In this document: positions 1 through 64,000 of the stretch, piece by piece
Numbering within the stretch: the stretch's first letter is position 1
How the letters are laid out: each line of letters starts with the position of its first letter
DNA from: Candidatus Bathyarchaeota archaeon
Lineage (GTDB): Archaea; Thermoproteota; Bathyarchaeia; 40CM-2-53-6
DNA: 64,000 nt
Assembly: GCA_005888635.1 (NCBI GenBank)
Contig: VBAW01000019.1
Location: forward strand, 18,776-82,775
Direction: 5' to 3'
The notes under the pieces: generated by a model
Databases searched by the model: none
The model's input: the letters and a program-made list of their open reading frames with translations, nothing else
Told to the model about the DNA's origin: nothing
Position numbers and translations under genes: made by a program

Positions 1-109
1 ACATTGACAAATCCATCGAATCAGACAATAGATCTCGGACATACGAACATTAGCGGAGGAATCGGATCCAGGACCCATACTATCTACCTCTCAGTCGATC
101 AAGGAGTCC

Positions 110-2128
110 GTGCCAACGGCTCGTACAGGCTCGACCTCGTGTTTACAGCCAACGTTGTCTTGCTGGGCGGAGTGGTTGAGACGACTTTCTCGACAACGTT
201 ACATAGTAACTTCACCTTATCCGGCTTCTAAATCCCAGATCCTAGTGGTCCGATTGATTTCTACACCCGCCACGAAACTGGCCAGTGGAACAGTTACCAG
301 CCCGTCCAATCCGAGTCATCGGCCACTGGACATTGACACACTGTACCACACACGTGCGATACTCAGCGTGCAATGGTCTGTAGACGGCGAACATCTCTAC
401 TTCGACACGAACATAACAGGCCGCTACAACATCTGGGCAGTCCCTAGCAACCGCGGCTGGCCCGTACAACTAACAGTAAGCGACGAGAGAACCCTTCTTC
501 AGGAGCCATCTCCAGACGGTCGGTTTCTCCTTTACGCGCAGGATATTCAGGGGGACGAGAAGCCGAACTTCTACCTCTTGGATCTTACAGAATTCACGAT
601 CCGCAACATCACAAACACTGACAAGGTAGGATACCGGGACGCGAAGTGGTCGCCTGATGGAAGATCGCTCGTTTTCGCCGGAGAGCGTGATGGTCCGGGC
701 ACATATCCCGTTTTTCACTTTGACCCGGACAAGGGAACGATCAAGAAGATAATCGGACACGAGGCTGGCGACTGCGAGTCTCTCGAGTACAGCCCGGACG
801 GTCGCAAGCTCGCGCTGACAAGAACCCGGAACTATCAGTATACAGGTGCAAGCGTCTACGATTTTGAGACGGGGAACGAGACAATGCTTGCCCCGATTGA
901 CGACAAGTCAACCACGATAACCGGAGGCTGGACCCGAGATGGTAAACGGGTCTACGTTACTAGCAACGCAAACGATCGGGGAATAGACGCTGTCGCTCTG
1001 CTAGAACTGAAGCAGGGACCCGAGTTTCAATGGCTGACCTTGCAAGACTGGGACAGCCAACTAGTGGACGTGTCCCCGACGGAAGACAGGTTCGCCTACA
1101 TCGTGAACGAGGCAGGGAACCTGAGACTCCTCCTTCGAAATCTCAATGGGGAGGAAGAAGAGATTCCGCCAACACAGGGAGTTGTCCGTGCCGCGAGATT
1201 CTCGCCGGACGGGAAGCGCCTCGCGATTATCCACGCGTTAGGCGATAGTCCACACGACATCTGGGTCTATGACCTCAAAGCTCGAACCTTGAAACAGATC
1301 ACTGACTCCCTGGTCGGTGGTCTTCACCGGGAGAATTTCGTCAACCCCCAGCTCGTCGTCTATCCATCTTTTGACCAGACGCCTATTGCCAGTTTCCTAT
1401 ACGTCCCGGCCAACATCAAAGCCGATCACTCCCATCCGGCCATCGTCCTCTCCCATGGGGGCCCCCAGTGGGAACACTTCAACAGCTGGTTTCCCAACAT
1501 TCAATATTACACAAGCCACGGCTACCTGGTCATCGCGCCCAACTTCCGCGGGTCGACCGGCTTCGGGCGCGAATTCACCGAGTCGCTTAGAAAGGATGCC
1601 GGCGGAGGAGACCTCAAAGACCTGGTCGCAGCTGTCGACTACCTCAAGACTACCGGCTACGTTGATCCCAACCGGATCGCGATTACCGGCGGCTCGTGGG
1701 GAGGATACCTGACACTAATGGCGTTGACAAAATACCCGGACATATGGGCCGCGGGAGTAAGCATTGTCCCGCTCGCCAACTGGTTCACAGCCCACGAGAA
1801 CGAAGACCCTGTTCTGCAAAAGAATGACGAATGGCTGATGGGTGATCCTGTCGCGGACCGCGACCTCTGGCAGGACCGTTCACCCTTATTTTTCGCTAAT
1901 AGGATCCGCGCTCCGCTTCTACTCTTAGCAGGACAGAATGATATTCGCTGTCCGGTTAAGGAGACTGAGCAGATGGCTGAAGCGGCGAGAAAGAATGGGG
2001 TGACAGTTGACGTCAAGATTTACGAGAATGAGGGCCACGGGTTCGTGCGGCGGGAAAACGAGATCGATGCGATCAAGAGAGCGGCGAAGTTCCTAGAAAC
2101 TCACGTGGGCCAGCGGTCAGCGAAATGA
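110..2128 (+). CDS. S9 family serine peptidase (prolyl oligopeptidase / acylaminoacyl-peptidase-like); N-terminal beta-propeller, C-terminal alpha/beta hydrolase
   Basis: 672-aa ORF. The C-terminal half has the GGSWGG nucleophile elbow (GxSxGG), a downstream Asp and a HGF motif, as expected for the S9 catalytic triad. The N-terminal half has TolB-like repeats. The true start is probably an internal Met downstream of 110. Confidence 0.8.
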   Translation: MPTARTGSTSCLQPTLSCWAEWLRRLSRQRYIVTSPYPASKSQILVVRLISTPATKLASGTVTSPSNPSHRPLDIDTLYHTRAILSVQWSVDGEHLYFDTNITGRYNIWAVPSNRGWPVQLTVSDERTLLQEPSPDGRFLLYAQDIQGDEKPNFYLLDLTEFTIRNITNTDKVGYRDAKWSPDGRSLVFAGERDGPGTYPVFHFDPDKGTIKKIIGHEAGDCESLEYSPDGRKLALTRTRNYQYTGASVYDFETGNETMLAPIDDKSTTITGGWTRDGKRVYVTSNANDRGIDAVALLELKQGPEFQWLTLQDWDSQLVDVSPTEDRFAYIVNEAGNLRLLLRNLNGEEEEIPPTQGVVRAARFSPDGKRLAIIHALGDSPHDIWVYDLKARTLKQITDSLVGGLHRENFVNPQLVVYPSFDQTPIASFLYVPANIKADHSHPAIVLSHGGPQWEHFNSWFPNIQYYTSHGYLVIAPNFRGSTGFGREFTESLRKDAGGGDLKDLVAAVDYLKTTGYVDPNRIAITGGSWGGYLTLMALTKYPDIWAAGVSIVPLANWFTAHENEDPVLQKNDEWLMGDPVADRDLWQDRSPLFFANRIRAPLLLLAGQNDIRCPVKETEQMAEAARKNGVTVDVKIYENEGHGFVRRENEIDAIKRAAKFLETHVGQRSAK

Positions 2129-2229
2129 TAAGCACGCGATCCAGTCTTCCGATGGCCTAAGATGCGTATAGCGCGTGAAATGATTATATACTCTATATAG
2201 CTATCTATGAGTTAAGTGGGTTCTAAGCG

Positions 2230-2481
2230 TTGAACAAGATTATGCTTTCGTTGGCCGATGAGACTTTCCTCACAGTATCCTCTCAAGCAAAGAAGAGGGG
2301 CATTTCAGTGCAAGAATTGTTGAGAGCAGTGATTGTACCAGAATGGGTAAAGGAAAACCTGGGCCCACGCACCATCTCAACGCGCCCCGTAGAAATTGCA
2401 CTTGCACCAACCGCGCCCCAGATGAATCCGTATCATCGAAACCGAATACTCGACCACACAGTGGGCCAGCTAAAGTACTAA
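2230..2481 (+). CDS. Small ribbon-helix-helix (CopG/Arc-like) DNA-binding protein
   Basis: 83 aa. The segment ISVQELLRAVIVPEW is RHH-like and paralogous to ORF 54771..55025 (ITTQELIRAVIIPDW). Confidence 0.45.
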   Translation: MNKIMLSLADETFLTVSSQAKKRGISVQELLRAVIVPEWVKENLGPRTISTRPVEIALAPTAPQMNPYHRNRILDHTVGQLKY

Positions 2482-2675
2482 ACCGCAAATCCGTCCAGAT
2501 CTTATTACGACGGACGGTTGCTCGGTTCTAGCCTGCGTGTCTTCGGACGATACTTGTACGAGAAGCCTTCGGCAAATAGCCAGCTTTTTTTTGGCTAGTC
2601 GCGGCCTTTCATTTGATCGGACTTTGTGACTGGCCTGATAATACGACCGCTTCCAACACCTCTCCTCTTAGTTTG

Positions 2676-3008
2676 TCAAGACCCACTCTCGTCTAGAACT
2701 AATCCATTGCGGATAGCGTCCCTCACATAGATGCTTCTATGTCTCAACTGTCGAAACTCGTCCACTGTATAACCAAACGCTTCCAACGGAATCTTGTTTG
2801 TCCACGCTTTGTGGAGATAGCTCAATCTCTCAGAGAACGGCATTTTCGAGAAATCGTCGGAAATGATTATGAGGTCAACATCGCTATCCTCTCGCTGCGT
2901 TCCCCTAGCCCAAGACCCGGTTAGTATTGCCTTGTTGACGAAAATGCTTGGACCCAGTTTCTTCACATACCCCTTGACTACTCTCTGGATGCCCCTCTTT
3001 GTTGGCAA
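2676..3008 (-). CDS. Minimal nucleotidyltransferase (MNT-type, TA-associated)
   Basis: GSWARGTQREDSDVDLIIIS matches the hG[GS]...DxD motif of pol-beta superfamily NTases. Confidence 0.7.
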   Translation of the reverse strand: MPTKRGIQRVVKGYVKKLGPSIFVNKAILTGSWARGTQREDSDVDLIIISDDFSKMPFSERLSYLHKAWTNKIPLEAFGYTVDEFRQLRHRSIYVRDAIRNGLVLDESGS

Positions 3009-3166
3009 CGGACGAGTCCTTTCTACAAACTAGGAACGTCTGTGCATACTCCATATGAAGAGTGTCTTCGAGTTTTCCTAGACCGCCTACGGAATTTTTG
3101 CAGCTCTGTATCCACTGTTGACATTTGTAAAACGTCAAATGCAGGCTGACCTTCAGTCAAGGAGTA

Positions 3167-3811
3167 TTGTCTACGCAAGAGGGAGGACGGGCACCGCGAA
3201 GACCTCGACCGAGGCTGGAGACTCTCTCTGACCTGATCTACGGATTGTCGTTGTCGATCGGCGCGATCAGCCTAGTGATAACCAACAGCCAATCGTCGAG
3301 CGCTAGCGATATCAACAGGAACATTCTTGATTTTCTCTTCGTCTTCCTCATCCTGATTACAAGCTGGATAATCTACACGAGCGACATGTCGGTTCTACCG
3401 ATCGAGACCCGTCTCATAACATTCCTCAACGTTGTTCTCCTCATGCTCGTTGCAATCATCCCATACCTCTTTGATCAGGTCGTGTCTACTTTCAATCCAC
3501 TCAGCGTTCAGGAGTATGCGTCGATCCTATTCACAGCCGACTTCGCTGGCTCGCTATTGATATTGGCCATTTTTGCCCACATCATCGCACAGGAAGAAGA
3601 GCATCTCGTCGATGGAGAAATAATGATAAGGTTCCGGAGGATCAGAAACAGGCTAAGTCTCCTGACAGTCATAGTGCTCCTCTCGCTTGCTGCCCCATGG
3701 GACTGGTTCTTCCTTGGAATACACGTCAGACTCCTGGTTTGGTATGTGCCAATAGTTTCGTTCTGGTTGAACAGATTTGAGCAAGCTCCCCGTTCGGATT
3801 ACCAAGACTAA
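3167..3811 (+). CDS. DUF1211 / TMEM175-like membrane protein (putative K+ channel family)
   Basis: The N-terminal RLETLSDLIYGLSLSIGAISLV matches the RxxxFSDGVFAIAITLL signature of DUF1211. Several TM helices follow. Confidence 0.5.
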   Translation: MSTQEGGRAPRRPRPRLETLSDLIYGLSLSIGAISLVITNSQSSSASDINRNILDFLFVFLILITSWIIYTSDMSVLPIETRLITFLNVVLLMLVAIIPYLFDQVVSTFNPLSVQEYASILFTADFAGSLLILAIFAHIIAQEEEHLVDGEIMIRFRRIRNRLSLLTVIVLLSLAAPWDWFFLGIHVRLLVWYVPIVSFWLNRFEQAPRSDYQD

Positions 3812-3880
3812 CCCGGAACCGGTAGGCTAGATCAAGCGTGGAACGAGACCAGCTAAATATGCCGAGGCCGAGCTCGACTC

Positions 3881-4567
3881 ATGAGTGATCCGGTTCTCCC
3901 CCTCGTCGAACCTGATCTTGTCGGAATCTGGAGAAAGAACGTCTGGTGGTTCGGTCTACGGTGGCCGTTCAGCCTGGTCCTCTTCTCCTGGGTTACCGTA
4001 GCTTCGACGCTAGCTCCCGAGTTCCACCTAGACCGATACCTGTTGACGATGCTCGCGGGATTCTTCGGTCTCGTAATAGGAGCCCACTATATCGACATAG
4101 CGGGTAGCAGTGACAAGTATCTTCCATATTTTCCGAAGATGAACCGTGAGGCGATTAGAGTTGTGGGCGTTTTGGCCGTTCTGGTGGGGGTCGCTGTTGG
4201 AGCCTACATGTCGCTGGTCTACTCGATCTGGTTCCTCATCTTTGTTGTTCTGGGAGGATTCTTCGCGTTGTTCTATCCCATCGAGAAGCCAAAGTGGTTG
4301 CACACGTACGCAGGGTTTGGTGTCGCCTGGGGCTTCATGCCCGTCCTAGCCAGCTACTACATCCAAGCGCTACGGATCGACCTCGTCGGACTCGGCCTAG
4401 CAGTCTTTCTCGGGATCACGGTGGTCGAGATGCATCACATGGCAGTCCTGACAAACGAGAAGAAGTATGCTATGGAAACTAACAAGAATGCCCGACTATT
4501 GTTGAAGATTCACAGAGCGGCCGCATATGCGATCGGGCTGATACTCCTCATATCGCGACTGATATAG
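3881..4567 (+). CDS. Polytopic membrane protein, function unknown
   Basis: 228-aa ORF with 6-7 predicted hydrophobic helices. It lacks the UbiA NDxxD motif. Confidence 0.5.
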   Translation: MSDPVLPLVEPDLVGIWRKNVWWFGLRWPFSLVLFSWVTVASTLAPEFHLDRYLLTMLAGFFGLVIGAHYIDIAGSSDKYLPYFPKMNREAIRVVGVLAVLVGVAVGAYMSLVYSIWFLIFVVLGGFFALFYPIEKPKWLHTYAGFGVAWGFMPVLASYYIQALRIDLVGLGLAVFLGITVVEMHHMAVLTNEKKYAMETNKNARLLLKIHRAAAYAIGLILLISRLI

Positions 4568-4933
4568 GCCGGATCGTTGAATATGCAGATGAGCATTTGT
4601 GAGCTCTGACTGGGCTCGTCTTCTGGCGCGATACTTGGAGTTGACAAAAACCAATCCGTAGATCATGAACGTGTAGAATAGTACGTCTAGCCCGAAGCTT
4701 AGCCAGTCAGAGCCGATGGCGAGCAAGCATGACGCGGAAATTGCGATGCCAGGTGGTGGGCACCCTCCAGTCTTCCACGGGAAGGGGAAGCCATAGCCGC
4801 TGGCCGAGTTGCCGATCGTCACCGTGGACAGTGCAAGGATCGTTCCTATCAGAATGAGAGTAGGCCAGAGCAGAATCGGCCGAGTTATTGATCCAACGTC
4901 AGCATCGCACGTGAATATTCCGGCTGCGAAAGG

Positions 4934-5185
4934 TCATTTCCACTTGTGAACGGCGATGCCTATGAACGCTGATCCTATAGCGACGAAGACTCCTATGACT
5001 AGACCAGCGTAGCCTACCGTTGGGGACACGTTCGCGGGATTGTAGAGGTTCCCTGCATCGGGATTGTTCATAACCATCGCATCCCCTATCTTACCTAGGC
5101 CGACCGTCATTCCCACTGTAATCAGTACGATTCCTAGGATCAGCAAGAACGCCGGGGCCGCGTCGAATCTGGCAGGCGTGGTCAA
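4934..5185 (-). CDS. Small membrane protein
   Basis: 83 aa with two hydrophobic helices. Confidence 0.35.
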   Translation of the reverse strand: MTTPARFDAAPAFLLILGIVLITVGMTVGLGKIGDAMVMNNPDAGNLYNPANVSPTVGYAGLVIGVFVAIGSAFIGIAVHKWK

Positions 5186-5408
5186 GATTTGGAACGGAAC
5201 CTCATTGAGACCGCGCGTTGGCTGTGTTTAAGCGAATCGGATACCAGAGAAGCACGCCTAAGGACGAGCGGAGTGTCGATTCCCTTCGACCTGGTTTATG
5301 TTAAATTCGCGCAGTTTCATTTCCTTTTAGGCTTTCTACTTTCAGTGGATTCTCGAACGAACTGGCGGTTGGGATAGCGCGTCCCAGTGTTTGATGCGGT
5401 TTGAACCG

Positions 5409-5783
5409 CTATTTTTTCGAGGACTGTTTCGCATAGTCCGTCAAGCCTTGGAAATCGACCACGACAACCGGCTCATTTCCAACGACCCACGCATCATGAC
5501 CCGGAGGCACTAACGATATTTCTCCGGGGCCGACATCCTTCGCGGTACCATCATTCATCACGATATGAAGAACGCCGGAGACGTGGTATTGAAAGTGGGG
5601 AGCTTCGCAGCTGTCGGTCTTCGCTATCGGTTTCACATGCTTCGACCACCTCCATCCGGGTTCGAACTTGGCTCGGCCTATCGTGCCTCCGCCCATTTTT
5701 ACAAGCTCGATCTTTCCATTCTCGAACTTGCGAACCTCGTCTGGGGAATTGAGATGCTTTACTTCCATCTTAGATGAAGGCAT
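5409..5783 (-). CDS. Cupin domain protein
   Basis: 124 aa with small-barrel cupin motifs (HxH...G...PPGxxH-like: HFQYHVSGVLHIV ... PPGHDAWV). Confidence 0.7.
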   Translation of the reverse strand: MPSSKMEVKHLNSPDEVRKFENGKIELVKMGGGTIGRAKFEPGWRWSKHVKPIAKTDSCEAPHFQYHVSGVLHIVMNDGTAKDVGPGEISLVPPGHDAWVVGNEPVVVVDFQGLTDYAKQSSKK

Positions 5784-5900
5784 AGAACCGTCGTTCGAAC
5801 CGTCGATTATAAGACTTGTAGTCCACGGGATCTATGGAACAAATCAGACAGAATTAGGAATCTAAAAAAAGAAGGGGGTTTTCTGGTGGATGCTGTATTC

Positions 5901-7763
5901 TCAGAATGATCCTGTTGCGGTTACGATGTCTTGCTGGTGTACTGTCGTGGGTACGAACTGGAAGCCGTACCACCAGACGACTGTCTGCACGTTGTTCGTG
6001 TCGCACCATACGGCGTGGAAGTTGTTGTTGGAATCCACTGCTAGGTCTGTGTAGTCGCCGATGAAGCCTCCACCGAAGTGATATCGCGAGTTGATCGGGT
6101 GTGTGGTGACTGTCTGAGTTGTGCTGGTTGTTAGGTCTGTGACGACATAGTCGAGTCGTGCGTTGTTGACGTAGTTGCCGAGCGTTAGGCAATTAATACG
6201 TCCAACAGCTGTGGGGCTGGCGGGTTGAGCGCAGGTCTGCCACGGAGAAACAACATCTGCGGCATAGCTTGAGATGTAGACGTTGCCGTTGGGGCCAATG
6301 GCGACAGCAGGGAAGAAGGTGTCGACTCGTTGGGCTGCGGGGGCGATTAGTGTGCCGCCACTGGGCTGGGCTTGTGGGTAGCCGATGGCTGTCCGAGAGG
6401 ATGCGTCGAGAGCGGCGAAGGCGAGTTGGGGTGTTGACCAGCTGGCTCCAGCATCGGTTGACTTGCTCCAGTAGACTGCTGCGTGGCAGACGGTATTGCT
6501 CGAAAAGCAGGTCGCGTCGACTCCGTAAGAGGTTGCTGTGTTCAGGGCTTCAGTCGACCATGCGGCATAGACGTCCCCGTTCGGAGCGACTGCTCCTGCT
6601 GGGAAGCTGTTGACTCTGAAGACCGAGTTTTGTGGCGAGTGGATGTCGACTAGGGGCGCGATGGCCAGGGGCCGGGTCCAAGTATCTCCACCGTCCGTGG
6701 ATTTGGTCATCCATGTGCTGTCGAAGGATCCGAGGCGAGTGTCACCGTCCCAGAGGACGTAGACGGTGCCATCGGGTCCGACCATGACGTGAGAGCCTTG
6801 GCCGTAGAGAACGTTACCCGAGATTAGTTGTAATGTGCTGAAGGTCTGGCCTCCGTCAGTCGAGTAAGCGAAGATTATGGGAGATTGGACATACCCGCCA
6901 GTGTGCGGGTTGAAGATGAACCGTGTCCAGCTGACGTAGATCCGTCCATAGAATGAGCTAGATGGGTTATTGTCTACTGCGCTCCAAGGCTTGTCGTTGA
7001 GGGTTGAGGGGGCGGTTGTTTGTCCGATGAACGTGGGTGGTCCCCAGTGTAGAGCGCCACTAGTGTCGAAGGCTCCCTTGCTCAGAGTGACGGTGTTGGG
7101 CGGTGCTGTCCGGTCGAATCCTAGGCCGACGAAGTAGACGTTGCCATGATTGTCGAAGAAGACGGTGGAGTCGCCGCCTGCATCGTAAATCCCGCCGGTG
7201 AGACGTTCTACTCCTGGGATGAGTGTTCCCAAATGTGATGGGTCTGTGGCTACGCAGCACCATGTCTGGCCGCCATCGTTGGAATAGTGTGTTCCGGAAT
7301 AGCCGTCGCCGAGAGCGCTGCACGGAGTGCCTCCGACAGTACACGACCATGTTCGCGTAACATAGTCGTTTGATCCCGCGACGATCCGGTTCGCATTGTT
7401 CGGATCCACAGCTATGGTCGGCTCGTTCTGTGAAGCCGCGAGAGTGTCCTGGTTGACGGTTACGTCGGGGGCTGTGACGGTCGAGCCGTCGAGGTTGCTG
7501 CTGAGGACGTATGTCGGCGTGATAGCAGTGTTAGGAGTAGGGTTCGCGGCCAGATCGCTCATGTCAGCTTCCTGCTGTAAGAAGTTGGAGAGTGTGACGA
7601 GGAGGCCGGGGGTGCTCTGTACCGAGGCGAGCTTGCCTGCTAGCGTATTGGTGTTGAAGTGGGTACTGTCAACTCTGAGGGCTGGAGAGGCTACTGCGCC
7701 TTGCATTCCGCTTATGGTTATGGCGAGTGTTAGTGCTAGAATGAGGGATGCTACAATTTTCAT
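5901..7763 (-). CDS. Secreted BNR/Asp-box repeat protein (sialidase/glycosyl-hydrolase-like beta-propeller)
   Basis: Signal peptide plus four Asp-box repeats (SNDGGQTW, STDGGQTFS, STDGGDTWTRP, STDAGASWSTP). Confidence 0.75.
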   Translation of the reverse strand: MKIVASLILALTLAITISGMQGAVASPALRVDSTHFNTNTLAGKLASVQSTPGLLVTLSNFLQQEADMSDLAANPTPNTAITPTYVLSSNLDGSTVTAPDVTVNQDTLAASQNEPTIAVDPNNANRIVAGSNDYVTRTWSCTVGGTPCSALGDGYSGTHYSNDGGQTWCCVATDPSHLGTLIPGVERLTGGIYDAGGDSTVFFDNHGNVYFVGLGFDRTAPPNTVTLSKGAFDTSGALHWGPPTFIGQTTAPSTLNDKPWSAVDNNPSSSFYGRIYVSWTRFIFNPHTGGYVQSPIIFAYSTDGGQTFSTLQLISGNVLYGQGSHVMVGPDGTVYVLWDGDTRLGSFDSTWMTKSTDGGDTWTRPLAIAPLVDIHSPQNSVFRVNSFPAGAVAPNGDVYAAWSTEALNTATSYGVDATCFSSNTVCHAAVYWSKSTDAGASWSTPQLAFAALDASSRTAIGYPQAQPSGGTLIAPAAQRVDTFFPAVAIGPNGNVYISSYAADVVSPWQTCAQPASPTAVGRINCLTLGNYVNNARLDYVVTDLTTSTTQTVTTHPINSRYHFGGGFIGDYTDLAVDSNNNFHAVWCDTNNVQTVVWWYGFQFVPTTVHQQDIVTATGSF

Positions 7764-7876
7764 AATAGGATGTCGGCTCGCGTTCCGGATTTAAGAATAC
7801 CGGTATATCTAGGGATTGCGCCTCATAGCTCGCGGAAGACTTTTGCGTACGGACTCGTATCGAAGATACTTCTAGA

Positions 7877-9406
7877 TTACTGAGATGGCGGGGTCTGACC
7901 AGTTCTTCTTCTCAGCAGATAAATGGCAGCTCCGGCTACAGCGATGATAGCGACGGCTACGCCGATGAATACGGTTAGCGGAAGGGTGCCAGTTCCCGAT
8001 GTGATAGATCCTACGGTTACCTCGACGGTTGTGGAATGGGTCAAGGTCCCGTTGGTCACGGTCACGGTGACCGGGTAGCTGCCCGTTGCCGTTGGATAGG
8101 TTCCTCCCGGAACTGACACCGTCATGTTTGATGTCACAATTCCTCCTGATGCTAGAGTGACTGATGCGGGGCTGAATGTTACGGTCGGCCCAGGTTGAGA
8201 AACGGTTCCCGTGAGCGTTAGTGTGCCTTTGAATCCGCTGAGACTTGTAAGGGTGATTGTTGTGGTTGCTGTAGAGCCTTGAGCTATGCTCAAGGAGGGA
8301 AGGCTGGCCTTTATGTTAAAGTCTGGGATGGTGACAGTAATGTTGACTGTTGTCATGTTTGCAGTTGAACCGCTCGTACCGTTGATTGTGGCAGTGTAGA
8401 ATCCGGGTGGAGTTGTAGAAGTTGATACAGTCATTGTCGATGTTCCGCTTCCTCCTGACGAGATAGTGACGGAAGCTGGGTTGAAAGAAAGGCTCAGCGC
8501 TGCTTGAGAGACTCTTGAGGTTAGCGTGATTGTGCCGGAGAATCCGTTGAGACTTGTCAGAGTTATCGTGCTGCTGTTAGAGGATACGCCTTGAATCACG
8601 CTGAGTGAGGCGGGACTAGAGGTTATGCTGAAGTGGGGAACAGTGATTGTTACCAAGACTGTTGTCGTGTTTGTGGTCGAGCCGCTCGCACCGTTGACTG
8701 TCACAGTATAGGTCCCACCGGGCGTTGAGGCGCTCGTGGAGACGATTACTGTGGATGTTGCGGGTGATCCGGGGGAAACGCTAACGCTTGTCGGCATCAT
8801 AGATGCGGTGGGTCCCGTGGGCGAGACGGATGCGCCAAGATTGATTGTTCCAGTGAACCCATGCTCGCTGCTGAGGGATATGGTTGAAGCGCTTGATGAG
8901 CCCTGTAAGATGGTGAGCGAGGATGGATTTGGTGCCATCGAGAAGCCGGGTGGTTGAACAATGAACATTCCCTTCATGCTCCCTGGGTGGACCGTGCAGT
9001 AGTAGGTGAAACTTCCGTCCGTGCTAGCCTTGAATGTGACCGTTCCTCCTGTCGTGGTTACGCCAGTGCAAGGGTCCGCGGACGGCGAACAATCTGACAC
9101 ATCGGTACCGTCTTTGTCAACATCAAGTAGAAATTGATGATACACGCCGGAGTCCCCGTTTGACCAGACGATTGTTACAGTGTCTCCCTGCTCAACGGCT
9201 ATTGTCGGGTTGGGATTTGTTGTTCCGTTCCAGCCCGAAGCGTAGTATGCTACCAGATGGATCGTCACGGTTGAGGCGTGCGCAGTTTGAAATATTGTGC
9301 CGGGAGGAAGGAGGAGTATGGCGACTGCAAGAATGAACGTGGCCGAGGCGGCCTGCAGTAGGTGTGCGCGCTTCGTCAAGACGAAGCTTCTACATTCATA
9401 GTACAT
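7877..9406 (-). CDS. Cell-surface protein: N-terminal type-1 copper (cupredoxin) domain, three Ig-like repeats, C-terminal TM anchor
   Basis: YYCTVHPGSMKGMFIV is a Cys-His-Met blue-copper ligand loop. There are three ~90-aa repeats (NGFSGTITLTS / SGFKGTLTLTG / HGFTGTINLGAS). The C-terminal hydrophobic helix is followed by RRRTG. Confidence 0.7.
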   Translation of the reverse strand: MYYECRSFVLTKRAHLLQAASATFILAVAILLLPPGTIFQTAHASTVTIHLVAYYASGWNGTTNPNPTIAVEQGDTVTIVWSNGDSGVYHQFLLDVDKDGTDVSDCSPSADPCTGVTTTGGTVTFKASTDGSFTYYCTVHPGSMKGMFIVQPPGFSMAPNPSSLTILQGSSSASTISLSSEHGFTGTINLGASVSPTGPTASMMPTSVSVSPGSPATSTVIVSTSASTPGGTYTVTVNGASGSTTNTTTVLVTITVPHFSITSSPASLSVIQGVSSNSSTITLTSLNGFSGTITLTSRVSQAALSLSFNPASVTISSGGSGTSTMTVSTSTTPPGFYTATINGTSGSTANMTTVNITVTIPDFNIKASLPSLSIAQGSTATTTITLTSLSGFKGTLTLTGTVSQPGPTVTFSPASVTLASGGIVTSNMTVSVPGGTYPTATGSYPVTVTVTNGTLTHSTTVEVTVGSITSGTGTLPLTVFIGVAVAIIAVAGAAIYLLRRRTGQTPPSQ

Positions 9407-9514
9407 TAATAGAGATATCTGTCACATGAGAACCAGATACAGGCGATAAAGACGTCGCCTACAGCTATTTGAGACGAGTCGAGAAGGAGATTTTCTCGTC
9501 GGAGGCTGGCTTAT

Positions 9515-9853
9515 TCAAGGTGGATTCGTCGATACAGTCGTATGCTCAGAACCGATATTCTTCTTCGCAACCACACGCTCAGTCTTCACAATCACCTTCT
9601 TGACGATCTCCAAATAATTGAGCGCTTCATGAATTCCAGCAGCCACAAAACCGACACCCTGAGCAATCTCCCGGTTCGAAAACTTCTTCGACGTACGACT
9701 AAGATCCTTCTCCACACCCTCCAAATACCGCCTAAACTCCTTCATAGCTAGCAAGGTCTCTTCCGCTTTCTCACTCGGAGTCTGCACAGTTCCCTTGCCC
9801 AACCGACTTACCCTCAAGGGCTTCGAGAGAACGGCGATAAGAGGATGGTTCAA
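9515..9853 (-). CDS. Hypothetical protein
   Basis: 112-aa ORF with no recognisable motif. Confidence 0.3.
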   Translation of the reverse strand: MNHPLIAVLSKPLRVSRLGKGTVQTPSEKAEETLLAMKEFRRYLEGVEKDLSRTSKKFSNREIAQGVGFVAAGIHEALNYLEIVKKVIVKTERVVAKKNIGSEHTTVSTNPP

Positions 9854-10029
9854 CCTAGCAGCCGAGAAACCGGTGACATTCGCGATAACCTATCCTTAGG
9901 GCCGTGGAGCCAGTAAGCAGATTGAGGAATCTATCTCTTCATAGAAACTTCAGCTTCCGGTACAAAGAGCAGCGTCTCGAGGATCGAGTACTTTGGAGAT
10001 TTCTTCGGTTGGTATCTCTCAGAATAAGG

Positions 10030-10156
10030 ACTAGATTTTTGCGAGCTTTTCTAGGAGTTCGAGGTCTCTACGGAGGTTCTTCTCGGCGATCCTCCTAAAC
10101 TCCTTGTCGATGTTGGGCTTTTCGACGCCCTTCTTCTTCCTTGGTTGCTGTGTCAT
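10030..10156 (-). CDS. Small Lys-rich ORF (41 aa) translationally coupled (ATGA overlap) to the Doc-like gene
   Basis: Reverse-complement translation gives MTQQPRKKKGVEKPNIDKEFRRIAEKNLRRDLELLEKLAKI. Its ATG overlaps the Doc-like stop codon. Confidence 0.3.
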
Positions 10157-10404
10157 GATTCTGCCCTAGATCTTCGCTTTTTCTTGGCTAAATTCGTTAC
10201 TATCCAATCCTCAACCTGCGTCTCTGACGCGTTGCCAGCTCCCAGATCGGAAAGAACACGGTAGATCTCGTCAGTCTTGGCCCGGAGAACGTATCCGTTC
10301 AGTTCTAGAAAAGCGTCTACAACTTCGAAGGCTGTCCTCTTGTTTCCGTTGATGAACGGATGGTGAGTCACGAGACTGTGAAGTAGAAAGGCAGCCTTCT
10401 TCAC
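10153..10404 (-). CDS. Doc/Fic family toxin-like protein (possibly N-terminally truncated)
   Basis: HPFINGNKRTA matches the HxFx(D/N)GNKR Fic/Doc active-site motif. The ORF uses a GTG start, and the reading frame is open right up to the stop of the upstream gene with no ATG. Confidence 0.6.
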   Translation of the reverse strand: MKKAAFLLHSLVTHHPFINGNKRTAFEVVDAFLELNGYVLRAKTDEIYRVLSDLGAGNASETQVEDWIVTNLAKKKRRSRAES

Positions 10405-10458
10405 TACAGCTTTCTGCCTATGGGAGTCCGGGTGATTGTTCCGAAGTACTCTGCTGAC

Positions 10459-11121
10459 TCATCGTTTCGAAGGCATGCCGAGCATGTGCGCGAACAGCTT
10501 GCGTTCTGCCTTCCTTCTATGGATGACCAGAGTCGGCTCACGGATACCCAGTTTCCTGGCAAGCGCCTCAGAACCTATCTTACGGGGAAAGTCATAGTAT
10601 CCGTTTTTGAAAGCATCGATGATGACAGTCTTCTGCTTCTCCGTCAGGAGCCCAAGGGGCGAATTGAGCGAGAAGACTGCATCAGCTAGAAGAACGATCT
10701 TGGGGTGTAGTCCCACCTTTTGAAGGGTCTTGAGGAAGATCCTAAGACTCCTAGTATTCCCCAACAGTGTGATTCTGAGCCGTCCATCTCTAACTTCATA
10801 CGGAGTGGAAAGGTATCCTCCAGGAACAGACGACACAATGCTGAGAAGGCGGCGTATCGGGCGTTTTCTGTAGAAGCAGACGTAAGTGTCAGCGGCTTCC
10901 TGCTGCAGGACACTTACCTCTTCGGATGGGTGGGTAAAAACGTCCGTGATGCTTGCTGCTGGATCGTTGAGCTGAACTCTGCAGATCTCAACGATCTCAT
11001 TAGGAGTGCTCTTGAGAAACGTTAGGACCTCTAAAGACCTGATATGGTCGTCGAATCTGTGGGATTTCCCCAATGCCTTGGTAATGTCTGCGGCGGTTAG
11101 TTCGACTGTTATCCTGCGCAT
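10459..11121 (-). CDS. HTH_10 (bacterio-opsin activator-type) transcriptional regulator
   Basis: C-terminal LTEKQKTVIIDAFKNGYYDFPRKIGSEALARKLGIREPTLVIHRRKAERKL is a typical Bat-like HTH. Confidence 0.7.
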   Translation of the reverse strand: MRRITVELTAADITKALGKSHRFDDHIRSLEVLTFLKSTPNEIVEICRVQLNDPAASITDVFTHPSEEVSVLQQEAADTYVCFYRKRPIRRLLSIVSSVPGGYLSTPYEVRDGRLRITLLGNTRSLRIFLKTLQKVGLHPKIVLLADAVFSLNSPLGLLTEKQKTVIIDAFKNGYYDFPRKIGSEALARKLGIREPTLVIHRRKAERKLFAHMLGMPSKR

Positions 11122-11217
11122 CGGAAGCTGGAATGCTGTCCGGGTATACGGGCTTTGCCCCTGAAGCTATCGTAATAGCCTTAACGCTAATCCGTCCGCA
11201 ACGGGCACGTTCAATGT

Positions 11218-11973
11218 GTGGCTGCCGTTCGGCGAACTGTAGAACGGATCATCGAATCCGACCCGACAATTAGGACCGGCCTCCAACGAGGCATAATCAA
11301 TTCGAGAGCACTTTCCAGATACATTCTGGAGAATTGCGCCGTGGATTCGACGCCTGATGCGGTCCTTGGGATTCTCAGACGCTATCCGCTAGACGGCTGG
11401 AGAGAGGACGGCAATCGACTAGTCCTCAAGGATTGCAATATCTCGATGCGGAGTGGAATGGCCTACTTGACGATTGAGAACGCCCCGGATATCATGAAGA
11501 GGGTAGCCGAGTTCACAAGCACGATTAGGTCGATGAGGGGCGAAATTTTCAGAGTCATAGTTGGTTCAGATTCAGTTCGGGTGATAGCCGGCCAAGAAGC
11601 TCTCAACAATTTTAGACAGAGTTTTCGGCCCAGAGAGATTATCAGCTATTCCCCCGAACTCGCCGAGATTTGTCTTCTGCTTCCCTTCGGGACGGAGAGA
11701 CTGGGAGAGATTGCTACCGCGATGACTGCTCAGTTGACGCTGAATAGGATCAGTCTTGTTGGGATCCTGGTCTGTCCACCAGAAGACATTATCATAGTGT
11801 CCGAGATTGACGCATCTCGAGCCTTCGAATCTCTGCAGTGTCTGCTGAGAGAGGAAGCTCAGAACCATAGTCGCAAGGCCCGGGCATTGAAGAATGGCTT
11901 CCCGAGGCCAGACAAGCTTCGAGAGATTCTGCGACTTGATGATTCCATCATGAGTCCAATCTTGGCGGCCTGA
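11218..11973 (+). CDS. Hypothetical protein, possible wHTH regulator with C-terminal ACT-like domain
   Basis: 251-aa ORF, divergent from the HTH_10 gene. The domain assignment is tentative. Confidence 0.4.
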   Translation: MAAVRRTVERIIESDPTIRTGLQRGIINSRALSRYILENCAVDSTPDAVLGILRRYPLDGWREDGNRLVLKDCNISMRSGMAYLTIENAPDIMKRVAEFTSTIRSMRGEIFRVIVGSDSVRVIAGQEALNNFRQSFRPREIISYSPELAEICLLLPFGTERLGEIATAMTAQLTLNRISLVGILVCPPEDIIIVSEIDASRAFESLQCLLREEAQNHSRKARALKNGFPRPDKLREILRLDDSIMSPILAA

Positions 11974-12444
11974 GCGAAGTCTGACCGCTCTATGCGCACG
12001 AGTCGATCCGAATCTGGAACGCTTGCGGACTTTTGTGCTATCCTTTGGCCAGCTGACGCTCTGGTTGTCGGAAGGTGCCGGGAATGACCTCCTTCTTACG
12101 GTTCGCGAAGAGCGATGAGAAGCCTGCCCGACCCGCACCAGTAGAGTAGCCGCTGATAAGAGATCCCAAAGAGTGGTCTTGTGTCGCGAGAAAGTTTTTT
12201 TTGTAAATCATGGTTGGTGATCCTATTTCTTGTCTGAAACCGTTTCTCCAAGAGATTCCTTGGATTGTAGCTCAGAATAGCCGAATTAGCAATTTTCAAT
12301 GTGCGTAGTGGCGGCATCATCCCGGCGTAAACTCGGGATAATATGGAACACCCTCCCAGATCCCGGATCAGGGCTTATTGTGCGCCCGTCTCGTTTGAAG
12401 GGATTTAGCAACTCTTTTTTGCCCGGCCAAGCCCTCATAAGACA

Positions 12445-12738
12445 TTGTTCGTTTGTCAAAACCCTTCGCGATCCCACCCTGCACTACTCGTGTTGCTAGC
12501 AGTGTTCTTCATCTCACTGATCCTCAGCTTATGGGGCGGAGCGCTGTTTCCAATTTTTACAACACTAATCGGGGGTGTGCTGGTCGGGACGGCAGTTGCG
12601 TTCCTGATACTGTACACGCTAGTCTGGCTGGCACGAAAAATCTACGCGCGACTGAGTATACCTTTCCAAGGCGCTAACAGTCTTACTCTCCATCCGAACA
12701 ATAGCAGTTCGAAGTCGAGCCGCATTCCCGCATTCTGA
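12445..12738 (+). CDS. Small membrane protein
   Basis: 97 aa with two long hydrophobic segments. Confidence 0.35.
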   Translation: MFVCQNPSRSHPALLVLLAVFFISLILSLWGGALFPIFTTLIGGVLVGTAVAFLILYTLVWLARKIYARLSIPFQGANSLTLHPNNSSSKSSRIPAF

Positions 12739-12756
12739 TGGGATGAGCCCGCTCCA

Positions 12757-13248
12757 TCAAACTGCATGCTGATTCTTCGTTTTCGACTTCAACGCTTCAA
12801 GCTCTGCCTTTAGGGCCTCTATCTCTTTCTCTTTCTCTGCTAGTGCACGTTCAAATGTCTCGACATAGCCGGAGACTTCTCCCTCAAGTTGGGGGATGAG
12901 GGTTCTCGATATCGTGGGTAACTGATCCATCTTTGTTCGAGTGAGTTGCTCGACCAGTTGCCTGATTCTTTCAAGATACTTCCTCACGCTCTCGGATGGT
13001 TCGTACAGCTTCCTCAACTGGTCTTGACGTCTTAGCATCATTTCGCTGACTTCGGTTATTCTTTGGATAGACCTGTACAATCCTGTTGTTGGATCTGTAA
13101 CCTTCATTATCTCTTTCAGTCTACGATTCGCCTCTTCGACAGCCAGGAATAGTTGAGGCTCAACGAATGGTGCCAATCTGGCAGGCTTCTTTTCGTCTTC
13201 CTTTTTCCTCTCAGTCATTGCCGAGCGAGGGCACTTGCCCTGCTTCAA
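12757..13248 (-). CDS. Coiled-coil protein
   Basis: 163 aa, heptad-rich with a C-terminal EKEKEIEALKAELEALKSK segment. Confidence 0.45.
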   Translation of the reverse strand: MKQGKCPRSAMTERKKEDEKKPARLAPFVEPQLFLAVEEANRRLKEIMKVTDPTTGLYRSIQRITEVSEMMLRRQDQLRKLYEPSESVRKYLERIRQLVEQLTRTKMDQLPTISRTLIPQLEGEVSGYVETFERALAEKEKEIEALKAELEALKSKTKNQHAV

Positions 13249-13445
13249 AGTTCTTTCGGTCTCTCGAAATGGAATGCCTACTCCGTTCGCCTCCTAGCCC
13301 TCAGAAATCATTCAGAAAACTAGAGATGACATAACCGGAGTTCGTGAGGCTCCCGGGACCCGCTCGTCCTCTGCACTGTGACCAAGAGCCAAGAACTGCC
13401 TGAAGAATTCATATAAGAAACTCCAACATCCGGACCCATGAAGTT

Positions 13446-13988
13446 ATGACAATGTCAAAGAAACAAGCCAAGGCGAAATCCGCCAAGAAGACAACGAAGA
13501 AACCCACTCATGCCATTGCAAAGAAGAAGACTGCTCTTGCCGTTAAGGAGCCTCAAGCCGGTTGGATTGAAGAGTTCAACAGACTGTCAGAACCATTCCG
13601 CTTGATCCCCTGGGACCCGTTCAGAGGATTCGAGTGGCCCGTTGAGATCGAGCTGCCGACGCGGGTTCCCTACGTTGATGTTATCGACTCTGGCAACGAG
13701 TATCTGGTAAAGGCAGAGGTTCCGGGGCTGAAGAAAGAGACTTTGAAAATTGACGTGGGGCCGAACGAGCTGTCACTGAGCGCTGAATCTGACGTTGAGA
13801 AGGAGGAAGTTGGGAAGACCTACTTGCATCGGGAGAGAGCTTTCTCCACATTCCGTAGAAACATAGGCTTTGCAGAAAGCGTAGACGCTGAAAAAGTGTC
13901 AGCAAAAATGTCTGAAGGCATACTCGCAATAACACTTCCCAAGCTAGAACCCAGGGCTGAAAAGAAAACCAAAACACTAACGTTGTAA
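13446..13988 (+). CDS. Small heat shock protein Hsp20 / alpha-crystallin family
   Basis: The alpha-crystallin domain VDVIDSGNEYLVKAEVPGLKKETLKIDV...GILAITLPK sits after a Lys-rich N-terminal extension. A TATA-like CATATAAG lies about 35 nt upstream. Confidence 0.85.
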   Translation: MTMSKKQAKAKSAKKTTKKPTHAIAKKKTALAVKEPQAGWIEEFNRLSEPFRLIPWDPFRGFEWPVEIELPTRVPYVDVIDSGNEYLVKAEVPGLKKETLKIDVGPNELSLSAESDVEKEEVGKTYLHRERAFSTFRRNIGFAESVDAEKVSAKMSEGILAITLPKLEPRAEKKTKTLTL

Positions 13989-14142
13989 AGACGTTACTCT
14001 GCCCCGGCGGAATGGGCAATTGCTGAACTGAGTCAGCGTGCTCCGACCTCGCATTCTCCTGATTCGACATAGGGTTATTTTTAAAGAAGGCTTATAAGCG
14101 AGTAACACCTATTACATGTTAGTAACAAAAAAAAGCACCCAT

Positions 14143-14307
14143 GCGAACCAATATGAGATTCCCAACCGTCAGCCCCGGACTGTTCCAAGGTCCTCGCTTT
14201 TCTGAGAGAACGCCCAGTTTTGTGCGAGAAGCCCATCAGCTCAGGCTCACTCTGAAACCGATTCCCCGGATCATCGACCATCGGTCCGGGTTCGTCAATT
14301 AGCGTGG
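14143..14307 (+). pseudogene. Truncated paralogue (54 codons) of the Lrp/AsnC RAM-domain gene at 16095, with a duplicated promoter region
   Basis: MRTNMRFPT versus MQTNMNFPT. The upstream CTTATAAGCGAGTAACACCTATTAC is near-identical to CTTATATGCAAGTAACATCCATTAC at 16033. Confidence 0.3.
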
Positions 14308-14444
14308 CTCCCCAAGAGCGTTTCTCCCGTATACTTGGGGAGACCACCGCTAGACAAGGCGGAGAAAGGTAGCTCCTTCAGAATACTTCTGTTTCCAACT
14401 TCAACCTTTCCCCTAAGGCGTCTAGAGAACTCTGACAGCTGCGA

Positions 14445-15074
14445 TTGGAGGCGATTGTGGAAGGTACCAACAGACCTATCCGAACGGTCAGCTTGACTGT
14501 CCCACCGCCTACCAGTGGTATCCCTTTGCCTACGAAGTTAAACCGGCTATTCCGATTGTACTCCATGCAAAGAAATACTCCTAACGCCGATCGCATGCCT
14601 AAGCGGGATCTCGCCATGGCAATGACTAGGCCCCACTTGGAACTAGTCGAAACAGCGAGAGACAGAATCACTATCGTCGCAGACTTCCCTCATCTCAGCC
14701 CAGCCATACTCTTCGACTACTGGACAAGAACCGATCTGCTCAAGAAATGGTGGCCTCCAACGGCAGAGCTACAGCCAGAGGTAGGTGGAACATTTCATTT
14801 TTCCTGGCCCAGACAAGACTGGCATCTCCGGGGCCAGTTCACCATGTTCGACAGAGGGAAGAGGCTCGGATTCACGTGGAAGTGGGACCATGAAGCCATC
14901 GACGTAACCAGGGTCACAGTACTCTTCCGCCCAATGCCAAACGGGGGAACAGAGCTCACCCTTCACCATGAAGGCTACTCGAAAAGCTCGGAGGCGAAAA
15001 AGACAAGGGACGAACACATCGAAGGCTGGACTTTCTTTCTGAGGAAGCTCCAAGAGCAAGGTCAGGAACCGTAA
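14445..15074 (+). CDS. SRPBCC superfamily protein (AHSA1 / activator-of-Hsp90-ATPase-like domain)
   Basis: The C-terminal 140 aa carry the WTRTDLLKKWW...LTLHHEGYS pattern of the AHSA1/SRPBCC fold. The real start is likely an internal Met near 14608. Confidence 0.6.
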   Translation: MEAIVEGTNRPIRTVSLTVPPPTSGIPLPTKLNRLFRLYSMQRNTPNADRMPKRDLAMAMTRPHLELVETARDRITIVADFPHLSPAILFDYWTRTDLLKKWWPPTAELQPEVGGTFHFSWPRQDWHLRGQFTMFDRGKRLGFTWKWDHEAIDVTRVTVLFRPMPNGGTELTLHHEGYSKSSEAKKTRDEHIEGWTFFLRKLQEQGQEP

Positions 15075-15293
15075 AGCCTTCTGCAGGCTAGCAAGCCAAT
15101 CCTCCTGAAGACGGTGCTCTCACCTTTGAAACGGAGAGTCCTCGATTTACCCAGAAAACTCTACGCGTCACCAAGCCTAGCTAGGAAGATTCGCTTCTCC
15201 GTTTCCATACGAGTCTCGGATAGACCCTGTGTGTGTCAGTGTCGTGACTGGTGTACTTCTCAGCGGTCTCCCGCAGATGCACCAATTCGAAGC

Positions 15294-15542
15294 TCATTCT
15301 CTTGGCATGGGGCCTTGTATCTCTCGTTGTAGAACGTCATAGGCGAGGGGTCCATCCTTGTCGTCGACGACCACTATGATGTCGCCGTAGCCTAGAAACG
15401 CGTCCAGAATTTTTACGCCGTTTCTGAACAATAGTTCAGTGATGTAGGATGCTATTCCTGGAGTCATCTCGGCGTGCGGCGACAGGTTGAGTACGACTTT
15501 GGCCACGTTTGTCTGTGCAGCCGCTTCCCGGAGATGCTCCAT
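15294..15542 (-). CDS. ACT-like small domain protein
   Basis: 82-aa beta-alpha-beta-beta-alpha-beta-like ORF (VVLNLSPHAEMTPGIASYITELLFRNGVKILDAF). Confidence 0.35.
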   Translation of the reverse strand: MEHLREAAAQTNVAKVVLNLSPHAEMTPGIASYITELLFRNGVKILDAFLGYGDIIVVVDDKDGPLAYDVLQREIQGPMPRE

Positions 15543-15580
15543 TTTTCCGTGGACGAGGGCGTAGTCCTCGGCGGGGAGAA

Positions 15581-15982
15581 TCAGCTTGATCGAGTTTGAG
15601 AGGGGGAAGATGTGGGGGAACTCTGAGAGTTCGCCTGCGGCGTTGATAATTCTTTGACTATGGTAAAGAACTGGTTTCGTGGTGTTCTAATCGTCACGTC
15701 TACTATGCCGCTTGAAAGGGAGATTCTCGCGTCTTTGAGGACTCTGGCCGCGTCAGGGCTTTTGTCGTTGGCGAGGGTGTCCGAGAATCTCTTGATCGCG
15801 ACAACTAGCGTGTTGACGCTCGGCTCTTTCCCGCTCAGTTGTTGGACCTGGGGTTGGATGAATTCTGCGAGGGAGTGGAAGTTCATGAGTTTCATTTTCA
15901 AGCATTGGTAGACGGGGTAGTTTCGGGTTAGAGTCTCGCGTACGGCTTCTGGGACGCTTACGCTGTTTCGGTGGATTGTCAA
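15581..15982 (-). CDS. Hypothetical protein
   Basis: 133-aa ORF with no strong motif. It may belong with the downstream ACT-like ORF. Confidence 0.4.
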   Translation of the reverse strand: MTIHRNSVSVPEAVRETLTRNYPVYQCLKMKLMNFHSLAEFIQPQVQQLSGKEPSVNTLVVAIKRFSDTLANDKSPDAARVLKDARISLSSGIVDVTIRTPRNQFFTIVKELSTPQANSQSSPTSSPSQTRSS

Positions 15983-16045
15983 GCTCCTTTCTCCTTTACA
16001 GTTATGTAATGGAACGTGGGGTCTGTAATAAAAGTCTTATATGCA

Positions 16046-16061
16046 AGTAACATCCATTACT
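16046..16061. promoter_or_regulatory. Palindromic candidate operator AGTAAC-N5-TTACT in the promoter of the Lrp-like gene, repeated at 14101..14115
   Basis: The inverted repeat lies immediately downstream of a TTATAT TATA-like box. The same arrangement is duplicated upstream of the truncated paralogue. Confidence 0.3.
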
Positions 16062-16094
16062 GTATTGCAATAAAATGCAGTAGAAAAACCAACA

Positions 16095-16613
16095 ATGCAA
16101 ACCAATATGAATTTCCCGACCTACGTGTTCGCGACCGTTAATCCGGGCCGCAGCACCAATGTGGTTGAGGAGCTAAAGCGCAACAGCCAGATCGACATCA
16201 TCGCACCGGTCACAGGCAGATACGACCTAGTACTACGCCTCAAGCCGAACACTCCACACAACATCTACCAGACAGTCAAAGAAATCCGTGAGATCAGCGA
16301 CGTACGGACAACCGACACTCACACCGGCTTCGACGGTATTACGCCGAGCAAGAAACTCGAGAACCAAATGGCTCTCGGCTTTTCCTTACTGAACTGTGAG
16401 CACACTACCAGCGAGCAAGTCATCAAGCAGCTCAGCAGCATCCCAGGCTTCGTAGAAGCATCTACGGTACCCGGACAGTTCGACATTGTAGCACTCTGGC
16501 AAGCAAAGACCTCTGAAGAGATTGTGAAGACCTCCGTTGAGAGAGTTAGTCACCTTGATGGTATCTTCAAGAGCGAGACAGTTCTCGCTTACACACCCGT
16601 CTTCAAAGCGTAA
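16095..16613 (+). CDS. Lrp/AsnC-type tandem RAM (ligand-binding) domain protein
   Basis: Two ~75-aa RAM/ACT-like repeats (VFATVNPGRS...IIAPVTGRYDLVLRLK and TVPGQFDIVALWQAKT). Confidence 0.65.
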   Translation: MQTNMNFPTYVFATVNPGRSTNVVEELKRNSQIDIIAPVTGRYDLVLRLKPNTPHNIYQTVKEIREISDVRTTDTHTGFDGITPSKKLENQMALGFSLLNCEHTTSEQVIKQLSSIPGFVEASTVPGQFDIVALWQAKTSEEIVKTSVERVSHLDGIFKSETVLAYTPVFKA

Positions 16614-16640
16614 ATCAAATCCAGTATAGCTCCGTCGACC

Positions 16641-16660
16641 TTCCCCCCTTTTTGCGGGAT
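16641..16660 (+). terminator. Oligo-T archaeal terminator after the Lrp-like gene
   Basis: CCCCCCTTTTTG sits 30 nt after the stop codon. Confidence 0.4.
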
Positions 16661-16878
16661 CCCGAAAGGGATATTCTGTATACGAAAAGATTCGAGTCAC
16701 TAGTTTAACGATCACTCGGAGAGCGAGCACGGGTTCACGAATCCGCCTAACCCATAGGACGGTCCCCCAAGGACTTCTTTCGGGCAGACTTGGGCGGACC
16801 CGCCGAGCGAGACCGAAATGACACATAACAAAATAGATAGAAAAAGGCGAAAAGTTCCGATCTCTAGGCGTACCTGAG

Positions 16879-17355
16879 ATGTCCCTCGACAAACTTGAAA
16901 GAAAGATCGGATTGACTCTTGCGAACAGAAACCTACTAACAGAAGCCTTCACTCACGGGTCCATAAGAGGAAAAACTCAGAGCAAGAATACGGAGACTTA
17001 CCGACGCCTGGAATTCTTGAGCGACGCTGTACTCCGACTCGCAGTGTCGGAATCCGTCTTTAGAGACTCAGATGGCAATGTTGAGAAGCTTCACGATACC
17101 CGCGAGAAGTTCATATCGAATCACTCCCTTGCTGGCGCGGCCGAAGAGCTAGGTTTGTCGAACTATCTGCGCGGGTCAGGCAGCGGGGACGTCATGACCT
17201 CGCAATTGGTTTTTGCACAGCTCTACGAGTCCCTAACCGGAGCCATATTCGTCGACAGAGGCTATGAGACAGCCTCCAAGTTCGTAGAAGAAACCCTAAT
17301 CCGCGAACAACCAGACCGGACACTCGGATCCTCTACCAACAGGCGCGTCCACTGA
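16879..17355 (+). CDS. rnc: Ribonuclease III (short, single RNase III domain)
   Basis: RLEFLSDAVLRL matches the RNase III signature ERLEFLGDA. 158 aa. Confidence 0.8.
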   Translation: MSLDKLERKIGLTLANRNLLTEAFTHGSIRGKTQSKNTETYRRLEFLSDAVLRLAVSESVFRDSDGNVEKLHDTREKFISNHSLAGAAEELGLSNYLRGSGSGDVMTSQLVFAQLYESLTGAIFVDRGYETASKFVEETLIREQPDRTLGSSTNRRVH

Positions 17356-17401
17356 CCAGCAGTTTCGTCCTCGTATCTGAACAACCTCACGCGAGTCATC
17401 T

Positions 17402-17935
17402 CTATTCTTTCTTCAATTGCCCCAAACGTGCTTCATAGTATGCTGCTTTGGCTGCTCGATGAGCCACTCGGTTCTGACTTCTTGGAATCTTCCTCATCTC
17501 AATGAACCGGAAACCGTTCATTAGCGCCTTCGCTTTCTTGTACCATGGGAGCAGTTCACGACCGACTTTCCATACGTCTTTCAATTGGTTGTGGAGGATT
17601 AGGCTGTGTCTGTGTAGACAACGACCTTGTCTTGATCCCGGCTTGTCTCAGACCGTGAAGTAGCTCAATTTTCTTCCGAATCCTCTTCTCCGTGGATGTT
17701 GAACGCAAGAGGGGGCCGAAGTCCTCTTTTGTCGAGACCTTGTGCAAGCAGCTGTAAAGAATTTTCCAAAACTGCGAGGTTCCAGAGTTCCTAGAAACTG
17801 GCGACGAAACCAACGTGTTCTCGCCGTTAGCCAGACAATAGACAACCTCACGAATTTCCCGTGATAGGGACTATCCGTAGCCTCCCAATCGACGAAGTCT
17901 TTCTGGCTCGTGTAAGCATGGGACTCTGCTAGCAA
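17402..17935 (-). pseudogene. Frameshifted type-1 RNase H-like gene remnant
   Basis: Three overlapping minus-strand ORFs lie in different frames. The last ends IPRSQNRVAHRAAKAAYYEAR, resembling the C-terminus of archaeal RNase HI (VPREENKEADRLSRVAYE). Confidence 0.4.
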
Positions 17936-18044
17936 GACGACCCTTACGGTTTCAGGCTTCCAAACTGCCTAAGCCGAGAGACTTCCTCAGCAACCTCGAA
18001 CGAATCAATATCAAGATCCGGATCGATCCTACGTACCCATTCAT

Positions 18045-18245
18045 AGCACTCTCTGAGGTTCATTTCTCTGGCAGACCAGACCGCCATGCGGTTCCTAATC
18101 AGCACTTTCGATCTCGTGTCTGAGCAATAGCCGAAAGCTAGCTCAACCCTACAGATGTCGGGTCAGCGGAGCGACTGGCGCGAACGACTACACGCGAACC
18201 CCTCACGGATGGAACAGGAATTAGCAATCAAACTACAAGAAAACC
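18045..18245 (-). repeat. Island repeat copy G (reverse orientation); its ATG plus 22 conserved codons head ORF 18155..18391
   Basis: The reverse complement matches CTTGTAGTTTGATTGC...GTTCCAT(T/C)CGTGAGGGGTT(G/C)GCGTGTAGTCGTTCGCGCCAGTCGCTCCGCTGACCCGACATCTGTAGGGTTGAGC...CACGAGA. Confidence 0.8.
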
Positions 18246-18735
18246 GAATAAACGTACTTGTATCGGACCATCGTTCTGCCTGCTACTCTTTGGTCTGGTC
18301 GCGAGTGGTAGAGAGACCTGGGGACCCTTTTGCCAGCTTGGATTTGGCGGTGCTGGGCTCGGCCCATGTTGTGTCTAGGCTTAGCTGTTGAGGTCGCGTA
18401 ACATCTGATGTTGTTGGTTCTGGTTGGACCCATGTGAGGTTCTTGCGAACTGTTGGCGTGGGTAGTCCTGGTCTCGCGTCGTTGACTCCTTTGTCTGGTG
18501 GAGGTAGTGGTCCTTCTCGGGTCTTGTTTTTTGTCATTCTCTCACCTCGTTCCCGTTTCTCCCAATGACGATCTTCCGGAGAGGGTCTCTTGCTTGGGCT
18601 TGGTTCCTTCATGCCATTGTTGTAGCCAGCAGCGTGTTTCTTCTTCAGTCGGCAGCTGGTCCGGACGGAGAACTGCTAGAAAGGTTATCTCAATCTGTGG
18701 GATCGAGTCTCAAACGCTAGGTCGAGAGTGCACAA

Positions 18736-21504
18736 ATGGACCTCATTTGGTTGGTCCTCGGACTGGTTCTCGCAGTGATCCTAGCTATCGTGGTTCTAGT
18801 TGTTCTTCCATGGTATCGGAAGCACGGCATCGAGCAGGCCAGAGCTTCGTTGAAAGAGGTCCCTTCGATTATCGCTAGAATCGACAATTCCTTGCAGCCC
18901 TACTTGTCCTCGAAGGAGTACCTTCCCGAGCGGGTTGGTAGACCTCTGAGGTCAGAGATCCAGACACTCGCTGAGTTGACCTTGCCGGTTCTCGGGAAAA
19001 GTGTCCGGAGAGCCCATGATGTTGCAATGAGAAAGGATTTCGAGTCGATGACGGCCGCTGCCAATCAGTTGTGTCAAAGGCTTGCGGGGAACAACTACCA
19101 GTATGTCCAGCGAGCGATCTCTGAGCACTCGAAGTTGCTTGTCGATGAGCTGAAGCTCGACGCGGCTCAGCGAGAGGCGACCGTTCGAGACGATGAGCGC
19201 AATCTTGTCGTTGCGGCGGCCGGTTCGGGCAAGACGCGCACGTTAATCGCTAGGGTCCGTTATCTCTTGGAACGTGGCTCCGCTCCAACTAACATTCTGG
19301 CGATAACCTTCACGAACAAAGCGACCGAGGAGATGAAGGACCGCCTCAAACAGATGAGTGTACCAGTCGCGGATCAGGGAAGCGATGGTGTGACTGTCTC
19401 GACACTTCATGCTCTCGGCAAGCGCGAAGTCCAAGCCGCCACTCCAGGACCGCTTAGTATTGCTGACGAGCATTGGACAAACTCCCTTGTCGCTAGCGCG
19501 TTGCGTGATGCCAGGGAAGGTCGAGATCGGCAGCTTTCGAGTTTGTATGTCAATGCGATTCTGAACTTCCATCGTGATCTGGACGAGCGGACCCCAGCTC
19601 TCGGTGCGGACCTTACCTACAGAACTCGTCGTGGAGAACAAGTTCGGTTCATCGGCGAGCGAATCATCGCGGACTTTCTACTCACCCACCAGGTTCCTTA
19701 CAAGTACGAAGCCACAGCCTCATGGGCACAAGTCGGCTCAGGTCGCTCCGCCTATCACCCCGATTTCACACTCCTTGACACTGGAGCTTGCGTCGAATAT
19801 TGGGGGATAGACCGTGGAGGCAATGTGGCCGGGAATTGGTCAACTTCCTCTGCAGATTATGGCAAGGGAATGGCATGGAAAAGAGGAGAGTTCAACCGCA
19901 CTGGCAAGAAGCTCATCGAATTCTACGATTACGAGCGCAGAGAAGGAACTCTGGAGGCATTACTCGAAACACGCTTGACCGGTGCCGGCGTACAATTACG
20001 ACCGATGACACTAGCCGGGTTAGAAAAGATCCTCGGGGATACAAAGTACATCGGCAGCGTGATCGAGAGACAATTGGCAGGATTCATTGAAAATGCTCGT
20101 TCATTCCGAATGTCGACTGACCAGATTCTCCAGCGTCTAATATCGGCAACGCCACGCGTTCATCATTTCGGGAACCTTGGTCTTGCAGTTTTGCAAAGAT
20201 ACAAGAGGGAATTGGCCTCGGAAGGGAGAGTCGATTTCTCGGACATGCTTCACCGGGCCGCTGACATCGTAGAGAAAGGTGCGAGTTCACTCCCAAAGTT
20301 TGATCATGTCCTTGTCGACGAGTTCCAAGACACCTCGACGGCTATGGCCCGCCTTGTGAATGCACTTGTTCGAACAAACCATGCTCATCTCTTCGCCGTG
20401 GGTGATGACTGGCAAGCCATCTACGGTTTTGCAGGCGGAGACGTAGATCATGTTGTCAACTTCGAGTCTCACTTCGGACCCGCCTCACGGACAATGCTCG
20501 ACACAAACTACAGATCCCCGGCCACAATCGTCGAGGCGGGTGCAGCGTTAATTGCTCACAACCCCGGCCAAATACCAAAACAGGTTGTCATCTCTAGCCC
20601 TGAGCGTGGCGAAGCCTTCATTCACGAAGTCCCTGATGACGATTTAGCGATCATAAACAAGGCGATTCAGCTAGTCAACGAGGAACGTAAGCGAGTTGAT
20701 CCCGACGAAATCTTGGTTCTCAGCCGGACCAACCACCTGGTCAAGGGGATAAGCGATGGATGCCAGCAGAATGGGATTCCAGTGGCCTACCCTGATCGCA
20801 ACGTTTCCGGAGTCCGCATACTATCTGCTCATAAGGCGAAAGGCCTAGAAGCGAATGTCGTGGTCATCGCAAACGCTAGCGACCATCTGTTCGGCTTTCC
20901 TTCGAAGATGGAGAACTCGGATGTTCTTGAACCAGTACGGATGAGTGCTGGAAACGCTCCGGCTGAGGAACGACGACTGTTCTACGTAGCAGTCACTAGG
21001 GCTAGGAAGCGGCTACACCTGATCTCTCGACAGGGTCACCCGTCACCTTACATCGCAGAGATCGAAGGAGCTTCTCAACAATCGCAGACTGCCAGCCGGG
21101 GGTCATTTCGTCCAGGCGTTCGTTTCAACGACGCTTTCTACGTTGAACAAGTCTATCGCCTCACTGATCGACAAGCAAAGGCGCGCATTCACCAATGCGG
21201 CCTCTTGACAACACCGAACGGCCGCTTTTCTTTTACGTCATGGCTGCCATTCTATCTTGACCAGGGAAGGACCTATTCGCTGACAGGGGTTCTCTATGAT
21301 CGGCCCTATCAAAACCGGCATCAGGTTACGCTTGACAGGGCGACTCATGTCGAACGACAAGCGATCCAGTCACAAGCCAGCCAACCTATAGGCGTGCGCC
21401 AACTACGTCCACGCCCTCCTCCTCAGTTCCAGCCCCGCTTGATGGTACCAAACAATCCGCTCGTGAAAACATCGGATTCGTTGATCGCGAAGCCTGTTCG
21501 ATGA
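18736..21504 (+). CDS. Membrane-anchored UvrD/PcrA-like SF1 helicase with an internal PD-(D/E)xK nuclease-like insertion
   Basis: An N-terminal TM helix is followed by Walker A AAAGSGKTRT, motif II VLVDEFQDTS, motif III GDDWQAIYGFAGG, motif IV NYRS and motif VI YVAVTRARKRLHL. The insertion between motifs I and II contains ERIIADFLL...YKYE...YHPDFTLLDTGACVEYWG, a Vsr/DUF559-like pattern. Confidence 0.85.
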   Translation: MDLIWLVLGLVLAVILAIVVLVVLPWYRKHGIEQARASLKEVPSIIARIDNSLQPYLSSKEYLPERVGRPLRSEIQTLAELTLPVLGKSVRRAHDVAMRKDFESMTAAANQLCQRLAGNNYQYVQRAISEHSKLLVDELKLDAAQREATVRDDERNLVVAAAGSGKTRTLIARVRYLLERGSAPTNILAITFTNKATEEMKDRLKQMSVPVADQGSDGVTVSTLHALGKREVQAATPGPLSIADEHWTNSLVASALRDAREGRDRQLSSLYVNAILNFHRDLDERTPALGADLTYRTRRGEQVRFIGERIIADFLLTHQVPYKYEATASWAQVGSGRSAYHPDFTLLDTGACVEYWGIDRGGNVAGNWSTSSADYGKGMAWKRGEFNRTGKKLIEFYDYERREGTLEALLETRLTGAGVQLRPMTLAGLEKILGDTKYIGSVIERQLAGFIENARSFRMSTDQILQRLISATPRVHHFGNLGLAVLQRYKRELASEGRVDFSDMLHRAADIVEKGASSLPKFDHVLVDEFQDTSTAMARLVNALVRTNHAHLFAVGDDWQAIYGFAGGDVDHVVNFESHFGPASRTMLDTNYRSPATIVEAGAALIAHNPGQIPKQVVISSPERGEAFIHEVPDDDLAIINKAIQLVNEERKRVDPDEILVLSRTNHLVKGISDGCQQNGIPVAYPDRNVSGVRILSAHKAKGLEANVVVIANASDHLFGFPSKMENSDVLEPVRMSAGNAPAEERRLFYVAVTRARKRLHLISRQGHPSPYIAEIEGASQQSQTASRGSFRPGVRFNDAFYVEQVYRLTDRQAKARIHQCGLLTTPNGRFSFTSWLPFYLDQGRTYSLTGVLYDRPYQNRHQVTLDRATHVERQAIQSQASQPIGVRQLRPRPPPQFQPRLMVPNNPLVKTSDSLIAKPVR

Positions 21505-21534
21505 TCTGATCCGCCCGTGAAGATATGACGTCTA

Positions 21535-21625
21535 GTTGTTCTCTCCAGCCGCTCCACTAACCCGATATCTGTCACTCTCAGCTGTCTTTCGGCTAGTGCA
21601 CAGACACGGGAACATGCCACAGCAG
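21535..21625 (+). repeat. Island repeat copy H (partial, degenerate) directly after the helicase stop
   Basis: CCAGCCGCTCCACTAACCCGATATCTGTCACTCTCAGCTGTCTTTCGGCTAG...CAGACACGGGAAC aligns to the core and downstream part of copies B-F. Confidence 0.55.
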
Positions 21626-21697
21626 ATATTATTATCTCGACCAAACGTGCTATGATCAGGATTCGCAACAGTCAGGGAGGTAGCAGGTAGAACGCTT

Positions 21698-22723
21698 GTG
21701 CTGAAGCCTCTCCTCTTACTATGTGGCGGCTACGTAGCCTCACTTCTAGTCATGACCACAGCACCTGTCTTCCTAGATGGTGCTACTGCGTCACTGGTCA
21801 GCATCGGACCCTTGCTTTTTGATGTGGTCTTAGCGGCCTATTTGGTAGTTCACTACCTCGGCTTGAGGGGCCTCTTTCGGCTAGCAGCGTATTTCTTTAC
21901 GTTCCTCGGCCTCGTCAGCATCCCATCAGGAATACTCAGTCCCGTAGGACCCGGCCAAAGCTACCCGTCTAATGTAACAAGCTACGTCAACCCGTTCACA
22001 AACAACTCGACTATTTCCTGGATCAACAACTTCGACACTCCCTGCGTTCTAGTCCACGGTCAAACCTCTACCAGCCAGTCCACGGGCTACTATGGACTCG
22101 GTTATGGAGGAACCAGTACGCGACTAGGTAGTAACTGCCACGGCCTTGCCCAGCTAACAGCACAAGCATATTCAAGCGGGCTCGGTTCCAAGGCGACAGT
22201 TCAGTCCAGCGTCTGGTTCATAGACCAACCGTTCTATGTGCCCGATCATGGACAGAAAACCACCAGGTTAGAGATTGGAGGATCCGTATTCATCAGTGGA
22301 TGGCTCGCCCGCCAGAACGCCGGCATAGGCACGTACAACGGCGGGACAACACTTGAGATAATGTTGAAGCTCATGGGAAACGCTCCCTGCGATAGCTATG
22401 GCTGCTACAACTCCTATGCGACCAGGTATTTTACAGGAACCCAGTCAATGTCTTCCGAGTATGACCTTCCGCATCTGGGCATCTACGTGACTCCTAGTTA
22501 CACCTACAACGTCATCGTTAGCTTCAACGTAACCTCCAACACTATCGGAATAGGCGCAGGTGGAATAGCCACTTCCGACGCCTGTTTCGGCTACAGCAAC
22601 TACTGCGCCGCAACTCCAACCAATGTCCCGGGTTTCCCAGCCTCGTGCATGCCAAATCCATCCCGGTTCCAATCCTGCGAATTGCTCCTAACTGCCGTAG
22701 CTTACACCCTTACGGATTTCTAA
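21698..22723 (+). CDS. Membrane-anchored extracellular Ser/Thr/Gly- and Cys-rich protein
   Basis: 341 aa with 3 N-terminal hydrophobic helices, then a low-complexity Cys-containing ectodomain. Confidence 0.45.
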   Translation: MLKPLLLLCGGYVASLLVMTTAPVFLDGATASLVSIGPLLFDVVLAAYLVVHYLGLRGLFRLAAYFFTFLGLVSIPSGILSPVGPGQSYPSNVTSYVNPFTNNSTISWINNFDTPCVLVHGQTSTSQSTGYYGLGYGGTSTRLGSNCHGLAQLTAQAYSSGLGSKATVQSSVWFIDQPFYVPDHGQKTTRLEIGGSVFISGWLARQNAGIGTYNGGTTLEIMLKLMGNAPCDSYGCYNSYATRYFTGTQSMSSEYDLPHLGIYVTPSYTYNVIVSFNVTSNTIGIGAGGIATSDACFGYSNYCAATPTNVPGFPASCMPNPSRFQSCELLLTAVAYTLTDF

Positions 22724-23267
22724 GGTGCCCGGCAATCCCCGCATCTCTGCCTGCGGAGATCGAGTTCTGTTCTCGCGATGTAATCTCAGCCAGTACTCCT
22801 GTGATTCGGGCTCCTCTTCCTGATAAGTCGTAATTGACTGAGACACCGTTTGGAAAAAGGACGACGAGAGCGTTTCTATGGAAGACGGTCTGGTTTGCCT
22901 ATTCTCGGGATCTATAGTTCTTGTTCCATCCGTGTCCAGCCTCGAAGGAGCAGCGGTGAGGAACCAGATGCCTAGACGAATGGAGAAGCCATCCTCAAAA
23001 CTGTTGCCAGAAGAGGGCAAGTCTCAGTGGGTGAAATGCTGGAAGTGTGGGGCGTGGATTCATTGCAGGAAATGCTTGACACATCACCTTTACAACACCC
23101 CTCACAAGTAGTGAGGATAAGCGCGGGGCAGCGTCCCTGATGGCGCCAAGGAAATCGCCTAGAAGTCAGCCTAGGGGGCATTAGAACTCGCGAGGATCCA
23201 CTGCATCAAGACAACGATCCTCCCGGCTCAAGTTCAATGTGAAATTCGACCATGGCGAATTATATGG

Positions 23268-23330
23268 GGTCGATAGTGTTCGTGATGTTCAAGTTGTGAA
23301 CAACCTACCACAAGCAACGCTAGGCTAGGC
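23268..23330. repeat. ~60 bp near-palindromic motif, second copy at 40838..40898
   Basis: ATAGTGTTCGTGATGTTCAAGTTGTGAACAACCTACCACAAGCAACGCTAGGCTAGGCG is about 85 percent identical to the 40838 copy, which contains GTTGTTAACAAT. Confidence 0.5.
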
Positions 23331-23432
23331 GCTCCCTTAGCGAGACCTGTTGATCCTATTAGAACGAAAACAGCTGCGTTTCTGGGAGATTCTCGAGGAC
23401 CCTAAGGTTCTGGGATATGACCGCTGTGGAGA

Positions 23433-25913
23433 CTAACTGGTTCTGCGGACCCCACAGTTCGGACAGAAGAGCCCAGTTAGAGGAACCGCCGAGCCGCAGT
23501 GAGTACATGGGACTGAGTTGCCACCGAGTGGCCATCTCTGGGAAGATGCCAATGGCGGATTATTCCGCGGTCTTTGCGCCTGTCGGATAAGCAGAAGAGT
23601 AGCTGCAAGGGTCACGAGGGCAACCGCGAGGAATACGGGACCGTACTCCTTGACCAAGATCATGACTTGGCCCGCTAGTGTTGAGATGAGTTGAGAGCTT
23701 GGTCCAGACCCTGGCTCAGGGCTTGGGTTCGGGTTTGCTGAGATTGAGACTTGGAACTGGGCAACGATATTGCTACCGGCCTCCCATATTATGGGATAGG
23801 GATACTGGTATTGCCACTCCACAGTCTCGGTCAGCATGTGTATTCCCGCCCCGACTGACCGGGGAATCGTAAACGCCAGTGTCAAAGTGATATTGCTTCC
23901 CGCACCAATTAGCGGCGCGTCGGGTAGGTTGCAGAGGCTGTTGCCAAGCTGCGCGGTCGGAGTATTTCCGGGGCACTCGCTATCATCCATGAGCGTGAAC
24001 GTTCCAAAATCAGTCGTCACTCTAACCAGGATTATTCTGGAGGGAAGGGCGCCCACGTTTGTGAAATTGTTCACGAACACCGCGGATCCTCCGGCCTGAG
24101 CGGCTTCGGGGCCGAGGATATCATACAACATCGCGGCTGAGGGAACATTGGCTGTTACAGTTTCGGTGGCCTGCATGCGGCTGGTTGTCCCGATAATTGT
24201 AATCGTATAGGATGATGTGGGGGTAGTCTTTGTCGCCACAAATATCGCGTTAACACTAACACTCTTGCCACTCCCGACGGCGACAGGGTTCTGGTTGAAT
24301 ACGACAGTTGGAATCTGGTTTGGCCACGTCGGCGAGGATGGTGCTACCGTCGCGTTGAGCTCTACGCTGCTATCGAAACCGTTCAGGCTGGACAATGTGA
24401 CGGTGAAGGTGCCGTTAGTCGTTCGGGGAACAGTAAGGGACCCAGGACTGGCGGCTATGCTAAAATCTCGCAGCCCAGCACTACCCTTCGGCACCACCAT
24501 AACATCAGTGAAGAGACTGTCGGCCCTGCAACAGGTGTACGCCTCGGCACTAAACCTCACGTCTACGGTCTGGCCTGCAAGACCGGAAATATCGTAGACC
24601 TTCATCTCCGGAAGATTCCCCGTACACCCTCCCGTGCTGTTGACAATCGGCACAGGGACGAAAGTATCGGACAGCGCCCCGATTCCATTGCCTGTAACAG
24701 TAACCGTGGCTGACTCTGACCCGCTCGTTATCTGTCCCCATGTAAGGAATGCGAGTACGCCGCCAGCTTGAGGGACGGTGAAGCTCTCATCGGCGTATCC
24801 AGAAGTGCCTAGAGTGTTCCAGATATCGAGAAACGATGATCCCTGAAGAGCGCCGGGCGTACAAGGCCCGGTACTCGTGGTCACCTGGATGATCGGATAG
24901 TTGCCGTTATACTGGACTCCGTAGATAGTGCCTGTCGTCCAGTATGCGAGTCCGTTGCTGAAGTCCCCGTTCTGGATCGCGTTAACAGCTTCCTGAGCAA
25001 GAATGTTCATCGAAACGGTTAGAGTGTGTGAAATGTGGCCAGCGGTCGCGATGATCGTGGCATTATAGCTCCCCGGAGGGATCGCGGCCAACGACAATAG
25101 GTTGAGAATGGAGAGAGCTGTGCCGTTGATCTGAAGGTTGACGATTGGAGCGCTGAACCATCCAGAGATCGCGTATGAGGAGGATCTTACGGTAAGAGAT
25201 ATGGTCCCGAAGAATCCTGTGTCGCCAGTGAGACTGATGTTGAAGTTTGCAATCATCCCTCTGGGCAACGTCACAGAGGTCGAGTTGGATCTAATCGTAA
25301 AGTCTGACCCGGACGGTAGGAGATTACTGAAGCTGGCGGTCTGAACCGTCGCCGTGGGACCGTTCAGGTTAACACATATTCCGTTGAGAACGCTCGTGCT
25401 TGAACAGCCCGAGGGGAAGGTGATTGGAGTGTTCGCCCCTGTCCCTGTAACGTTGTACGTGGCGGTGAAAAGAATTCCATTTGTGGGCGCTATGGTTGGG
25501 TAGTATCCGTACCCGTCGACGGTAACAACTCCCGGCCCGTCCACTGATCCACAGTTAGCTCCCGCCCCATTGATGCATTGCCAGCCGCCCACAGGGTAAC
25601 CACTCGATGCGCTCATTACGCTCTGAGCCAAACTCGCGTTCACGGGATAGAGGACGGAGGCATTGGTCTTGACCGATATTGTGAACTGCTGGAAAGACCC
25701 GACGGATTGTGCAACGACGTAGACTGTTAGAAAGGATCCCTGCTGTCCCGTGAGAGTTGAAGGTGTGGTGGGACAATAATCAGCAAGCGATATGCAGACC
25801 ATTGGCGCAAGATTTCCGCGAGCAGGAGTTGGAGCTACCCTGACAATGAATACCACGGTGAGAATCAGGATTGCAGCAGCGACATTCGCGAAGTGTCGGC
25901 GAGAACTAGTCAT
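23433..25913 (-). CDS. Large cell-surface protein with C-terminal TM helix and cytoplasmic zinc ribbon
   Basis: 826 aa with a signal peptide and Thr/Ser-rich beta-rich repeats. The C-terminal TM helix is followed by CTHCGSAVPLTGLFCPNCG. Confidence 0.6.
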   Translation of the reverse strand: MTSSRRHFANVAAAILILTVVFIVRVAPTPARGNLAPMVCISLADYCPTTPSTLTGQQGSFLTVYVVAQSVGSFQQFTISVKTNASVLYPVNASLAQSVMSASSGYPVGGWQCINGAGANCGSVDGPGVVTVDGYGYYPTIAPTNGILFTATYNVTGTGANTPITFPSGCSSTSVLNGICVNLNGPTATVQTASFSNLLPSGSDFTIRSNSTSVTLPRGMIANFNISLTGDTGFFGTISLTVRSSSYAISGWFSAPIVNLQINGTALSILNLLSLAAIPPGSYNATIIATAGHISHTLTVSMNILAQEAVNAIQNGDFSNGLAYWTTGTIYGVQYNGNYPIIQVTTSTGPCTPGALQGSSFLDIWNTLGTSGYADESFTVPQAGGVLAFLTWGQITSGSESATVTVTGNGIGALSDTFVPVPIVNSTGGCTGNLPEMKVYDISGLAGQTVDVRFSAEAYTCCRADSLFTDVMVVPKGSAGLRDFSIAASPGSLTVPRTTNGTFTVTLSSLNGFDSSVELNATVAPSSPTWPNQIPTVVFNQNPVAVGSGKSVSVNAIFVATKTTPTSSYTITIIGTTSRMQATETVTANVPSAAMLYDILGPEAAQAGGSAVFVNNFTNVGALPSRIILVRVTTDFGTFTLMDDSECPGNTPTAQLGNSLCNLPDAPLIGAGSNITLTLAFTIPRSVGAGIHMLTETVEWQYQYPYPIIWEAGSNIVAQFQVSISANPNPSPEPGSGPSSQLISTLAGQVMILVKEYGPVFLAVALVTLAATLLLIRQAQRPRNNPPLASSQRWPLGGNSVPCTHCGSAVPLTGLFCPNCGVRRTS

Positions 25914-25983
25914 CCAACCCGAAGTTCGATTCGCCGTTCCTGACTCTTAAACAGTGCTGGGTCTCGCTCCGCACTTCTCTAGA

Positions 25984-26190
25984 TTAAGCGGTTTGTGCGA
26001 GCGGGACGATTTTCCGCAGCATCTTGCTCGCCTTGAGAATTTCTATCCCGATCACTTTTCCGTTCTTTCCTAGCTCTAGGTTGATGTCCGGCGCCAGCTC
26101 TATGAAACCCTCCTCTGGACCCTTCGATATTACAATGTAGAGGCTGTCGCTCTCCCGGTCGTACAGCGCCTTTCGCATCTTCTCAGCCAA
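25984..26190 (-). CDS. DUF2283-like small protein (TA-partner family)
   Basis: YDRESDSLYIVISKGPEEGFIELAPDINLELGKNGKVIGIEILKAS fits the DUF2283 pattern. Confidence 0.5.
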   Translation of the reverse strand: MAEKMRKALYDRESDSLYIVISKGPEEGFIELAPDINLELGKNGKVIGIEILKASKMLRKIVPLAQTA

Positions 26191-26291
26191 TTCTGTTCCA
26201 CCTTGCTCCCTTAGCCCTTGACGTTTCCTGCTCTTTGCTTATTGGGTGTATAGTTACTATTTCAATCCCTCCCCTTTCTGATCGTAGGCTA

Positions 26292-26483
26292 TCATGATCT
26301 ACCGCTCCCGCCGCCTGAGCCTGACCAGTTTTTTATGGCTATGAGGTGATCTGTTTCTCTGTCTCGATATCTCCGGTCAGCGTCCTCGAAAATTTTCTTC
26401 GGTAGTTCCGCAGGAAACTTCCTCATCTCCAGTCTAGTCCTAAGATGTCTCGTGTAGGTTATCCTAGTCAGACCCTGCGCCAT
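26292..26483 (-). CDS. DUF4258-like small protein (TA-partner family), upstream of DUF2283
   Basis: 63 aa with ITYTRHLRTRLEMRKFPAELPKKIFEDADR. The gene order DUF4258 then DUF2283 is the usual pairing. Confidence 0.4.
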   Translation of the reverse strand: MAQGLTRITYTRHLRTRLEMRKFPAELPKKIFEDADRRYRDRETDHLIAIKNWSGSGGGSGRS

Positions 26484-26549
26484 CCGTCTCCTTTTCGACC
26501 AAGAACTCCTAGCGCCAGAGGTTAATGAGAGTAAGAGGCGTGTCTTCGC

Positions 26550-26675
26550 CTGTAGTTTGATTGCGAGCTCTTGTCCATCCGTGACGGGTTGGCGTGTAGT
26601 CGTTCGCGCCCGTCGCTCCGCTGACCCGAAATCAGTTACTTTCAGCTGTCTCTCGGCTACCGACCGGTGTTATCT
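26550..26675 (+). repeat. Island repeat copy A
   Basis: CTGTAGTTTGATTGCGAG...GGGTTGGCGTGTAGTCGTTCGCGCCCGTCGCTCCGCTGACCCGAAATC...CAGCTGTCTCTCGGC. Confidence 0.8.
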
Positions 26676-27119
26676 CTCCAGATAGACCGTGTTCTTCGAC
26701 TTGTCGTAAATGAGCCTGTATCTTTCGATAATGTCCCTTCCTAGTAGCGAGGGAAGCTGCAGTACAAGTTCTCTTCCATGACGGTCCATTCTCGCGGTCT
26801 CGTGTTTCGCAACGTGAACCTGGAGTCTCTCTCGGACCGTGCCTCCGGTATCTGTCTTGAAGAGGAGTATTCCGTCCCTGATGATTCGAGTGTCGACGGT
26901 CCCTCCGATCCCGCTGAGCGGCCTCTTTGTCTTGTCGAGCCGGTTCCATTCTATCCCAAGTCTATCACGGTCCCGATCCATAATTGTCGTAACGGAGGCG
27001 CCGGTATCGACTAGGAAAGCAGCTGTTCCTCTCCCCTGTAGAACTCCTGATTCTATCTGGGCGTAGATGGAGGGTGCGGGTGGGACGAAGCTCGGGTCGA
27101 GATAGCATGGGAGCTTCAC
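26670..27119 (-). CDS. Retropepsin-like (retroviral-type) aspartic protease
   Basis: AAFLVDTGASVTTI carries the D-T/S-G active site. The C-terminal LLGRDII matches the retropepsin GRD/N motif. Confidence 0.7.
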   Translation of the reverse strand: MKLPCYLDPSFVPPAPSIYAQIESGVLQGRGTAAFLVDTGASVTTIMDRDRDRLGIEWNRLDKTKRPLSGIGGTVDTRIIRDGILLFKTDTGGTVRERLQVHVAKHETARMDRHGRELVLQLPSLLGRDIIERYRLIYDKSKNTVYLER

Positions 27120-27352
27120 AGTATTAGTTCTCGCTTCTTACGAGTAACGTACTCGACCACGACCCTGTCCCTCGGGTAGCTCTTTCCAACCCTATTCAGA
27201 AGCCTGGACAAGCTACTGTCATGATCGACCACCTTCTTCCCATACACGGCAACATTCTGGTGATCGAACCGACGTGCAAGGCGGGCATAGTTCGTCCTAA
27301 ACCAAGCATGGTTTTCCGTCCAGTCATCGAACGAGGATCCGTTCTTATCCAT
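27116..27352 (-). CDS. Small protein translationally coupled (ATGA) upstream of the retropepsin-like protease
   Basis: 78-aa ORF whose stop overlaps the protease start. Confidence 0.4.
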   Translation of the reverse strand: MDKNGSSFDDWTENHAWFRTNYARLARRFDHQNVAVYGKKVVDHDSSLSRLLNRVGKSYPRDRVVVEYVTRKKRELIL

Positions 27353-27460
27353 CCATAATCCTCTCTACCCTTCTATCCCAGTCGACTGTCAAGAAAAACA
27401 TTCTCTTCTCCCAACCCGTTCAGCTCGGAGTCGATTATCCATCAGACCCGAATATCCCTA

Positions 27461-27799
27461 TCAAAGGTTTTCAAGTAGGTCTTGGTATAACTGGTCTCTT
27501 TTCTTGTCCGAGTAGCTGTCGTATTGTAGTTCTAAGATTCTGTATCCTCTCTTCCGTAAGAGCAAGCGTAGTTCTTCGTTTTTCGCCATCTGCGCTGTTC
27601 CATGATGGACCTGGCCGTCGACAAACACGAGTAACGGTCTAGATTCTAGCGGGAAGTAGAGGTCGGCTGTGGTTACAAGTATCTCTGCCTGTGTCAGGTA
27701 TCTTATCTGGTCGTCTTGTAGTCTGATTGTTATTTCCTGTTCCATTCGTGAAGGGTTGGCGTATACGCGTTCGCGCCAGTCGCTCCGCTGACCCGACAT
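27461..27799 (-). CDS. DUF559 / Vsr-like PD-(D/E)xK endonuclease-domain protein; its 5' end and upstream region are the island repeat
   Basis: 112 aa. The N-terminal MSGQRSDWRERVYANPSRMEQEITIRL matches the R...T.AE..LW helix of DUF559. LLVFVDGQVHH...D..R...L...GYRILEL matches the LIIELDGGQH...GxxVLRF core. Confidence 0.6.
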   Translation of the reverse strand: MSGQRSDWRERVYANPSRMEQEITIRLQDDQIRYLTQAEILVTTADLYFPLESRPLLVFVDGQVHHGTAQMAKNEELRLLLRKRGYRILELQYDSYSDKKRDQLYQDLLENL

Positions 27800-27925
27800 C
27801 TGTCGCTATCAGCTGTCTCTCGGCCCATTTCTCAGACACGAGAACGAAACAGGTGAGAAAAAGGCCGAACGTTTAGCCGCCAACTTACTTTTGCTAGACT
27901 CTCCAGACCAAGAGGACTCGGCAAT
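27733..27925 (+). repeat. Island repeat copy B; it contains the start of DUF559 gene 27461..27799 on the opposite strand
   Basis: Core CGTTCGCGCCAGTCGCTCCGCTGACCCGACATCTG plus downstream CAGCTGTCTCTCGGCCCATTTCTCAGACACGAGAACGAAAC...CTCTCCAGACCAAGAG. Confidence 0.85.
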
Positions 27926-27938
27926 TTAACAATGAACC

Positions 27939-28418
27939 ATGCCAAAGACGATTATGCGAAGACTCCCATCTCTTCTCCCCTTGCTTGTCGCAGTACTAAT
28001 TCCAGCAACTGCGAGTCGACGTCGGGGCTCCAAGGAAGCGACACGACAGGAGAAGAAGGATGCTGTACTCAGCTCAGAGAATAGGAGGGATGTGAGGGAG
28101 CTTCAGAAACGGCTCCACACGGCCAGTCTGGAATTCGCCAAGAATCTGCTGAAACTTTTCGAAGCTGTGCGAGAAAGCTGGTATGAATCGGACGATCCTG
28201 AAGAAAATGAGAAGCGGAGAGTCGAGCTGGAGACAATCGAGAAAGGTGATTATCGAGAAGGCACAGGCTGGACCTGGAACGGCCATTTTGTTCCTTCTCC
28301 ACAATCAACAAGCCCGTTCTTTGAACGAAGAAAGCGGATCATTAGAAACGGAGTGTGGAATCCTACTCGTCGGGGATGGGAGTATCAAGGCGAATTCTTT
28401 GGGGTTTGGGATCATTGA
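27939..28418 (+). CDS. Hypothetical secreted protein
   Basis: 159 aa with an N-terminal signal-like hydrophobic segment. It starts 14 nt after repeat copy B. Confidence 0.45.
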   Translation: MPKTIMRRLPSLLPLLVAVLIPATASRRRGSKEATRQEKKDAVLSSENRRDVRELQKRLHTASLEFAKNLLKLFEAVRESWYESDDPEENEKRRVELETIEKGDYREGTGWTWNGHFVPSPQSTSPFFERRKRIIRNGVWNPTRRGWEYQGEFFGVWDH

Positions 28419-28439
28419 AGCGAATCGGACCGTTTTAAT

Positions 28440-28682
28440 ATGCGGCGCTCGATCTTTGGGCCGGAACAGATGGCGCGTAGAGCCGATTCGATACAACTGC
28501 CTAAGGAGCTCGTTGCGGACCTGCTAGAGTCATCTCTAAGGTTCCAGGAGGTCGCTGAATCCTTAGAGGTTCAGCTGGACAAGAAGACCGTCAAGAGGCT
28601 CAAGATTGGAGGCAAGGAGCTAAAGAAGCGCCAGTACAAGGTAGCTTCCAGCCGAGAAGATATCGACCGGATTCTCAGTTGA
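28440..28682 (+). CDS. Putative antitoxin (partner of RelE/ParE toxin)
   Basis: 80-aa ORF whose stop overlaps the toxin start (ATGA). Confidence 0.5.
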   Translation: MRRSIFGPEQMARRADSIQLPKELVADLLESSLRFQEVAESLEVQLDKKTVKRLKIGGKELKKRQYKVASSREDIDRILS

Positions 28683-28933
28683 GATACGAGGCAGTCTTCC
28701 TAAACACTTTTCTGAAACAGTTCAAGAAGCTCCCTGGCAACGTCAAGCAACGAGTCAAGCAGAGGATCCAAGAGCTCGCGACGAACCCCTACATGGGTCT
28801 GAGGCTCAAGGGAGGCCTTGAGGGCTTCTGGAAAGACCGTGTAGGCGCGTATAGGATCCTGTACAAGATTGACAGTGGAGCGGGAAGAATAATCTTCTAT
28901 GATGTCGATCTCAGAAAGCGAGTCTATGATTGA
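28679..28933 (+). CDS. RelE/ParE family toxin
   Basis: 84 aa. KQFKKLPGNVKQRVKQRIQELATNP...YRILYKIDSGAGRIIFYDVDLRKRVY is the typical RelE/ParE fold signature. Confidence 0.75.
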   Translation: MRYEAVFLNTFLKQFKKLPGNVKQRVKQRIQELATNPYMGLRLKGGLEGFWKDRVGAYRILYKIDSGAGRIIFYDVDLRKRVYD

Positions 28934-28967
28934 AGAACCAAGATGCGAGGGAAATTATTCGTTTCTG

Positions 28968-29160
28968 TAGTTAGATGCCTGGTTCTTGTTCCATTCGTGA
29001 GGGGTTGACGTTTAGGTGTTCGTGCCAGTGGGTCCGCTGACCCGACATCTGTAGGGTTGAGCGGTCTTTTGATTATTGCTTAGACACGAGAACGAAATTG
29101 CGCTCGTCAATCCATTTCGTTCATCATCAGCCAGCTCTCGCGACTACTAGCAACGTGTCA
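28968..29160 (+). repeat. Island repeat copy C
   Basis: CTTGTTCCATTCGTGAGGGGTTGACGTTTAGGTGTTCGTGCCAGTGGGTCCGCTGACCCGACATCTGTAGGGTTGAGC...CACGAGAACGAAA...CCATTTCGTTCATCATCAGCCAGCTCTC. Confidence 0.85.
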
Positions 29161-29613
29161 CCCAGCGAGGCCTCGGCCCTTCATGCGCTTCTCCATTTCT
29201 TCGGAAGACACCTCTTCGACACGGCTGGCAATCCACCAGACGTTTCCAGTCGGATCCTTCACTGCAGCGGTCCGGTCGCCGTAGAACTGGGTTGTAGGCT
29301 CCTGCTCAGAGATTCCACCAGCCTTCAAACCTCGCCTATAGGTCTCGTCCACGTTCTCAACGTAGACGTACAACTGGCTCGGTATCGGATTATACTGAGC
29401 GGTTGAATCGGCCATCATGACTATGGATTTGCCGATCTTGATCTCAGCATGACCCACATGGTCTTCCTTGTCGTTGATACGTGCCCTCTCTTCCGCCTGG
29501 AAAGTCTCCTTCAAGAAATCGATCAGTCTCGGTACCCCATCTACGATCAAGTACGGTGTAACGGTTCCGTAGTCTTGAGGAGTGGGGTTTGGTTTGCTGG
29601 TGACAGATTGCAT
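29158..29613 (-). CDS. VOC / glyoxalase-bleomycin resistance family protein
   Basis: 151 aa with a paired beta-alpha-beta-beta-beta module pattern (PYLIVDGVPRLIDF...HAEIKIGKSIVMMAD...YVENVDETY...GNVWWI). Confidence 0.65.
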   Translation of the reverse strand: MQSVTSKPNPTPQDYGTVTPYLIVDGVPRLIDFLKETFQAEERARINDKEDHVGHAEIKIGKSIVMMADSTAQYNPIPSQLYVYVENVDETYRRGLKAGGISEQEPTTQFYGDRTAAVKDPTGNVWWIASRVEEVSSEEMEKRMKGRGLAG

Positions 29614-29770
29614 AGCCTCGATAATGTACTCCTCATTGGTTTAAGAATTGCTGAGATGAGAAGGTCACTACAGTGAAAACCTTGAGATTCCGAGCCTTTA
29701 ATCCCAGCCTATCCTCCAGCTTCGACTGGTTCGCGTTAGTGCTCTAAGCTACGGGAGAGCGGATGAGATC

Positions 29771-30406
29771 TTGAAGAAGACCGTTGAACAGCTTCTCATG
29801 AAAATTTACGCTGGTCGAGCGGATATTCACCTAGACCTGTATCAATTGTCGAACCAGCATCGGCGTAAGCATGGGCGGGATTGCGACATGTACCCCAGCG
29901 ACCCATTGCAGGCACCTCTATGGAAAGCGATCGCATCATTGACGCATGCGCGGCGTATGTTAGAGGTTGGCTGTGGCCACGGGTACACTGCAGCAGTGAT
30001 GGCTTCGGCAGGAGGACCCAATTGTCATGTAGACACAATTGAAGCGAATCCGCAGCATGCTAAACTAGCGGAGAAAGCGCTCCAAGAGCGAGATCTCTCC
30101 GAGCGCATCACTATCCTACGCGGGAGGGGACAAAATCTCCTTCCAAGGCTGAAGGGCCGTTACGATGTTTTGTTTCTCGACGGTGACTGGCGCGAATACC
30201 CACGATACATTCCACACCTCCGCCGTCTCACCCGTCCCGGCAGCATTATCGTAACCGCGAACCTCAACCCGCTCTTTGGCGGCTGGGGCGGAAGGTTGCA
30301 GGGAAAGCCAGCGATCCTATCCTACTTGACACGCCTTGTACGGGATCCACACTTCCGCACATACATCGTTCCTGGCGAATGGCATTCGATCAGCGTGCGG
30401 GTGTAG
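29771..30406 (+). CDS. Class I SAM-dependent O-methyltransferase (family 3-like)
   Basis: SAM-binding motif I LEVGCGHGYTA and the acidic motif DVLFLDGD are present. Confidence 0.7.
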   Translation: MKKTVEQLLMKIYAGRADIHLDLYQLSNQHRRKHGRDCDMYPSDPLQAPLWKAIASLTHARRMLEVGCGHGYTAAVMASAGGPNCHVDTIEANPQHAKLAEKALQERDLSERITILRGRGQNLLPRLKGRYDVLFLDGDWREYPRYIPHLRRLTRPGSIIVTANLNPLFGGWGGRLQGKPAILSYLTRLVRDPHFRTYIVPGEWHSISVRV

Positions 30407-30664
30407 TGCTCGAAGTATCATCTGATCAATGAGTCATAGGAGCCGGAGCCACGCGCACCTCGTGAACAGATTCCGGAAGAGTCTGACCCCTCAGAGTGCC
30501 TGAAAACAGATAGTAATTTTCTGTCACTTCACTATTATCGGTACTTGTTTTGGAGGAGTCGAAATAGTGGTGGGTCCTGATGCCTTGGGTGTTCTCAGCG
30601 TCAAGAACGGATTGGCTATCGTTAGCACTCGATAAATACAACATCAGGATCAGTCTGGCCTGCC

Positions 30665-32494
30665 TTGACAGAGCCTGTACTTGTTTCACCGAGATTGATC
30701 TATGTTGAGCGTGTCATTGGCATTCCCGATATCGAGTTGTTCGACCTTTCGAAGGACGGCAAGACTGCCCTTGCACTGTCCAACAAGACCGGGTCTTACC
30801 AGCTAGCAGCCGTGGATGTGAGAGGGGGTCAATTACGCCCCGTCTCTCACGGAAAGGAACGAGTAGCCTGGGCTCGCATCTCGAATGACTCGGAGACTAT
30901 CTGCTTCTCCAGAGATTTTGGCGGAAAGGAGGAACATCAGCTCTTCACAGTTCCCCTAGCTGATGGCGAGGAGGAAGAGCAACTCACTAGGCTACCCGCG
31001 ACCCGCGCCTTCAACTTCAACTGGTCAAACGGCGATGACAGGATCGTCCTCGCAGGAGCAACGCAGGAGACCAACGGCGTCTGGACTGTTGACTCAAGCA
31101 ACGGCCAACACTCACAGATCTATCAGAACCGACACTGGGTCTTCAACCCGGAATGGTCCAAGGATGATTCCAGAATCTGCATCTCAGCAAAGACCACAGA
31201 ACATCCCACAGCACTAGAACTGGTATTCTTGTCGCCAGAAAAAGAACAAGATCCTGTGGTCTACACGCCCAGAGTTGACTCGGAGAACACGAATGGCGGA
31301 TGGCATCCCTCTGAACCCTGGATACTCTTCAAGACAGACGCCAGAGGCCGATATGAACTCGCAGTCTACAAAACAGACGCACAAGAACTGAGCTACCTCA
31401 AAAGCGCCGATCTAGGTCTCGACTTTCCAGTCTTCGCATGGATGCCTGACGGCAAATCCGTCTACTATCTCGCCACGAACAACGGAAGAACTCGGCTATA
31501 CATAGAACCGATCGACGCATCCGAACCGCCTAGAGAGATTCCGTTACCGGAGGGCTACCACGCCGGCTTCTTCGGCACTTCGGTGAAAGTAGCGAAGCCA
31601 GGCGAGTATTTCGTCTTCTCCTGGTCCTCACTCTCCAGCCCGCCTACTCTATCCCGGTGCGATCTGGAGACTGGTAGAGTAGAGACGCTCAACGAGCATT
31701 TCACAGACCTTCCACTAGGAAGAGCGGAGCCAGTGGTCTACGGCTCCTTCGACGGTCGATCCATACATGGATGGTTCCTCAAACCGACACGACAGGAGGG
31801 AAGGAGCCCCTGCGTCCTCTGGATCCATGGGGGTCCCGCGTGGGAAGTTGCGGACGTCTGGAACCCCGCCATCCAGTCCTTCCTAGTCGCTGGATACACA
31901 CTCTTTGCCCCGAACATTCGAGGGAGCACAGGCTATGGCGTCGAGTTCCAGAATCTGAACATACACGACTGCGGAGGCGCCGACCTCAAAGACGTTGAGG
32001 AGGCAGCCAATTATCTCAAGTCCCGGCCGGACGTGGACCCGTCGAAGATCGCTCTGGTCGGAGCAAGCTATGGTGGTTTCATGACATTCCTCGCCACCAC
32101 AAAAATACCCGACTATTGGTCAGCGGGCGCGGCAATCGTGGGCATCACCGATTGGAAGGAAATGTACGGGCTGTCCGACGCCGCCTTCAAGAGCTTCATC
32201 GAAAGATACTTCGGAAAGCCAGAGGAGAACCCGGATCTCTACTACGACCGGTCTGCGATAAACTTCGCCCAGAACCTAAAGGCCCCGTTGCTCATATGGC
32301 ATAGAGGCAATGACTCGCGATGCCCTCTAGCTCCAGTCCAGAAGTACGCTGATAGACTCCGCGAATTGGGAAAGGACTTTGAGATGAACGTGGTCTGGGA
32401 TGAAGGCCACGGATTCCAGAAGACAGAGAACCTGGTCCGCCAGTACAAAGCGATCATCGAGTTCCTCGACAAGAAGATAGGCTCCTCAAACTAA
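30665..32494 (+). CDS. S9 family serine peptidase (second paralogue)
   Basis: 609 aa with N-terminal propeller repeats. The C-terminal GASYGGFMT nucleophile elbow, Asp and HGF motif are present. Confidence 0.85.
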   Translation: MTEPVLVSPRLIYVERVIGIPDIELFDLSKDGKTALALSNKTGSYQLAAVDVRGGQLRPVSHGKERVAWARISNDSETICFSRDFGGKEEHQLFTVPLADGEEEEQLTRLPATRAFNFNWSNGDDRIVLAGATQETNGVWTVDSSNGQHSQIYQNRHWVFNPEWSKDDSRICISAKTTEHPTALELVFLSPEKEQDPVVYTPRVDSENTNGGWHPSEPWILFKTDARGRYELAVYKTDAQELSYLKSADLGLDFPVFAWMPDGKSVYYLATNNGRTRLYIEPIDASEPPREIPLPEGYHAGFFGTSVKVAKPGEYFVFSWSSLSSPPTLSRCDLETGRVETLNEHFTDLPLGRAEPVVYGSFDGRSIHGWFLKPTRQEGRSPCVLWIHGGPAWEVADVWNPAIQSFLVAGYTLFAPNIRGSTGYGVEFQNLNIHDCGGADLKDVEEAANYLKSRPDVDPSKIALVGASYGGFMTFLATTKIPDYWSAGAAIVGITDWKEMYGLSDAAFKSFIERYFGKPEENPDLYYDRSAINFAQNLKAPLLIWHRGNDSRCPLAPVQKYADRLRELGKDFEMNVVWDEGHGFQKTENLVRQYKAIIEFLDKKIGSSN

Positions 32495-32597
32495 CAGACC
32501 CAGTCAAGGGAGCACTACGATCAACTCTTCAAGATCCGCAAGGAAGCGTGAGCCCGGAACGATAGGATAGTCACACGACTAGTCGCTATTTGGTCGT

Positions 32598-32880
32598 CTT
32601 GTAGTTTGATTGCGAGTTCTTGTTCCATTCGCGAGGGATTGGCGTGTAGGCGTTCGCGCCAGTCGCTCCGCTGACCCGACATCTCTCACTTTCAGCTGTC
32701 TCTCGGCCATTGCTCATACACGAGAACGAAACTGCTTTCGCCGATCCATTTCTTTCATTGTCGGCCAGCTCTCCAGACCAAGAGCAACTACAGGACAATC
32801 TGAGTCTCATGGAGGCTGCAAGACCTGCAGTGCAGAACTGGTCCGTAGTGGAAGAGGTCGTCAGCCTCCTCCTAAACATC
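32598..32880 (+). repeat. Island repeat copy D (long form, ~280 bp)
   Basis: TCTTGTAGTTTGATTGCGAG...CGTTCGCGCCAGTCGCTCCGCTGACCCGACATCT...CACGAGAACGAAACTG...GCCAGCTCTCCAGACCAAGAGCAAC...GGAGGCTGCAAGACCTGCAGTG. It is about 85 percent identical to copy E. Confidence 0.85.
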
Positions 32881-33094
32881 TTGATGCTCGTCCCATTCCT
32901 CGCGCGCATTCGACCGTGGAGGGTATTCCGAGAACGCGGGGCAATCTCAAGACCGGCCTGGTCCGAAGGCGGGAGTACGCTAGGCGGCTCCTTGAATCTC
33001 ATCGGAGCCTCTGAATCAAGCCGCACGGACAACATACTGGGCGCAAGGCGTTCTTTTTATAGAACAATCGTTCGACATATAGAACGGATGTTCC

Positions 33095-33655
33095 GTGGAC
33101 CGAACACTCGACTATCCCGGGCTGAGAATACTCAACATATTCTTCCAGGACCCGTACAGGGAAGTCCATCTCCGCCAAGCCGCCGCCCAGGCCCAGGTAA
33201 GCCCCAGCACAGCCAAACGATTCCTCGACGAATACACTCGACTCGGACTCTTGACCGAGACCCAGAAGGCCAACCTCCACCTCTTCAAAGCCAACCTCGA
33301 CAAGGCGAGTTTCCGACTCTGGAAGACCAGCCTCTTCCTTCTGAAGAATGAGAACCATTTGAGACATCTCGCGAGCCTTTACCCCGACTCGAGCCTCACG
33401 CTCTACGGAAGCTGCGCAACCGGGACTGACGCACCGGGAAGCGACCTGGACCTACTCCTCATCACTAGACTAGATCAGGACCCTTCGCCAAGGCAGCTCG
33501 ACGAGCTTTCAAAAAAAACCCAGAGAACCGCCCAGCTGTTGAAGTACACTCCTGAAGAATGGGAGAAGAAAGCCAGTGAAGACAAGCCGTTCTACGAGCG
33601 AGTGATAATCGACGGCATCGCTATAAGCGGACCCCTGCCGGTCGTCGTCAATTGA
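33095..33655 (+). CDS. MNT-type nucleotidyltransferase (toxin-antitoxin module component)
   Basis: LYGSCATGTDAPGSDLDLLLI is the NTase hGS...DxD motif. The gene is translationally coupled to the HEPN gene. Confidence 0.8.
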   Translation: MDRTLDYPGLRILNIFFQDPYREVHLRQAAAQAQVSPSTAKRFLDEYTRLGLLTETQKANLHLFKANLDKASFRLWKTSLFLLKNENHLRHLASLYPDSSLTLYGSCATGTDAPGSDLDLLLITRLDQDPSPRQLDELSKKTQRTAQLLKYTPEEWEKKASEDKPFYERVIIDGIAISGPLPVVVN

Positions 33656-34095
33656 ACCTCGAAGAGTGCTTCCAGCGGCGACTTCTGAGGAGAGACAGAC
33701 CGGACACGGCGAAGGCTGAAAGATCGCTTCAAGTCTCAGCAGCAAAACTCGAACAAGCCGAGAGATCATACAGCCACCAGCTCTACGACGCATGTCTGGT
33801 CCTAGCATACACTTCGATGTTCCACGCCGCCCGAGCAGTACTCTTCAGAGACGGAATAATCGAGAAGAGCCACGTCTGCCTAGCCGAGTATTTACGACAA
33901 GAATACTCAAAGAAAGGTTTGATCAGCGAAGGATACATGAACAGTCTAGACAGAATGCGCACCGACAGGCACGAAGCCATCTACGGATTGGAGACGTCAG
34001 TCACAAAAACCCTGGCCGACCATGCGATCAACCAGTGCAGAGAATTCATCGGCGCCGCGAAGAAGCTAATCTCCAATGAGAGGACCCTAGCTTGA
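33652..34095 (+). CDS. HEPN domain protein (partner of MNT)
   Basis: The alpha-helical HEPN fold has an R-x5-H motif (RMRTDRHEAIY). Its stop abuts repeat copy E. Confidence 0.8.
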   Translation: MNLEECFQRRLLRRDRPDTAKAERSLQVSAAKLEQAERSYSHQLYDACLVLAYTSMFHAARAVLFRDGIIEKSHVCLAEYLRQEYSKKGLISEGYMNSLDRMRTDRHEAIYGLETSVTKTLADHAINQCREFIGAAKKLISNERTLA

Positions 34096-34370
34096 TTGCT
34101 ACTTGTTCCGTTCGTGAGGGGATCGGCGTGTAGTCGTTCGCGCCAGTCGCTCCGCCGACCCGACATCTGCCGGTTTCAGCTGTCTTCCGGCCATTCCTCG
34201 GACACGAGAACGAAACTGGCTTGGATGATCCAGTCGGTTCATTGTCAGCCAGCTCTCCAGACTAAGAGCAACAATGCTTCATCCGGGGAGCCATGGAGGC
34301 TGTAAGACCCGCAGTGAAGTACTGGTCCGTGATGGAAAGGGTCATCAGCCTCCTCCCTAGCTCTTGAAGA
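34093..34370 (+). repeat. Island repeat copy E (long form), followed by a 55-bp fragment duplicating the 3' end of the MNT gene
   Basis: This copy has the same architecture as copy D. After it, GTGATAATCGAAGGTACCGCTATAAGTGGACGCCTC (34385-34440) matches GTGATAATCGACGGCATCGCTATAAGCGGACCCCTG at 33601-33636. Confidence 0.85.
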
Positions 34371-34446
34371 TTTTTTACGAGCACACTGTTCATGGGCGGG
34401 TGATAATCGAAGGTACCGCTATAAGTGGACGCCTCGGAAATCTAAG

Positions 34447-34812
34447 TTGAGAGGCCGGAGGATGAAAGCTGTAGTCCTAGTCTTGGCTGACACGGAGACC
34501 CATGAGGATCGAGGTCGGATCAGAAATGCTCTGGAGACTGCGAAGGAATTCAAGGATGCGGGAGACGATGTCAAACTGATCTTTGATGGCGCGGGTACAA
34601 AATGGATTCCAGAAATCTCAAAGTCAGATAACAAGTATAATGAACTCTACACGGGGTTGAAGGACAGAGCTCTAGCCTGCAAGTACTGCGCCGCGTCTTT
34701 CGGTGCTACGAAAGGAATCCAGGATGCTGGAGTTCCTTTGTTGGACGAATACCATGGTCACCCTAGCCTTAGAAAATTGGTATCGCTCGGATATCAAGTA
34801 ATCTCGTTCTAG
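34447..34812 (+). CDS. DsrE/DsrF/TusD-like sulfur-relay family protein
   Basis: 121 aa. MKAVVLVLADTETHEDRGRIRNALETAKEF...KYCAASFGA fits DsrE-like proteins with a conserved Cys. Confidence 0.55.
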   Translation: MRGRRMKAVVLVLADTETHEDRGRIRNALETAKEFKDAGDDVKLIFDGAGTKWIPEISKSDNKYNELYTGLKDRALACKYCAASFGATKGIQDAGVPLLDEYHGHPSLRKLVSLGYQVISF

Positions 34813-35022
34813 TCGCTTGCGCAGTCATTTAGGAAGCGTCTTGAAGAGCTAGCCGTGAAGGCTGGCAATTGCGTTTTCCAGCCTCCGCGTTCACCGCTCT
34901 TACGGTCTGATGTTAGGCCCAATCCACTTCTCCCCGAGAAAACAATCTCTGGAATGATACCTCTAGCGGGTCGTGTAGGCATCTATTTTAGCAACGTAGG
35001 CCCGATGTTCCGCTAGATAGAG

Positions 35023-35310
35023 ATGGGAAAGAAGGAAGAGCCGAAGGAGCCGAAGAAGCAGAGTGAGGTTTCGAAGGCTGCTAAGGGATTCTTCTATGGT
35101 ATGGCTCTGCATGGAATGGTAACCTACGCGTTGAGGCTGAGAATGCACATGGAGAACCTGTTCATGCTCATCACCATGGGCGACATGCTCGGGATACCTG
35201 TACTACCGCCCTACTACAGCCTCAGGCTCCTGCCCTACGCGGTCCCGTCTCTGAAGACATGGAAGCAGACACTGCTCAGAGATCGAGACATTACCGACTC
35301 ACTGTACTAA
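35023..35310 (+). CDS. Small hypothetical protein upstream of and overlapping the first ArsA-like gene
   Basis: 95 aa with a Lys/Glu-rich N-terminus and a hydrophobic core. Confidence 0.35.
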   Translation: MGKKEEPKEPKKQSEVSKAAKGFFYGMALHGMVTYALRLRMHMENLFMLITMGDMLGIPVLPPYYSLRLLPYAVPSLKTWKQTLLRDRDITDSLY

Positions 35311-36329
35311 GGAGCTGTCAACAGACGGCCATGAGCGCTGCGGTCAGCCCAGGCATGGCCGAGTACTTCGCATCCAATCCTGACCTCAGGTACATTCTCT
35401 TCGGTGGAAAAGGCGGGCTAGGTAAGACAACCCTATCCGCCGCGACCGCCCACTGGCTAGCGCGAAGAGGAAAGAGGGTCTGTGTCTTTTCGACGGATCC
35501 CCAGGCGAGCCTCTCGGACATTTTCGAGAGGAAGATCTTCGGCCAGGGAGAGGTCGAACTCGCCTCAAACCTCTTTGCTGTTGAGATCGACGCCGATCGG
35601 AGAATCGCAGAGTATCAGGAGGAGATTAGGAACAAGATCAAGGACATGTACAAGATGGAGACGATTCCCGAGGAGGTGGAGGATTACATCAACTCGTCCG
35701 CCGCGGAACCAGCGATGGCCGAGTCAGCCACGTTCGACGCCATGGTTGAATTGATGACCGCAGGCAAGTTCGACTACTACGTGTTCGACATGATGCCGCA
35801 TGGACACGCAATAAGATTCCTGGGCATGGCCGACATTCTAGACCAGTGGGTCGAGAAGATCGTCACCGTGAGGAAGAAGGCTGGAGAGTACGGGGAGGCT
35901 GCTACTGTTATGGGCAACAAGGGAAGCCTTGTCCAGGAAGATCTCGTCCTGAAAGAGCTAGAGTACATCAGAGGACGACTCGACTTTGTCAGCACAATGG
36001 TCCGCGACCGAAAACACACCGCGTTCTTCTACGTGCTCGTTCCCGAACTAATGCCCATTCTAGACACTCGAAAAGCACTGGAGATGTTCAGAGAGTTCAA
36101 CGTGACAGTGAGCGGAGTAGTAGTGAATCAAGTATATCCGAAAGAGTTGAAGGACCAGACGGATGTTCCAGGCTTCTTGAAGAACAAGATATCCTCGCAG
36201 CAAGAATACGTTCACCAGATCCAGAATGAGTTCGGGGGCCTCATCAGAGGAATTGTGCCGATGCTTGACCGAGAGCCGAAAGGTCTTCAGATGATATCGA
36301 AGGTAGCAGACATACTCTACGGGGCCTAA
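35259..36329 (+). CDS. ArsA/Get3-family anion-transporting-type ATPase (single-domain)
   Basis: Deviant Walker A GGKGGLGKTT, STDPQASLSD (ArsA signature STDPAHSL) and DMMPHGHAIRFLGM (the DTAPTGHT switch II equivalent) are all present. The likely true start is the internal Met near 35355. Confidence 0.8.
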   Translation: MEADTAQRSRHYRLTVLRSCQQTAMSAAVSPGMAEYFASNPDLRYILFGGKGGLGKTTLSAATAHWLARRGKRVCVFSTDPQASLSDIFERKIFGQGEVELASNLFAVEIDADRRIAEYQEEIRNKIKDMYKMETIPEEVEDYINSSAAEPAMAESATFDAMVELMTAGKFDYYVFDMMPHGHAIRFLGMADILDQWVEKIVTVRKKAGEYGEAATVMGNKGSLVQEDLVLKELEYIRGRLDFVSTMVRDRKHTAFFYVLVPELMPILDTRKALEMFREFNVTVSGVVVNQVYPKELKDQTDVPGFLKNKISSQQEYVHQIQNEFGGLIRGIVPMLDREPKGLQMISKVADILYGA

Positions 36330-36335
36330 CCGACC

Positions 36336-37358
36336 ATGGAGACAGCGAACCCGCGCCAGTCGTTCCCGTCTTTCGTGTCAGCAAAGAAGGGATTGAAGTA
36401 TCTCTTCTTCGGCGGGAAGGGAGGAGTTGGAAAGACAGCGCTAGCCGGCGCAACAGCCTACTATCTCTCAGAGATGCTCGGAAAGAAGACGCTGATCTCC
36501 TCCACAAATCCTGTCCATAGCCTCTCAAGCCTCTTCGGCCAGGATCTCTGGAAGAAGGGGACAAGGAAGATTGAGGGAACCAAAAACCTCTACGCAGACG
36601 AAATAGACATTTCGTCAACCATAGAGAGGTATAAGGGCGAGATCAAGGATCGGCTCGTCCAGTTTCTCAAGTTCGCAGACATCCCAGTTGATGTTGAACC
36701 GTTTATCGAAATCGCCACAACGAATCCTTCCTTCGAGGAATCCGCCATGTTCGACGATATGGTTGATCTAATCCTCAGCGGACAGTACGACGCCTACGTC
36801 TTCGATACAGCACCAGTCGCCCACACCTACAGACTGCTGGGCATGTCAAAGGTCTACAACCTCTGGCTCAACAAGATGATCAAGAGCCGTCAAGAGTCAA
36901 TGTCTCTACGCACAAAACTTTCCTTCCGCAAAGAGAAAATAATCCAGGAGCTGAAAAAGGACCCACTGCTAATCTCGCTGGCTGGAACCAAAAAGAAGAC
37001 GGAAGAGGCGAGAGAAATCCTTACGGATTCGGAGAAGACCGCATTCTTCTTCGTCACCTTGCCACTCGCCCTCCCTATCGCGGTGATTGAACGGTTCATC
37101 ACCTGGGTCCAAGCCTTCCAGATACCCATCGGAGGGGTCATCGTCAACGAAGTCATTCCAAAGATCGATTTGGAAAAACTGTCGCCCTATGTTGCCCACC
37201 GGATGGAAGAACAGGCAGGCTACTTGAGACTGGCTGAACAGAAGTTTCCAGGAATGATACGGGCAGTGCTACCATTGTATGAAAGAGAGGTTAACGGCCT
37301 GGACATGGTTTCCAGGATGGCCCAAAGCCTGTCTTTAGGCTCAGAATCGAGAATCTGA
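36336..37358 (+). CDS. ArsA/Get3-family ATPase (second tandem paralogue)
   Basis: GGKGGVGKTA, STNPVHSLSS and DTAPVAHTYRLLGM are present. It starts 7 nt after the previous gene. Confidence 0.8.
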   Translation: METANPRQSFPSFVSAKKGLKYLFFGGKGGVGKTALAGATAYYLSEMLGKKTLISSTNPVHSLSSLFGQDLWKKGTRKIEGTKNLYADEIDISSTIERYKGEIKDRLVQFLKFADIPVDVEPFIEIATTNPSFEESAMFDDMVDLILSGQYDAYVFDTAPVAHTYRLLGMSKVYNLWLNKMIKSRQESMSLRTKLSFRKEKIIQELKKDPLLISLAGTKKKTEEAREILTDSEKTAFFFVTLPLALPIAVIERFITWVQAFQIPIGGVIVNEVIPKIDLEKLSPYVAHRMEEQAGYLRLAEQKFPGMIRAVLPLYEREVNGLDMVSRMAQSLSLGSESRI

Positions 37359-37447
37359 ACGGTTTCTCGGCTTTTATATCTTATAAAGGCTCAAAATCAT
37401 CCGGTATTCTTATATTTTCACCGCCCAGACGCCCTACATGATCATCG

Positions 37448-39280
37448 TTGTATGAATCGCTCATAGTAATGCTGAGCGGCATCATCGTCTACGGCATCGT
37501 CTACCAGTTCTATGTGAAATGGTTCGACCGGAGCGTCGTCCAGTCCGACCCCAACCGTCCCACACCAGCCCACACCTACCTAGATGGTGTCGAGTTCTTC
37601 CCATCAAACAAGTACGTCATGCTAGGCTGGCACTGGAAGAGCATCGCCGCCCTAGGACCCGTAACCGGTCCCGCCCTAGCAATAGTCTGGGGATGGCTGC
37701 CCGGATTCCTCTGGATCCTGATCGGTAACTCGCTGCTCGGCTGGCTGCACGATTACAACTCGATGATGACATCAGTCAGGAGCGAGGGAGCCTCCCTAGG
37801 ACCCCTCACTTACCAGATAATAGGAAAACGAGCCAGGCGGGTCCTAGTAGCGTTTCTCGCCTTCTATTCCATCCTGATTTTCGCGGCATTCCTCGGCGCT
37901 CTCCTACCAATCGTCAAGAACCAGGCATTCGTAGGCGCGTCAGCAATAGTCGCGTTCATGATCATCGCTGTAATTGGCGTCGCCTCAGGATATGCAATAT
38001 TCAAGGCCAAGATCAACGTAGTTGCAGTGACGATCGCGTCACTGGTTGGAGTCGCCCTAACGGTCTATCTGAGCACCGCAGTATTCGGCTCCGCGATTGG
38101 GACAGCCTTCACAAGTGCAATCCCTGACCCGCAACTGCAGGAGGACGTGCTCCTAGCTTCAATGCTGGTCTTTAGCATACTCGGCGCGGTCCTCCCGCTC
38201 TGGAGCTTTGCAATGCCGATAAACTATCTCGGATTCTACGTCGCCTACTTCGTTGTAGGCGCGATCGTCGCTAGCTCCTTCATCGCGCCCCAGACGTTCA
38301 CCTCTCCCATGTTCACAAATTGGTTTTCGCCCGTCGCTATCGGAGCGGGAACCGGACTCATCAACAACGTCGCCTTTCCCTTGTGGCCTCTGCTGTTCGT
38401 GACGATCGCGTGCGGAGCCTGTTCTGGCTGGCACGGGCTCATCGGATCCTCCCTCTCGTCAAAACAGCTCGACACCGAATCGGACGCCCACTTCGTGGGC
38501 GGTGGCGGGATGCTTCTTGAAGGCGTCCTAGGACTCACGTCGGTCGTGGCAGTCGCTGCTCTCACGAGCAAGACCGGATGCGCAGGATCACTAGGCCTCT
38601 ACGTTTGCGGAGGCGCTCAATATCTCGGAACATTTGGAATAGGATCCCTAGTTGGGAAGGGGATCATGGCTCTGATGGTCATCATCCTCGGACTAACATT
38701 GACTCAACTGGCTTTGCGGTTTGCGAGACTCGCAATATCCGAAATGGTCAAACTGCCCGCCCTGAAGAATGTCTACGTCACATCCATCATCGTGTCCATC
38801 GTCACGTTCGTATTAACAAGCTCCCGGTTTGGAGCTCCTTGGGGATTCATCTGGACACTCTTCGGAGGGTCCAACCAACTTCTCGCGGGCGTTACGCTCC
38901 TCGTCGCAACCCTATGGCTGACAAAGTCAAGACGTAGAGGTATCTTCACTGGCATACCTGCAATATTCATGCTAGTCACCACTATTGCCGCCCTAGGCTA
39001 CACCGCCTACGCCACCCTGGACATTGCTCTCACCACGAACATCGCGACGTCTGCCACCCGTGCATACGGCAGCGCAGTTGCTGGGGTCATCGCAATCATC
39101 CTGACCGCGCTGGGACTAGTACTCTCCTACGATGGCTTCAAGGCCTACCGGGGAATAAGAAGCGGCCTAGCAAGCACACCCTCAATCTCGACAGGAATAT
39201 CGCGGGCCTCCCCCTCTGACAACAAAGAGCCGACAAAATCAGCAGCACCGAGAAGTCCCGAAGATTTCAGAACCACGTAG
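37448..39280 (+). CDS. cstA: CstA (carbon starvation protein A) family peptide/pyruvate transporter
   Basis: 610 aa and polytopic. The N-terminal HWKSIAALGPVTGPALAIVWGWLPGFLWILIGNSLLGWLHDY matches the CstA N-terminal signature. Confidence 0.8.
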   Translation: MYESLIVMLSGIIVYGIVYQFYVKWFDRSVVQSDPNRPTPAHTYLDGVEFFPSNKYVMLGWHWKSIAALGPVTGPALAIVWGWLPGFLWILIGNSLLGWLHDYNSMMTSVRSEGASLGPLTYQIIGKRARRVLVAFLAFYSILIFAAFLGALLPIVKNQAFVGASAIVAFMIIAVIGVASGYAIFKAKINVVAVTIASLVGVALTVYLSTAVFGSAIGTAFTSAIPDPQLQEDVLLASMLVFSILGAVLPLWSFAMPINYLGFYVAYFVVGAIVASSFIAPQTFTSPMFTNWFSPVAIGAGTGLINNVAFPLWPLLFVTIACGACSGWHGLIGSSLSSKQLDTESDAHFVGGGGMLLEGVLGLTSVVAVAALTSKTGCAGSLGLYVCGGAQYLGTFGIGSLVGKGIMALMVIILGLTLTQLALRFARLAISEMVKLPALKNVYVTSIIVSIVTFVLTSSRFGAPWGFIWTLFGGSNQLLAGVTLLVATLWLTKSRRRGIFTGIPAIFMLVTTIAALGYTAYATLDIALTTNIATSATRAYGSAVAGVIAIILTALGLVLSYDGFKAYRGIRSGLASTPSISTGISRASPSDNKEPTKSAAPRSPEDFRTT

Positions 39281-39331
39281 AAAGATCTGTTTTTCTAGAC
39301 CAAGGACGAACTAGATTCCCAGTCGGTACTC

Positions 39332-39970
39332 ATGGCTTTAACTGACGTCGAGATCGTCGCAATCCTAGCAGTCGCCCTCATCATCACCTACTTTATCGGA
39401 ACATACTGGAAGCACAGGATCCTCAAACGATATGCCCATTGGTTCGAAGACAAATTCTCCCGGACGGCTAAAGTTCGTTACAAATCGTTTGGACATGCGG
39501 GCCTCAGAATAAAGTGTGAAATGAACAATCCATCCGACGGGTACAAAGAGCTAGAATTCGCCCTCTCACTCGGTGCGAGAGAGAATCTAGTCTACTATCC
39601 GTACAAACTGGTCGCGAGGGACTCTGACAAACTAAACTGCTGGGCTACCCTGACTGACCCAGTCAAGTTCCAAGTTGAGATCACGAGGCAGAGAAAGAAA
39701 GCGAAACTCACCTGGGAGACAGCCGGCACTGAGGAAGTCAAGATCCCCCAACTCAGCGAGTTGGGCTACAAGGTCTATTCAAAGGGCCCAGATTTTGCGA
39801 ACCGACTCGTCGAGAGGAGCGGCGTAGTCGCCAAACTCAAAGACCTAGACACTGTTGATTCTCTGGAGCTTGAGGAGGAACCGTCGAGGCTCCACCTCGT
39901 AGCGAGTCTGAGCATGGACGATCTGCCTAAGCTGATCGACCTTATCTCTCTGGTCGGAAGATCTGTCTAA
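39332..39970 (+). CDS. Hypothetical protein with N-terminal TM helix
   Basis: 212-aa ORF. Confidence 0.45.
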   Translation: MALTDVEIVAILAVALIITYFIGTYWKHRILKRYAHWFEDKFSRTAKVRYKSFGHAGLRIKCEMNNPSDGYKELEFALSLGARENLVYYPYKLVARDSDKLNCWATLTDPVKFQVEITRQRKKAKLTWETAGTEEVKIPQLSELGYKVYSKGPDFANRLVERSGVVAKLKDLDTVDSLELEEEPSRLHLVASLSMDDLPKLIDLISLVGRSV

Positions 39971-40377
39971 CGAGAAACCCGGGTCGACGCCAACGGGCCG
40001 GAACGCTCCAAGGTTTCCAATATCTTCGCTCTCAGCTCCTCGTAGCTCGGAAATCTGCTGAAGACCTTACTCCCATGAATCAACACGCACGGAGTCCTCA
40101 GGATTCGATGCCTTATCGACAACCACACACCCTGAGGGGATGCCGAGTCCACGGGATCCAACAGCACCAAATCACCGAACTCTGCCTTGAGCTTCTGCGC
40201 GATCTCTGAGAGCTGGAAATACTGTTTCTTGACATCCTCCGGATAGTCTTCCAGCTGTTCCGAGTAGGGAGACATGCCTGTCGCGTGCATGACCTGCATG
40301 CAGTGTTGACAGTGGGCGAATAGTGTTGGCATGATGCCGACAAAAGTAACTGTCAGTGGACGACCCGTCTTTGGCAA
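39967..40377 (-). CDS. Thioredoxin-fold protein with CxxC motif
   Basis: PTLFAHCQHCMQV (CQHC) sits in a thioredoxin-like beta-alpha-beta context. Confidence 0.45.
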   Translation of the reverse strand: MPKTGRPLTVTFVGIMPTLFAHCQHCMQVMHATGMSPYSEQLEDYPEDVKKQYFQLSEIAQKLKAEFGDLVLLDPVDSASPQGVWLSIRHRILRTPCVLIHGSKVFSRFPSYEELRAKILETLERSGPLASTRVSR

Positions 40378-40659
40378 CGAGACACCCGCTACCGCACTAA
40401 TGTATTCTTCATCCGAGCATATAAGTGCTCATTACAAACCTGTTCTAGCCCCCAGAGACCAGGACCGGGCAAAGGCCTCTGACATCTTCCCGGACCCAGC
40501 AGAAGCATGCACAGCGGACGTTTTTCCCCGCCGCTACGCGCTTCGAGAATTCTGCAAGCCTACGGGCGGACATTCTATTCCCAAATTGCCGCTTCGGTAC
40601 CAGCCTAAGTCATTGCAAACATCTGGACTTGCGTGAGATGTCTAATTTGATCATGTTCT

Positions 40660-40795
40660 AAGCTGTTTGCTAGGTCTTGTTCCATTCGTCAGGGGTTGGC
40701 GAGTAACTGTTCGCGCCAGTCGCTCCGCTGACCCGACATCTGTAGGGTTGAGCTATGGTTCAGCTATTGCTCAGAAACGAGAACGAAAACTGGTG
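40660..40795 (+). repeat. Island repeat copy F
   Basis: CTTGTTCCATTCGTCAGGGGTTGGCGAGTAACTGTTCGCGCCAGTCGCTCCGCTGACCCGACATCTGTAGGGTTGAGCTATGG...CAGAAACGAGAACGAAAAC. Confidence 0.85.
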
Positions 40796-41021
40796 TCAAG
40801 GAGCATAAGACATATCCACGCAGAGTTCTACGAGGTGAATAGTGTTCGTGATGTTCGGGTTGTTAACAATCTGACACACGGAACACTAAGCTAGGCGTCT
40901 TCTCTCGTTCATCCTCAACAAACTCTCCCGACTAAGGACAAAGGCCGCCATTAACGAGACCCTGAGGGCTTCCAGACCAGAAGAACGCTCTTGTGCAAGA
41001 CCTGACTCGCGCGTCCCCTGA

Positions 41022-41273
41022 CTAGTCTTCAGAGCTTCTACCATGCTGCCGACGGTAGACCCCTAGGTAGATGAGAATCCCAAGTCCGAAGAGTCCGATG
41101 AGCTCTCCCGTAAAGAACAGAGCCAGAAACAGAATGATTGCTACGCCGTTGAAGTTTGAACCTGCCTGATAAGGATAGAATCCAGCAAAGGCCCCGACAG
41201 ACATGACCAAGCCCAGAACGCACGCTCCGACTCCCGCAAGGCCAAGTCTTGACCTGCCACTCATGAAGAACAT
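41022..41273 (-). CDS. Small membrane protein
   Basis: 83 aa with two hydrophobic helices. Confidence 0.35.
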   Translation of the reverse strand: MFFMSGRSRLGLAGVGACVLGLVMSVGAFAGFYPYQAGSNFNGVAIILFLALFFTGELIGLFGLGILIYLGVYRRQHGRSSED

Positions 41274-41930
41274 TCACGATTGAAGTAATAGTGACCAATC
41301 CGACATTCAAGTCTATCCATAAGCGGAGACTCTAAGCAAACGATGCGGATTGGACTAGCGGACGTATCGGTTTCTGGAGGATAGTCTGGCTATTGCTTCT
41401 TGTTTGGCCTCTGCCAGGACACTGTCAAGGATCTTCTGTGCGTTGCGAATCTTGGCGGATTTGAGGTGGAAGACTATTGTAGCATCGTCGAAATGAAGTC
41501 GAAGCATCTGACGCACCAAGTCTCGGACTATCTCGCTCAATCCTTGCCAGCATAGATTTTTCCAGGTTTTGATGCTTCAACCTGTCGTTACCTTCGAGGC
41601 TGATTATGCAGATCAGCCTGAGGGTGCCAAGGAAGTCGCCTGGAAAACGCCTGAGGATCCGGGCCGATGATAAAATCCGCTTGACGGCAGAGAGATGCGA
41701 ACGGGGATTTTGATGGGTCCCTGTTAAGATCCAGCTAGCAACAGAGCATCAAGAAAAACAAGGTATGTAGGCCAGTCTCGCGACGCAGAACTGCCCTTCC
41801 TAGAACTCCTAGGTTCTTGGCATGGCGTGGATCCAGTATCAGTCGCCATTGACAACTCCATGTTTAGCGCTTCACGTGTCTTGAGGTGATTTCCGAATGA
41901 ATTGTTCGTGGAAACCCCCCCAAATCGACC

Positions 41931-42374
41931 TCAGAGGCTTGCTCCGCAGTTGGGACACTTCGCGGTCCCGCCTGGTAGGGCGGTGCCACAGTTCGCACAG
42001 AACTTTCTCATTGCCGGAGCCACTAGTGTCGGCTGCGAACCCATTGACTGGGATCCCGTCGAAGATGATCCTCTATTGTACTGTCCAGATTTTTCCAGCT
42101 GCGAGAGCGCCCCATCCACAGCCACTTTGACAATGGTCGCGTAGAGCCCAATGACTGCGATAAAGATGATGAGGAAGATTCCAAGAAACGACGCCGCGAG
42201 AAATCCCGTGATGAATCCGGTAGGGTTGGAGGTCACGGCAGTCGGATTAGAGACTAAGCTAGAAAGAGATCCGCCGATAACAAGTACGCCGACTATTCCG
42301 GCGACGATTGCCCAGACGATGCTCCAGAGAAGCACGACGAATCCTCTGCCGAACGCAAAACCCCAGCCGACCAT
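41931..42374 (-). CDS. Membrane protein with C-terminal zinc ribbon
   Basis: Three TM helices, then CANCGTALPGGTAKCPNCG. Confidence 0.5.
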   Translation of the reverse strand: MVGWGFAFGRGFVVLLWSIVWAIVAGIVGVLVIGGSLSSLVSNPTAVTSNPTGFITGFLAASFLGIFLIIFIAVIGLYATIVKVAVDGALSQLEKSGQYNRGSSSTGSQSMGSQPTLVAPAMRKFCANCGTALPGGTAKCPNCGASL

Positions 42375-42494
42375 GAATCACTCTCCAAGCTCCTGCGGAT
42401 ATTTGAGCTTACGAGAACTCTGAGACACGAGATACCGGACTGGCGGGAGGTAGGAATCCTTTATTCATGACCTGACCTTTTCATCCGCGAAAGG

Positions 42495-42722
42495 TTGAAA
42501 ACGACCACGACTGATGTTGAGTACAGGGCACCGCCCTCTCGCCGGAATAACAGGTTCCGAAGAATGAGCCCCGAGGAGCGCGTCAACATTGGGCTGGAGC
42601 TGTCCAGCTCGATCACCAGCATAACCATGGAGTCCATCAAGAACCGTTACCCGCACATCTCGACTTCCCGATTATTGGAAAAGGCGAGAAAGCGGTTCCA
42701 GGCGGGACGTCGAACCCACTGA
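42495..42722 (+). CDS. Small hypothetical protein preceding the NTase-fold gene
   Basis: 75-aa ORF that ends where the open frame of the next gene is already running. Confidence 0.3.
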   Translation: MKTTTTDVEYRAPPSRRNNRFRRMSPEERVNIGLELSSSITSITMESIKNRYPHISTSRLLEKARKRFQAGRRTH

Positions 42723-42901
42723 AACCCCGTAGTTTCCAAGAATTCGTTCAAGCCCTCATCGAGCATTTCAACCGTGAAAAAACTGGCTACGCAATCACTG
42801 GAGCCGTAGCTGCAAGCTACTACGGCATACCACGCACAACTCTCGACGCCGACTTCGTAGTTTACATTTCCCCACAAGAAACGAACAGGTTCTTCCGTGG
42901 A

Positions 42902-43291
42902 ATGAAAGAGGCTGGTGTCAAGGCAGACATACAGAAAATTCGTCGACTACTAAAATCTGGATACAATGTCATCACCGTCGCAGATAGACTCTCACCATTC
43001 ACTGCTGATCTAATCTTGGTCGAGAGTCCTCCGGAGAGAAGGAAGGGGATAGTACAGGGAGTCAAGACTTACTTCCAGGTTCCCGAGTCGTTGATCCTCG
43101 GCAAGCTCAGAATGAGTAAAGCGACCATTCCTAGAGAGAGGAGTCAGAAGGACATGGATGACATTAGAGCAATTCTCGCAAACACTAGAGTCAACAAGCG
43201 AAAGATCACCGACCAGGCGAGAAAAGATGGCACAATCGAGATCTTTAGCGAAATCCTTCAATCGATGAAAACCCGCAAGAACCGTCAGTAA
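42902..43291 (+). CDS. Nucleotidyltransferase-fold protein (AbiEii/MNT-like). The frame is open from 42551 with no canonical start before 42902
   Basis: The in-frame upstream translation includes GAVAASYYGIPRTTLDADFVVYIS, an NTase G[GS]...DxD-like motif. This motif lies before the annotated Met. Confidence 0.4.
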   Translation: MKEAGVKADIQKIRRLLKSGYNVITVADRLSPFTADLILVESPPERRKGIVQGVKTYFQVPESLILGKLRMSKATIPRERSQKDMDDIRAILANTRVNKRKITDQARKDGTIEIFSEILQSMKTRKNRQ

Positions 43292-43354
43292 GTTCGTCTT
43301 CTTGGCGGCTTTTCTTTCTTCGACTCCAGACCAATGGGTAAGCAATAATCATAA

Positions 43355-44251
<897 letters not shown>

Positions 44252-44294
44252 AACCAGAGGCAACAATCCAGCATCATACTACCGTTCGTTCAAT

Positions 44295-44687
44295 TCAGGG
44301 AACTGGCACCAGATCCGGCTCAACCCAGCCTGCACGAGCCCGGTCCGAGTTGAAAGTCTCTGCTCGCCAGTGCCGATAAGGAAGACTCTTGTCGAGCAAG
44401 TATGGAAATCTAGCCGTTAGATCGTCAATGCTCAGAGCTTCTGGCGCATTCTCGGTCGCGTGACCCATGACGCGTACCCAGAAACGCGTCAGGGTATCAT
44501 CATACCTGTTCGAAGCTCCATTCGCGACAGCAAACCGCCGAATTTCGCGAGCAACCATACTCTCAGCCTCGATCCTCGAATGTTTGGAGAGAACGAGCCA
44601 AGCAAGGCGAAGATGACCCCTGTGACGAAACTCTTCTCCTGAAAGGTTTCCGTCGTGGAAGAGGCGGAGAAACTCGCCATCATCCAT
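44295..44687 (-). CDS. Hypothetical protein
   Basis: 130-aa ORF. Confidence 0.35.
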   Translation of the reverse strand: MDDGEFLRLFHDGNLSGEEFRHRGHLRLAWLVLSKHSRIEAESMVAREIRRFAVANGASNRYDDTLTRFWVRVMGHATENAPEALSIDDLTARFPYLLDKSLPYRHWRAETFNSDRARAGWVEPDLVPVP

Positions 44688-44790
44688 TGAGTATCACCCC
44701 ATGAATATCGTTTTGGAGCATTAAACCGTTCATTGGACCTGGTCCAGAAGCCCTGTCATTTTCGGCTGGAGAGAACTGGGCATCTGTCTC

Positions 44791-45306
44791 TCAGGGATAG
44801 GTCTGAATGACACTGTCCAGATTGAGAAGGTTGATCGCTAAGAGTGTGAAATCGTTGCTCAGATTCTGTAGAGTAAATGAGGTCAGCGGACCCGTATAGT
44901 CGTTTGCGAGTTTGAGGTAGTAGAGGCAGATCGTCTGGTAGAGGCTCGTAAAGTTCGAGTTGCCAGTATTCATCTTGATCAACTGGAAGTCTCCTTTGGC
45001 CGTGGGGTTGCAGAGGGTCAGATTCTGGCCGAAGACAGTCAAGGAAGCGTTCGCTGATTTGAACACTGAGTAGAGAGAGTTGAAGCCCGCACCGGGCGAT
45101 TTTACAGACTTGTTCTGTGAATCAACGGCCAGCTTGCTAAGCACTAGTTGGAGATAGCCGTAGTAGTTGAGCTCGGTGCTATTGATGCTCTCCTGAATCT
45201 TGTTGTAGTCAGAGTTCCCATCAGAGTACCCGGTGGAGTAGCCTGAAGCATACCCGCCAGTCTGGCCCAGACTATAACCTGCAACCCCGGCGACTATGAC
45301 CGCCAA
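44791..45306 (-). CDS. Hypothetical secreted protein
   Basis: 171 aa with an N-terminal hydrophobic segment; Asn/Ser/Tyr-rich. Confidence 0.4.
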   Translation of the reverse strand: MAVIVAGVAGYSLGQTGGYASGYSTGYSDGNSDYNKIQESINSTELNYYGYLQLVLSKLAVDSQNKSVKSPGAGFNSLYSVFKSANASLTVFGQNLTLCNPTAKGDFQLIKMNTGNSNFTSLYQTICLYYLKLANDYTGPLTSFTLQNLSNDFTLLAINLLNLDSVIQTYP

Positions 45307-45501
45307 GACGACCAGGACCCCGTCAAAGTCCGATTTCTGACGAGACGTCTGAGGCTCGCCTCACTAGCCGACCCGTGTAGAGGATTAGACATGCCCTCCG
45401 CTTGCTAAGTGACCTTAACGAGGTTTCGCTCCGGCCCAAACTGATCGCTTGTGAGGAGAAACCGCGAAGCTTGACATACCTCCCAAGAGCTAGGCTGCGA
45501 T

Positions 45502-46500
45502 ATGAGTGAGCAGAGGACTCTCTCCCTTGGGTTCAGGGAGTTTCGTTCCAGCAGCTATGAAAGGCTGGTTGAGATCTATAATGCGAATTATCCTGACTAT
45601 CGCATTAGTATAGCGGAACGTCGTAGCCGTGACGAGAGCGTGGACCGGACAAAGTATCTCCTGAAACGGTTCGAATGTGTCGATCTTGAACGGGACCGGA
45701 TTGTCGGCTTCGGGGAACTGATCAATGTGCCTGACATGTATCATCCAAGAAAATTCATGGCCGGCATCCTTGTAGACCCTGAACAGCAATGTAGAGGCGT
45801 TGGGCGAGCAATCTACACCCGAGTCGAAGAGGAACTTTCTAGTCGAAACGCTATTCTCGCCTGGACAATGGCCAAAGAAGATCTTCCTAGACGAATAGAA
45901 TTCTTCAAGAGAAGAGGATTCTCTGAAAGAACGAGGAACTGGGAGTCTCGCCTAGACCTGTCAACGGCTGACACTACGCCTTTCCATGGATACATCGAGA
46001 AGGCTCTGAAGGATGGAATAACGTTCACAACACTTGCCGAAGAGCAGAGTCACGGTCAAGACTCGCTGAGGAAGATCCACGAACTCGTCCAACTGATCCA
46101 GGCAGACATGCCTCGCGAAGCGGATTTCACGCCTCTGAGTTACAAGGACTGGGATACCTATTCGCTCAAGAACCCTCAGCTCCTCCCTGACGGCTACTTT
46201 CTAGCCAAGGACGGTTCCAACTTTGTGGGAATGAGTGATGTGCATCGGATCGATTCGGAGCACGGTGTCCTGAATCAGGACGATACTGGAGTCATACGCG
46301 AGTATCGAGGCAGGGGCATAGCCACTTCCCTGAAGCTCAAAGTCATCGATTTTGGGAAGAAGAACGGGTACGGGACCATAAAGACGTGGAACGATTCTGG
46401 CAACGCTTCGATGCTGGCTATCAATAACAAGCTCGGATTCAGACGACAGGTGGGATGGATCTTGATGGAGAAGGTTCTCCGTTCAGAACCCAGCCCGTGA
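45502..46500 (+). CDS. Tandem GNAT-domain N-acetyltransferase
   Basis: Two acetyl-CoA binding motifs are present (QQCRGVGRAIY; YRGRGIATSLK). Confidence 0.75.
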   Translation: MSEQRTLSLGFREFRSSSYERLVEIYNANYPDYRISIAERRSRDESVDRTKYLLKRFECVDLERDRIVGFGELINVPDMYHPRKFMAGILVDPEQQCRGVGRAIYTRVEEELSSRNAILAWTMAKEDLPRRIEFFKRRGFSERTRNWESRLDLSTADTTPFHGYIEKALKDGITFTTLAEEQSHGQDSLRKIHELVQLIQADMPREADFTPLSYKDWDTYSLKNPQLLPDGYFLAKDGSNFVGMSDVHRIDSEHGVLNQDDTGVIREYRGRGIATSLKLKVIDFGKKNGYGTIKTWNDSGNASMLAINNKLGFRRQVGWILMEKVLRSEPSP

Positions 46501-46773
46501 CGGAAACCTCTGGGCAGACCTAGACTTTCGCAAGTCGGCCTCTCGTTCCCGGTTCTTCGGCTTCGCGCTCGTCTCAAGTGAATGTAGAAAACGTCCTGAA
46601 GCCTGAGCTATTTCTTCTATAGCCGCTGTGAATGAACGCTCGTTTGCTTTCGAAGGTTGGTTGAAGCCGCTGATCTTCCGAACAAACTGCAGCGAAGCAG
46701 CCCGAATCTCCTCGTCGGTGGCAGGCGGATCGAAGTTGAATAGGGGTCGAATATTTCTACACATTCCCAACAC
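46483..46773 (-). CDS. DUF2277-like protein
   Basis: NIRPLFNFDPPATDEEIRAASLQFVRKISGFNQPSKANE fits the conserved DUF2277 N-terminus. Confidence 0.5.
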   Translation of the reverse strand: MLGMCRNIRPLFNFDPPATDEEIRAASLQFVRKISGFNQPSKANERSFTAAIEEIAQASGRFLHSLETSAKPKNREREADLRKSRSAQRFPSRAGF

Positions 46774-46877
46774 TTCAGAGTGCTCAAGGGTCTATACGGA
46801 ATCTATTATAGAAAGACTCCACTCCATAGAAACAGAGGACAGAGCACCCGCACCCAGCTAAAAATAGGGTCGACAAT

Positions 46878-47261
46878 TTGACCAAGATCGTAGTCGACGA
46901 TCTCGACAGCGACGAAGTCTCCTCCTTAGTGGAATACATGACAGCCATGTCGAGCGGCCAGATGGTTCAGCACAAGAAGGTAATCGAAGTCAATGGACTG
47001 ACGAACAAGAAGATCAAGTTCCTCCTCCACAAATTCCTCTACACAAGACACCTAGCAGGTTACGGCGTCCTCGACACAGCGGGAAACTTTGAGATAGTGC
47101 ATCTCAAACCTGAAGAGAAGCATACCGAGCAGCACGAGACCCTGAGCCCAACCATGGACGTCAGATTACCAGTGGTCATTCCACATTGGGTCCAGCCGTC
47201 TGACATGATTGAATGGGAAGGAGAACCACCACCAAAGAAAATGCGATACAAGAAAGAGTAG
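46878..47261 (+). CDS. Hypothetical protein
   Basis: 127-aa ORF. Confidence 0.35.
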   Translation: MTKIVVDDLDSDEVSSLVEYMTAMSSGQMVQHKKVIEVNGLTNKKIKFLLHKFLYTRHLAGYGVLDTAGNFEIVHLKPEEKHTEQHETLSPTMDVRLPVVIPHWVQPSDMIEWEGEPPPKKMRYKKE

Positions 47262-47361
47262 TGAATTACGTTCCTGAGCATCTCGAAACTGTCAACGCGT
47301 TAACTAGTCTTCGGGGCGAGTATGCATCGCATGGCGAACAGAGCAATGGCAAGCGTTCGCA

Positions 47362-47766
47362 TTGCCCGTCATTGGAGCAGCGTACCGGATGATGCCACTC
47401 TACGTGGCGGTGTTGGTAGATCGTAGCACGACTCCGTTCTACTACACAATTAGCTTCCAGTCTCTGTTTCTCAGCAGTTTTGTAGTTGTCTGGAGTGCTA
47501 GTCACATTCTGGAGGACTGGAAAGGCCGGATAACGTGGCCATCGATAACACTCGGAGTAGGAGTCGCAAACCTGTCAACCGTTCTCATTGCGTATTACGT
47601 CCAGATCACGCCGGTACCAATCTCCTCTACGACACCGTCGTCCCTTCCAGCGATTCTAGCGCTGATCTCCGGACCGATACTCAGCATAATTGGAGGCATT
47701 CTCGGCTTCTCGGCCGTGCTGCAATACTCGCGAGAACACGGCCACGCAATAATAGCGCGCGCCTGA
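47362..47766 (+). CDS. Membrane protein
   Basis: 134 aa with four hydrophobic helices. Confidence 0.4.
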   Translation: MPVIGAAYRMMPLYVAVLVDRSTTPFYYTISFQSLFLSSFVVVWSASHILEDWKGRITWPSITLGVGVANLSTVLIAYYVQITPVPISSTTPSSLPAILALISGPILSIIGGILGFSAVLQYSREHGHAIIARA

Positions 47767-47820
47767 CCCGTAGGACAATTATCTTGAGAACGCTGTCCAG
47801 GAACGATAGCCGCACAACCG

Positions 47821-48759
47821 CTAGCGAGAGATGAGACCGGCTTCTTGCGTGGCTCTTTTTTCGACCTGAGACCAGGCCGTGTAGTATGCAATAGCATACG
47901 CGACGGTTGGGATAAACTGGAGAAGACGCCATGGTGCGAAGACATTCGCCAAATCAGTTAGTGCGCCCGCCGGGGTCCCCGCTCGGGAGACGACTTCTAC
48001 CGAAGCTGCTTGAATCTGCGAAACGATCACGAGCGTGACGATCACGTTGACCAAGATTCCCAGCCAATAAGCTGACCATAGGATGGTCCTTCCAGTGGCG
48101 TTCTGGAATTCATAGGTGAAGAATACCAGGCCCAATCCGACGATCGTACTGACAACCACGAGGAGTAGATCTAATGATAGGAAAGCAGAGGAAAGTAGTC
48201 TGACCGGATCCCCACCGTTGATTAGAGCCAGAGCGAAGAGCACACCTAGGATAAACGAGCCAACGAACTCTGCAACCACCCCCGCAATTACTGCTATGAA
48301 AGACCACAACGCGTATCGCTGATGCCGGGCACCTAAGGCTCGCCTACCAAGAAAAATCAGAACTCCCCCGCCAATAAGCGATAAGCCCGCGTACAATGCA
48401 ACTGCAGGGATCAGTCCGAACAAGAGTCCGACGAATATGAGGAAGAGCCCCGTCCTAGTCTTGCTGACGCTCTTATGTTTCTCCGCATCTAGACGCGCCA
48501 GCGCGTGATCTAGGGGCTGTGTGGAAAAAGGGAATGAGCCTGGATACTCTGGTATCCGAAGAGGAGCATTCGGCGAAGGCTTAACCGTTGTTGCGAGGTC
48601 GTTTCCACAGTTCGCGCAATACCGGGCCGAAGATGGATTCTCGCGGTAACATTTCGGACACTTTATCAGCGCCGACATGATCCCACTCTGAATAACTCCT
48701 GACAAGAACCTATTTGAGCCTCCAAGCCCATACGTTGGATGAATAGGATGCACGGTCAC
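47821..48759 (-). CDS. Zinc-ribbon domain membrane protein
   Basis: The N-terminal CPKCYRENPSSARYCANCG is followed by 6+ TM helices. Confidence 0.55.
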   Translation of the reverse strand: MTVHPIHPTYGLGGSNRFLSGVIQSGIMSALIKCPKCYRENPSSARYCANCGNDLATTVKPSPNAPLRIPEYPGSFPFSTQPLDHALARLDAEKHKSVSKTRTGLFLIFVGLLFGLIPAVALYAGLSLIGGGVLIFLGRRALGARHQRYALWSFIAVIAGVVAEFVGSFILGVLFALALINGGDPVRLLSSAFLSLDLLLVVVSTIVGLGLVFFTYEFQNATGRTILWSAYWLGILVNVIVTLVIVSQIQAASVEVVSRAGTPAGALTDLANVFAPWRLLQFIPTVAYAIAYYTAWSQVEKRATQEAGLISR

Positions 48760-48999
48760 ACAGCTCCTCAGGATCAGAACGCTTTAGGCCAGGCCGTCGG
48801 CTCTTCTACAACGTTCGGGCTTCTGATCAGTCCACCGCAACAAATCTACTATGACACGTGTCCGGTCTGTGGGAATCGCCAGCCTACGGGCGGAAGGTAT
48901 TGCAGCCAGTGCGGCATACGACTGCGCTGCCCATCCTGCGGTACATCCTCCTTGGGGAAGAACTACTGCCACAATTGTGGCCAAGCCCTCAAACCATAG
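48739..48999 (+). CDS. Double zinc-ribbon small protein
   Basis: CPVCGNRQPTGGRYCSQCG...CPSCGTSSLGKNYCHNCG. Confidence 0.45.
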   Translation: MNRMHGHTAPQDQNALGQAVGSSTTFGLLISPPQQIYYDTCPVCGNRQPTGGRYCSQCGIRLRCPSCGTSSLGKNYCHNCGQALKP

Positions 49000-49286
49000 G
49001 ACCTGTACGATAATATCACGTGTGTGTACTCATTCTGTCTATGTTCAGTTGTATACGTGATTCTCATATGCGACCATCAACATACTACTGGCCAGCTGTC
49101 CCCCATGCTATTTGTCCCATGAGGGATAGTAGCGGAGAGGTGAACAGCCAAAATAGCTGCGTAAAAACCGGAACCCTCAACCCTGTAGAATAGACGAATC
49201 ATTTCGTCTATGGTCAAAATGCAGAAGTGACTCTCGGATTAGACGCTCGACATGAGGCTGGGGGTCACATCTTTTTTCTCAGAAAA

Positions 49287-51605
49287 CTATCCTAATCGGC
49301 CATGTTTGTCCACTAGTTTCTGAAGAGAATTCGCAACCTTCTCCGCCTCCGGTCTACGCCCAGGATCCTTCGCCAGCATGTCCTTCAAGACCGGAATTAT
49401 TGCTGAGAATTTCGGATCAATCTTCGACACGTCTGGACTGAAGGAATCCCACGCTGACTCGAGATCATTCGCGGCCTTGTTCGAGGAAGGATTGTTTGAC
49501 AGATTATTCATCGCTTCGATCAACGTGTTGGAGTGGACCGGGGTCCGTGTCAGCATTGTGTACAGCGCCGCTCCCAATGCGTAGACATCCATGCTCGGAT
49601 CCGCCTCGTCGCCGAGAACCTGCTCACCCGGCGCATACTCCGATGTAAACTGAACCACCTTTCCACCACTCTTCACCGCACAGCCTAGGTCAGCCAGCTT
49701 GGGCACGAGCGACCCGGCGACCATCTGTTCTAGCATATCCTGTCCAGTCAATGGCGGCTTCGATGTGAACAGAACATTCTGCGGTTTGACATCAAGATGA
49801 ACGAATCCGGCTTTGTGGACCATGTCTAGTGCCTGAGCCATCATCTGGCCCAGCATCACAACAATCCCACCCCACTTCTCCGAATAGTACAAAGGCTCAT
49901 ACGCTGGATCCTCGATCAGCTTCTTCGCCGTCCCACCCTTCATGAAGTCCATAACGATCGCTGGTGGGCTGCGATAGTAGAGTGCGATATTCCCCTTGAC
50001 AATCTCCTGAACGTTCAATCGATCCACCAGCACTCCTCGGATCTGGACCACGTACTTGGATTGACCTGACAGCTCCAACAATCGAGTCGCCTCGGACATC
50101 GTCTCGTTCAACGTCGTCACCCCGGTAGTCGGCTCGTTCACGCCTCTCACCCTACTGGTCGTTTTCAGGATCGGAATCTTCAGCGCCATCTCAGTCGCCC
50201 CCTGGCCAAAAGTTGCACGGAGAACATAGCCAGTCGCACCCGTAGCAACGTGTTCTACAACTTTGTAGCCATGGATCTCCTGGTTCACCCAGACTCTCGG
50301 ATCCCACTTGTCGAGGCTCGGCAGGCCAGTCTTCGGCAATGGAGCCGAAGGCGGAGGAGGAAGCGAGATTATTGGCGGGGGACTAGGACGTTGAACGGGC
50401 GGTGGTGGAGCTGGACGTGAGACGGGAGGAGGATGCGATACTTGAGGAGTGGGACGCGCAGGTGGCGGGGGAGGTGGATGTGTGACTGGTTGGGGCTGCA
50501 CGCTGAACGAGAAGGACTCCTTGGAGGTTTGATGCGTCTTACTCGTTGCAATAATGTGCGCGTTGTAGTTACCAGGTTTTCCTGGAGCGTAAGCCGCATT
50601 GTATCTTCCAACGGAGACATGTGACAGTCTCAACTGATCACGTTTTCCCGCGGGCGTTTGTATCGATGCGTCGATTGTGGCCATGTCTCGCGGCTTGCCC
50701 TCAGACTCGGTTGCTATCTTGATCGTCTCAATATGACCTATCCTGATGGAGTGGTCTCCTGAGACCCTGATCCGTGGAGGGGCGACGGAAGGACTAGAGA
50801 TCTTCGCAGGTCCCGCGGATATTTTCGGAGGCGCAGGTGCGCCGAGCATTCTGACCGCCAGTCCAGAAGCGACTATCCCGGCGATTGCCAAGAGTGGCAG
50901 GAATCCCAGGGAGGAGAAGAAGATGTACGCGAGTTCTGGACTAGGAGATGTGATGTAGAGATAGCCGATTACGGCGTTGTAGGAGAAGAAGGCTGGCGGC
51001 ATTACTGCCATTGAGAATCTCTTGGTCTGCCAGAATTTGTCTAAGAAGAATAGAAGACCCATCTGGAGAGAGTTCGCGGCAAGGCCTAGGCCAATGAAGA
51101 ACGAAGCGGAGAATAGCGAGGATCCGATCAGGTTCGAGCCCGTGCTTTTCGAGGCTCCAACGACAAGCCCGATACCTGTTGCAAGGGTCGCAAGAACCAT
51201 CTGCTTAGGGACCCGATAACGTTCCTTCTTCGAGAAGAGGATCGTCGACAGGAAGACCCCTGCTGCGGGTGGCAGGGCAACGAAGAGGAAAGTGAATTCT
51301 CCCGCTGATGAGATCTGGGATGAGAAGGCTGAGTTCTGGAGAATGTAGGACAGGGTCAGGAGTGTAGCTGCGAAACCGAGAATGGATCTGAGGAATCCAG
51401 TTTTCAGATCGAGAGCCGTCAGAAGCCCGAAGCTAACAACAGTGATCGCATAGGTCAGAGTATCCCCCTGAAACCCGAGTGCGAATGCGAAGCCGAGGGG
51501 AAGTGAGAGGACTGTGACGAGTGATGGCGCGAAGAAGCCTGTCGGGGCTGGAAGACCGTGATGTGGCTTAGCTAGGACGGACGCCTGGGGCTGTTTTCCT
51601 CCCAC
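49287..51605 (-). CDS. Membrane-anchored Hanks-type Ser/Thr protein kinase
   Basis: An N-terminal polytopic region and a Pro-rich linker precede a C-terminal kinase domain. The domain has the catalytic loop HLDVKPQN, DLG (DFG-like), APE-like SEYAPGE and the Lys motif ALKIP. Confidence 0.85.
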   Translation of the reverse strand: MGGKQPQASVLAKPHHGLPAPTGFFAPSLVTVLSLPLGFAFALGFQGDTLTYAITVVSFGLLTALDLKTGFLRSILGFAATLLTLSYILQNSAFSSQISSAGEFTFLFVALPPAAGVFLSTILFSKKERYRVPKQMVLATLATGIGLVVGASKSTGSNLIGSSLFSASFFIGLGLAANSLQMGLLFFLDKFWQTKRFSMAVMPPAFFSYNAVIGYLYITSPSPELAYIFFSSLGFLPLLAIAGIVASGLAVRMLGAPAPPKISAGPAKISSPSVAPPRIRVSGDHSIRIGHIETIKIATESEGKPRDMATIDASIQTPAGKRDQLRLSHVSVGRYNAAYAPGKPGNYNAHIIATSKTHQTSKESFSFSVQPQPVTHPPPPPPARPTPQVSHPPPVSRPAPPPPVQRPSPPPIISLPPPPSAPLPKTGLPSLDKWDPRVWVNQEIHGYKVVEHVATGATGYVLRATFGQGATEMALKIPILKTTSRVRGVNEPTTGVTTLNETMSEATRLLELSGQSKYVVQIRGVLVDRLNVQEIVKGNIALYYRSPPAIVMDFMKGGTAKKLIEDPAYEPLYYSEKWGGIVVMLGQMMAQALDMVHKAGFVHLDVKPQNVLFTSKPPLTGQDMLEQMVAGSLVPKLADLGCAVKSGGKVVQFTSEYAPGEQVLGDEADPSMDVYALGAALYTMLTRTPVHSNTLIEAMNNLSNNPSSNKAANDLESAWDSFSPDVSKIDPKFSAIIPVLKDMLAKDPGRRPEAEKVANSLQKLVDKHGRLG

Positions 51606-51756
51606 CGCAATCCACCATTAATCATCCGGCAATAGTTGTCAGAGAATCCTCTCTACCGTCTCTCGACGTGAGGGGAGAACCGCGACCCAAAACGAAAATG
51701 TCTCTAGTGACGGTGACCCTCGGTACTGTCAGAGATTAAACTGTGTCCATCAACCA

Positions 51757-52689
51757 ATGACCAGTTGTTCCATGAAACTCCGTCATTCCAAGCCCGCCAC
51801 CGATGAGGACGAAATAGAGACTGGAACCAGTACTGAGGCACCCACGTCGCAGACAGCTGCGACCGGGAACTGGAAGTGCCCATCGTGCGGCGCCGAAAAC
51901 GAGGATTACCGAACATTCTGCGACGGCTGCGGAGACAAGAGACCCGGAGCCAAAGTCGCATCCAAAGGCATCGACATGGCCAGCCTACTCGGCTCCTCAG
52001 AATCATCCGACAACACAACAGCCAAGGACGACACATCCCCCAAAGACGACAGATCGTCCAGCTGGGAAGACTCTCCCAAGAAAGAGAAGAGCAAGAAGAG
52101 TAAGAAGAACAAGAAAGCCGACGAAGAAGAGGCCGAACCGCTCAAAGCAGAACCTCTCGAACCGGAAAAGATCGAACCCCCAGAGAGCATTACGCCCAGC
52201 GACGATTTCGGATCCCAGAAGCCCTCATTCGTGCTCACTGGGCCATCGGCAGAGCCTGAACCTGATGATAGCCAGGCAGCAGCACCATCACCGCCGACCT
52301 TCCCGTCCAGCTTCCAGTCGAGCTTCCAGCAGACATCCCAGCCAAGCTCAGCCCCAGCCGGATCGCACTATTACTTGGTCTTCGTCAACACACCAGCGTC
52401 ATCCCTCATCAAGACCAAGGTCAGCATCGACTTCGACGACTTCCCCACCATAACCATCGGGAGAAGCCCCGAGAATGTGGTGGTAATTCCCGACCAGGAA
52501 GTGTCACGGAAGCACGCCTCGCTCAGCTTCAGCGGCAGCAAGCTCATGCTGAAGGACCTGGGAAGCCTCAACGGCACATTCCTCTACGATGGCAAAGAGT
52601 TCCAGCGAGTCAGCGATAGTGTCGAAGTCAAGCCGAATAACGTTTTGAAGTTCGGCACAGGCACTATCGTGAAGCTCGTGAGTGAATGA
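51757..52689 (+). CDS. Zinc-ribbon plus FHA domain protein (ArnA-like)
   Basis: N-terminal WKCPSCGAENEDYRTFCDGCG, an acidic Ser-rich linker, and a C-terminal FHA domain (ITIGRSPENVVVIPDQEVSRKHASLSF...LKDLGSLNGTFL). Confidence 0.8.
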   Translation: MTSCSMKLRHSKPATDEDEIETGTSTEAPTSQTAATGNWKCPSCGAENEDYRTFCDGCGDKRPGAKVASKGIDMASLLGSSESSDNTTAKDDTSPKDDRSSSWEDSPKKEKSKKSKKNKKADEEEAEPLKAEPLEPEKIEPPESITPSDDFGSQKPSFVLTGPSAEPEPDDSQAAAPSPPTFPSSFQSSFQQTSQPSSAPAGSHYYLVFVNTPASSLIKTKVSIDFDDFPTITIGRSPENVVVIPDQEVSRKHASLSFSGSKLMLKDLGSLNGTFLYDGKEFQRVSDSVEVKPNNVLKFGTGTIVKLVSE

Positions 52690-53471
52690 TTGAAGCCGCA
52701 GAGGCGCTCCGGGTGATCGGTGAAGCCCTGGCAGAGCTCGCTGGACCCCTACTCAACCCGAGATATGAGGACAGAGTGATCTTCGTTGGAGACACGCACG
52801 GGGCAATAGACGTGACACAGACCGTCATTGACAAATTCTTTGACGACGCAGATCTCATCGTCTTCCTAGGCGACTATGTTGACAGGGGAAACAAGAGCTT
52901 AGAGAATCTCGGGCTAATCGCTTCAACACTCCTAGAAGACCCTCACCGAACAATAATGCTCCGAGGGAATCACGAAAGCCCGCTGACAAATCCCTACTAC
53001 GGATTCACTGACGAGGTGACGGAGAAACTTGGCGAGGGTAGCTACGAGAAATTCAAGGAGTTTTTCCAGGCAATGCCCTATGCGGTTGTTGTAAACGATT
53101 ACCTTTGTCTTCATGGTGGAATTGCGAAAGGCATGGAGCACGTGTCGGAGATCGCCTCGCTTCCCTGGCCTGACTTGAACCCTGATGATCCGATAGCCTT
53201 CCAGCTTTTGTGGAACGATCCGAGAGACGTGATTGACGAGTTCGTTCCTAGCGTCCGCGGTAAAGGAGCCTTCTACTACGGCACCGAAGCGACCAAGACA
53301 TTCTTGGAAAACAACTCGCTCAAAGGAATCATCCGTGGACACGAGGTCGTTGATGGTTTCAGAGAAGATATGGGTGGCCGAGTCATGACCGTCTTCTCCA
53401 GCAGATACCACGGCGGCAAAGCGGGAGTCCTAGTACTCGACAAGGGCAAGATGGAGAGAATAACAGTATGA
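52686..53471 (+). CDS. PPP-family Ser/Thr protein phosphatase (calcineurin-like metallophosphoesterase)
   Basis: GDTHG, GDYVDRG and LRGNHE motifs are present. The gene has ATGA overlaps with both neighbours. Confidence 0.85.
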   Translation: MIEAAEALRVIGEALAELAGPLLNPRYEDRVIFVGDTHGAIDVTQTVIDKFFDDADLIVFLGDYVDRGNKSLENLGLIASTLLEDPHRTIMLRGNHESPLTNPYYGFTDEVTEKLGEGSYEKFKEFFQAMPYAVVVNDYLCLHGGIAKGMEHVSEIASLPWPDLNPDDPIAFQLLWNDPRDVIDEFVPSVRGKGAFYYGTEATKTFLENNSLKGIIRGHEVVDGFREDMGGRVMTVFSSRYHGGKAGVLVLDKGKMERITV

Positions 53472-54601
53472 CCCTATCTGTAAGAACCGAGCTAAGCCAC
53501 TCCTACTCGTACGACTCGAAGGTTGATGCCGTCTTCAAGATCACGCTCGTCGCCGAGAAACAGGCCGAGGCGAAAGGATTCCAGCACATCATCGTCCTCG
53601 ACACCAGCCACTCAATGGCGGGAAAGAAGCTCGAACTCGCCAAGAAGGGAGCCCAGGAATACTGGAGCAGAATCCCTACTGGAAACAAGGTCTCATTCAT
53701 CACTTTCTCAGACTCAGTCCACACTTATCCCGACACCAACCTTTCCACCACCCTCCCGGGAATCAAAGCAACAGGCATGACCGCGCTCTACTCCGCACTC
53801 ACGACCGCGTTCGACATGGCCGCAAAAAGCGGCGCTTCTGGCTGGATTCTACTCCTTACAGATGGGCATCCAACTGACGTGACGAAACCTGAACCCTACT
53901 CGGCGTTGAAGACTCCACAGGGTTTCAAGATGATCGAGTTCGGAATTGGAGAGGACTATCGCGAAGACATTCTCAAAGCCCTAGCAGATGCTTCTGGAGG
54001 AGTCCTCTACCACGTCACCGACGCCGACAAGCTACCCGTCGTTATGCAAGAGAACGCTGTAAGCCAAGTTGCGGGACGAAACATCACGGTAGACTTTGAA
54101 CCCTCGGATGTTCGGATCCTCAACTATCCCGGCCCCCCAGTCAAGATCAATGCTCTAGAAAATATTGCAAAAATCTGGGGCCAAGTAACCATGCCAGAGG
54201 GCTTCAAGGGTCAGCTACTAAACGTCCAAGTCTCCTACGGCGACGCGGTCGACGGGTCCAAGCAAACCATCAACTCATCTGCAAACATTCGACCGGCAAA
54301 AAGTGACGAAGAGTACACTCAGGGAATACGCAACAGTCTCATGGCAGAATTCGCCTACTACCAGGGACTGGAAGAGTACTACAAGCAACTCTCCGCCGGA
54401 AAGTTCAAGGAGGCTACGAAGACAATGACCCAATTATCGTCTAACGCGGGACAAACCCAGCGCGCGGACATCATCGAGTCCACGAAACGACTCTCCGAGC
54501 AGCATGAGCAGACGCTGCGACTTGGAGGAGGCACCGAGAACACGAATCGACTATTGAAAGAAGCAGCAAGCGAATCCACCAAGAGAACCCGCGGCAAGTA
54601 A
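53468..54601 (+). CDS. von Willebrand factor A domain protein (ArnB-like)
   Basis: MIDAS DTSHSM (DxSxS) and a downstream Thr/Asp are present, followed by a C-terminal helical region. Confidence 0.8.
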   Translation: MTLSVRTELSHSYSYDSKVDAVFKITLVAEKQAEAKGFQHIIVLDTSHSMAGKKLELAKKGAQEYWSRIPTGNKVSFITFSDSVHTYPDTNLSTTLPGIKATGMTALYSALTTAFDMAAKSGASGWILLLTDGHPTDVTKPEPYSALKTPQGFKMIEFGIGEDYREDILKALADASGGVLYHVTDADKLPVVMQENAVSQVAGRNITVDFEPSDVRILNYPGPPVKINALENIAKIWGQVTMPEGFKGQLLNVQVSYGDAVDGSKQTINSSANIRPAKSDEEYTQGIRNSLMAEFAYYQGLEEYYKQLSAGKFKEATKTMTQLSSNAGQTQRADIIESTKRLSEQHEQTLRLGGGTENTNRLLKEAASESTKRTRGK

Positions 54602-54770
54602 AACACAGTAGCAACCCCTCAGAAACTCTACACCTCCACCGATACAGCCCCCCGTGCAATGGGCATCCTTGGACTATCTGAACCGGGTTTACACGTGATG
54701 CAAAACACGTCTACTGTGCGGTATCCTACACGTCCACCTTATTTTTCCACAGCCAATAGTATGAGTCGAC

Positions 54771-55025
54771 ATGGCAGCGGCGAGAGAGATCCGATTGAGA
54801 TCAAGATCCAGTAAGTTCATGCAGTCGCTCGAAGCAGATGCTTTTGCTCGACTGAGAAAGCTAGCCCGCGAAAGGGGAATTACAACCCAAGAGCTCATCA
54901 GAGCGGTAATTATCCCGGACTGGATGGAAACTGAGAATTCGGCTCCAGGCCTACGTCTGTCAAGACCGAGAGCCATTTGCAGGTTCCGAACGTATAGCAG
55001 CCGGTTAACGAGTAGGACAGCCTAA
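54771..55025 (+). CDS. Small ribbon-helix-helix (CopG-like) protein, paralogue of 2230..2481
   Basis: ITTQELIRAVIIPDWMETEN. Confidence 0.45.
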   Translation: MAAAREIRLRSRSSKFMQSLEADAFARLRKLARERGITTQELIRAVIIPDWMETENSAPGLRLSRPRAICRFRTYSSRLTSRTA

Positions 55026-55031
55026 GCCCGC

Positions 55032-55985
55032 TTAGAGCGGGACCTCGATCATCAGTTTCTCCAACAATTCCTTGTAGCGGTTGCGTATAGTGACCTCGGT
55101 CACATTAGCGATCTCTGCAATCTCTCGCTGAGTCTTGCGCTCATTCGTCAAGACCGTTGCAATATACGTAGACGCGGCCGCAATACCCGCCGGACCCCGA
55201 CCACTAGTCAGTTTCATCTGTCGAGCAATCTCTAGAATGCGGATAGCGATCCCTTCCGCTTTTCCAGAAATCACCAGGCGATTGGAGAAACGGGCCGCAT
55301 AGCTCCGGTTAGCCGAGGGAGGCACGAACATTCCGAGCTCGCGAAGCATGAATCTGTAGCTCCGGCCGATATCCTTCTTGTTCAACGTTGACACAGACGC
55401 AATCTCGTCCAGCGTCCTCGGGACACCGCACTGGCGACAGGACATGTAGATGGCCGCCGCGGTCACGTTGTGAATTGACCGGCCCCGAATCAGTCTCTTC
55501 TTGATCGCTCGCCGGTAGATGACGGAGGCGGTCTCCAGAATATTCTTCGGCAATGTCAGAGCTGCCGACAGTTTACTCAGTTCCGAGAGTGCAACTGCAA
55601 GATTCCTCTCGGTCGCGTCGGAGACTCGGACCCGGCGCTGCCATTTCCGCAGCTTGTACAACTCGATCCGCTGGTCAGCGCTAACGCTCTTCGTCCCAGA
55701 AGGGCGATCCCTCCAGTCAATGATGGTGGACAGACCCTTATCATGAATGGTGAACGTCATAGGAGCCCCTGTCCGGGCTCGCTTAGCCCGTTGCTCATCA
55801 TCGAAAGCGCGCCACTCGGGCCTCGAATCAGCAATCTTGTCAGTGACCACGAAACCGCAGGTCATGCAGACAACCTCGGCTGTATCATAGTCGCGGATGA
55901 GCTTCGAACCTTTACACTCAGGACACAGTCGAGCAGGTCTAGGACCCGTCGGGATTCTCGGTACCTGTTCGAGTGTCTCAGTCAA
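55032..55985 (-). CDS. tfb: Transcription initiation factor IIB (TFB)
   Basis: N-terminal zinc ribbon CPECKGS...CMTCGFVV, B-reader/linker, and two cyclin-fold repeats. 317 aa. Confidence 0.95.
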   Translation of the reverse strand: MTETLEQVPRIPTGPRPARLCPECKGSKLIRDYDTAEVVCMTCGFVVTDKIADSRPEWRAFDDEQRAKRARTGAPMTFTIHDKGLSTIIDWRDRPSGTKSVSADQRIELYKLRKWQRRVRVSDATERNLAVALSELSKLSAALTLPKNILETASVIYRRAIKKRLIRGRSIHNVTAAAIYMSCRQCGVPRTLDEIASVSTLNKKDIGRSYRFMLRELGMFVPPSANRSYAARFSNRLVISGKAEGIAIRILEIARQMKLTSGRGPAGIAAASTYIATVLTNERKTQREIAEIANVTEVTIRNRYKELLEKLMIEVPL

Positions 55986-56003
55986 GTTTTCTTTTTGATG
56001 CTC

Positions 56004-56255
56004 CTAATCCTTCTCGACCTGGTATAGGACCCGGCCGACAAGTGCGCTATCAACATTCGAGACGGGCTTTATCGAGATGTATGGGGTCTTCACTGGACCC
56101 AGAATGTTATTGACCACACCAACGCTGCGGATTTTGTAATCGCAGACTTGTGCGCCGATTATTGGTACTGGATACTGCTCGAGTCGAAGGAGAAGATTGC
56201 CACTCTTTGACAGGTGCAGTACTTTGCCAAGCCGCCTCAATCCCGCACCTGGCAC
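56004..56255 (-). CDS. gar1: H/ACA ribonucleoprotein component Gar1
   Basis: The LGKVLHLSKSGNLLLR...PIIGAQVCDYKIRSVGVVNNILGPVKTPYISIKP pattern matches Gar1. The conserved gar1-tfb neighbourhood supports the call. Confidence 0.8.
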   Translation of the reverse strand: MPGAGLRRLGKVLHLSKSGNLLLRLEQYPVPIIGAQVCDYKIRSVGVVNNILGPVKTPYISIKPVSNVDSALVGRVLYQVEKD

Positions 56256-56395
56256 ACTCCGGAACGCGATAAACTCCCGATCGGCTATTTAAACAATCCG
56301 GATTTGACAAGAACTTGTAATTTTCTAAACGATAGCTCAAATGTTGATTAGACCCCGGCGATCTAATAGTTCCAAGCATCAGGTCTAGTGAGAGA

Positions 56396-58306
56396 TTGAT
56401 CCGGGAAGTACAGCTCACCAACTTCATGAGCTACAAAAACGCAAGCATCCCACTAGAGCCTGGCCTAAATCTTATTGTCGGACCAAACGGCGCGGGAAAA
56501 TCCTCCATCCTCCTCGGAATATCCGTAGTACTGGGACAAGCCTACACGGAGAGATCGAGAAAGCTCAGCGAACTAATCCGATGGGGCGAAGACCAAGCCC
56601 GAATCTCAGTCCTACTAGACAACGAATCGGAGAAGGGTTCGAGACCCTTCCCGCAAGCCCGAAGCGACAAGATCCTACTCACTCGCATCCTGAAACGCTC
56701 CGGCGACTACCATTACCTCCTCAACAACAAGCCCGTCTCCAAGACCAGTCTTATTGAGGGATTATCGAAGATCGGGCTCAATCCTGACAATATGCTGGTG
56801 ATAATGCACCAGCTAATGGTTGGACGCTTCGGAACAGTTAGCCCAATAGAGAAACTACTACTTCTAGAAGACGCGGTCGGATTCGGGTCGTACCGAAAGG
56901 AAGTCGTAGAAGCCAGCGACCGACTACAGAAGCTAACGACTGAACGAGAAACAATGTCCTCCGTCATAGAAGGGACGAGAGAGACCTACCTCCACTGGCA
57001 GAGAGAATACGAGAAGTACGAGACTAAGAAGAAACTGGAGCAACAGCTCAAAGATCTACAGAGAGAACTCACTTGGCGCAGAATCCTCAGAAAAGAAACG
57101 TCCCAGAAACGACTCCAAGACAGAATATCCTCCCTCCAGACAAAATCAGAAGACGCGAAAGACGAACTAGACTCGGCCCAACATGAACACCTCAAACTCT
57201 CTAGCGAACTTGACCGAGTAAACCAAGAGCTTGAAACGTTCAGAGAAGAACACCTGAAACTGGAGCATAGTCGCGGATTCCGCTCAGGCTCGCTTGAATG
57301 GATAGCGAGATTCAGGGATCTAGTTACACCCGGAGCTGAACAGAATGATCAACTAAGACAGACACTAGCGGAGCTCAATCAGGAACATGAGAAAATAGCC
57401 AATACAGCACAACTGGACGAAACAGAATACGTCAGGGTCCGCTCAAAGATCGCCGAACTGTCAGGACATCTTACGAAGAGCACGGATCTTCTTGTTGAAT
57501 CGAAGGTCAGGTCCGAAGTCAACAGCTTCAAGCTTTCAATGATGGCTCAAGAAATCCAAGAACTCGAAGTCCAACTAAGACTTGGCGAAGAGGAACTTGC
57601 ACCCCTGCGAACCCAGGCCCTCCAACTGGGACCAGCATTCGAAAACCCAAGGGATCTACATGATGTAACGCTTGAGACGGCGGCCGTTCAGGAAAGGATC
57701 CGTCCCCTCGCGCACTTGTCAGCCGATGTGGAGAAGATGTTCAAGACATACGGCGACATGTACGAGGATCTGAGGAAGAAAGCGGAGGTTGTAGAACAGA
57801 ACAGGTCTGAGGTCCTAGGAGAACTTCAGGGACGGTTTGACCGCTGGAAAACGGTCATGGGGAAACTCCTCGAAGACCTTTCGTCGCGATATGGCAATTT
57901 GCTCGATGAGGTCGGAGGCAAAGGAAGAATCGACCTCAAGTCCTCAAAGAACATCGAGAAAGCGGGCCTCGAACTCTACGCGGGCTTCAAGGGAAACGAA
58001 CCGGTATCGTTAGACAGTCTCGCACCCAGCGGTGGAGAACGAACTGTCGCCTTGATCGCGTTCCTCCTATCCCTGCAACAATTCATCTCATCACCCTTCC
58101 GAGCAATCGATGAATTTGATGTTCACATGGATCCGAAAAATAGAGAGACGGTATCTCGACTCATCTACGCAGCCTCAAAGACGACGGATAGTAGCCAGTA
58201 CATCGCTATAACGCCTGGACAATTGTCGCTGCCCAGTGAAGACCAAGTCCACGTGGTTGTGGTCCAGAATGTTGAAGGCAGCTCGATGGTAAAGGAGCTG
58301 AAGTAG
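56396..58306 (+). CDS. SMC/Rad50-family ATPase with short coiled-coil arms (mini-SMC-like)
   Basis: Walker A GPNGAGKSS at the N-terminus, about 300 aa of coiled coil, signature LSGGERTVALIAFLLSLQ, and Walker B AIDEFDVHMD. Only 636 aa; TTG start. Confidence 0.85.
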   Translation: MIREVQLTNFMSYKNASIPLEPGLNLIVGPNGAGKSSILLGISVVLGQAYTERSRKLSELIRWGEDQARISVLLDNESEKGSRPFPQARSDKILLTRILKRSGDYHYLLNNKPVSKTSLIEGLSKIGLNPDNMLVIMHQLMVGRFGTVSPIEKLLLLEDAVGFGSYRKEVVEASDRLQKLTTERETMSSVIEGTRETYLHWQREYEKYETKKKLEQQLKDLQRELTWRRILRKETSQKRLQDRISSLQTKSEDAKDELDSAQHEHLKLSSELDRVNQELETFREEHLKLEHSRGFRSGSLEWIARFRDLVTPGAEQNDQLRQTLAELNQEHEKIANTAQLDETEYVRVRSKIAELSGHLTKSTDLLVESKVRSEVNSFKLSMMAQEIQELEVQLRLGEEELAPLRTQALQLGPAFENPRDLHDVTLETAAVQERIRPLAHLSADVEKMFKTYGDMYEDLRKKAEVVEQNRSEVLGELQGRFDRWKTVMGKLLEDLSSRYGNLLDEVGGKGRIDLKSSKNIEKAGLELYAGFKGNEPVSLDSLAPSGGERTVALIAFLLSLQQFISSPFRAIDEFDVHMDPKNRETVSRLIYAASKTTDSSQYIAITPGQLSLPSEDQVHVVVVQNVEGSSMVKELK

Positions 58307-58308
58307 AG

Positions 58309-59106
58309 TTGACGCAAAGAACCAGCAAAGCGTCCGGGAGGAAAGAGCTCGAAGAGCTGATCCAAACATGTAATTCTATTGAGAACCGTCAATTCAATCC
58401 CTTCCTCCTCGACGTGTCCGAAGCACTCAGAATCATTAGGCGACACGCGGCGAGCTGGCAGACGCTACAGGACAACCTTCTAGACATGCGAGCCATTACC
58501 AGCCTCGCGAGAGTAGTAGGGCTCCAGAGCGCTAATCTCAGATTCCAATCCAGCTCACTGTTCGTCGATCCTAGCATGGTCAAGCAGAAGATTGGATCAA
58601 TGTCGAGAGAACAACTGGCCGAACTCCTTCTACTATCATGGCATCCCGTGGTAGAACTCGAGCAGTTGACGGATGCGTCCACTAAGGAAGCTCTGGATTA
58701 TTGGCAGCAGATGCTGTCCTTCTTTGAAAGGCGCAAGAGACTTGCAGCTGGACCCTTCGAAACTCCGGGATCGATGGATTCACCGGAGCTGGCGAGGATG
58801 AGAGTTCTTGAAGAGAAGGCGTTCACTAAGCGCTTGGAAGAGTTACGGATAGAGATGAAGGAGAAAGCAGGAGAGGATAAGCGAATAGAGTATTGGAGCT
58901 TTGTCAGAACGAGTAATTTCCCTCAGACAGTTCTTCGCGCTCAAATGGTCAGCTTCCTCATCAGCTACGGAATGGCCGCGTTGGATAGGAAGAGAGAGAA
59001 AATGTTCTTGATACCCCGCGACCCACCATTCGCGTCCCGGCAGGGATCACCGCTCAGCTATCCCATACCAATCACTAAGGAGGTTGTTCTGTCACGGGCG
59101 AAGTAA
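58309..59106 (+). CDS. Putative kleisin-like (ScpA-like) partner of the SMC-like ATPase
   Basis: Starts 3 nt after the SMC-like gene. The size (265 aa) and a weak N-terminal resemblance to ScpA (FNPFLLDVSEAL) are the only support. Confidence 0.35.
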   Translation: MTQRTSKASGRKELEELIQTCNSIENRQFNPFLLDVSEALRIIRRHAASWQTLQDNLLDMRAITSLARVVGLQSANLRFQSSSLFVDPSMVKQKIGSMSREQLAELLLLSWHPVVELEQLTDASTKEALDYWQQMLSFFERRKRLAAGPFETPGSMDSPELARMRVLEEKAFTKRLEELRIEMKEKAGEDKRIEYWSFVRTSNFPQTVLRAQMVSFLISYGMAALDRKREKMFLIPRDPPFASRQGSPLSYPIPITKEVVLSRAK

Positions 59107-59237
59107 AACCGGAGCAATCGTACTACCCAGAGCGTGTCAAACGAGCCGCGCACCTTCTTTTCTTCAAGAGAGGAAGGGTACCGGGCGCCAGATCGTGGGA
59201 GCTGAAGACAGGTCTTGGCAAAGAGTATCTGAAAGTC

Positions 59238-59777
59238 TTGACGCAACTTGACGAGAGCTTGAAGGATCTAGACCTAGAGGTCAAGAAAGTCGAGTCACGG
59301 GTTCTCAGCGACTACAAGCCAGGACCCGATGCAGAAGAAGAATCCAGATACTTCGTCAGACTGAAAGGAACCCTGACTCCTCGAGAGGCGAGGATGACAG
59401 GGTGGAGAATCGACAACTTAGCTGCCCTGGCAGCTTGCTTGTCAGTTATTGTCTCAAAACAGGGAAAGAGTGAACGAAAAGAGCTCGAAGAGATAATTGG
59501 ACAGAAAGTGGGACGTTGGAGAGCGATCACCCTTACGGACGCTTTCCTGCGCTCCGGCTACCTCGAAGAAGACGAGGAGGGTCTCGTTAAGCTTGGTTGG
59601 CGCACGAGAGCCGAACTCGACCTCGAGAGTCTGATGATGTTAATCGCCGAATCAAAGCCCAAAGGAGTTATTGACCCAGATTCCGCAGAAACTGCGGAAG
59701 CCTCTGAGGAAGAAGACGCCGCGCGAGAAGTGGAAGCTGAGGGTCTTGAGCAGGATCAGGCTTCGACGGACGCTTGA
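59238..59777 (+). CDS. Putative ScpB-like winged-helix protein; the homology seems to extend upstream to ~59110 without a canonical start
   Basis: The in-frame upstream translation ERVKRAAHLLFFKRGRVPGARSWELKTGLGKEYLKVL resembles the first wH of ScpB (EALLF...PLSL.EL). The acidic C-terminus is also ScpB-like. Confidence 0.35.
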   Translation: MTQLDESLKDLDLEVKKVESRVLSDYKPGPDAEEESRYFVRLKGTLTPREARMTGWRIDNLAALAACLSVIVSKQGKSERKELEEIIGQKVGRWRAITLTDAFLRSGYLEEDEEGLVKLGWRTRAELDLESLMMLIAESKPKGVIDPDSAETAEASEEEDAAREVEAEGLEQDQASTDA

Positions 59778-60154
59778 AGCCGACCTAGATACTTGGCTCC
59801 TTGCGGCGCAGACTTGGCACAATACTGGTCAAAGGGCAGAATCTTCTCGTCCCATTCTGACATCGTGTCTGGCTCGAAGCTCAGCGACCCATTATCCTCA
59901 TGAGTCGTCCCCCAGACCAGCATGTATCTACGATCGCCGTACCCACCACCGGGCAGCCCTGTTATGTGATTGAATAGGACATTTACTCTCTTGCCATCAA
60001 GCTTCGATGGCTGGGCAGGTTTCTGAAGCACTATCTTCTTGTCCGGTAATATTTTGAAATCGGTCGACACGCTGAACGGATATCCATCTTCCCCAACCAA
60101 GGTTATGACTGCGTATCTGAAATTCCCGAGCCGATGATAATCCAATTTCCTCAT
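59756..60154 (-). CDS. Pyridoxamine 5'-phosphate oxidase-like FMN-binding split-barrel protein
   Basis: GNFRYAVITLVGEDGYPFSVSTDFKIL is PNPOx-like. Start taken at the internal Met to avoid an 80-nt overlap. Confidence 0.45.
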   Translation of the reverse strand: MRKLDYHRLGNFRYAVITLVGEDGYPFSVSTDFKILPDKKIVLQKPAQPSKLDGKRVNVLFNHITGLPGGGYGDRRYMLVWGTTHEDNGSLSFEPDTMSEWDEKILPFDQYCAKSAPQGAKYLGRLQASVEA

Positions 60155-60158
60155 CCTT

Positions 60159-60629
60159 CTAGGCTCCGAACACTTCTGGCGATCTTGATGTATCGCCATT
60201 CTTCCAAGCGAGTATCTTCTTAGGCTCGACTTGGACAACTATCCGCTTCCAGAACCAGCCGAATTTTTCTCTCTCGGCCAAGTAAGCATCAATGTATGGC
60301 TCTTTCTTCCGCCAGTAGCCGAGATACTTTTCCCACCCGTGGTCAAGGTCAGAGTCGTCAGCGTGAGCCATGCCTTGAACAAGTACGGCGTGTTTTCCGG
60401 CCTTGGACCCTTCGGGGTTTGAGAATAGAAGTGAGACCTTCGGGTTTTGTCTCACATTCTCGGCCTTTTTCGAGAATAGAATACTGGAGGTCACCACGAA
60501 TTTTCCTGAATCTGGGAGATAGAAAGGCAACAAAGGTAGAGTCACGGGTTTTCCGGATTTGACGGTTGTGAATTCGCAGACAAGATAGCTATCGAAGGTT
60601 TCACGGACCCATGCTGGAACTGGAATCAA
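60159..60629 (-). CDS. Pyridoxamine 5'-phosphate oxidase-like FMN-binding protein
   Basis: 156 aa with a split-barrel pattern (VCEFTTVKSGKPVTLPLLPFY...VSLLFSNPEG). Confidence 0.6.
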   Translation of the reverse strand: MIPVPAWVRETFDSYLVCEFTTVKSGKPVTLPLLPFYLPDSGKFVVTSSILFSKKAENVRQNPKVSLLFSNPEGSKAGKHAVLVQGMAHADDSDLDHGWEKYLGYWRKKEPYIDAYLAEREKFGWFWKRIVVQVEPKKILAWKNGDTSRSPEVFGA

Positions 60630-60779
60630 ATCGCTTCTAGCTTGGTGCAGGCTGGCTGAACGATTTAACGTTCATGTTTGGATATTCTTGGCCGATATCA
60701 ACTAGAGCAACTATTCCCAATGGAATAAAAGAGAAGCATAAATATGACGTATGGTATGTCCCACGACCGGATATAACGT

Positions 60780-61655
60780 ATGTCATATACACATCCCGAA
60801 GTACTAGTCAGCACAGACTGGGTGCAAGAACACCTCAATGACCCCAAAGTACGCATCGTCGAAGTAGACTACGACCCCATAGCAAACTACCAACTCGGAC
60901 ACATTCCAGGCGCGGTCCTCTTCGACTGGCGCAAAGACCTCAACCATCCACTACAACGAGACATCCTCTCGAAAGAACAGCTGGAACAGCTCTTCAGAAA
61001 GTCCGGGATAGGCAACGACACCAAGATAGCGCTCTACGGCGATTTCAACAACTGGTTCGCAGCCTACGCCTACTGGGATCTCCAATACTATGGCGTCAAG
61101 AACGCGGTACTCATCAACGGTGGACGCAAGAAATGGATCGACGAGGACAAACCTCTAACCAAGGACATCCCTCAACATGCCCCAACAAAATTCCAAGCAT
61201 CCAACCCAGACGAGACCATCAGAGTCTATCTCCGACAGGCGCTCGACCTCCACAACAAGACGAACGTCAAATTCGTCGACGTCAGAAGCCCGAAAGAGTT
61301 CAGCGGCGAAGTTCTAGCACCTCCCGAATACCCTACGGAACACGCACAGCGCGGCGGCCACATACCGGGCGCAGTCAACATACCATGGAGCCAAGCCGTC
61401 AGGGAAGACGGCACATTCAAGCCCTATGAGGATATCAAGAAACTCTACGAAGCCCAAGGCGTAACCGGTGACAAGGACATCGTAGCCTACTGCCGCATCG
61501 GAGAACGATCCAGCTTCAGCTGGTTTGTTCTCAAATATCTGCTGGGATACCCGAAGGTCCGGAACTACGACGGTTCTTGGACAGAATGGGGAAACCTAGT
61601 TCGAAACCCGATAGAGAAACCAGCAACCGCCATCGCACAAACAGTGTCTGCATAG
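60780..61655 (+). CDS. Tandem-rhodanese thiosulfate/3-mercaptopyruvate sulfurtransferase
   Basis: Two rhodanese domains. The second has the active-site loop YCRIGERSS (CRxGxR). Confidence 0.85.
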   Translation: MSYTHPEVLVSTDWVQEHLNDPKVRIVEVDYDPIANYQLGHIPGAVLFDWRKDLNHPLQRDILSKEQLEQLFRKSGIGNDTKIALYGDFNNWFAAYAYWDLQYYGVKNAVLINGGRKKWIDEDKPLTKDIPQHAPTKFQASNPDETIRVYLRQALDLHNKTNVKFVDVRSPKEFSGEVLAPPEYPTEHAQRGGHIPGAVNIPWSQAVREDGTFKPYEDIKKLYEAQGVTGDKDIVAYCRIGERSSFSWFVLKYLLGYPKVRNYDGSWTEWGNLVRNPIEKPATAIAQTVSA

Positions 61656-61703
61656 ACCAAGAACCCTCTAATCCCGCCTTTCTTTTCCCGGCGGGCCTTC
61701 TTT

Positions 61704-62369
61704 CTAACGCACTTTCTTAACGATGAAATGGAACAGGTTTCCTTCCTTCCTCCAATCCAGGAGGTTCTGGCCGGTCCTTTCAGACCAAGCAACCATCTCG
61801 ACGTAGGCCGTTTGATCATCTGAAACCAAGTGGACCACTTCGCCCGCTGGTATGGTTGCTAACAGGTCGTTCAGCCGGATCAGGACTGCAGAGCACTCTG
61901 TGCCGATCTCAGACATTTCATGATCCGGAAACGCCTTGAAACAGCGCACGTGAAACTCCGCGATCTTCTTGGCCAATAGAGTCTTTGACTCGGTACTCTT
62001 CGACAGTAGAATCCGCTCCAATGCGAGATGAGATGGCTTGAGACTCGCAACCCAGCCCTCTTGGTAGGGCGAGTCGTTGATGATCCTCGGCCGATCGACA
62101 ATCAAACCATTTGTTTTTAGAAGAATGCCTGAAACGGGCGAAGGAACTGGACCGACAAACTTTAGACTCTCAAGAGTTCCTAGGCTTTGGCCCCGCTGAA
62201 TTGCGACTTCCGGTGATTTGAGCCGCGCGTGGGTAAGCCTGCCAGCTATTGCTGGCAGCACGCTGGTGACTCCTACCGTAACCTCACCATTTTCTTCAAT
62301 ACGCAACCAAGTGTTGTTCTCCAAGTCGTAAAGGAGGTCATCCGGGAAGACGCAGTGATCTATCTCCAA
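61704..62369 (-). CDS. Fusion protein: N-terminal GcvH/lipoyl-carrier-like domain plus C-terminal TusA-like domain
   Basis: The N-terminal ~110 aa (WLRIEENGEVTVGVTS...LESLKFVGPVPSPVSG...DSPYQEGW) match the GcvH fold with a Lys at the lipoyl position. The C-terminal ~90 aa (GTECSAVLIRLNDLLATIPAGEVVHLVSDDQTAYVEMVAW...FHFIVKK) are TusA-like, with a Cys but no CPxP. Confidence 0.55.
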   Translation of the reverse strand: MEIDHCVFPDDLLYDLENNTWLRIEENGEVTVGVTSVLPAIAGRLTHARLKSPEVAIQRGQSLGTLESLKFVGPVPSPVSGILLKTNGLIVDRPRIINDSPYQEGWVASLKPSHLALERILLSKSTESKTLLAKKIAEFHVRCFKAFPDHEMSEIGTECSAVLIRLNDLLATIPAGEVVHLVSDDQTAYVEMVAWSERTGQNLLDWRKEGNLFHFIVKKVR

Positions 62370-62521
62370 TAAGTTTTCACCCCTCGAATTTCCAGTTCTC
62401 GCGACTCTCTACAAGGATCACCCTTTGCCGGGTTAGTATTAGTTATTGGACTGATTCCGGGAAACGTATAATAGAGAATCCGGGAGTTCGAGCTATCTCT
62501 TCGAGAAGATAGGTAACACCG

Positions 62522-64000
62522 TTGCCCCGATTCAAGAGTTCAGCGGACATTCTCAAAATCGTCTCCAACAAGGACCAAGTCCGCAACATCGGCATCATCG
62601 CCCATGTCGACCACGGCAAGTGTATAGGCGGAGACAGTCTGGTAACCCTATCCGACGGTCAGATCGAGGAGATCGCCAAGGTCTACTCAGAACTAAAGAG
62701 AATAGGGCCGGCCCCACTCCAAGTCGACTCACTGAATCCCAACACCCTGATGATCGAGGACAGGAATGTCTCTAGAGTCTGGAAACTTCACAGCGACAAG
62801 CTAGTCAAAGTAACCCTTCGGAACGGCTACTCGGTAGAGACAACCCCGGAACATCCCTTCTACTCACTCGGACGAAATGGAAAAGTTACACAGAAAAGGG
62901 CAGATAGGATCGGTAAGGGCGACTTTGTTCTTGTTCCAAACATTCTGAAGTCGCAACGGACGGGACTGAAAAAGATCAGATCCGAGATTTTGGAGGAGCT
63001 TGCTTCCCGCAGTTACTATATCGCCTACCTCGACAAGAGATTCTCCAAGCTACTCAGAGAAACTGTACGCAAGAAGGGAGTCAAGGACATTCATTCAAGA
63101 CTACGAACAAGCTCTTCGTTCAGTGCCTTCAAAGGAGCCCTTGAAAACGGTCGCGTCCGAATAGACGACCTTGTTGGCCTAGCCAGATTACTCGGCCTAA
63201 ACGAGAGCCATGTCTACGATCAGATTGCGAGTATTGGGTATCGCGCCAGCAAAGTAAAACCAGGCAGACTCTCATGTCTTGTCAAGCTTCCCCGGACGAA
63301 GAGGCAATTCGAAGATCTCTCTTACCTCTTGGGTCTTCTCTGGGGAGACGGCTCGACCAGGGCCTCCTTCAATAATGGATACGGACCACTTCTCAAGTCC
63401 GTTTCCCGCCTCTTCTACACAATCTTCGGCGTCGACAGTGTCCTCGTCAAGGACAAGAGAAACAATACCTTCAGACTGGACCACCATGGCGGCCTCAGCC
63501 TCATAAAATTCCTTGAAGATACGTTTCAGTATCCTTCAAAACACAAAGCGCACGAACTCATTTTCCCGAGACTAGTCCTGAAATTGGGGAACAAATCCGT
63601 TGCCTCCTTCCTCAGGGGGGAATTCGATACCGACGGTGGAGTCGAGAGAACCAGTGCCATAGTCTCACTAACGACAGCCAGTAAGAAATTCGCGCGGCAA
63701 GTGGCGATCGCACTGCTGAGATTCTCCATCATTCCAACTATCCGTGAGAGGAGGAGGTACTTCACACTCTCAATCTCTGGAGAAGACACTCGGAAATTCG
63801 AGGAGAATATTGGATTCACGATACCTAGGAAACGCAGGGCTCTTCGCATTCTTGCACGAAAAGCCGTCATTAATCGAAAGACGGGAATCGTCCCTATCGA
63901 CTGGCGAAACCTCAGAAGGGTGCGAAGCGAACTCGGGATCACTTCAAGATACGTGGAATCCAGGATACCGTTCTACCGAAGCTATGAATCAGGCAGACAA
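62522..64000 (+). CDS. fusA: Elongation factor 2 (aEF-2), 5' partial, interrupted by an intein after the P-loop GK; continues beyond the window
   Basis: TTG start. PRFKSSADILKIVSNKDQVRNIGIIAHVDHGK matches the crenarchaeal aEF-2 N-terminus MPRYKTVEQVLSLMKD.RVRNIGIIAHVDHGK(TT). A Cys then begins the intein. Confidence 0.8.
   Translation, partial: MPRFKSSADILKIVSNKDQVRNIGIIAHVDHGKCIGGDSLVTLSDGQIEEIAKVYSELKRIGPAPLQVDSLNPNTLMIEDRNVSRVWKLHSDKLVKVTLRNGYSVETTPEHPFYSLGRNGKVTQKRADRIGKGDFVLVPNILKSQRTGLKKIRSEILEELASRSYYIAYLDKRFSKLLRETVRKKGVKDIHSRLRTSSSFSAFKGALENGRVRIDDLVGLARLLGLNESHVYDQIASIGYRASKVKPGRLSCLVKLPRTKRQFEDLSYLLGLLWGDGSTRASFNNGYGPLLKSVSRLFYTIFGVDSVLVKDKRNNTFRLDHHGGLSLIKFLEDTFQYPSKHKAHELIFPRLVLKLGNKSVASFLRGEFDTDGGVERTSAIVSLTTASKKFARQVAIALLRFSIIPTIRERRRYFTLSISGEDTRKFEENIGFTIPRKRRALRILARKAVINRKTGIVPIDWRNLRRVRSELGITSRYVESRIPFYRSYESGRQ
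62621..64000 (+). mobile_element. Intein with LAGLIDADG homing-endonuclease domain inserted in the aEF-2 P-loop (C-terminal end beyond the window)
   Basis: Block A CIGGDSLVTLSDG follows directly after HGK. LAGLIDADG motifs are YLLGLLWGDGS and SFLRGEFDTDGG. No stop codon occurs through the end of the window. Confidence 0.8.

Follow-up and report, generated by a model that had tools for sequence, protein, structure and literature searches.

A helicase IV-like UvrD-type helicase with a nuclease-fold insert in subdomain 1B from a Candidatus Bathyarchaeota genome, possibly a membrane-tethered helicase-nuclease

Helicase-nuclease fusions play key roles in DNA repair, with RecBCD, AddAB, Dna2 and Hef as examples, and many anti-phage systems likewise depend on them. 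Here, we ask whether a gene of Candidatus Bathyarchaeota archaeon encodes another such fusion, and what its product might do. The gene lies in a stretch of 64,000 nucleotides of contig VBAW01000019.1 (hereafter the window), whose open reading frame listing places it at exactly 18736..21504 on the plus strand, with an ATG start and a product of 922 aa. This product is identical to the NCBI entry 'hypothetical protein E6H12_03115 [Candidatus Bathyarchaeota archaeon]'. No annotation of the helicase and insert architecture was found in public records, which say only 'UvrD-helicase domain-containing' or 'hypothetical', and no published description of a UvrD-type helicase with an inserted nuclease-like domain was found in the literature searched. 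Our analysis strongly supports a protein composed of a predicted N-terminal transmembrane helix, a cytoplasmic SF1A motor, a restriction-endonuclease-fold insert in subdomain 1B and a C-terminal OB-like barrel (Table 1).

Table 1. Features of the helicase gene, with positions in the window.
Feature	Residues	Position	Strand	Basis
Complete gene, helicase IV-like SF1A helicase with inserted nuclease-fold domain	922 aa	18736..21504	+	ORF list, Pfam, NCBIfam
Predicted N-terminal transmembrane anchor, then WYRKHG	~2-26	18739..18813	+	Kyte-Doolittle
N-terminal all-helical region, three long helices	27-138	18814..19149	+	AF2 helices 2-58, 65-93, 96-130, pLDDT 79-96
Subdomain 1A, first half: Q motif, Walker A AAAGSGKT (161-168), motif Ia	140-236	19153..19443	+	Alignment to PcrA 12-97, E. 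coli HelD 173-287
Subdomain 1B, N-terminal helices and low-confidence linker	237-293	19444..19614	+	AF2 helices 245-261, 265-276
Inserted restriction-endonuclease-fold domain	~294-420	19615..19995	+	AF2 model
Codon TTC, substitution private to the window's copy	F305	19648..19650	+	
Insert codon	E308	19657-19659	+	
Insert codon	D343	19762-19764	+	
Insert codon	E354	19795-19797	+	
Insert codon	W356	19801-19803	+	
Subdomain 1B, C-terminal helices leading back to 1A	421-520	19996..20295	+	AF2 helices 426-495
Remaining motor: motif II VDEFQD (527-532), III GDDWQAIYGF (556-565), NYRS (591-594), V, VI VAVTRAR (751-757)	521-778	20296..21069	+	HelD alignment, Pfam UvrD_C
C-terminal beta-barrel, probably an RPA-like OB-fold ssDNA-binding domain	~795-890	21118..21405	+	AF2, profile A4, NCBIfam
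Conserved proline-rich tail motif R-x-L-R-P-R-P-P-P-x-x-Q-P	888-900	21397..21435	+	Alignment A4: R, L, P, P columns invariant

The helicase motifs quoted in a preliminary description of this DNA all occur in the translation, at the positions listed in Table 1. Chance occurrence of these motifs is excluded, because Pfam matched UvrD-helicase with E=2.7e-49 (168.7 bits; cut-off 23) and UvrD_C with E=9.5e-24 (84.9 bits; cut-off 25.6). Motifs Q, I, Ia, II, III, IV, V and VI are present, and the motif residues are invariant in an alignment of 44 sequences (A2). PcrA, UvrD and Rep were the best PDB matches. Classification as an SF1A motor of the UvrD/Rep type, with all ATPase and helicase motifs intact, is strongly supported.

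Judged by sequence, the closest relative of the window helicase is DNA helicase IV (HelD), to which it is not orthologous. E. coli HelD (b0962; NF008276) was the best-scoring NCBIfam family with 277.9 bits, but its cut-off of 543 was not reached. The two proteins share 34% identity over query residues 485-773, which cover motifs II-VI with few gaps, and 35% over motifs Q-Ia, and they have the motif III signature GDDWQAIY in common. From residue 481 onward the protein aligns with PcrA from residue 172 and with HelD from residue 395, and the region corresponding to PcrA 2B appears to be short, as in helicase IV. In contrast, the nuclease-fold insert of ~140 aa, the transmembrane anchor and the C-terminal OB domain are all missing from E. 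coli HelD. Nor was a helicase IV-type N-terminal domain recognized in the window protein, as the BLASTP alignment with HelD begins only at query residue 119. Orthology with HelD was rejected because of this missing domain and the score below the equivalog cut-off.

Weak NCBIfam matches to HelD_BACSU (55 bits) and HelR (25.6 bits), together with Foldseek matches to HelD-RNA polymerase structures, could point to a factor that recycles RNA polymerase, like HelD of Gram-positive bacteria. We consider this very improbable. With cut-offs of 419 and 750 bits, the scores fall far short, for which reason a Gram-positive HelD/HelR assignment was rejected, and the structures of PcrA and UvrD ranked well above HelD in Foldseek. 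Moreover, Pfam did not match the HelD-type N-terminal domain, and the transmembrane anchor, nuclease-like domain and OB domain would indicate DNA substrates.

The preliminary description reported an insertion of about 330 aa between motifs I and II. This figure represents the whole distance between the two motifs (360 residues), most of which is ordinary 1A and 1B, whereas the folded extra domain measures only about 130-140 aa (residues ~294-420). The extra material amounts to about 141 aa in comparison with E. coli HelD (query 236-485 versus HelD 287-395), and to about 175 aa in comparison with PcrA. In the AlphaFold2 model, pLDDT drops to ~68 in the 1B linker just before the insert (residues 281-300), and the insert itself folds as a restriction-endonuclease-like domain with a pLDDT of 89. 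It has the alpha-beta-beta-beta-alpha-beta core of the PD-(D/E)xK fold, which calls for an acidic residue in helix 1, an aspartate at the start of strand 2 and a glutamate or aspartate in strand 3. Apart from the lysine of the motif, the model bears out the PD-(D/E)xK-like nuclease fold that had been proposed from the strings ERIIADFLL (308-316), YKYE (322-325) and YHPDFTLLDTGACVEYWG (340-357), all of which are present in the translation. The preliminary description had allowed that the insertion might be nothing but a canonical 1B/2B without a nuclease fold. Part of the 360 residues is indeed ordinary 1A/1B, but the predicted fold and the profile match to T7 endonuclease I refute the idea of a merely enlarged 1B/2B, which we regard as practically excluded.

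In sequence, the insert is most closely related to phage T7 endonuclease I (gp3; PF05367; PDB 1m0d, 2pfj, 3cae). This enzyme, a junction resolvase, forms a free-standing domain-swapped dimer, and its residue K67 is essential. A profile of the insert alignment matched T7 endonuclease I chains with E=2e-4 to 1e-2. PF05367 (Phage_endo_I) was matched by 18 of the 46 aligned insert relatives (best E=4.1e-5), and any other family by two at most. The insert of the window itself had no PF05367 match at E<=1 and reached no Pfam threshold, and there is no Pfam model for the domain. The aligned motifs are an S-x-x-E helix, a Y-E-Y-E strand, Y-x-P-D-F and E-x-x-G, such that E308, D343 and E354 correspond to E20, D55 and E65 of T7 endonuclease I. 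When the insert, the N-terminal segment and the C-terminal segment were scanned individually with Pfam, NCBIfam and PADLOC, no family was assigned to the window's own segments.

The Vsr/DUF559-like core that was first suggested holds in terms of structure, since the insert resembles members of the Vsr/DUF559/I-Bth0305I clade (1cw0, 3hrl, 3r3p; 'EDxHD' motif as defined in PMC3239194), but not in terms of sequence, where Phage_endo_I is nearest. None of the Pfam families Vsr, DUF559 and DUF2726 matched the window insert or its 46 relatives, and the insert lacks Vsr residues His64/His69 and the zinc-site motif F-T-H-G-C-F-W-H. RAP domains, which are non-nucleolytic Vsr-like folds, were also among the top structural matches. 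A further suggestion, that a repeat-associated small ORF (27461-27799) belongs to the same superfamily, found no backing: hhalign gave a probability of 0.5% against the insert profile, and the ORF had no Pfam match even at E<=5 and no meaningful PDB sequence match. That suggestion rests only on a motif pattern visible by eye.

Does the insert have an active site? Among 246 insert sequences, whose identity to the window's domain is only about 30%, E308 (245/246), D343 (245/246), E354 (246/246) and Y375 (246/246) are near-invariant, and their retention at such low identity argues that a metal site is in use. The D/E/K triad of the preliminary description, in contrast, is absent. The lysine position of the ExK motif is occupied by W356, and throughout the 246 sequences this position holds W (171) or F (65), rarely L, Y, H or C, and never K. 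Because the canonical lysine (K67 in T7 endonuclease I) is thus replaced across the insert family, nuclease activity is not assured. The strand-3 motif reads E-[HY]-[WF]-G, and five residues further on there is no conserved His. Conserved K382/R383 and Y375 are candidates to stand in for the missing lysine.

The loss of the lysine might mean that the insert is a catalytically dead nuclease fold with a role in binding DNA or junctions, or in regulation, so that the protein would be a helicase only. RAP domains, noted above among the structural matches, bind nucleic acid without cleaving it, and so do some TnsA-like domains. However, dead nuclease domains normally lose their catalytic acidic residues, whereas the three acidic residues of the insert are retained, and possible replacements of the lysine are conserved. 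Vsr itself speaks for both sides: it places intercalating aromatic residues beside its site, but active enzymes of its clade can do without the lysine (PMC3239194). On balance, we consider a dead domain distinctly unlikely. One feature of the window's copy was counted against an active helicase-nuclease, namely the substitution of the near-invariant Ser305 by Phe. Residue 305 is Ser in 241 of the 246 family members, and also in the near-identical proteins P0002 and P0003. In the profile alignment, the consensus Ser305 falls opposite the Ser of 'RSGLE' in T7 endonuclease I.

The N-terminal transmembrane helix noted earlier was predicted again by Kyte-Doolittle hydropathy, with a 19-residue mean of 3.6 at residues 6-24 compared to <=1.6 elsewhere in the protein. 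A similar hydrophobic segment was found in 80 of 106 close relatives and in 25 of 131 distant insert-bearing representatives. In the AlphaFold2 model, residues 2-58 form one long helix. The flank YRKH follows the predicted transmembrane segment and hence, by the positive-inside rule, the helicase body would be cytoplasmic. The ~110 aa behind the anchor, described before as of no recognized fold, indeed had no Pfam match, Helicase_IV_N included, and no Pfam family scored better than E=0.08 for residues 1-138.

At the other end of the protein, the model shows an all-beta domain (796-890) with six or seven strands, and a poorly modelled tail (pLDDT <50 at 876-884 and 906-922). A profile of this domain (A4) matched PDB 2kbn/2ken (E=2.9e-6), which is deposited as 'conserved protein' and which we take to be an archaeal RPA-related OB domain. 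Weak NCBIfam matches at residues 813-881 to archaeal replication factor A/SSB models (E=0.0015-0.025) remained far below their cut-offs. Model and profiles suggest that the barrel is probably an RPA-like OB fold binding ssDNA. The preliminary description had made no mention of this domain.

Several known systems likewise combine a helicase and a nuclease. AddA, RecB and AdnB join a UvrD-like SF1A motor, matched here by NCBIfam and Foldseek, and a restriction-endonuclease-fold nuclease in one chain. Their nuclease is C-terminal, of the RecB/Cas4 type and with the canonical lysine, and the enzymes work in multi-subunit complexes. Unlike these enzymes, the window protein has its nuclease fold in 1B, from another clade, and no partner gene. 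An AddA/RecB type was rejected, because there was no PDDEXK_1 match and the C-terminus is an OB-like barrel instead. PADLOC gave no specific match. Its top matches were models of Gabija GajB (197 bits), which do not cover the insert and arise because the UvrD core is shared; Gabija was rejected as generic core similarity, with no GajA-like gene (ATPase-TOPRIM nuclease) adjoining. Hhe is similar in concept. Its motor is an Upf1-like SF1B motor with DUF4011/DUF3320, and its nuclease is C-terminal. According to Gao et al. 2020, Hhe reportedly unites a helicase and a Vsr-like nuclease in a single protein. It was absent among the best 25 PADLOC matches of the window helicase.

The architecture had been called unusual, but the insert is not rare: about 1,400 protein clusters (at 50% identity), mostly bacterial, contain it, almost always within UvrD-type helicases. 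Carriers include Vibrio and Pseudomonas plasmids and haloarchaeal megaplasmids; in total 51 plasmids bear the domain, as do 21 of the 80 IMG/VR loci that were kept from a scan with the full-length alignment. The close family of the window's helicase occurs in soil archaea; the neighbour-joining tree is without support values and only suggestive. In E. coli, a homologue with the insert (for example WP_001557761.1) was present in 40 of the 5426 complete genomes (0.7%), and in the one genome examined it is flanked by a type I RM system and an integrase and sits next to a type I Zorya system. A downstream ORF of 272 aa overlaps the E. coli island gene. All-against-all ORF clustering of 83 loci revealed no conserved neighbour gene; apart from generic ABC-F ATPases, which turned up in 12 loci at no fixed distance, and a small number of integrases, nothing recurred. 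The contexts of relatives vary, with RM, DndB, NTase-HEPN and PIN-MazE genes among the neighbours. This lack of a conserved neighbour, the varied contexts, the plasmids and viral contigs, and the patchy presence in E. coli suggest that the gene behaves as a stand-alone accessory gene.

The window itself shows no defence genes next to the helicase. The preliminary description located the gene in a defence or TA island, but it does not lie in an obvious defence island, and some 7 kb separate it from the closest TA pair (ParE). The helicase gene is surrounded by genes for mini-RNase III, Hsp20, an AsnC-like protein and surface proteins. Related archaeal contigs are partly syntenic around the gene (L084 with L088, and L082 with L087), a pattern that fits stable inheritance on the chromosome better than it fits a mobile defence gene. 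The suggested function against mobile elements remains plausible and receives some support from relatives next to RM and Dnd genes and from the Zorya/RM island of E. coli, but not from the genes adjoining it in the window.

With due reservation, the reading that we favour is a single-chain, membrane-tethered helicase-nuclease, perhaps aimed at incoming DNA or mobile elements. As in its relatives, the motor would move 3'->5' along single-stranded DNA. Since 1B touches the duplex at the fork in PcrA/UvrD structures, a domain inserted in 1B would lie at the ss/ds junction. There, the conserved E-D-E metal site may cleave the junction or the displaced strand, or at any rate hold on to it, while the OB domain may retain the ssDNA product. 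Tethering to the membrane would limit this activity to the cell periphery, and our best guess at the target is DNA on its way into the cell, be it viral, plasmid or transforming DNA, with a dangerous nuclease kept off the chromosome. The protein apparently acts alone, with no dedicated partner gene. A bolder version, in which the whole family is a widespread, unrecognized single-gene immune system of bacteria and archaea that destroys incoming DNA at the envelope with a lysine-less site confined by its tether, seems rather unlikely to us.

Alternatively, the protein might serve housekeeping repair or recombination, as a helicase with a junction module that handles stalled forks, flaps and Holliday junctions of its own chromosome. 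Archaeal Hef, a helicase plus nuclease, and E. coli HelD in the RecF pathway offer functional analogues. Such a role would suit the kinship with helicase IV, the junction-resolving relative of the insert, the predicted ssDNA-binding OB domain, the partial synteny of archaeal contigs and the ordinary neighbours in the window. However, one would not readily expect a membrane anchor on a protein that repairs the chromosome, E. coli strains with the homologue also retain core helD, and the spread is that of an accessory gene (0.7% of E. coli, an integrase-bounded island in the one examined, plasmids and proviral contigs). We regard this role as a serious possibility, albeit a somewhat unlikely one.

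In either case the construction differs from that of the known fusions, with a nuclease fold inside 1B of a UvrD-type helicase, an aromatic residue consistently in place of the catalytic lysine, and a predicted membrane anchor in a sizeable fraction of the members. If the nuclease is inactive, the protein would still clearly exemplify a nuclease fold repurposed for DNA sensing within a motor. An active one would provide a new compact helicase-nuclease for mechanistic work, an example of bacterial-type SF1 helicases gained by soil archaea, and a candidate defence gene testable in E. coli. In two E. coli strains, the homologue was disrupted by an IS.

The helicase gene starts with ATG and encodes a protein of 922 aa. 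Its translation contains all sequence strings quoted in the preliminary description and is identical to a deposited protein (P0001) named 'hypothetical protein E6H12_03115 [Candidatus Bathyarchaeota archaeon]'. Pfam UvrD-helicase matched residues 142-580 (E=2.7e-49), in a match broken by a large gap, and UvrD_C matched at E=9.5e-24, which excludes a chance match. Among the NCBIfam models, DNA helicase IV (NF008276) scored highest with 278 bits, followed by PcrA (198 bits), UvrD (182-190 bits) and Rep (154 bits), and every score was far below the respective equivalog cut-off. A Foldseek search with the whole model retrieved PcrA, UvrD, Rep, AddA, AdnB, RecB and HelD, as expected. The motor is helicase IV-like, and its SF1A core is intact. 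With a score far below the helicase IV cut-off the protein is not classified as HelD itself, and it also failed the membership tests for GajB, AddA/RecB and Gram-positive HelD.

In an alignment with HelD of Escherichia coli MG1655, residues 119-236 and 485-773 corresponded to HelD residues 173-287 and 395-670, which leaves about 141 residues of the helicase without a counterpart. Aligned with PcrA, residues 229 and 481 corresponded to PcrA residues 97 and 172, giving about 175 extra residues. According to the published PcrA domain boundaries, the insertion lies inside subdomain 1B. The initially proposed insertion of about 330 aa equals the full distance from motif I to motif II, of which the extra module accounts for about 130-140 aa.

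The window copy of the insert matched no Pfam model, Pfam has none for the domain, and database protein names are uninformative. Using residues 280-460 as query against 1.84 billion representative proteins, we obtained 1,411 matches at E<=1e-3, of which 367 reached E<=1e-10; the matched proteins range from about 100 to 1,750 aa in length. All four full-length examples that were scanned carried the insert inside a UvrD-type helicase, together with variable extra domains (e.g. HhH, protein kinase). A few of the matched proteins are short (148-253 aa) and may represent either fragments or copies that stand alone. We aligned 46 diverse copies that share 29-62% identity with the window copy. Their consensus was S-x-x-E-x-x-I-A-[DN]-F-L / Y-x-Y-E / Y-x-P-D-F-x-L / I-E-[HY]-[WF]-G / W-K-R, and E308, D343, F344, E354 and Y375 were invariant. 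AlphaFold2 predicted from this alignment a confident alpha-beta-beta-beta-alpha-beta topology (mean pLDDT 89, pTM 0.77). The corresponding profile matched the T7 endonuclease I chains 3cae, 2pfj and 1m0d (E=2e-4 to 6e-4), with E308, D343 and E354 falling on the T7 core E...PDF...E-T-K-G. Scanned singly, 18 of the 46 copies matched Pfam Phage_endo_I (best E=4.1e-5), and every other Pfam family was matched by at most two. From the topology, the profile match and the Phage_endo_I matches, we conclude that the insert is a restriction-endonuclease-fold domain; the model and the profile search thus contradict a reading as canonical 1B/2B subdomain only. By structure it is nearest to the Vsr clade and by sequence to T7 endonuclease I. 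For the 'VSR, DUF559, DUF2726' group of the PD-(D/E)xK superfamily, Steczkiewicz et al. 2012 (PMC3424549) list the structures 1cw0, 3hrl and 3r3p. Hence, the suggested Vsr/DUF559-like core holds for fold and structure, but not for sequence.

Conservation of the site was assessed in 246 copies. E308 and D343 were each present in 245 copies, and E354 and Y375 in all. That these three acidic residues stay invariant although sequences are only about 30% identical speaks for a functional metal site; catalysis itself is putative. Where the (D/E)-x-K motif would have its lysine, these 246 copies nearly always carry W or F and never K; at the adjoining position, most distant members have H and the close family has Y. 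Active enzymes of the same fold in the Vsr clade can be without the lysine and use other residues (PMC3239194). Judged by conservation, K382 (212/246) and R383 (229/246), both on the following helix, are candidates for the basic group. That the insert is instead dead and senses DNA seems unlikely; such a domain could serve an anti-mobile-element or a housekeeping helicase alike. Position 305 is Ser in 241 of the 246 sequences, including the near-identical database proteins P0002 and P0003, and the substitution S305F is private to the window copy; it could make this allele a weakened one, or be a minority variant that the assembly picked up.

The full-length AlphaFold2 model (44-sequence alignment, mean pLDDT 83.7) starts with a single long helix (residues 2-58) and two further ones (65-93 and 96-130). 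In agreement with the predicted N-terminal TM helix, residues 6-24 form a hydrophobic segment (Kyte-Doolittle mean 3.6), the sole such segment in the protein. With YRKH following, the segment has the pattern of a signal anchor, by which the helicase would remain cytoplasmic. Comparable segments occurred in 80 of 106 close relatives and in 25 of 131 distant insert-bearing representatives. A profile of the C-terminal region, which the preliminary description did not mention, matched PDB 2kbn/2ken (E=2.9e-6), which we take to be archaeal RPA-related OB domains, and residues 813-881 weakly matched NCBIfam replication factor A/SSB models. We read this domain as OB-like and ssDNA-binding. The strongly conserved motif R-x-L-R-P-R-P-P-P-x-x-Q-P, in a region modelled with low confidence, possibly acts as a docking peptide that binds a partner.

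More than 2,200 proteins were related to the helicase at E<=1e-10, and the best 120 of them (57-100% identical) share the full architecture. The close family is archaeal, since its contigs encode TBP, ribosomal protein L35Ae and LonB-type Lon. The nearest GTDB species representative is a Thermoplasmata MAG (59% identity); identity falls to 25-39% at the remaining 79 GTDB loci, of which only L036, of Bathyarchaeota RBG_13, is not bacterial. The insert is encoded at 71 of the 80 loci, e.g. in Aliivibrio fischeri ES114, Shewanella, Vibrio, Pseudoalteromonas, Franconibacter and Herpetosiphon. In a rough neighbour-joining tree without support values, the window clade adjoins a haloarchaeal plasmid protein within a bacteria-dominated radiation and the Bathyarchaeota RBG_13 sequence is placed elsewhere, a pattern that would fit transfers from bacteria to archaea on more than one occasion. 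The insert was found on 51 plasmids, among them haloarchaeal megaplasmids, always annotated just as 'UvrD-helicase domain-containing protein'. It was present at 21 of the 80 IMG/VR loci retained and almost absent from a curated phage collection. In E. coli, only 40 of 5,426 complete genomes carried a homologue, and its gene was IS-disrupted in two strains. We found no published description of this architecture in the literature searched, and rate the protein as a member of an already known kind, the helicase-nuclease fusions, in a version that is common in nature and unannotated.

The defence or toxin-antitoxin island proposed for the helicase was not obvious in the window. Upstream lie genes for an HTH_10 regulator, Hsp20, AHSA1-like and AsnC-like proteins and mini-RNase III; the genes downstream encode membrane and surface proteins, and the nearest toxin-antitoxin gene (ParE) is 7 kb away. 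Clustering the ORFs of 83 loci revealed no conserved neighbour gene, so the helicase appears to work without a partner protein. Loci of close relatives carry an RM system and ParB (L082), DndB with two methyltransferases and an NmeDI-type endonuclease (L086), NTase-HEPN (L085), PIN-MazE (L087), or a DEAD-box helicase alongside genes of ordinary metabolism (L084, L088). The homologue of E. coli SK1144 (1,010 aa, 30% identical over motor and insert) has a type I RM system on one side and a tyrosine integrase on the other, with type I Zorya next to it. The stop codon of its gene is overlapped, by 4 nt, by a hypothetical ORF of 272 aa without PADLOC match, an arrangement suggestive of an operon. 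In the helicase and its relatives, PADLOC recognised only generic GajB-like helicase similarity. Locus L082 also encodes a second, different UvrD-type helicase with a C-terminal PDDEXK_1 (AddA/RecB-like) nuclease, 6 kb upstream and adjoining genes for an N6_N4 methyltransferase, a BglII-type endonuclease and a ParB_N protein.

An intact SF1A motor, a nuclease fold with a conserved acidic triad in 1B, a probable OB-like C-terminal domain and a predicted TM anchor, with no dedicated partner gene, make up an architecture that is clear and testable; the function is a proposal. An anti-mobile-element role is the likeliest, if tentative, assignment; its main rival, housekeeping processing of forks or junctions, is less probable. 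In PcrA and UvrD complexes, 1B touches the duplex at the junction, and the insert would therefore be in position for cutting or gripping either the junction or the displaced strand. Judged from its relatives, the motor would translocate 3'->5' on ssDNA, while the OB domain would retain ssDNA and the tether would confine activity to the envelope. In its mode of action the whole protein would resemble AddA/RecB-type helicase-nucleases and defence helicases.

Positions of the helicase, its domains and other features (window coordinates unless indicated)
Feature	Position	Strand	Remark
Helicase ORF	18736-21504	+
Motor	residues about 140-778		AlphaFold2
Insert	residues 294-420		AlphaFold2; between 1B helices and low-confidence linker
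All-beta domain	residues 796-890		AlphaFold2; then low-confidence tail
S305F codon (TTC)	19648-19650
Proline-rich motif	21397-21435		residues 888-900
ORF-poor region	17400-18700
Dispersed repeat copies	18101-18250, 26537-26658, 27704-27825, 28953-29154, 32587-32788, 34084-34272, 40644-40845
78-aa ORF	18155-18391	+
112-aa ORF	27461-27799	-
Small ORF upstream of ParE	28440-28682	+	likely antitoxin
ParE-family toxin	28679-28933	+	Pfam ParE_toxin, E=1e-8
82-nt direct repeat	23250-23331, 40816-40897
Thr/Ser-rich protein	7877-9406	-	terminal hydrophobic segment
Thr/Ser-rich protein	21698-22723	+	terminal hydrophobic segment
Thr/Ser-rich protein	23433-25913	-	terminal hydrophobic segment
Second helicase, L082	1212-3950	-	ENA contig SC_Gr_Scaff1658737
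Homologue and 272-aa ORF, L091	11445-15292		E. coli SK1144 chromosome, NZ_AP018784.2

The window contains seven copies of a dispersed repeat of about 120-190 nt. Its core spans the start and first ~25 codons of a small ORF ('MSGQRSDWRER.YANPSRMEQE'). The intact 112-aa ORF shows by eye S-x-x-E / ADLYF / FVDGQVHHG, reminiscent of DUF559; it had no Pfam match and no detectable profile link to the insert, so that the shared superfamily claimed for the two was not supported. The copy directly upstream of the helicase, in opposite orientation to the rest, lies about 345 nt before its start and on the same strand; it opens the 78-aa ORF, which follows the other copies for ~35 residues, then diverges, and has probably decayed. 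Apart from this ORF, the 1.3 kb from the mini-RNase III gene to the helicase contained short overlapping ORFs only (<=126 aa), and no convincing gene was identified there. The ParE toxin gene lies among the repeat copies and overlaps the small ORF upstream. Separate from this family, the two copies of an 82-nt direct repeat are 77% identical and 17.5 kb apart, one of them directly downstream of the largest of the Thr/Ser-rich protein genes that flank the helicase. These proteins, with N- or C-terminal hydrophobic segments, are probably of surface or S-layer type; the 826-aa one has a C-terminal TM segment and a zinc-ribbon (weak DZR/Zn_Ribbon_1 matches).

Follow-up and report, generated by a model that had tools for sequence, protein, structure and literature searches.

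Why should an archaeon make a protease of the retroviral type as a protein in its own right, and why should the gene for it overlap that for a second, very small protein? Free-standing homologues of the retropepsins are widespread in prokaryotes, and the function of nearly all of them is obscure. The pair considered here lies in a stretch of 64,000 nucleotides (hereafter the window) from a Candidatus Bathyarchaeota soil MAG; a preliminary description of this DNA had already taken the host to be an archaeon, which agrees with this source and with the presence of TFB and ArnB genes within the window. The same description recognised the protease ORF by its retroviral hallmarks, and these do read ...AAFLVDTGASVTT... 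and ...PSLLGRDIIERY... on the minus strand. The 78-residue ORF said to precede it was likewise found (Table 1). The overlap between the two had been given as ATGA and has to be corrected to GTGA, the protease gene starting at a GTG codon; an overlap of this kind implies translational coupling. Both proteins (TMI64286.1 and TMI64287.1) are annotated in the source genome as 'hypothetical protein', and the names of several database relatives of each stop at the level of fold or domain. In the window, the neighbours of the pair include ParE, MNT-HEPN and DUF2283 modules, and scans of the window with Rfam and for tRNAs returned no matches.

Table 1. Positions in the window of the two genes, their motifs and the repeat copies on either side.
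Feature	Position	Strand	Details
Partner gene	27116..27352	-	DUF5678 protein of 78 aa; start codon ATG at 27352, stop codon TGA at 27118-27116
Protease gene	26670..27119	-	retropepsin-like aspartic protease of 149 aa; start codon GTG at 27119, stop codon at 26672-26670
GTGA start/stop overlap of partner and protease genes	27116..27119	-	sequence of 4 nt
C-terminal tail of partner	27119..27145	-	residues 70-78, TRKKRELIL; ends L-I-L with free carboxylate
Catalytic D38-T39-G40 of protease	27000..27008	-	invariant in alignment A3
Flap-like G70-I71-G72-G73 of protease	26901..26912	-	G70, G72 and G73 invariant in alignment A3
G127-R128-D129 of PSLLGRD in protease	26733..26741	-	invariant in alignment A3; counterpart of the retroviral GRD/N motif
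Repeat copy directly 3' of protease gene	26537..26677	+	reaches stop codon region
Repeat copy upstream of unrelated ORF 27461-27799	27704..27844	+

Several comparisons support a retropepsin fold for the predicted protease. The preliminary description had proposed profile searches of both ORFs as a check, and in these searches the protease and its partner each score above Pfam cut-offs. For the protease the matches are to Asp_protease_2 (30.6 bits, cut-off 24.3), gag-asp_proteas (30.2, cut-off 28.2) and RVP (23.0, cut-off 20.7), and a profile search of the PDB retrieves FIV protease (2e-6) and ApRick (5e-6). The retropepsin fold, on which that description had made its reading depend, is borne out by these searches and also by AlphaFold2 and Foldseek: the AlphaFold2 model has a pLDDT of 94.5, its best Foldseek match is Rickettsia APRc (5c9f_A, E 2.2e-5), followed by the FIV, RSV, EIAV and HIV proteases, and every one of the top 40 PDB matches is a retropepsin or a Ddi1 RVP domain. 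The motifs tell the same story. In the PDB profile search the GIGG segment falls opposite the FIV protease flap (GIGGG or GVGGG) and the PSLLGRD region opposite LLGRD of that enzyme, and the positions marked in Table 1 do not vary among the 21 homologues of alignment A3. Across a wider set of paired proteases (described below) D[TS]G is present in 77 of 77, with A or S as the next residue in 76, and the DTG, GxGG and PSLLGRD motifs are all intact in 69. Retropepsins have to dimerise to be active; with a single DTG per chain, the predicted enzyme would be expected to work as a homodimer. It carries no signal peptide.

The protease does not fall readily into a named family. Its score against NCBIfam TIGR02281 (clan_AA_DTGA) is 24.2 bits, under the cut-off of 57.95, and none of the remaining NCBIfam models was matched. 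TIGR03698, which we take to be the AF_0612 family, gave no match to the protease at E values up to 0.1, if it is present in the library. A score below the TIGR02281 cut-off and no other NCBIfam match together place it in a separate, unnamed subfamily, defined by the PSLLGRD motif and the DUF5678 partner. The nearest points of reference are COG3577/TIGR02281 and COG5550/AF_0612, which are single-domain prokaryotic peptidases of clan AA (PMC2642776); like the window protease these proteins are free-standing, roughly 120-150 aa long and largely uncharacterised. The preliminary description had considered free-standing retropepsins to be uncommon in prokaryotes, and these two families (PMC2642776) together with the genome loci collected here show otherwise.

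The most striking property of the protease gene is the company it keeps. We collected 80 protease loci from species-representative genomes of about 15 archaeal and bacterial lineages, the loci being found through the intact C-terminal motif of the protease, and a DUF5678 gene lies directly upstream at 77 of them. In these neighbourhoods the partner HMM matches 78 of 7,196 ORFs, 77 of which are directly upstream of the protease ORF; the 78th, at locus L021, also lies directly upstream of a protease ORF. Only three loci are without a partner match. The 4-nt overlap recurs in 36 of the 77 homologous pairs, and most others are spaced within -22 to +23 nt. Neighbourhoods with this arrangement come from Bathyarchaeia, Thaumarchaeota, Planctomycetes, Chloroflexota and other groups and their flanks are unrelated: the 150 immediate neighbours of the pair at the 80 loci fall into 95 Pfam families, and no conserved third gene that might encode a substrate was found among them. 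The MAGs JAJDWF01 and DAOULH01 contain two copies of the pair each, and on a complete Bathyarchaeota chromosome the pair is flanked by ParE/RHH and DUF3368/UPF0175 pairs. Many copies sit in housekeeping surroundings, for example between gyrA and rplU, and not in defence islands. Partner sequences overall form about 3,000 clusters (50% identity) at E ≤1e-3 and 385 at E ≤1e-10. Co-occurrence elsewhere, which the preliminary description had also made a test of its reading, thus extends to 77 of 80 genome loci, and the DUF5678-retropepsin pair is a conserved module, near-obligate across two domains of life. We found no description of it in the searchable literature.

The partner matches Pfam DUF5678 with 32.2 bits (cut-off 23.2), residues 25-72 spanning the whole of the 49-position model. 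No DNA-binding domain of the RHH, HTH, AbrB or Phd type was found in it. Beyond residue 69 it has no predicted secondary structure, and the mean pLDDT over the last eight residues is 70. Although the predictions give this tail no structure, it ranks among the best-conserved parts of the protein. An alignment of 47 homologues shows no variation at L78 and very little at K72 and L76, and 73 of 77 non-redundant partners have a hydrophobic tripeptide, [LMWV][IVL][LV]-COOH, at the end of the chain; the final residue is L or V in 73 of the 77 pairs. Two observations bear on the level at which the tail is conserved. All synonymous Leu and Ile codons occur in the tripeptide across the 77 pairs, so that selection acts on the protein; and the motif is retained in the 34 pairs without gene overlap, so that neither the overlap nor a ribosome-binding site accounts for it. 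The tail is missing from most tandem DUF5678 proteins. Covariation between the tail and the protease is harder to read. In a mutual information analysis, in which phylogeny confounds the signal, the highest-ranking columns showed no enrichment of cleft positions. A charge match seen by eye is likewise confounded by phylogeny: of 21 pairs with an acidic residue at tail position -4, 13 have R or K five residues past the catalytic Asp, as against 2 of 52 otherwise, and the window pair itself departs from this charge match, with E at tail position -4 and V at the protease position.

The two genes also differ in how they are lost. A metagenome scan anchored on a narrower partner alignment gave 80 matches, 62 of them with a protease match directly downstream, and about 11 of these 62 protease matches (at no fewer than 8 loci) are frameshifted or truncated, some of the frameshifts possibly stemming from assembly errors. 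At 15 of the 80 no protease follows, and the partner retains an intact ELIL or ELVL tail in 6 of these 15. N-terminal remnants of the protease persist at some partner-anchored loci, and at four (L114, L130, L131 and L133) only short protease remnants lie alongside an intact partner. That protease genes decay beside a surviving partner, and that the reverse is rare, is an asymmetry like that of toxin-antitoxin systems, in a comparison that is not fully symmetrical because the protease anchor demanded an intact C-terminal motif. At one locus (L100) a Peptidase_C39_2 gene lies downstream of the partner, and we considered whether one class of protease had been swapped for another. A 48-aa N-terminal remnant of the retropepsin lies between the two genes, which shows this to be a deletion, and the swap was rejected.

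These properties lead us to a model in which the pair would be a self-contained, horizontally moving two-gene operon. Its downstream gene would encode a soluble aspartic protease of the retropepsin type that acts as a homodimer, and the coupled upstream gene a dedicated partner, made up of a small DUF5678 alpha/beta domain and a flexible C-terminal tail. The partner would bind the protease and hold it inactive. Given retropepsin specificity, the tail, [LMWV]-[IV]-[LV]-COOH, resembles the P3-P1 side of cleavage sites, and it may lie in the substrate cleft on the S3-S1 side as a mimic of a cleavage product, with a hydrophobic P1 and a beta-branched P2. Released from this restraint, the protease would damage the cell, so that the pair would act in the manner of a type II toxin-antitoxin or abortive-infection module, in which the effector is the protease and DUF5678 the antitoxin or inhibitor. 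We put the probability that a potentially harmful cytoplasmic protease is kept in check by the partner in this manner, with the tail as product mimic and within a toxin-antitoxin-like operon, at about one in two. An inhibitor/protease pair of toxin-antitoxin type was among the suggestions of the preliminary description; pairing, conserved tail and decay asymmetry make it the best-supported reading, and for protein binding, inhibition over activation, the tail in the active site and toxicity of the protease it is what we infer. The toxin-antitoxin-like reading goes beyond mere adjacency because of the conserved C-terminal tail and the asymmetric decay.

Comparison with known systems helps to define what would be new. 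Like type II toxin-antitoxin systems such as ParDE and MNT-HEPN, the pair forms a small operon of two genes, in which that of the (putative) antitoxin comes first and a stop codon overlaps a start codon, it has a patchy spread across domains with unrelated flanks and sometimes more than one copy per genome, and its effector gene decays while the partner gene persists. Adjacency, co-orientation and coupling, patchy distribution and loss of the gene on the putative toxin side are features of such systems that the pair shows; the DNA-binding domains of type II antitoxins (RHH, HTH, AbrB or Phd type) were looked for in the DUF5678 partner and not found. We found no toxin-antitoxin family with an aspartic protease toxin described in the searchable literature. 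Among retropepsins, APRc belongs to an autoprocessing protein anchored in the membrane, of which it forms the soluble domain. The window protease shares the fold, the DTG, the Gly-rich flap and the GRD with APRc (ApRick, Rickettsia conorii; PDB 5c9b, 5c9d and 5c9f) and with the retroviral proteases, at about 20% sequence identity. Unlike them, it is a free cytoplasmic protein of 149 aa that forms part of no polyprotein and has a partner gene of its own upstream. A parallel for the partner may be the transframe peptide p6* of HIV-1, which immediately precedes the protease and whose C-terminal tetrapeptide restrains activation (PMC8794111, citing Paulus 1999 and Louis 1998). Both p6* and the partner are encoded immediately upstream of a retropepsin, and by analogy the partner may restrain its protease much as p6* does. 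However, p6* is fused to the protease and freed by autoprocessing, whereas the partner folds as a protein apart from the protease, and its free C-terminus is encoded in the genome. It is a tentative proposal, possible rather than probable in our judgement, that the pair is the first toxin-antitoxin or abortive-infection class to have an aspartic protease as effector and the free C-terminus of a stand-alone inhibitor, inserted into the active site, as a permanent product mimic.

Not all of the evidence points to inhibition. DUF5678 might instead be a positive partner of the protease (an obligate cofactor, adaptor, chaperone or substrate) in a system of regulated proteolysis that has nothing of toxin-antitoxin logic; its tail might complete the beta-sheet of the dimer interface or deliver targets, as with ClpS-ClpAP or the UBL in Ddi1. 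Near-obligate co-occurrence and translational coupling would suit an activator equally well, the conserved tail could serve as an interface strand, and neither the housekeeping neighbourhoods of many copies nor the negative search for a DNA-binding fold in DUF5678 would be out of place. However, repeated and independent decay of the protease beside an intact DUF5678 gene is unexpected if DUF5678 only serves the protease, the composition of the tail is that of a retropepsin P3-P1 product, and there is no conserved third gene to supply a substrate; on balance, we regard a positive partner as somewhat unlikely. A further possibility bears on what the pair does for its host and can hold together with the inhibitor mechanism: the pair may be an anti-phage module in which infection frees or activates the protease, leading to cleavage of host or phage proteins and abortive infection. 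Here the comparison is with PDC-M08, a two-gene defence candidate in PADLOC with 381 occurrences in RefSeq, put forward on grounds of guilt-by-embedding within BREX, DISARM and type I RM systems (Payne et al., bioRxiv 10.1101/2024.01.29.577857). Its B component is retropepsin-like and about 127 aa long, in a two-gene cassette like the pair, and all 21 protease homologues tested match the PDC-M08B HMMs (best E 1.9e-9), the window protease with E 2.8e-4 and 18.9 bits. Some neighbours of the pair resemble defence or mobile-element genes (nSTAND3, Uma2, MmeI methyltransferase and IstB), and toxin-antitoxin genes are abundant at the window locus. Against this, the M08B matches are weak and PDC-M08 is itself only a candidate, PDC-M08A has no match among the partners beyond 1 of 47 with E 0.005 (none of four bacterial partners, and not the window partner), most neighbours of the pair are other than defence genes, and no relatives were found among viral contigs. 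PDC-M08 appears from these HMM comparisons to be the closest flagged system, with a relation that is only distant, and an anti-phage role tied to it is in our view unlikely.

Two further readings concern origin and movement. The preliminary description placed the pair between repeat copies of a cassette array and concluded that it was mobile. Repeat copies do flank the pair, but the interval is shared with an unrelated third ORF (27461-27799, or 27461-27745 when it starts at Met19 of the former, as in most gene calls), and we treat the two flanking repeats as context only. That the repeats might be attC-like sites of an integron-type cassette, moved by a site-specific recombinase, is an idea prompted by their number and layout: eight copies of 130-250 bp, with none expected by chance, lie inside about 22 kb of the window, seven share an orientation and each of these is just 3' of a plus-strand gene, and the repeats delimit short gene groups, toxin-antitoxin pairs included. 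However, ssDNA folding of three copies on both strands is no better than that of shuffled sequences (z-scores -0.95 to +1.5 for attC-like hairpins), the consensus fold is weak with one compensatory pair, and no integrase or tyrosine recombinase was found in 48 scanned ORFs, comprising nearly all those of at least 100 aa in the window. These results led us to reject the attC reading of the repeats. There is, moreover, no cassette gain or loss in soil contigs of the same population (L014-L019, about 100% identical to the window), and the repeat was not found at the other 172 loci carrying the pair, which leaves the integron cassette very improbable and takes away the grounds first given for mobility. 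Movement of the pair is suggested instead by its patchy cross-domain distribution and unrelated flanking genes. Equally, the retroviral type of the protease fold and a superficial likeness to a gag/pro junction, the upstream ORF being in the -1 frame, might recall a gag-pro fragment left by a retroelement or virus. Reverse transcriptase, integrase and capsid genes are all absent nearby, the pair is stable as a two-gene unit in about 15 prokaryotic lineages, and the closest structure is that of the bacterial APRc, so that a relic of this kind is scarcely credible; a viral origin was also rejected on the result of a search of IMG/VR, in which none of 2.9 million viral contigs yielded a relative. 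All in all, the preliminary description is partly confirmed in what it observed and partly supported in how it interpreted this.

What emerges is a large subfamily of retropepsins that travels almost invariably with a specific small partner, the sole strongly conserved linear feature of which is a free hydrophobic C-terminus. Together, the pairing and the tail provide a concrete hypothesis on how these proteases are regulated. If an inhibitory partner with a product-mimic tail is indeed what DUF5678 provides, then the pair would add a new enzymatic class to the effectors of toxin-antitoxin and defence systems, give a function to Pfam DUF5678 and offer a natural protein scaffold for the inhibition of retropepsins. 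It would also be a prokaryotic counterpart, in two polypeptides, to the regulation of retroviral protease by p6*, and could inform our understanding of how that regulation evolved.

As the preliminary description held, a small ORF lies ahead of the protease ORF and overlaps it. Both are on the minus strand of the window, and the four shared bases read GTGA (junction ...ATA CTG TGA / GTG AAG CTC...) and not ATGA as had been claimed. The encoded proteins are TMI64286.1 (E6H12_03135) and TMI64287.1 (E6H12_03140), both annotated 'hypothetical protein', and these exact matches to a Candidatus Bathyarchaeota soil MAG, together with the TFB and ArnB-like protein encoded in the window, bear out the archaeal host. 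Next to the TFB gene, genes for a Ser/Thr kinase, an FHA protein, a metallophosphatase and a vWA/ArnB_C protein form a cluster that resembles the archaellum regulatory network. Closer to the pair lies a perfect palindrome of 10 bp (CAGTCGACTG), 27 nt before the partner ATG and following a T-rich stretch. It could be an operator, although by our own estimate chance alone would give about 0.1 such palindromes in this spacer.

Features of the window, with coordinates in window numbering
Feature	Coordinates	Strand	Description
Partner gene	27352..27116	minus	78-aa ORF, ATG start
Protease gene	27119..26670	minus	149-aa ORF, GTG start
Palindrome	27379-27388		upstream of partner gene
T-rich stretch	27391-27400
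Unrelated ORF	27461-27799	minus	112 aa
DUF2283 + 63-aa ORF	25984-26483	minus	toxin-antitoxin-type pair
80-aa ORF + ParE toxin	28440-28933	plus	toxin-antitoxin-type pair
MNT nucleotidyltransferase + HEPN	33095-34095	plus	toxin-antitoxin-type pair
Repeat copy	18106-18251	minus
Repeat copy	21507-21613	plus
Repeat copy	26537-26677	plus
Repeat copy	27704-27844	plus
Repeat copy	28953-29154	plus
Repeat copy	32587-32872	plus
Repeat copy	34084-34356	plus
Repeat copy	40644-40897	plus
Kinase/FHA/vWA cluster	49287-54601 and 55032-55985

The protease carries the motifs AAFLVDTGASVTT (D38-T39-G40), SGIGGT (G70-G73) and PSLLGRDII (G127-R128-D129) and passes the cut-offs of three Pfam families (Asp_protease_2, 30.6 bits against a curated 24.3; gag-asp_proteas, 30.2 against 28.2; RVP, 23.0 against 20.7); it scores below the threshold of NCBIfam TIGR02281 (24.2 bits against 57.95). 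In the PDB, a profile of 21 homologues matched FIV protease (E 2e-6) and the Rickettsia ApRick protease (5e-6) with the DTG, flap and LLGRD motifs aligned, and the confident AlphaFold2 model (pLDDT 94.5) found its best Foldseek matches in APRc (5c9f), the retropepsin-like protease of Rickettsia conorii, followed by the FIV, RSV, EIAV and HIV proteases. These profile and model comparisons support the predicted retropepsin fold that had been proposed. Retropepsins with a single DTG per chain need to form homodimers for activity, so the window protease, which has one, would require dimerisation; it lacks an N-terminal hydrophobic segment and is therefore presumably cytoplasmic. The view that free-standing prokaryotic retropepsins are uncommon does not hold, since COG3577 and COG5550 are already known families (PMC2642776). 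A few relatives have been studied, APRc among them.

The two genes very probably form a functional unit. In neighbourhood look-ups, a DUF5678 or DUF5678-like small ORF lay directly upstream of distant protease homologues in Bathyarchaeia, Thaumarchaeota, Planctomycetes, Chloroflexota and one bacterium (with gyrA and rplU on either side of the pair), with flanking genes unrelated from case to case. A protease scan of one genome per species gave 80 loci in archaea (Bathyarchaeota, Brockarchaeota, Baldrarchaeota, Thaumarchaeota, Methanoperedens, Aenigmarchaeota) and bacteria (Dehalococcoidia and other Chloroflexota, Cloacimonadota, Planctomycetota, Hydrogenedentota, Zixibacteria, TA06, Gemmatimonadales, Spirochaetia, Pseudomonadales, Rhodobacter). 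An HMM built from the partners with one iteration matched 78 of the 7,196 stop-to-stop ORFs of these loci, 77 of them same-stranded and immediately upstream of the protease ORF; the 78th (locus L021) is also upstream, outside our coordinate rule. Co-occurrence elsewhere is thus confirmed at 77 of the 80 protease loci, across archaea and bacteria. The 4-nt overlap recurs in 36 of the 77 non-redundant pairs, and most others are spaced by -22 to +23 nt. No third gene is conserved. The 150 immediate neighbours represent 95 Pfam families and are in the majority metabolic or housekeeping, with some (nSTAND3, Uma2, MmeI methyltransferase, IstB) resembling defence or mobile-element genes. A search of 2.9 million viral contigs gave no relatives. 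Two Dehalococcoidia chromosomes (L070, L071) carry tandem retropepsin paralogues (1812-2412 and 2808-3372), upstream of which the partner match is only marginal (E 0.005).

With 32.2 bits, above the cut-off of 23.2, the partner belongs to Pfam DUF5678. Its AlphaFold2 model (pLDDT 89) has two helices, a beta-hairpin, a helix, a strand and then an unstructured tail at residues 70-78, with no recognisable DNA-binding fold. This tail, whose very end is the partner's most notable feature, closes with L or V in 73 of the 77 pairs, with a final tripeptide of the form [LMWV][IVL][LV] (for example in ELIL, KVIL, PLIL, PLVV, PMVV and VWIL). Across 47 aligned sequences L78 never varies and K72 and L76 hardly do. 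Neither the overlapping start codon nor a ribosome-binding site accounts for the motif, because all six Leu and all three Ile codons are in use among the 77 pairs and the motif is equally frequent in the 34 pairs without gene overlap. A terminus that is disordered yet highly conserved is the signature of a docking motif, and the predicted lack of structure and high conservation of the tail fit it. The tail is probably specific to a protease-linked subfamily, since proteins with two or three tandem DUF5678 domains (P0291, P0292, P0295, P0296, P0325, P0352, P0359) mostly lack the hydrophobic tripeptide; these proteins and a solo 57-aa DUF5678 gene (contig L103, 2185-2358, minus strand) show that the Pfam family is broader than that subfamily. 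The family of partners is large: at 50% identity, 3,060 representatives match it with E <=1e-3 and 385 with E <=1e-10.

The protease gene decays where the partner persists. Proteases found via their intact C-terminal motif have a partner in 77 of 80 cases. In the reverse direction, a metagenome scan with a Bathyarchaeota-type partner alignment gave 80 hits, with a protease match directly downstream of 62 (about 11 frameshifted or truncated, in 8 loci), no protease match for 15 (6 retaining an intact ELIL or ELVL tail) and a contig end at 3; the comparison between these anchors is not fully symmetrical, and assembly errors may explain some of the frameshifts. By tblastn on Bathyarchaeota metagenome contigs, protease genes are full-length and frameshifted (L118, L136/L137/L139, L149, L158), internally deleted (L114, the same locus as L100) or reduced to their first 7-18 codons (L130, L131, L133). 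At L100/L114 a 48-aa remnant (2780-2926) is followed, in L100, by a Peptidase_C39_2 gene. The decayed genes adjoin intact partner genes, and their frameshifts and deletions are independent. In toxin-antitoxin pairs the effector decays and the partner persists; by analogy, the asymmetry seen here matches that behaviour and speaks for a dispensable or costly protease that is tolerated only with its partner. The pair's stretch of the window is rich in toxin-antitoxin genes: DUF2283 with a 63-aa ORF, ParE with an 80-aa ORF, and MNT-HEPN all lie less than 8 kb from the protease pair, each stopping at or just before a repeat copy. In a complete Bathyarchaeota chromosome the pair is flanked by a ParE/RHH pair and a DUF3368/UPF0175 pair.

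In the explanation that we find best supported, a cytoplasmic retropepsin homodimer would act as effector in a module akin to toxin-antitoxin or abortive-infection systems, and DUF5678 would be its cognate inhibitor or antitoxin; to this proposal as a whole we assign a probability of about 0.5. Binding would be through the free hydrophobic C-terminus of the partner, which would most likely mimic a product in the S3-S1 subsites. Retropepsins prefer a hydrophobic P1 and a beta-branched P2 residue (as in the HIV-1 site RKIL/FLDG), and the tail end, hydrophobic at the last residue and beta-branched before it, would by analogy correspond to this preference. The HIV-1 p6* transframe peptide is a precedent: it too is encoded upstream, and its C-terminal residues restrain a retropepsin, according to PMC8794111, which cites Paulus 1999 and Louis 1998. 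We hold placement of the tail in the active-site cleft to be somewhat less likely than not. When tail positions were compared with protease columns by mutual information, positions in the cleft did not stand out. A pattern visible by eye links an acidic residue at position -4 of the tail to R or K five residues past the catalytic Asp (the HIV D30 equivalent): 13 of 21 pairs show it, compared with 2 of 52 otherwise. It is confounded by phylogeny, and the window's own pair is an exception. That the partner regulates negatively is an even bet; that it is instead a positive cofactor, adaptor or substrate of the protease seems unlikely. An anti-phage role through kinship with PDC-M08, a PADLOC phage-defence candidate (cassette CAS_00054, 381 occurrences in RefSeq) and the nearest flagged entity, would be compatible with the inhibitor model: its B component is distantly related to the protease family (21 of 21 members match, best E 1.9e-9; window protein 2.8e-4), the partners fail to match its A component, and we consider such a role improbable.

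The pair had also been placed in a cassette array between repeats and hence taken to be mobile. The repeat family itself is real, with eight intergenic copies, each 130-250 bp long, spread from 18.1 to 40.9 kb; one is inverted and every one lies directly 3' of a plus-strand gene, and a 32-mer core has 7 matches against 0 expected by chance. The mobility drawn from it is not supported. Both strands fold no better than shuffled sequence and a single compensatory pair backs the consensus fold, so we rejected attC-like sites; the repeats are conserved in sequence and not in structure, with no hairpin. The 48 window ORFs scanned (nearly all those of at least 100 aa) gave no recombinase or integrase domain, same-population soil contigs are ~100% identical over 11.6 kb, and the repeat is seen only in such contigs and is absent from other pair-bearing loci. 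The repeat-bounded interval around the pair holds a further, unrelated ORF, which most gene calls shorten to 94 aa by starting at Met19 and whose match to Vsr is weak (E 0.01); at other loci it is not associated with the pair. For these reasons the repeats are no evidence for mobility of the pair; they are possibly a regulatory element, a recombination site of unfamiliar kind or a non-coding RNA. With neither attC-like repeats nor a recombinase among those ORFs, an integron cassette is highly improbable, and a retroelement relic more so still. The evidence for mobility is the patchy distribution across domains.

We found no literature on DUF5678, and full-text searches returned no description of the pair or of any aspartic-protease toxin-antitoxin system. 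On the basis of the known families, these literature searches and the PDC-M08 comparison, we rate the architecture as that of a toxin-antitoxin or regulated-protease module, and the effector class and putative inhibitor design as previously undescribed. The inhibitor hypothesis for the pair is both sharp and cheap to test.

Follow-up and report, generated by a model that had tools for sequence, protein, structure and literature searches.

The closest described systems are the SMC5/6-related complexes of archaea. An "SMC5/6-related aSMC" with 80 SMC5/6-related homologues was described by Yoshinaga and Inagaki (2021, PMC8665677), and operons of TACK and Asgard archaea that encode an SMC together with an Nse4-related kleisin and an Nse1/3-related kite were described by van Hooff et al. 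(bioRxiv 2024/25, 10.1101/2024.01.07.573240). Supplementary Table 3 of the latter work records adjacent Nse4-related and Nse1/3-related genes in the Bathyarchaeia order 40CM-2-53-6 and in the Thermofilales; the SMC5/6-related SMC is scored 0 for 40CM-2-53-6 in that table because the SMC set was downsampled. Arm length and hinge loss are mentioned in neither paper, and no mention of hinge-less archaeal SMCs or of the family accession numbers was found in the searched literature. The operon analyzed here is of this known kind, so that the distinct complex originally predicted belongs to a group that is already published. Its half-length, hinge-less arm is a variant for which the searched literature yielded no description.

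The window, by which is meant the whole 64,000-nucleotide stretch analyzed, carries genes for the SMC, the kleisin, and the KITE on the + strand, where they make up a single, translationally coupled operon in the chromosome of a soil member of the Bathyarchaeia. The SMC gene (56396 to 58306; 636 amino acids, TTG start) encodes a putative mini-SMC ATPase of the SMC5/6-related type. The gene for the Nse4-like kleisin (58309 to 59106; 265 amino acids) starts 2 nt past the SMC stop codon, and the gene for the Nse1/3-like KITE (59103 to 59777; 224 amino acids) overlaps it by 4 nt, with a GTA start that overlaps the kleisin TAA stop. The operon is flanked by gar1 and tfb on one side and by PNPOx, rhodanese, and GcvH-TusA genes on the other, a neighborhood that is kept in relatives of 72 to 93% identity. 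All three reading frames named in the original prediction are thus present, the adjacency to tfb-gar1 is real, and the SMC does have kleisin and KITE partners of its own.

The locus very probably encodes an archaeal SMC5/6-related complex, made of an ABC ATPase of the SMC type with a kleisin that resembles Nse4 and a KITE that resembles Nse1/3. The SMC5/6-type head, the Nse4-like winged helix, and the Nse1-like KITE equate it with the published complex, with which it has its three genes and their order in common; this equation draws on motifs, partners, and gene order rather than on accession numbers. The linkage of the three genes is far above chance, as all 53 related metagenome loci have the kleisin upstream of the kite, and all 30 with enough flank have the SMC upstream. 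The same order is found in other Bathyarchaeia (L001 and L085), in Thermofilales (L002), in UBA160 (L003), and in loci L168 and L169, where the SMC neighbors match the HMMs built here for the kleisin and the kite (7e-12 to 1e-30). Gene order is invariant across lineages, with the kleisin always between the SMC and the kite. Loci L002 and L003 were the useful yield of a genome-contig scan with the SMC alignment, which was otherwise swamped by the Walker A pattern and returned mostly bacterial canonical SMCs.

The motifs for ATP binding and ATP hydrolysis are intact in the SMC and are of the SMC5/6 type. The Walker A motif GPNGAGKS (amino acids 29 to 36; 56480 to 56503, + strand) is followed by SS, where the canonical GKSN has N. 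The signature motif SGGER (amino acids 545 to 549; 58028 to 58042, + strand) is preceded by a two-residue insertion typical of SMC5/6, and the Walker B/D-loop segment FRAIDEFDVHMD (amino acids 568 to 579; 58097 to 58132, + strand) can be set beside DEFDV[FY]MD of SMC6 and DE[VI]DAxLD of canonical SMCs. The catalytic motifs are all invariant, and Pfam SMC_N matches the protein at 5e-36, in keeping with its original description as an SMC-family ATPase with complete motifs. The best PDB sequence match is yeast Smc5 (4.7e-35), homologues carry the JGI label "SMC5," and a search of 1.84 billion proteins gave fungal SMC5 and SMC6 as the named matches outside the mini-SMC family, with canonical archaeal SMCs about as similar as SMC5/6 by raw score. 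A neighbor-joining tree of 87 head domains resolves three clusters, namely, SMC5/6, canonical SMC, and the mini-SMC family. This tree has no outgroup and cannot alone place the mini-SMC family with SMC5/6 or with canonical SMC, and the comparison of motifs was relied on instead. Five head motif regions are common to the family and the named fungal SMC5 and SMC6 proteins and differ in canonical SMC, as follows: the tail of Walker A, the Q-loop spacing, the two-residue insertion before SGGE, PFRxxDEFDVxMDPxNRE, and QYxxITP.

The arm of the SMC (amino acids 163 to 504; 56882 to 57907, + strand) is modeled as a single helical hairpin with approximately 145 to 150 residues in the ascending helix, without a hinge domain or zinc hook, and its length is estimated at about 20 nm. 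In the AF2 model, the heads are poorly predicted and the arm is trustworthy, with pLDDT values of 83 to 94 across amino acids 170 to 480. A helix (163 to 314) leads into a turn (315 to 317), from which a second helix (318 to 411) returns, followed by a break (412 to 420) and two further helices (421 to 438 and 444 to 504). Foldseek aligns this arm with the Smc5/6 arm structures 8i21_B and 8wjo_B with TM scores of 0.61 to 0.72, normalized by target length. The two head halves lie only some 295 to 300 residues apart, and the hinge position is occupied by a predicted tight turn, the apex ...DLVTPGAEQN... (amino acids 311 to 320; 57326 to 57355, + strand). The 636-residue protein gives no match to Pfam SMC_hinge and contains no cysteine anywhere, so that a zinc hook is absent as well. 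The central hinge and long arms of SMC proper (some 300 residues or more in each strand) are thus missing, and the protein is, as originally proposed, about half the canonical length.

In the recovered loci, this operon normally has the short form, as all 38 of its complete SMCs are short (582 to 684 amino acids). The short form extends over 49 or more clusters at 50% identity. The length of the apex varies from 0 to 67 amino acids across the mini-SMC family. In contrast, hinge-bearing SMCs of 835 (L169) and 982 (L168) amino acids occur with the same operon partners in other lineages, and relatives of 982 to 1,047 amino acids carry their extra 360 to 430 residues exactly at the point where the short form has its apex.

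The C-terminal winged-helix region of the kleisin (amino acids 168 to 250; 58810 to 59058, + strand) aligns to Nse4_C, to EID3, and to yeast Nse4. Weak matches to Nse4_C are found in 46 of 47 members of the kleisin family, the best having an E value of 7e-4 and all lying under the 26-bit cut-off; Pfam scans of the distant kleisins of L002, L003, L168, and L169 did not improve this signal. The top four PDB profile matches are human EID3/NSE4B and three yeast Nse4 chains (E values of 0.029 to 0.36). All matches of the kleisin and the kite to Nse4, Nse1, and MAGE fall under the curated thresholds.

The predicted secondary structure of the kite is that of a tandem winged helix. The first winged helix (amino acids 10 to 87; 59130 to 59363, + strand) has the predicted order H-H-H-E-E, holds the motif RVKRAAHLLFFKRGRVPGARSWEL singled out in the original prediction, and lies in a region conserved in the Thermofilales and UBA160 loci. 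The second (amino acids 103 to 171; 59409 to 59615, + strand) gives weak matches to SMC_Nse1, and the C-terminal tail (59658 to 59774, + strand) is acidic and poorly conserved. The AF2 model of the kite is poor overall (mean pLDDT of 52.6), with the second winged helix alone being trustworthy (pLDDT of 66 to 89). The top Foldseek matches of this model are KITE proteins, with Nse1 as the best structural match and MAGE/Nse3 also present. PDB profile searches with the kite alignments returned nothing meaningful by sequence; weak matches to SMC_Nse1 and MAGE recur for the kites of independent lineages.

The kite gene is predicted to start at position 59103, rather than at the first canonical start codon (59238) or at 59079, just past the upstream in-frame stop. 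The in-frame upstream extension noted in the original prediction is indeed coding, and the coordinates given there need to be moved. The kites of relatives (216 to 236 amino acids) start with MKQEQSYYPERVKRAAHLLFF..., and the codon at this position is GTA in the window, versus GTG or ATG in relatives. The overlap of kleisin stop and kite start accordingly reads GTAA rather than GTGA. This GTA-type arrangement is common to twelve related loci, and GTAA junctions recur in two sub-lineages, with plain NTGA overlaps in most relatives. Between the window and locus L103, the codons upstream of the first canonical start differ by 21 synonymous and 8 nonsynonymous changes, and this segment of the kite is under purifying selection. 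The kite is probably produced by termination-reinitiation at the stop-start overlap, which reads GTAA in the window and NTGA in most relatives. A −1 frameshift at AAG-TAA that fuses kleisin and kite is less likely, given the lack of a slippery heptamer and the plain NTGA overlap of most relatives.

The ScpA-like and ScpB-like labels given to the two partners in the original prediction would make the locus a second canonical Smc-ScpA-ScpB condensin with shortened arms. This is improbable, since the SMC scores 194 bits against the NCBIfam model SMC_prok_A, far under the cut-off of 729, and departs from canonical SMC at the five head sites where it matches SMC5/6. No Pfam or NCBIfam match to ScpA or ScpB is found in the window proteins or in any of the 47 and 49 family members. 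The top matches of the partners are instead Nse4_C, EID3/NSE4B, and yeast Nse4 for the kleisin and Nse1 and MAGE/Nse3 for the kite, and published tables place a separate, ScpB-like kite at another site in 40CM-2-53-6 genomes. That the SMC is a Rad50, RecN, or ASRP (ClsN/Sph) repair or compartment ATPase, followed by unrelated DNA-binding proteins, is very improbable. Its size and arm length are like those of RecN and ASRP, and a Rad50 complex is the top Foldseek match of its model, in a search that gave generic, non-discriminating SMC and Rad50 matches. The NCBIfam matches to these families are weak, namely, at most 69 bits for the Rad50 models (cut-offs of 700 to 1,087), 34.9 bits for recN (cut-off of 408), and 47.7 bits for ASRP (cut-off of 300). 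Among PDB sequences, Rad50 (1.9e-06) trails SMC5 and Smc by over 20 orders of magnitude. The lack of cysteine excludes the hook present in Rad50 and most ASRPs, no mre11, nurA, or herA gene lies in the part of the window from 52 to 64 kb, and the downstream genes, with their matches to Nse4 and Nse1, are invariably linked to the SMC. The original exclusion of Rad50 is thereby upheld. A Metallophos gene at 52686 to 53471 was considered as mre11 and ruled out by its motifs GDTHG, GDYVDRG, and RGNHE, which we take to be marks of PPP-family Ser/Thr phosphatases rather than of Mre11, and by its ArnA/ArnB-like neighbors.

The original prediction also allowed for a Wadjet- or Mks-like defense role, and a Wadjet, Lamassu, or MADS type of SMC-based defense against plasmids or phages would accord with the matches of the SMC to PADLOC mad3 (9.4e-29), LmuB (4e-17), and JetC (1.4e-9), with the appearance of JetB and JetA among the structural matches of the kite model, and with the frequency of short-armed SMC-like ATPases in defense systems. 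The PADLOC matches nevertheless reflect generic head similarity, the NCBIfam model MADS3 scoring 18.5 bits against a cut-off of 420, and neither the kleisin nor the kite has a PADLOC match. No nuclease of the JetD/LmuA type, methylase, or other effector adjoins the operon, its housekeeping setting is conserved among relatives, and a search of 2.9 million viral contigs yielded no relatives. A defense function is therefore quite unlikely. There is very little probability that the operon is a decaying, non-functional remnant of a full-length SMC5/6-related operon that suffered an internal deletion and lost its kite start codon. The hinge and distal arm are indeed absent relative to the relatives of 835 to 1,047 amino acids, and the window offers the kite no canonical start codon; against decay stand the breadth of the short form, both in clusters and in complete SMCs of the operon, the invariant catalytic motifs, the excess of synonymous changes in the kite N terminus, and the recurrence of the GTAA junction in two sub-lineages.

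As an SMC5/6-related complex, the products of this operon resemble eukaryotic SMC5/6 in the head motifs, in the Nse4-like C-terminal winged helix of the kleisin, and in a probable tandem winged-helix kite closest to Nse1. The eukaryotic holocomplex comprises Smc5-Smc6, Nse4, Nse1-Nse3, Nse2, and Nse5-Nse6, whereas neither the operon nor its conserved flanks contain genes for Nse2, Nse5, or Nse6; they hold one SMC gene and one kite gene, without further subunit genes. With a single SMC gene in place of the Smc5/Smc6 pair, a homodimer is expected, and in place of the Nse1-Nse3 pair there is one kite, with an acidic tail. The arms are about half as long as those of eukaryotic SMC5/6, which also differs in having a hinge. 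The expected homodimer of SMC with a kleisin and a KITE dimer, encoded together, is shared with Smc-ScpAB, from which the complex differs in its head motif set, in the lack of a hinge, and in the lack of ScpA/ScpB family matches. RecN is of similar size and probably similar shape, with an SMC-like head and an antiparallel coiled coil that is short and lacks a hinge domain; it is not known to have a kleisin or KITE partner. Like ASRPs (ClsN/coalescin and Sph1/2) and Rad50, the mini-SMC is an archaeal ATPase of the SMC superfamily with arms shorter than those of SMC, but those proteins carry a zinc hook (CxxC) at the apex, and the mini-SMC has no cysteine.

By analogy with the established architecture of Smc-ScpAB, MukBEF, and Smc5/6, two SMC heads would engage in the presence of ATP. 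One SMC would be bound at its neck by the N-terminal helices of the kleisin, and the other at its cap by the kleisin's C-terminal winged helix. The middle of the kleisin would carry a kite dimer, and the compartment formed by kleisin and kite would hold DNA clamped atop the engaged heads. As there is no hinge, the kleisin bridge and ATP-dependent head engagement are probably the only links between the two SMCs, to which a weak contact at the apex may add. The complex would thus keep the head/neck DNA-clamp module of SMC5/6 without the large SMC ring. It would most likely serve chromosome maintenance or repair by clamping or bridging DNA in an ATP-gated manner, and it seems unlikely to extrude loops over long range.

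Models of SMC loop extrusion give a central place to the role of the hinge and long arms, and engineered truncated SMCs have been used for probing this role. It is conceivable, if somewhat short of probable, that a widespread SMC5/6-like clade of the Thermoproteota works without a hinge, on arms of about 20 nm, with its SMCs joined only by kleisin and ATP-engaged heads. If so, the head-neck-kleisin-KITE DNA clamp would be a self-sufficient machine to which hinge and long arms are dispensable additions, and the operon would encode a natural minimal SMC holocomplex, of which no description was found in the searched literature. A natural, conserved hinge-less SMC with kleisin and KITE would be a small and tractable complex (636 + 265 + 224 amino acids) that could reveal what the head and kleisin module does alone and what role the archaeal relatives of SMC5/6 have. 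The finding is also of value for annotation, as the genes of the operon currently carry the generic labels "AAA family ATPase" and "hypothetical protein," and calls of the kite systematically come out too short, at 179 or 199 amino acids, because of its non-canonical start codon.

The SMC ATPase gene (positions 56396 to 58306, plus strand) starts with TTG and encodes a protein of 636 amino acids that matches Pfam SMC_N at 5e-36. Motif reading retrieved a Walker A sequence GPNGAGKS, a signature SGGER, and a Walker B with D-loop FRAIDEFDVHMD. The kleisin gene (58309 to 59106, plus strand; 265 amino acids) begins 2 nucleotides past the SMC stop codon and is followed by the gene of the KITE subunit (kite); all three ORFs of the original prediction exist. 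The genes gar1 and tfb are found upstream of the operon on the opposite strand, and a PNPOx-like gene, a rhodanese gene, and a GcvH-TusA fusion are found downstream. No canonical SMC is encoded among the window ORFs of at least 200 amino acids. For all three proteins, close homologues were retrieved from soil metagenomic data and from MAGs labeled Candidatus Bathyarchaeota or Bathyarchaeia. The gar1-tfb/smc-kleisin-kite neighborhood is kept in two Bathyarchaeia loci, L001 (SMC 72% identical) and L085, and this setting is core chromosome and not an island. In both of these loci, an EF-2 gene near the operon (2869 to 6675 in L001 and 9628 to 12828 in L085) harbors an intein that includes a LAGLIDADG endonuclease domain. 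Two homologues 71 to 82% identical to the window SMC, P0030 (HYY91966.1) and P0076 (HWY28531.1), were deposited under the names Candidatus Dormibacteraeota bacterium and Candidatus Sulfotelmatobacter sp.; these entries probably stem from archaeal contigs that were wrongly assigned to bacterial MAGs.

Among all PDB sequences, the top match of the SMC ATPase is yeast Smc5 (4.7e-35), followed by Pyrococcus Smc (1.3e-28), with Rad50 at 1.9e-06, and several homologues carry the JGI name "structural maintenance of chromosomes protein 5." When 1.84 billion representative proteins were searched with HMMER, the family of short-armed forms (mini-SMCs) stood out as a block of about 60 clusters with E values below 1e-90, after which, at about 1e-30, canonical hinge-bearing SMCs appear mixed with nameable fungal SMC5 and SMC6. 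A neighbor-joining tree of 87 head domains, drawn without an outgroup and not decisive, presents three clusters. Motif comparison identified five head features common to the mini-SMC family and SMC5/SMC6, unlike canonical SMC. The Walker A tail is GKS[S/T/A], whereas canonical SMC has GKSN; a residue is added ahead of the Q-loop glutamine (N..xx.Q); and a two-residue insertion precedes SGGE (TQSGGER in the mini-SMC family, RQSGGER in SMC5). The Walker B/D-loop reads PFRAIDEFDVHMDPxNRE in the family, DEFDV[F/Y]MD in SMC6, and PFRVVDEINQGMDPRNER in SMC5, in contrast to PFYxxDE[V/I]DAxLD in canonical SMC. Finally, QYxxITPG in the family corresponds to QYFLITPK in SMC5/6 and differs from QFIVI[S/T]H in canonical SMC. 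This comparison is decisive enough to side the head with SMC5/SMC6 rather than with canonical SMC.

The window kleisin matches Pfam Nse4_C with a subthreshold E value of 0.039, and this model is matched by 46 of 47 kleisin family members, the best at 7e-4 and likewise subthreshold. With a kleisin profile that took in distant orthologues from Thermofilales and UBA160, the four best matches in the PDB all come from the Nse4 family, namely, human EID3/NSE4B (0.029) and three yeast Nse4 chains (0.096 to 0.36), each subthreshold, and all four alignments fall on the C-terminal winged helix. Although every single value is subthreshold, the matches agree with one another. The AF2 model of the kite is poor overall (pLDDT of 52.6) and shows two winged-helix units, the second with a pLDDT of 66 to 89. 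Its best Foldseek matches in the PDB (MAGE-G1/NSE1, JetB, MAGEA4, Nse1/Nse3, and MukE) are all KITE proteins, and weak Pfam matches of kites to SMC_Nse1 or MAGE were seen again in several lineages.

The two head halves of the window SMC are separated by approximately 295 to 300 residues (208 to 341 across the family). In the AF2 model (pLDDT of 83 to 94), this arm consists of a helix at residues 163 to 314, a three-residue turn, a helix at 318 to 411, a break at 412 to 420, and helices at 421 to 438 and 444 to 504. The SMC ATPase gives no Pfam hinge match, and its sequence contains no cysteine. Alignment with longer relatives is collinear throughout except at the apex, where mini forms have 0 to 67 residues versus 182 to 429 in long forms. 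In the loci retrieved via the kite, which is between 41% and 98% identical to that of the window, each of the 38 complete SMCs is short (582 to 684 amino acids; median, 655). The same operon also occurs with hinge-bearing SMCs of 835 amino acids (SMC_hinge, 4.6e-11) and 982 amino acids (weak hinge match), with kleisin and kite neighbors matching the family HMMs at 7e-12 to 1e-30. The short hinge-less SMC is therefore a derived and widespread variant. Three Bathyarchaeota proteins of about 1,020 to 1,050 amino acids (P0387, P0390, and P0408), 35 to 37% identical to the window SMC, branch within the mini-SMC clade in a crude tree. Precisely halfway along their sequences they have C[D/E][K/R]CGS, which resembles a zinc hook of the Rad50 type on a head of the SMC5/6 type. 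No kleisin or kite neighbor is present beside genes of this type in the two loci examined (L167, 4001 to 7087; L166, 2105 to 5248).

The "SMC5/6-related aSMC" homologues, mostly from TACK archaea, were defined by Yoshinaga and Inagaki (2021, PMC8665677). In TACK and Asgard archaea, van Hooff et al. (bioRxiv 2024, v2 2025, 10.1101/2024.01.07.573240) described operons in which an SMC5/6-related SMC is combined with a kleisin related to Nse4 and a kite related to Nse1/3; these exist in addition to a condensin-like set. For the Bathyarchaeia order 40CM-2-53-6, Supplementary Table 3 of that work lists an Nse4-related gene next to an Nse1/3-related one in four of five genomes, and in all five a ScpB-like kite at another place; such an adjacent pair is listed in Thermofilales too. 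The zero in the SMC column for this order is due to downsampling of the SMC set. Soil origin and the accession series of its relatives suggest that the window, too, comes from this order. The system is therefore of a known kind, an archaeal SMC5/6-related SMC-kleisin-KITE complex. Arm length is mentioned in neither study, and the hinge-less, short-armed form appears undescribed so far in the literature searched, the coverage of which is incomplete, so that an earlier description is possible.

The kite ORF runs upstream of its first canonical start (59238), as had been predicted, and homologues, which are 216 to 236 amino acids long and begin MKQEQSYYPERVKRAAHLLFF, cover 97% of the extended translation. 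Alignment of the junction DNA shows AAGTGA in relatives, with a GTG start overlapping the kleisin TGA stop, and AAGTAA in the window, with TAA as the kleisin stop and GTA as the overlapping codon (GTAA, 59103 to 59106). Because the relatives' GTG sits at this GTA, the kite gene spans 59103 to 59777 (plus strand; 224 amino acids). The overlap is GTGA, TTGA, or ATGA in 39 loci and GTAA in 12 loci of two sublineages, the window among them; in these 12, no canonical start codon precedes the conserved N terminus in frame. Single relatives have ATA or CTG as the overlapping codon. Besides the window, the loci listed with a noncanonical kite start are L083, L084, L085, L086, L095, L097, L103 to L105, L107, L115 to L117, and L148. 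Over the 45 codons from GTA to the first canonical start, synonymous differences far outnumber nonsynonymous ones (e.g., 21 versus 8 between the window and L103), showing that these codons are translated. In ten loci the kleisin, too, has no canonical start ahead of its conserved N terminus, and the sole junction read among them, that of L085, is ATAG. The simplest reading suggested by these starts is termination-reinitiation that may tolerate near-cognate codons. As a consequence of the noncanonical start, gene callers systematically shorten these kites, to 179 or 199 amino acids.

That the operon is a copy of canonical Smc-ScpAB is very unlikely in view of the SMC head motifs and of the partner matches; the ScpA/ScpB-like partners originally predicted were not borne out, as no kleisin or kite family member examined matches the ScpA or ScpB models. 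A Wadjet/Mks-like defense system, also raised originally, is likewise very unlikely. The SMC does match PADLOC mad3, LmuB, and JetC, but through generic head similarity, whereas kleisin and kite have no PADLOC match, the locus has no effector gene, the genomic setting is housekeeping, and a search of 2.9 million viral contigs found no copies. The original observation is confirmed, and its interpretation is partly right: an SMC-family ATPase of about half the canonical length with kleisin and KITE partners of its own and the upstream kite extension stand, and the Smc-ScpAB-type partners and the defense system do not.

Identity of the ATPase as Rad50, RecN, or ASRP, already argued against for Rad50, is highly improbable given that it has no zinc hook, that no Mre11, NurA, or HerA occurs among the window ORFs of at least 200 amino acids, and that it scores far under every cutoff of the NCBIfam Smc, Rad50, RecN, RecF, ASRP, and arcadin-4 models. 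Least likely is a decaying remnant, which is contradicted by the breadth of the family, its invariant motifs, and purifying selection.

In the SMC5/6-related complex, the ATPase motifs are intact, the three-gene order is invariant and stop/start coupled, and the arm is a hairpin without hinge or hook. By the architecture common to Smc-ScpAB, MukBEF, and Smc5/6, the kleisin would link one SMC at its neck with the second at its cap, a kite dimer would sit on the kleisin, and ATP would bring the heads into engagement, with DNA clamped over them inside the kleisin/kite compartment. Since the SMC has no hinge, the dimer would have to be held together by the kleisin and by engagement of the heads. 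The clamp module would be retained and the large SMC ring would not, which favors a putative ATP-gated clamping or bridging of DNA, in chromosome maintenance or repair, over large-step loop extrusion.

Elsewhere in the window, two large ORFs on the minus strand (5901 to 7763, 620 amino acids; 23433 to 25913, 826 amino acids) have no Pfam match at an E value of ≤1e-5. Two ArsA/Get3-type ATPase genes (356 and 340 amino acids) lie side by side at 35259 to 37358, and the gene after them (37448 to 39280) encodes a CstA carbon-starvation transporter. A cluster at 49287 to 54601 resembles the crenarchaeal archaellum regulatory network and is composed of genes for a Ser/Thr protein kinase (49287 to 51605, minus strand), a zinc-ribbon and FHA protein (51757 to 52689), a PPP-type phosphatase (52686 to 53471), and a vWA and ArnB_C protein (53468 to 54601), the last three with successive 4-nucleotide overlaps.

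Follow-up and report, generated by a model that had tools for sequence, protein, structure and literature searches.

What interrupts the gene for archaeal elongation factor 2 (aEF-2) at the end of a 64,000-nucleotide stretch of DNA from Candidatus Bathyarchaeota archaeon (hereinafter the window), and is the interrupting element a mobile intein, the remnant of one, or something else altogether? A single open frame on the plus strand starts at position 62522 and runs off the end of the window at base 64000. It begins with a TTG codon (62522-62524), the first possible start after an in-frame TAG (62510-62512) that lies three codons upstream, and more than 20 related loci likewise have TTG here (L001, L034-L052, L102, L103, and L105), with ATG in its place in the more distant homologs L002, L003, and L104; the TTG start proposed in an earlier note on this DNA is accordingly upheld. 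Scans for tRNAs, Rfam families, and promoters or terminators of the bacterial type near the gene found none.

The 33 residues encoded at 62522-62620 (LPRFKSSADILKIVSNKDQVRNIGIIAHVDHGK) constitute the N-terminal part of aEF-2 (N-extein) and close with AHVDHGK, the first part of the G1 motif (P-loop), at 62600-62620. Residues 4-43 of the frame align with positions 3-42 of the aEF-2 profile TIGR00490, the 33-residue fragment scoring just 20.8 bits, and the N-extein is identical to the corresponding part of the 728-aa, intein-free EF-2 proteins P0011 and P0013 except for residue 1, which is Leu in the window and Met in P0011. The earlier note had described the extein as crenarchaeal aEF-2 up to HVDHGK; the match to aEF-2 stands, but the host is a soil archaeon of the Bathyarchaeota (TACK) and lies outside the Crenarchaeota proper.

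Beyond this point, the sequence features indicate with high probability a class-1 intein with a double-motif LAGLIDADG homing endonuclease, inserted between Lys33 and Thr34 of the aEF-2 G1 motif AHVDHGK/TT. The residue directly after HVDHGK is Cys34 (TGT, 62621-62623), followed by IGGDSLVTLSDG. From this Cys the frame remains open to the window end and contains exactly 460 intein codons (62621-64000, plus strand, as are all intein features given here), corresponding to residues 1-460 of a 539-residue intein and matching protein P0236 (GenBank TMI64329.1); both the opening Cys and the minimum length of 460 residues given in the earlier note are therefore correct. Block A (CIGGDSLVTLSDG, 62621-62659), with the catalytic Cys1, lies at the start of a match to TIGR01445 (intein_Nterm; residues 34-114, 54.1 bits against a cut-off of 24.5), and C1 and G13 are invariant in an alignment of 25 related inteins (A3). 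Block B has the form T-x-x-H (TPEH, 62843-62854), with T75, E77, and H78 invariant in the same alignment. The Pfam domain Intein_splicing (PF14890, residues 68-238, 62723-63235; 52.1 bits against a cut-off of 35.8) covers the N-terminal Hint lobe together with a linker of approximately 120 residues that has no family assignment of its own.

The endonuclease is marked by the two LAGLIDADG motifs recognized previously, YLLGLLWGDGS (63323-63355) and FLRGEFDTDGG (63608-63640), both of which could be located with the acidic residue intact. Their starts are 95 residues apart, compared to the 90-110 or so expected of double-motif enzymes, and in alignment A3 the first motif has an invariant G238 and a nearly invariant (at least 90%) G242, and the second an invariant F330 along with nearly invariant G333 and D336. 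The second half of the endonuclease is additionally matched by LAGLIDADG_3 (PF14528, residues 360-431, 63599-63814) with 63 bits against a cut-off of 22.5. Judged by these profile scores, the match of the window frame to inteins is far above chance. When the family profile was compared with solved structures, the best matches were the V-ATPase A-subunit inteins 7qss and 7qsu, PI-PfuI (1dq3), and PI-PkoII (2cw7), with E-values from 2e-41 (7qss) to 2e-28 and coverage of both splicing lobes and the endonuclease, the homing endonuclease (HEN) domain aligning to 7qss and 1dq3. These inteins differ from the present one in host protein and target site, and residues ~136-255 of the window intein have no aligned counterpart in their linker and DNA-recognition regions. 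An AlphaFold2 model of P0002, built from an 8-sequence alignment, had a mean pLDDT of 43 and a pTM of 0.29 and was too poor for use.

Blocks F and G of the intein lie outside the window and are known from the identical GenBank protein P0236 and from the 99%-identical locus L034. P0236, titled 'elongation factor EF-2, partial' and encoded on an 84.5-kb contig of Candidatus Bathyarchaeota archaeon, equals the window translation over residues 2-493 (residue 1 being L, from TTG, in the window and M in the record), continues with YESGRQ KITRSV and, farther on, VYDLTVPGNHTFIANGMVVHN, and passes into TTMTDSLLAGAG. In both P0236 and L034 the junction reads FIANGMVVHN/TTMTDSLLAGAG, so that the intein comprises 539 residues, includes blocks F and G, ends with His-Asn (N572 in P0236), and is followed by a +1 Thr (T573), at which the C-extein opens with TTMTDSLL. 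A C-terminal junction followed by resumption of aEF-2, which the earlier note had made the test of its reading, is thus present in both sources. Locus L034, a JGI soil contig, shares the upstream gene with the window and has 99% DNA identity to it over the 1.6 kb compared; its complete ORF encodes a 1267-aa precursor with the same junctions, consisting of an N-extein of 33, an intein of 539, and a C-extein of 695 residues. Excision of residues 34-572 leaves 728 residues with the P-loop AHVDHGKTT, and 723 of the 727 compared residues match the intein-free P0011 (4 differ).

The restored protein has the features of a genuine EF-2. The full precursor P0224, a 99% relative, scores 870.9 bits against TIGR00490 (cut-off 738.45), with its C-extein aligning from profile position 32, and the intein-free P0011 scores 894 bits. 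A canonical diphthamide loop separates true EF-2 from divergent paralogs. This loop (LHEDPVHRG, conforming to H-x-D-x-x-H-R-G in domain IV) is found in P0224 and P0011, from which it was read since P0236 stops short of domain IV. We consider it very likely, with the same confidence as for the intein itself, that the host gene is a single-copy-type aEF-2 with a diphthamide loop, carried by a soil archaeon of the Bathyarchaeota.

These boundaries also bear on the alternative that no intein is present and that the insertion stems either from a chimera created in assembly or from a lineage-specific domain insertion of the ordinary kind. Such a reading could draw on the contigs that end in the first 60-175 codons of the EF-2 gene, that is, break inside the intein (L005, L008, L061, L065, L076, and L078, and the contig of P0050), and on the frameshifts in some related EF-2 genes (within the intein in L036, ~7500-7600, and in L057, ~1256; within the extein in L042, ~6250). 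Yet the same in-frame insertion, with the C1 and HN/T boundaries, recurs in dozens of assemblies that are independent and stem from different samples, the breaks are what one expects, and probably result from, intein-bearing and intein-free alleles coexisting in a sample, and the frameshifts are most likely assembly or sequencing errors, given that extein sequence is hit as well; for the same reason the truncated ORFs of L036, L057, and L042 were rejected as intein pseudogenes. The artefactual explanation can be discounted for practical purposes.

From its motifs, the intein is predicted to follow the standard splicing chemistry and to possess cleavage activity. The aEF-2 gene would be translated as a 1267-aa precursor, in which an N-S acyl shift at Cys1 would yield a thioester open to attack by the +1 Thr; cyclization of the terminal Asn, assisted by the penultimate His, would then release the intein, and an O-N shift would re-form the peptide bond, producing the 728-aa EF-2 with an intact P-loop. 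In the unspliced precursor the P-loop would be broken and the protein inactive, so the host should depend on efficient splicing. The free intein, for its part, would act as a site-specific endonuclease targeting intein-free EF-2 genes at CAC GGC AAG/ACC ACG, and repair from the intein-bearing copy would convert the empty allele, carrying along some of the flanking extein.

The inactivity of the P-loop prior to splicing would also suit a very different role, namely that of a post-translational switch in which splicing conditional on redox state, temperature, or nutrients gates the supply of EF-2 and hence translation. The general notion that P-loop inteins might splice conditionally has been put forward (Novikova et al., 2016; PMC4760082), and selection on the endonuclease domain (see below) could in principle reflect another function. 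Against this, the +1 residue is Thr rather than Cys, which makes the known Cys1/Cys+1 disulfide trap impossible, and the only other cysteines of the intein are at positions 219 and 478. Furthermore, close relatives thrive without the intein, and the dN of the inteins is about 30 times that of the exteins, a pattern that points to a parasite and not to a regulator. We accordingly regard a regulatory role as very improbable and return to the reading of the element as a homing intein.

If the element homes, empty target alleles should be expected, and these, for which the earlier note had advised a check, were found: the same locus carries intein-free EF-2 genes in L102 (P0011) and L103 (P0013), with the N-extein identical to that of the window apart from residue 1, and also in L104 and L105. 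The neighboring gene in the window (61704-62369, minus strand), divergent from EF-2, encodes a 221-aa protein in which a glycine-cleavage H-protein domain is fused to a TusA sulfurtransferase domain; this GCV_H/TusA gene adjoins EF-2 in L034 and also at the intein-free loci L102, L104, and L105. More generally, intein-bearing and intein-free EF-2 proteins occur within one 90%-identity cluster in 5 lineages.

Comparison of the alleles at the DNA level provides further hints of mobility. The extein of L034 is 95.5% identical to that of the intein-free L102, compared to 89-91% identity with other intein-bearing alleles. The differences between L034 and L102 are concentrated around the insertion point: codons 1-90 (270 nt) contain 32 of them and codons 91-420 (963 nt) contain 15 (Fisher p = 5e-12), and 30 of the 31 differing codons in the first tract are synonymous. 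This tract would fit, short of proof, either co-conversion of the flanks during homing or replacement by an empty allele. It shows no clear closeness to the sampled intein-bearing alleles, and L034 and L102 have two further divergent patches (codons 422-512 and 640-693), which implies that the EF-2 gene is a recombination mosaic anyway.

The mode of selection within the intein was estimated by the Nei-Gojobori method (NG86) for L034 against L035 and L038, the inteins of which are 88% identical to that of L034. The dN/dS ratio is 0.06-0.08 in the HEN domain, compared to 0.15-0.18 in the N-terminal splicing lobe, 0.26-0.28 in the linker, and 0.02 in the extein. The endonuclease is under strong purifying selection and is more constrained than the other parts of the intein. 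With a GC content of 50-51%, the intein is close to its host gene (53%), which indicates that the invasion was not recent, and a recent foreign origin, considered as an alternative, is countered by the same figures.

This compositional near-equilibrium with the host is also what would be seen under the most serious competing view, whereby splicing persists but endonuclease activity has been lost, leaving a vertically inherited remnant that is retained only because imprecise deletion from an essential P-loop would be lethal. Remnants of this kind do seem to exist at the same site. The acidic residues of both LAGLIDADG motifs are gone in the EF-2 inteins of L004, L058-L060, and L019, which have retained their splicing blocks and look like decayed endonucleases, and the 151-aa mini-intein of P0007 has neither the linker nor the endonuclease. 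In the clade of the window, however, both catalytic acidic residues are intact, the endonuclease evolves under the constraint described above, the nearest extein relative is intein-free, and the sequence on either side of the insertion point is unusually divergent. A dead endonuclease thus appears unlikely for the window intein, although clearly less so than a regulatory switch. On balance, the element is apparently a selfish one that is mobile now or was so recently.

Decayed motifs (A3 columns ~262-266 and ~361-366) occur in several Nitrososphaeria and in a Natronomonas MAG. In addition, between the endonuclease and block F (A3 columns 509-590), the inteins of L002-L004, L054, and L058-L060 have some 75-80 further residues, predicted to be helical, which are missing from the clade of the window.

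The inteins of the soil Bathyarchaeota and their relatives, to judge by their sequences, represent all stages of the homing cycle, that is, the empty, full, decayed, and mini states. A familiar point of reference is PI-SceI, the intein of yeast VMA1, which combines a Hint domain with a double-LAGLIDADG endonuclease in an essential nucleotide-binding protein and spreads by cutting the empty allele. The relatives of the EF-2 intein reproduce the same succession of states; PI-SceI differs in that it is eukaryotic, has a +1 Cys, and has been demonstrated experimentally to home, whereas homing of the EF-2 intein is predicted.

How widespread are such inteins? The HVDHGK/C...HN/T insertion was detected in aEF-2 of Calditenuis, Nitrososphaerales, other Thaumarchaeota, Micrarchaeota, and Halobacteriales, and intein-bearing and intein-free EF-2 are found together in Calditenuis, Nitrososphaerales, Micrarchaeota, and Halobacteria. 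Altogether, the P-loop inteins of EF-2 span at least 5 archaeal lineages and at least 11 separate 50%-identity clusters. The characterization of an EF-2 intein as uncommon in the earlier note consequently holds for the literature but not for the sequence data. P-loop inteins, including those of archaeal 'aIF2'/aIF5B, are textbook cases in the main text of Novikova et al. (2016; PMC4760082), which does not name EF-2 as an intein host, and an EF-2 intein is likewise absent from a survey of 118 haloarchaeal genomes (PMC4071816) and from a survey of eukaryotic inteins (PMC5784728); the surveys without aEF-2 among the intein hosts comprise Soucy 2014 and Green 2018 along with the above part of Novikova 2016. 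Full-text literature searches found no paper on an EF-2 intein, the matches to EF-2 being to its use as a marker in multilocus sequence analysis (MLSA) and to papers on diphtheria toxin. The intein-carrying proteins in clusters shared with intein-free ones are all titled just 'elongation factor EF-2'. Thus, EF-2 appears to be an undescribed intein carrier and, at the same time, a recurrent target in uncultured archaea.

With respect to the origin of the intein, the closest parallels come from other P-loop proteins. The inteins of aIF5B ('IF2') from Pyrococcus, Thermococcus, and Methanocaldococcus are located at the same point, after the Lys of GHVDHGK/T in G1, and similarly consist of a Hint domain and a LAGLIDADG endonuclease; the top NCBIfam match of the window protein is PRK14845, the intein-containing aIF5B (142.9 bits, residues 23-490), and metagenomic aIF5B inteins are 25-30% identical to the window intein over the full length. 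The hosts differ, being aIF5B in one case and its paralog aEF-2 in the other, so that the sites are paralogous and the inteins are not the same allele. A HMMER search with the intein alone as query yielded 2159 hits, for the best 148 of which the insertion sites were read. Among these best 148, 11 inteins follow AHxDHGK (EF-2), 18 follow GHxDxGK (aIF5B or aIF2-gamma), and 42 follow other GxxxxGK P-loops, approximately half of which are of the FtsY/SRP54 type and most of the others GDPGxGK; the remainder are at other sites, such as GAGL/C. Related inteins are thus found at the same GK/T point of aIF5B and of aIF2-gamma.

A bootstrapped neighbor-joining tree of 29 inteins of this insertion site recovers an aIF2-gamma clade (100%) and an aIF5B clade (76%), and divides the EF-2 inteins between two clades, one from TACK archaea that includes the window intein (85%), separate in this tree from the aIF5B clade, and the other from DPANN and Halobacteria (99%). 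The branching order among the clades receives at most 54% support. One contig of an uncultured archaeon, L028, encodes P-loop inteins in both aIF5B and aIF2-gamma (2453-4054 and 6625-8538), which share the HxDHGK/C point and belong to different clades.

An ancient transfer between paralogs is plausible on these grounds. Specifically, we tentatively suggest, at somewhat less than even confidence, that one old intein lineage has moved repeatedly among aEF-2, aIF5B, aIF2-gamma, and perhaps the SRP GTPases, such that the EF-2 allele described here would be a product of ectopic homing and the TACK and DPANN/Halobacteria clades of EF-2 inteins would be independent captures. Hopping of this kind would exploit the near-identical DNA that encodes HVDHGK/TT in translational GTPases. 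A comparable scenario has been put forward for eukaryotes, where the P-loop inteins of Anaeramoeba and those in the SRP receptor and IF-2P of Rhizophagus have been read as transfer to non-allelic sites (Gallot-Lavallee et al., 2023; PMC10710043). The parallel lies in the presence of related archaeal inteins after GK in aEF-2, aIF5B, aIF2-gamma, and FtsY/SRP54-type P-loops; the difference is that the eukaryotic cases are intragenomic, whereas here the hosts are archaea and the clades are old and largely host-specific, with no recent jump visible.

In both its makeup as a homing-endonuclease intein and the kind of site it occupies, the element described here is typical, and it leaves the understanding of intein function unchanged. 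What it adds is aEF-2 to the list of intein hosts, along with a test case for the crossing of P-loop inteins between paralogs and, in the EF-2 genes of soil Bathyarchaeota, a natural system for the study of intein dynamics in uncultured archaea. There are practical implications as well. Database annotation overlooks the intein, so that records of 'elongation factor EF-2' exceed the true length by about 540-615 residues. The protein is a common phylogenetic and MLSA marker, and where inteins and co-converted flanks go unnoticed, alignments can be distorted and metagenome assemblies can be interrupted at the EF-2 gene.

Several other genes in the window merit a brief mention. A UvrD-family helicase of 922 aa (18736-21504, plus strand) contains an insert of approximately 290 residues in its first ATPase domain, which was considered as a potential second intein and rejected, there being no intein signal. 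Two ORFs of 826 and 620 aa (23433-25913 and 5901-7763, both minus strand) have no confident family assignment, with only weak signals of a zinc ribbon and of BNR repeats. A 772-aa protein (49287-51605, minus strand) combines a C-terminal eukaryotic-type Ser/Thr protein kinase domain with 440 N-terminal residues that are not assigned to a family. Finally, the gene for a short SMC_N-type ATPase (636 aa) precedes two ORFs of 265 and 179 aa that have no Pfam match (56396-59777, plus strand), and the three genes could encode a compact complex of the SMC-like type, complete with partner proteins of its own.
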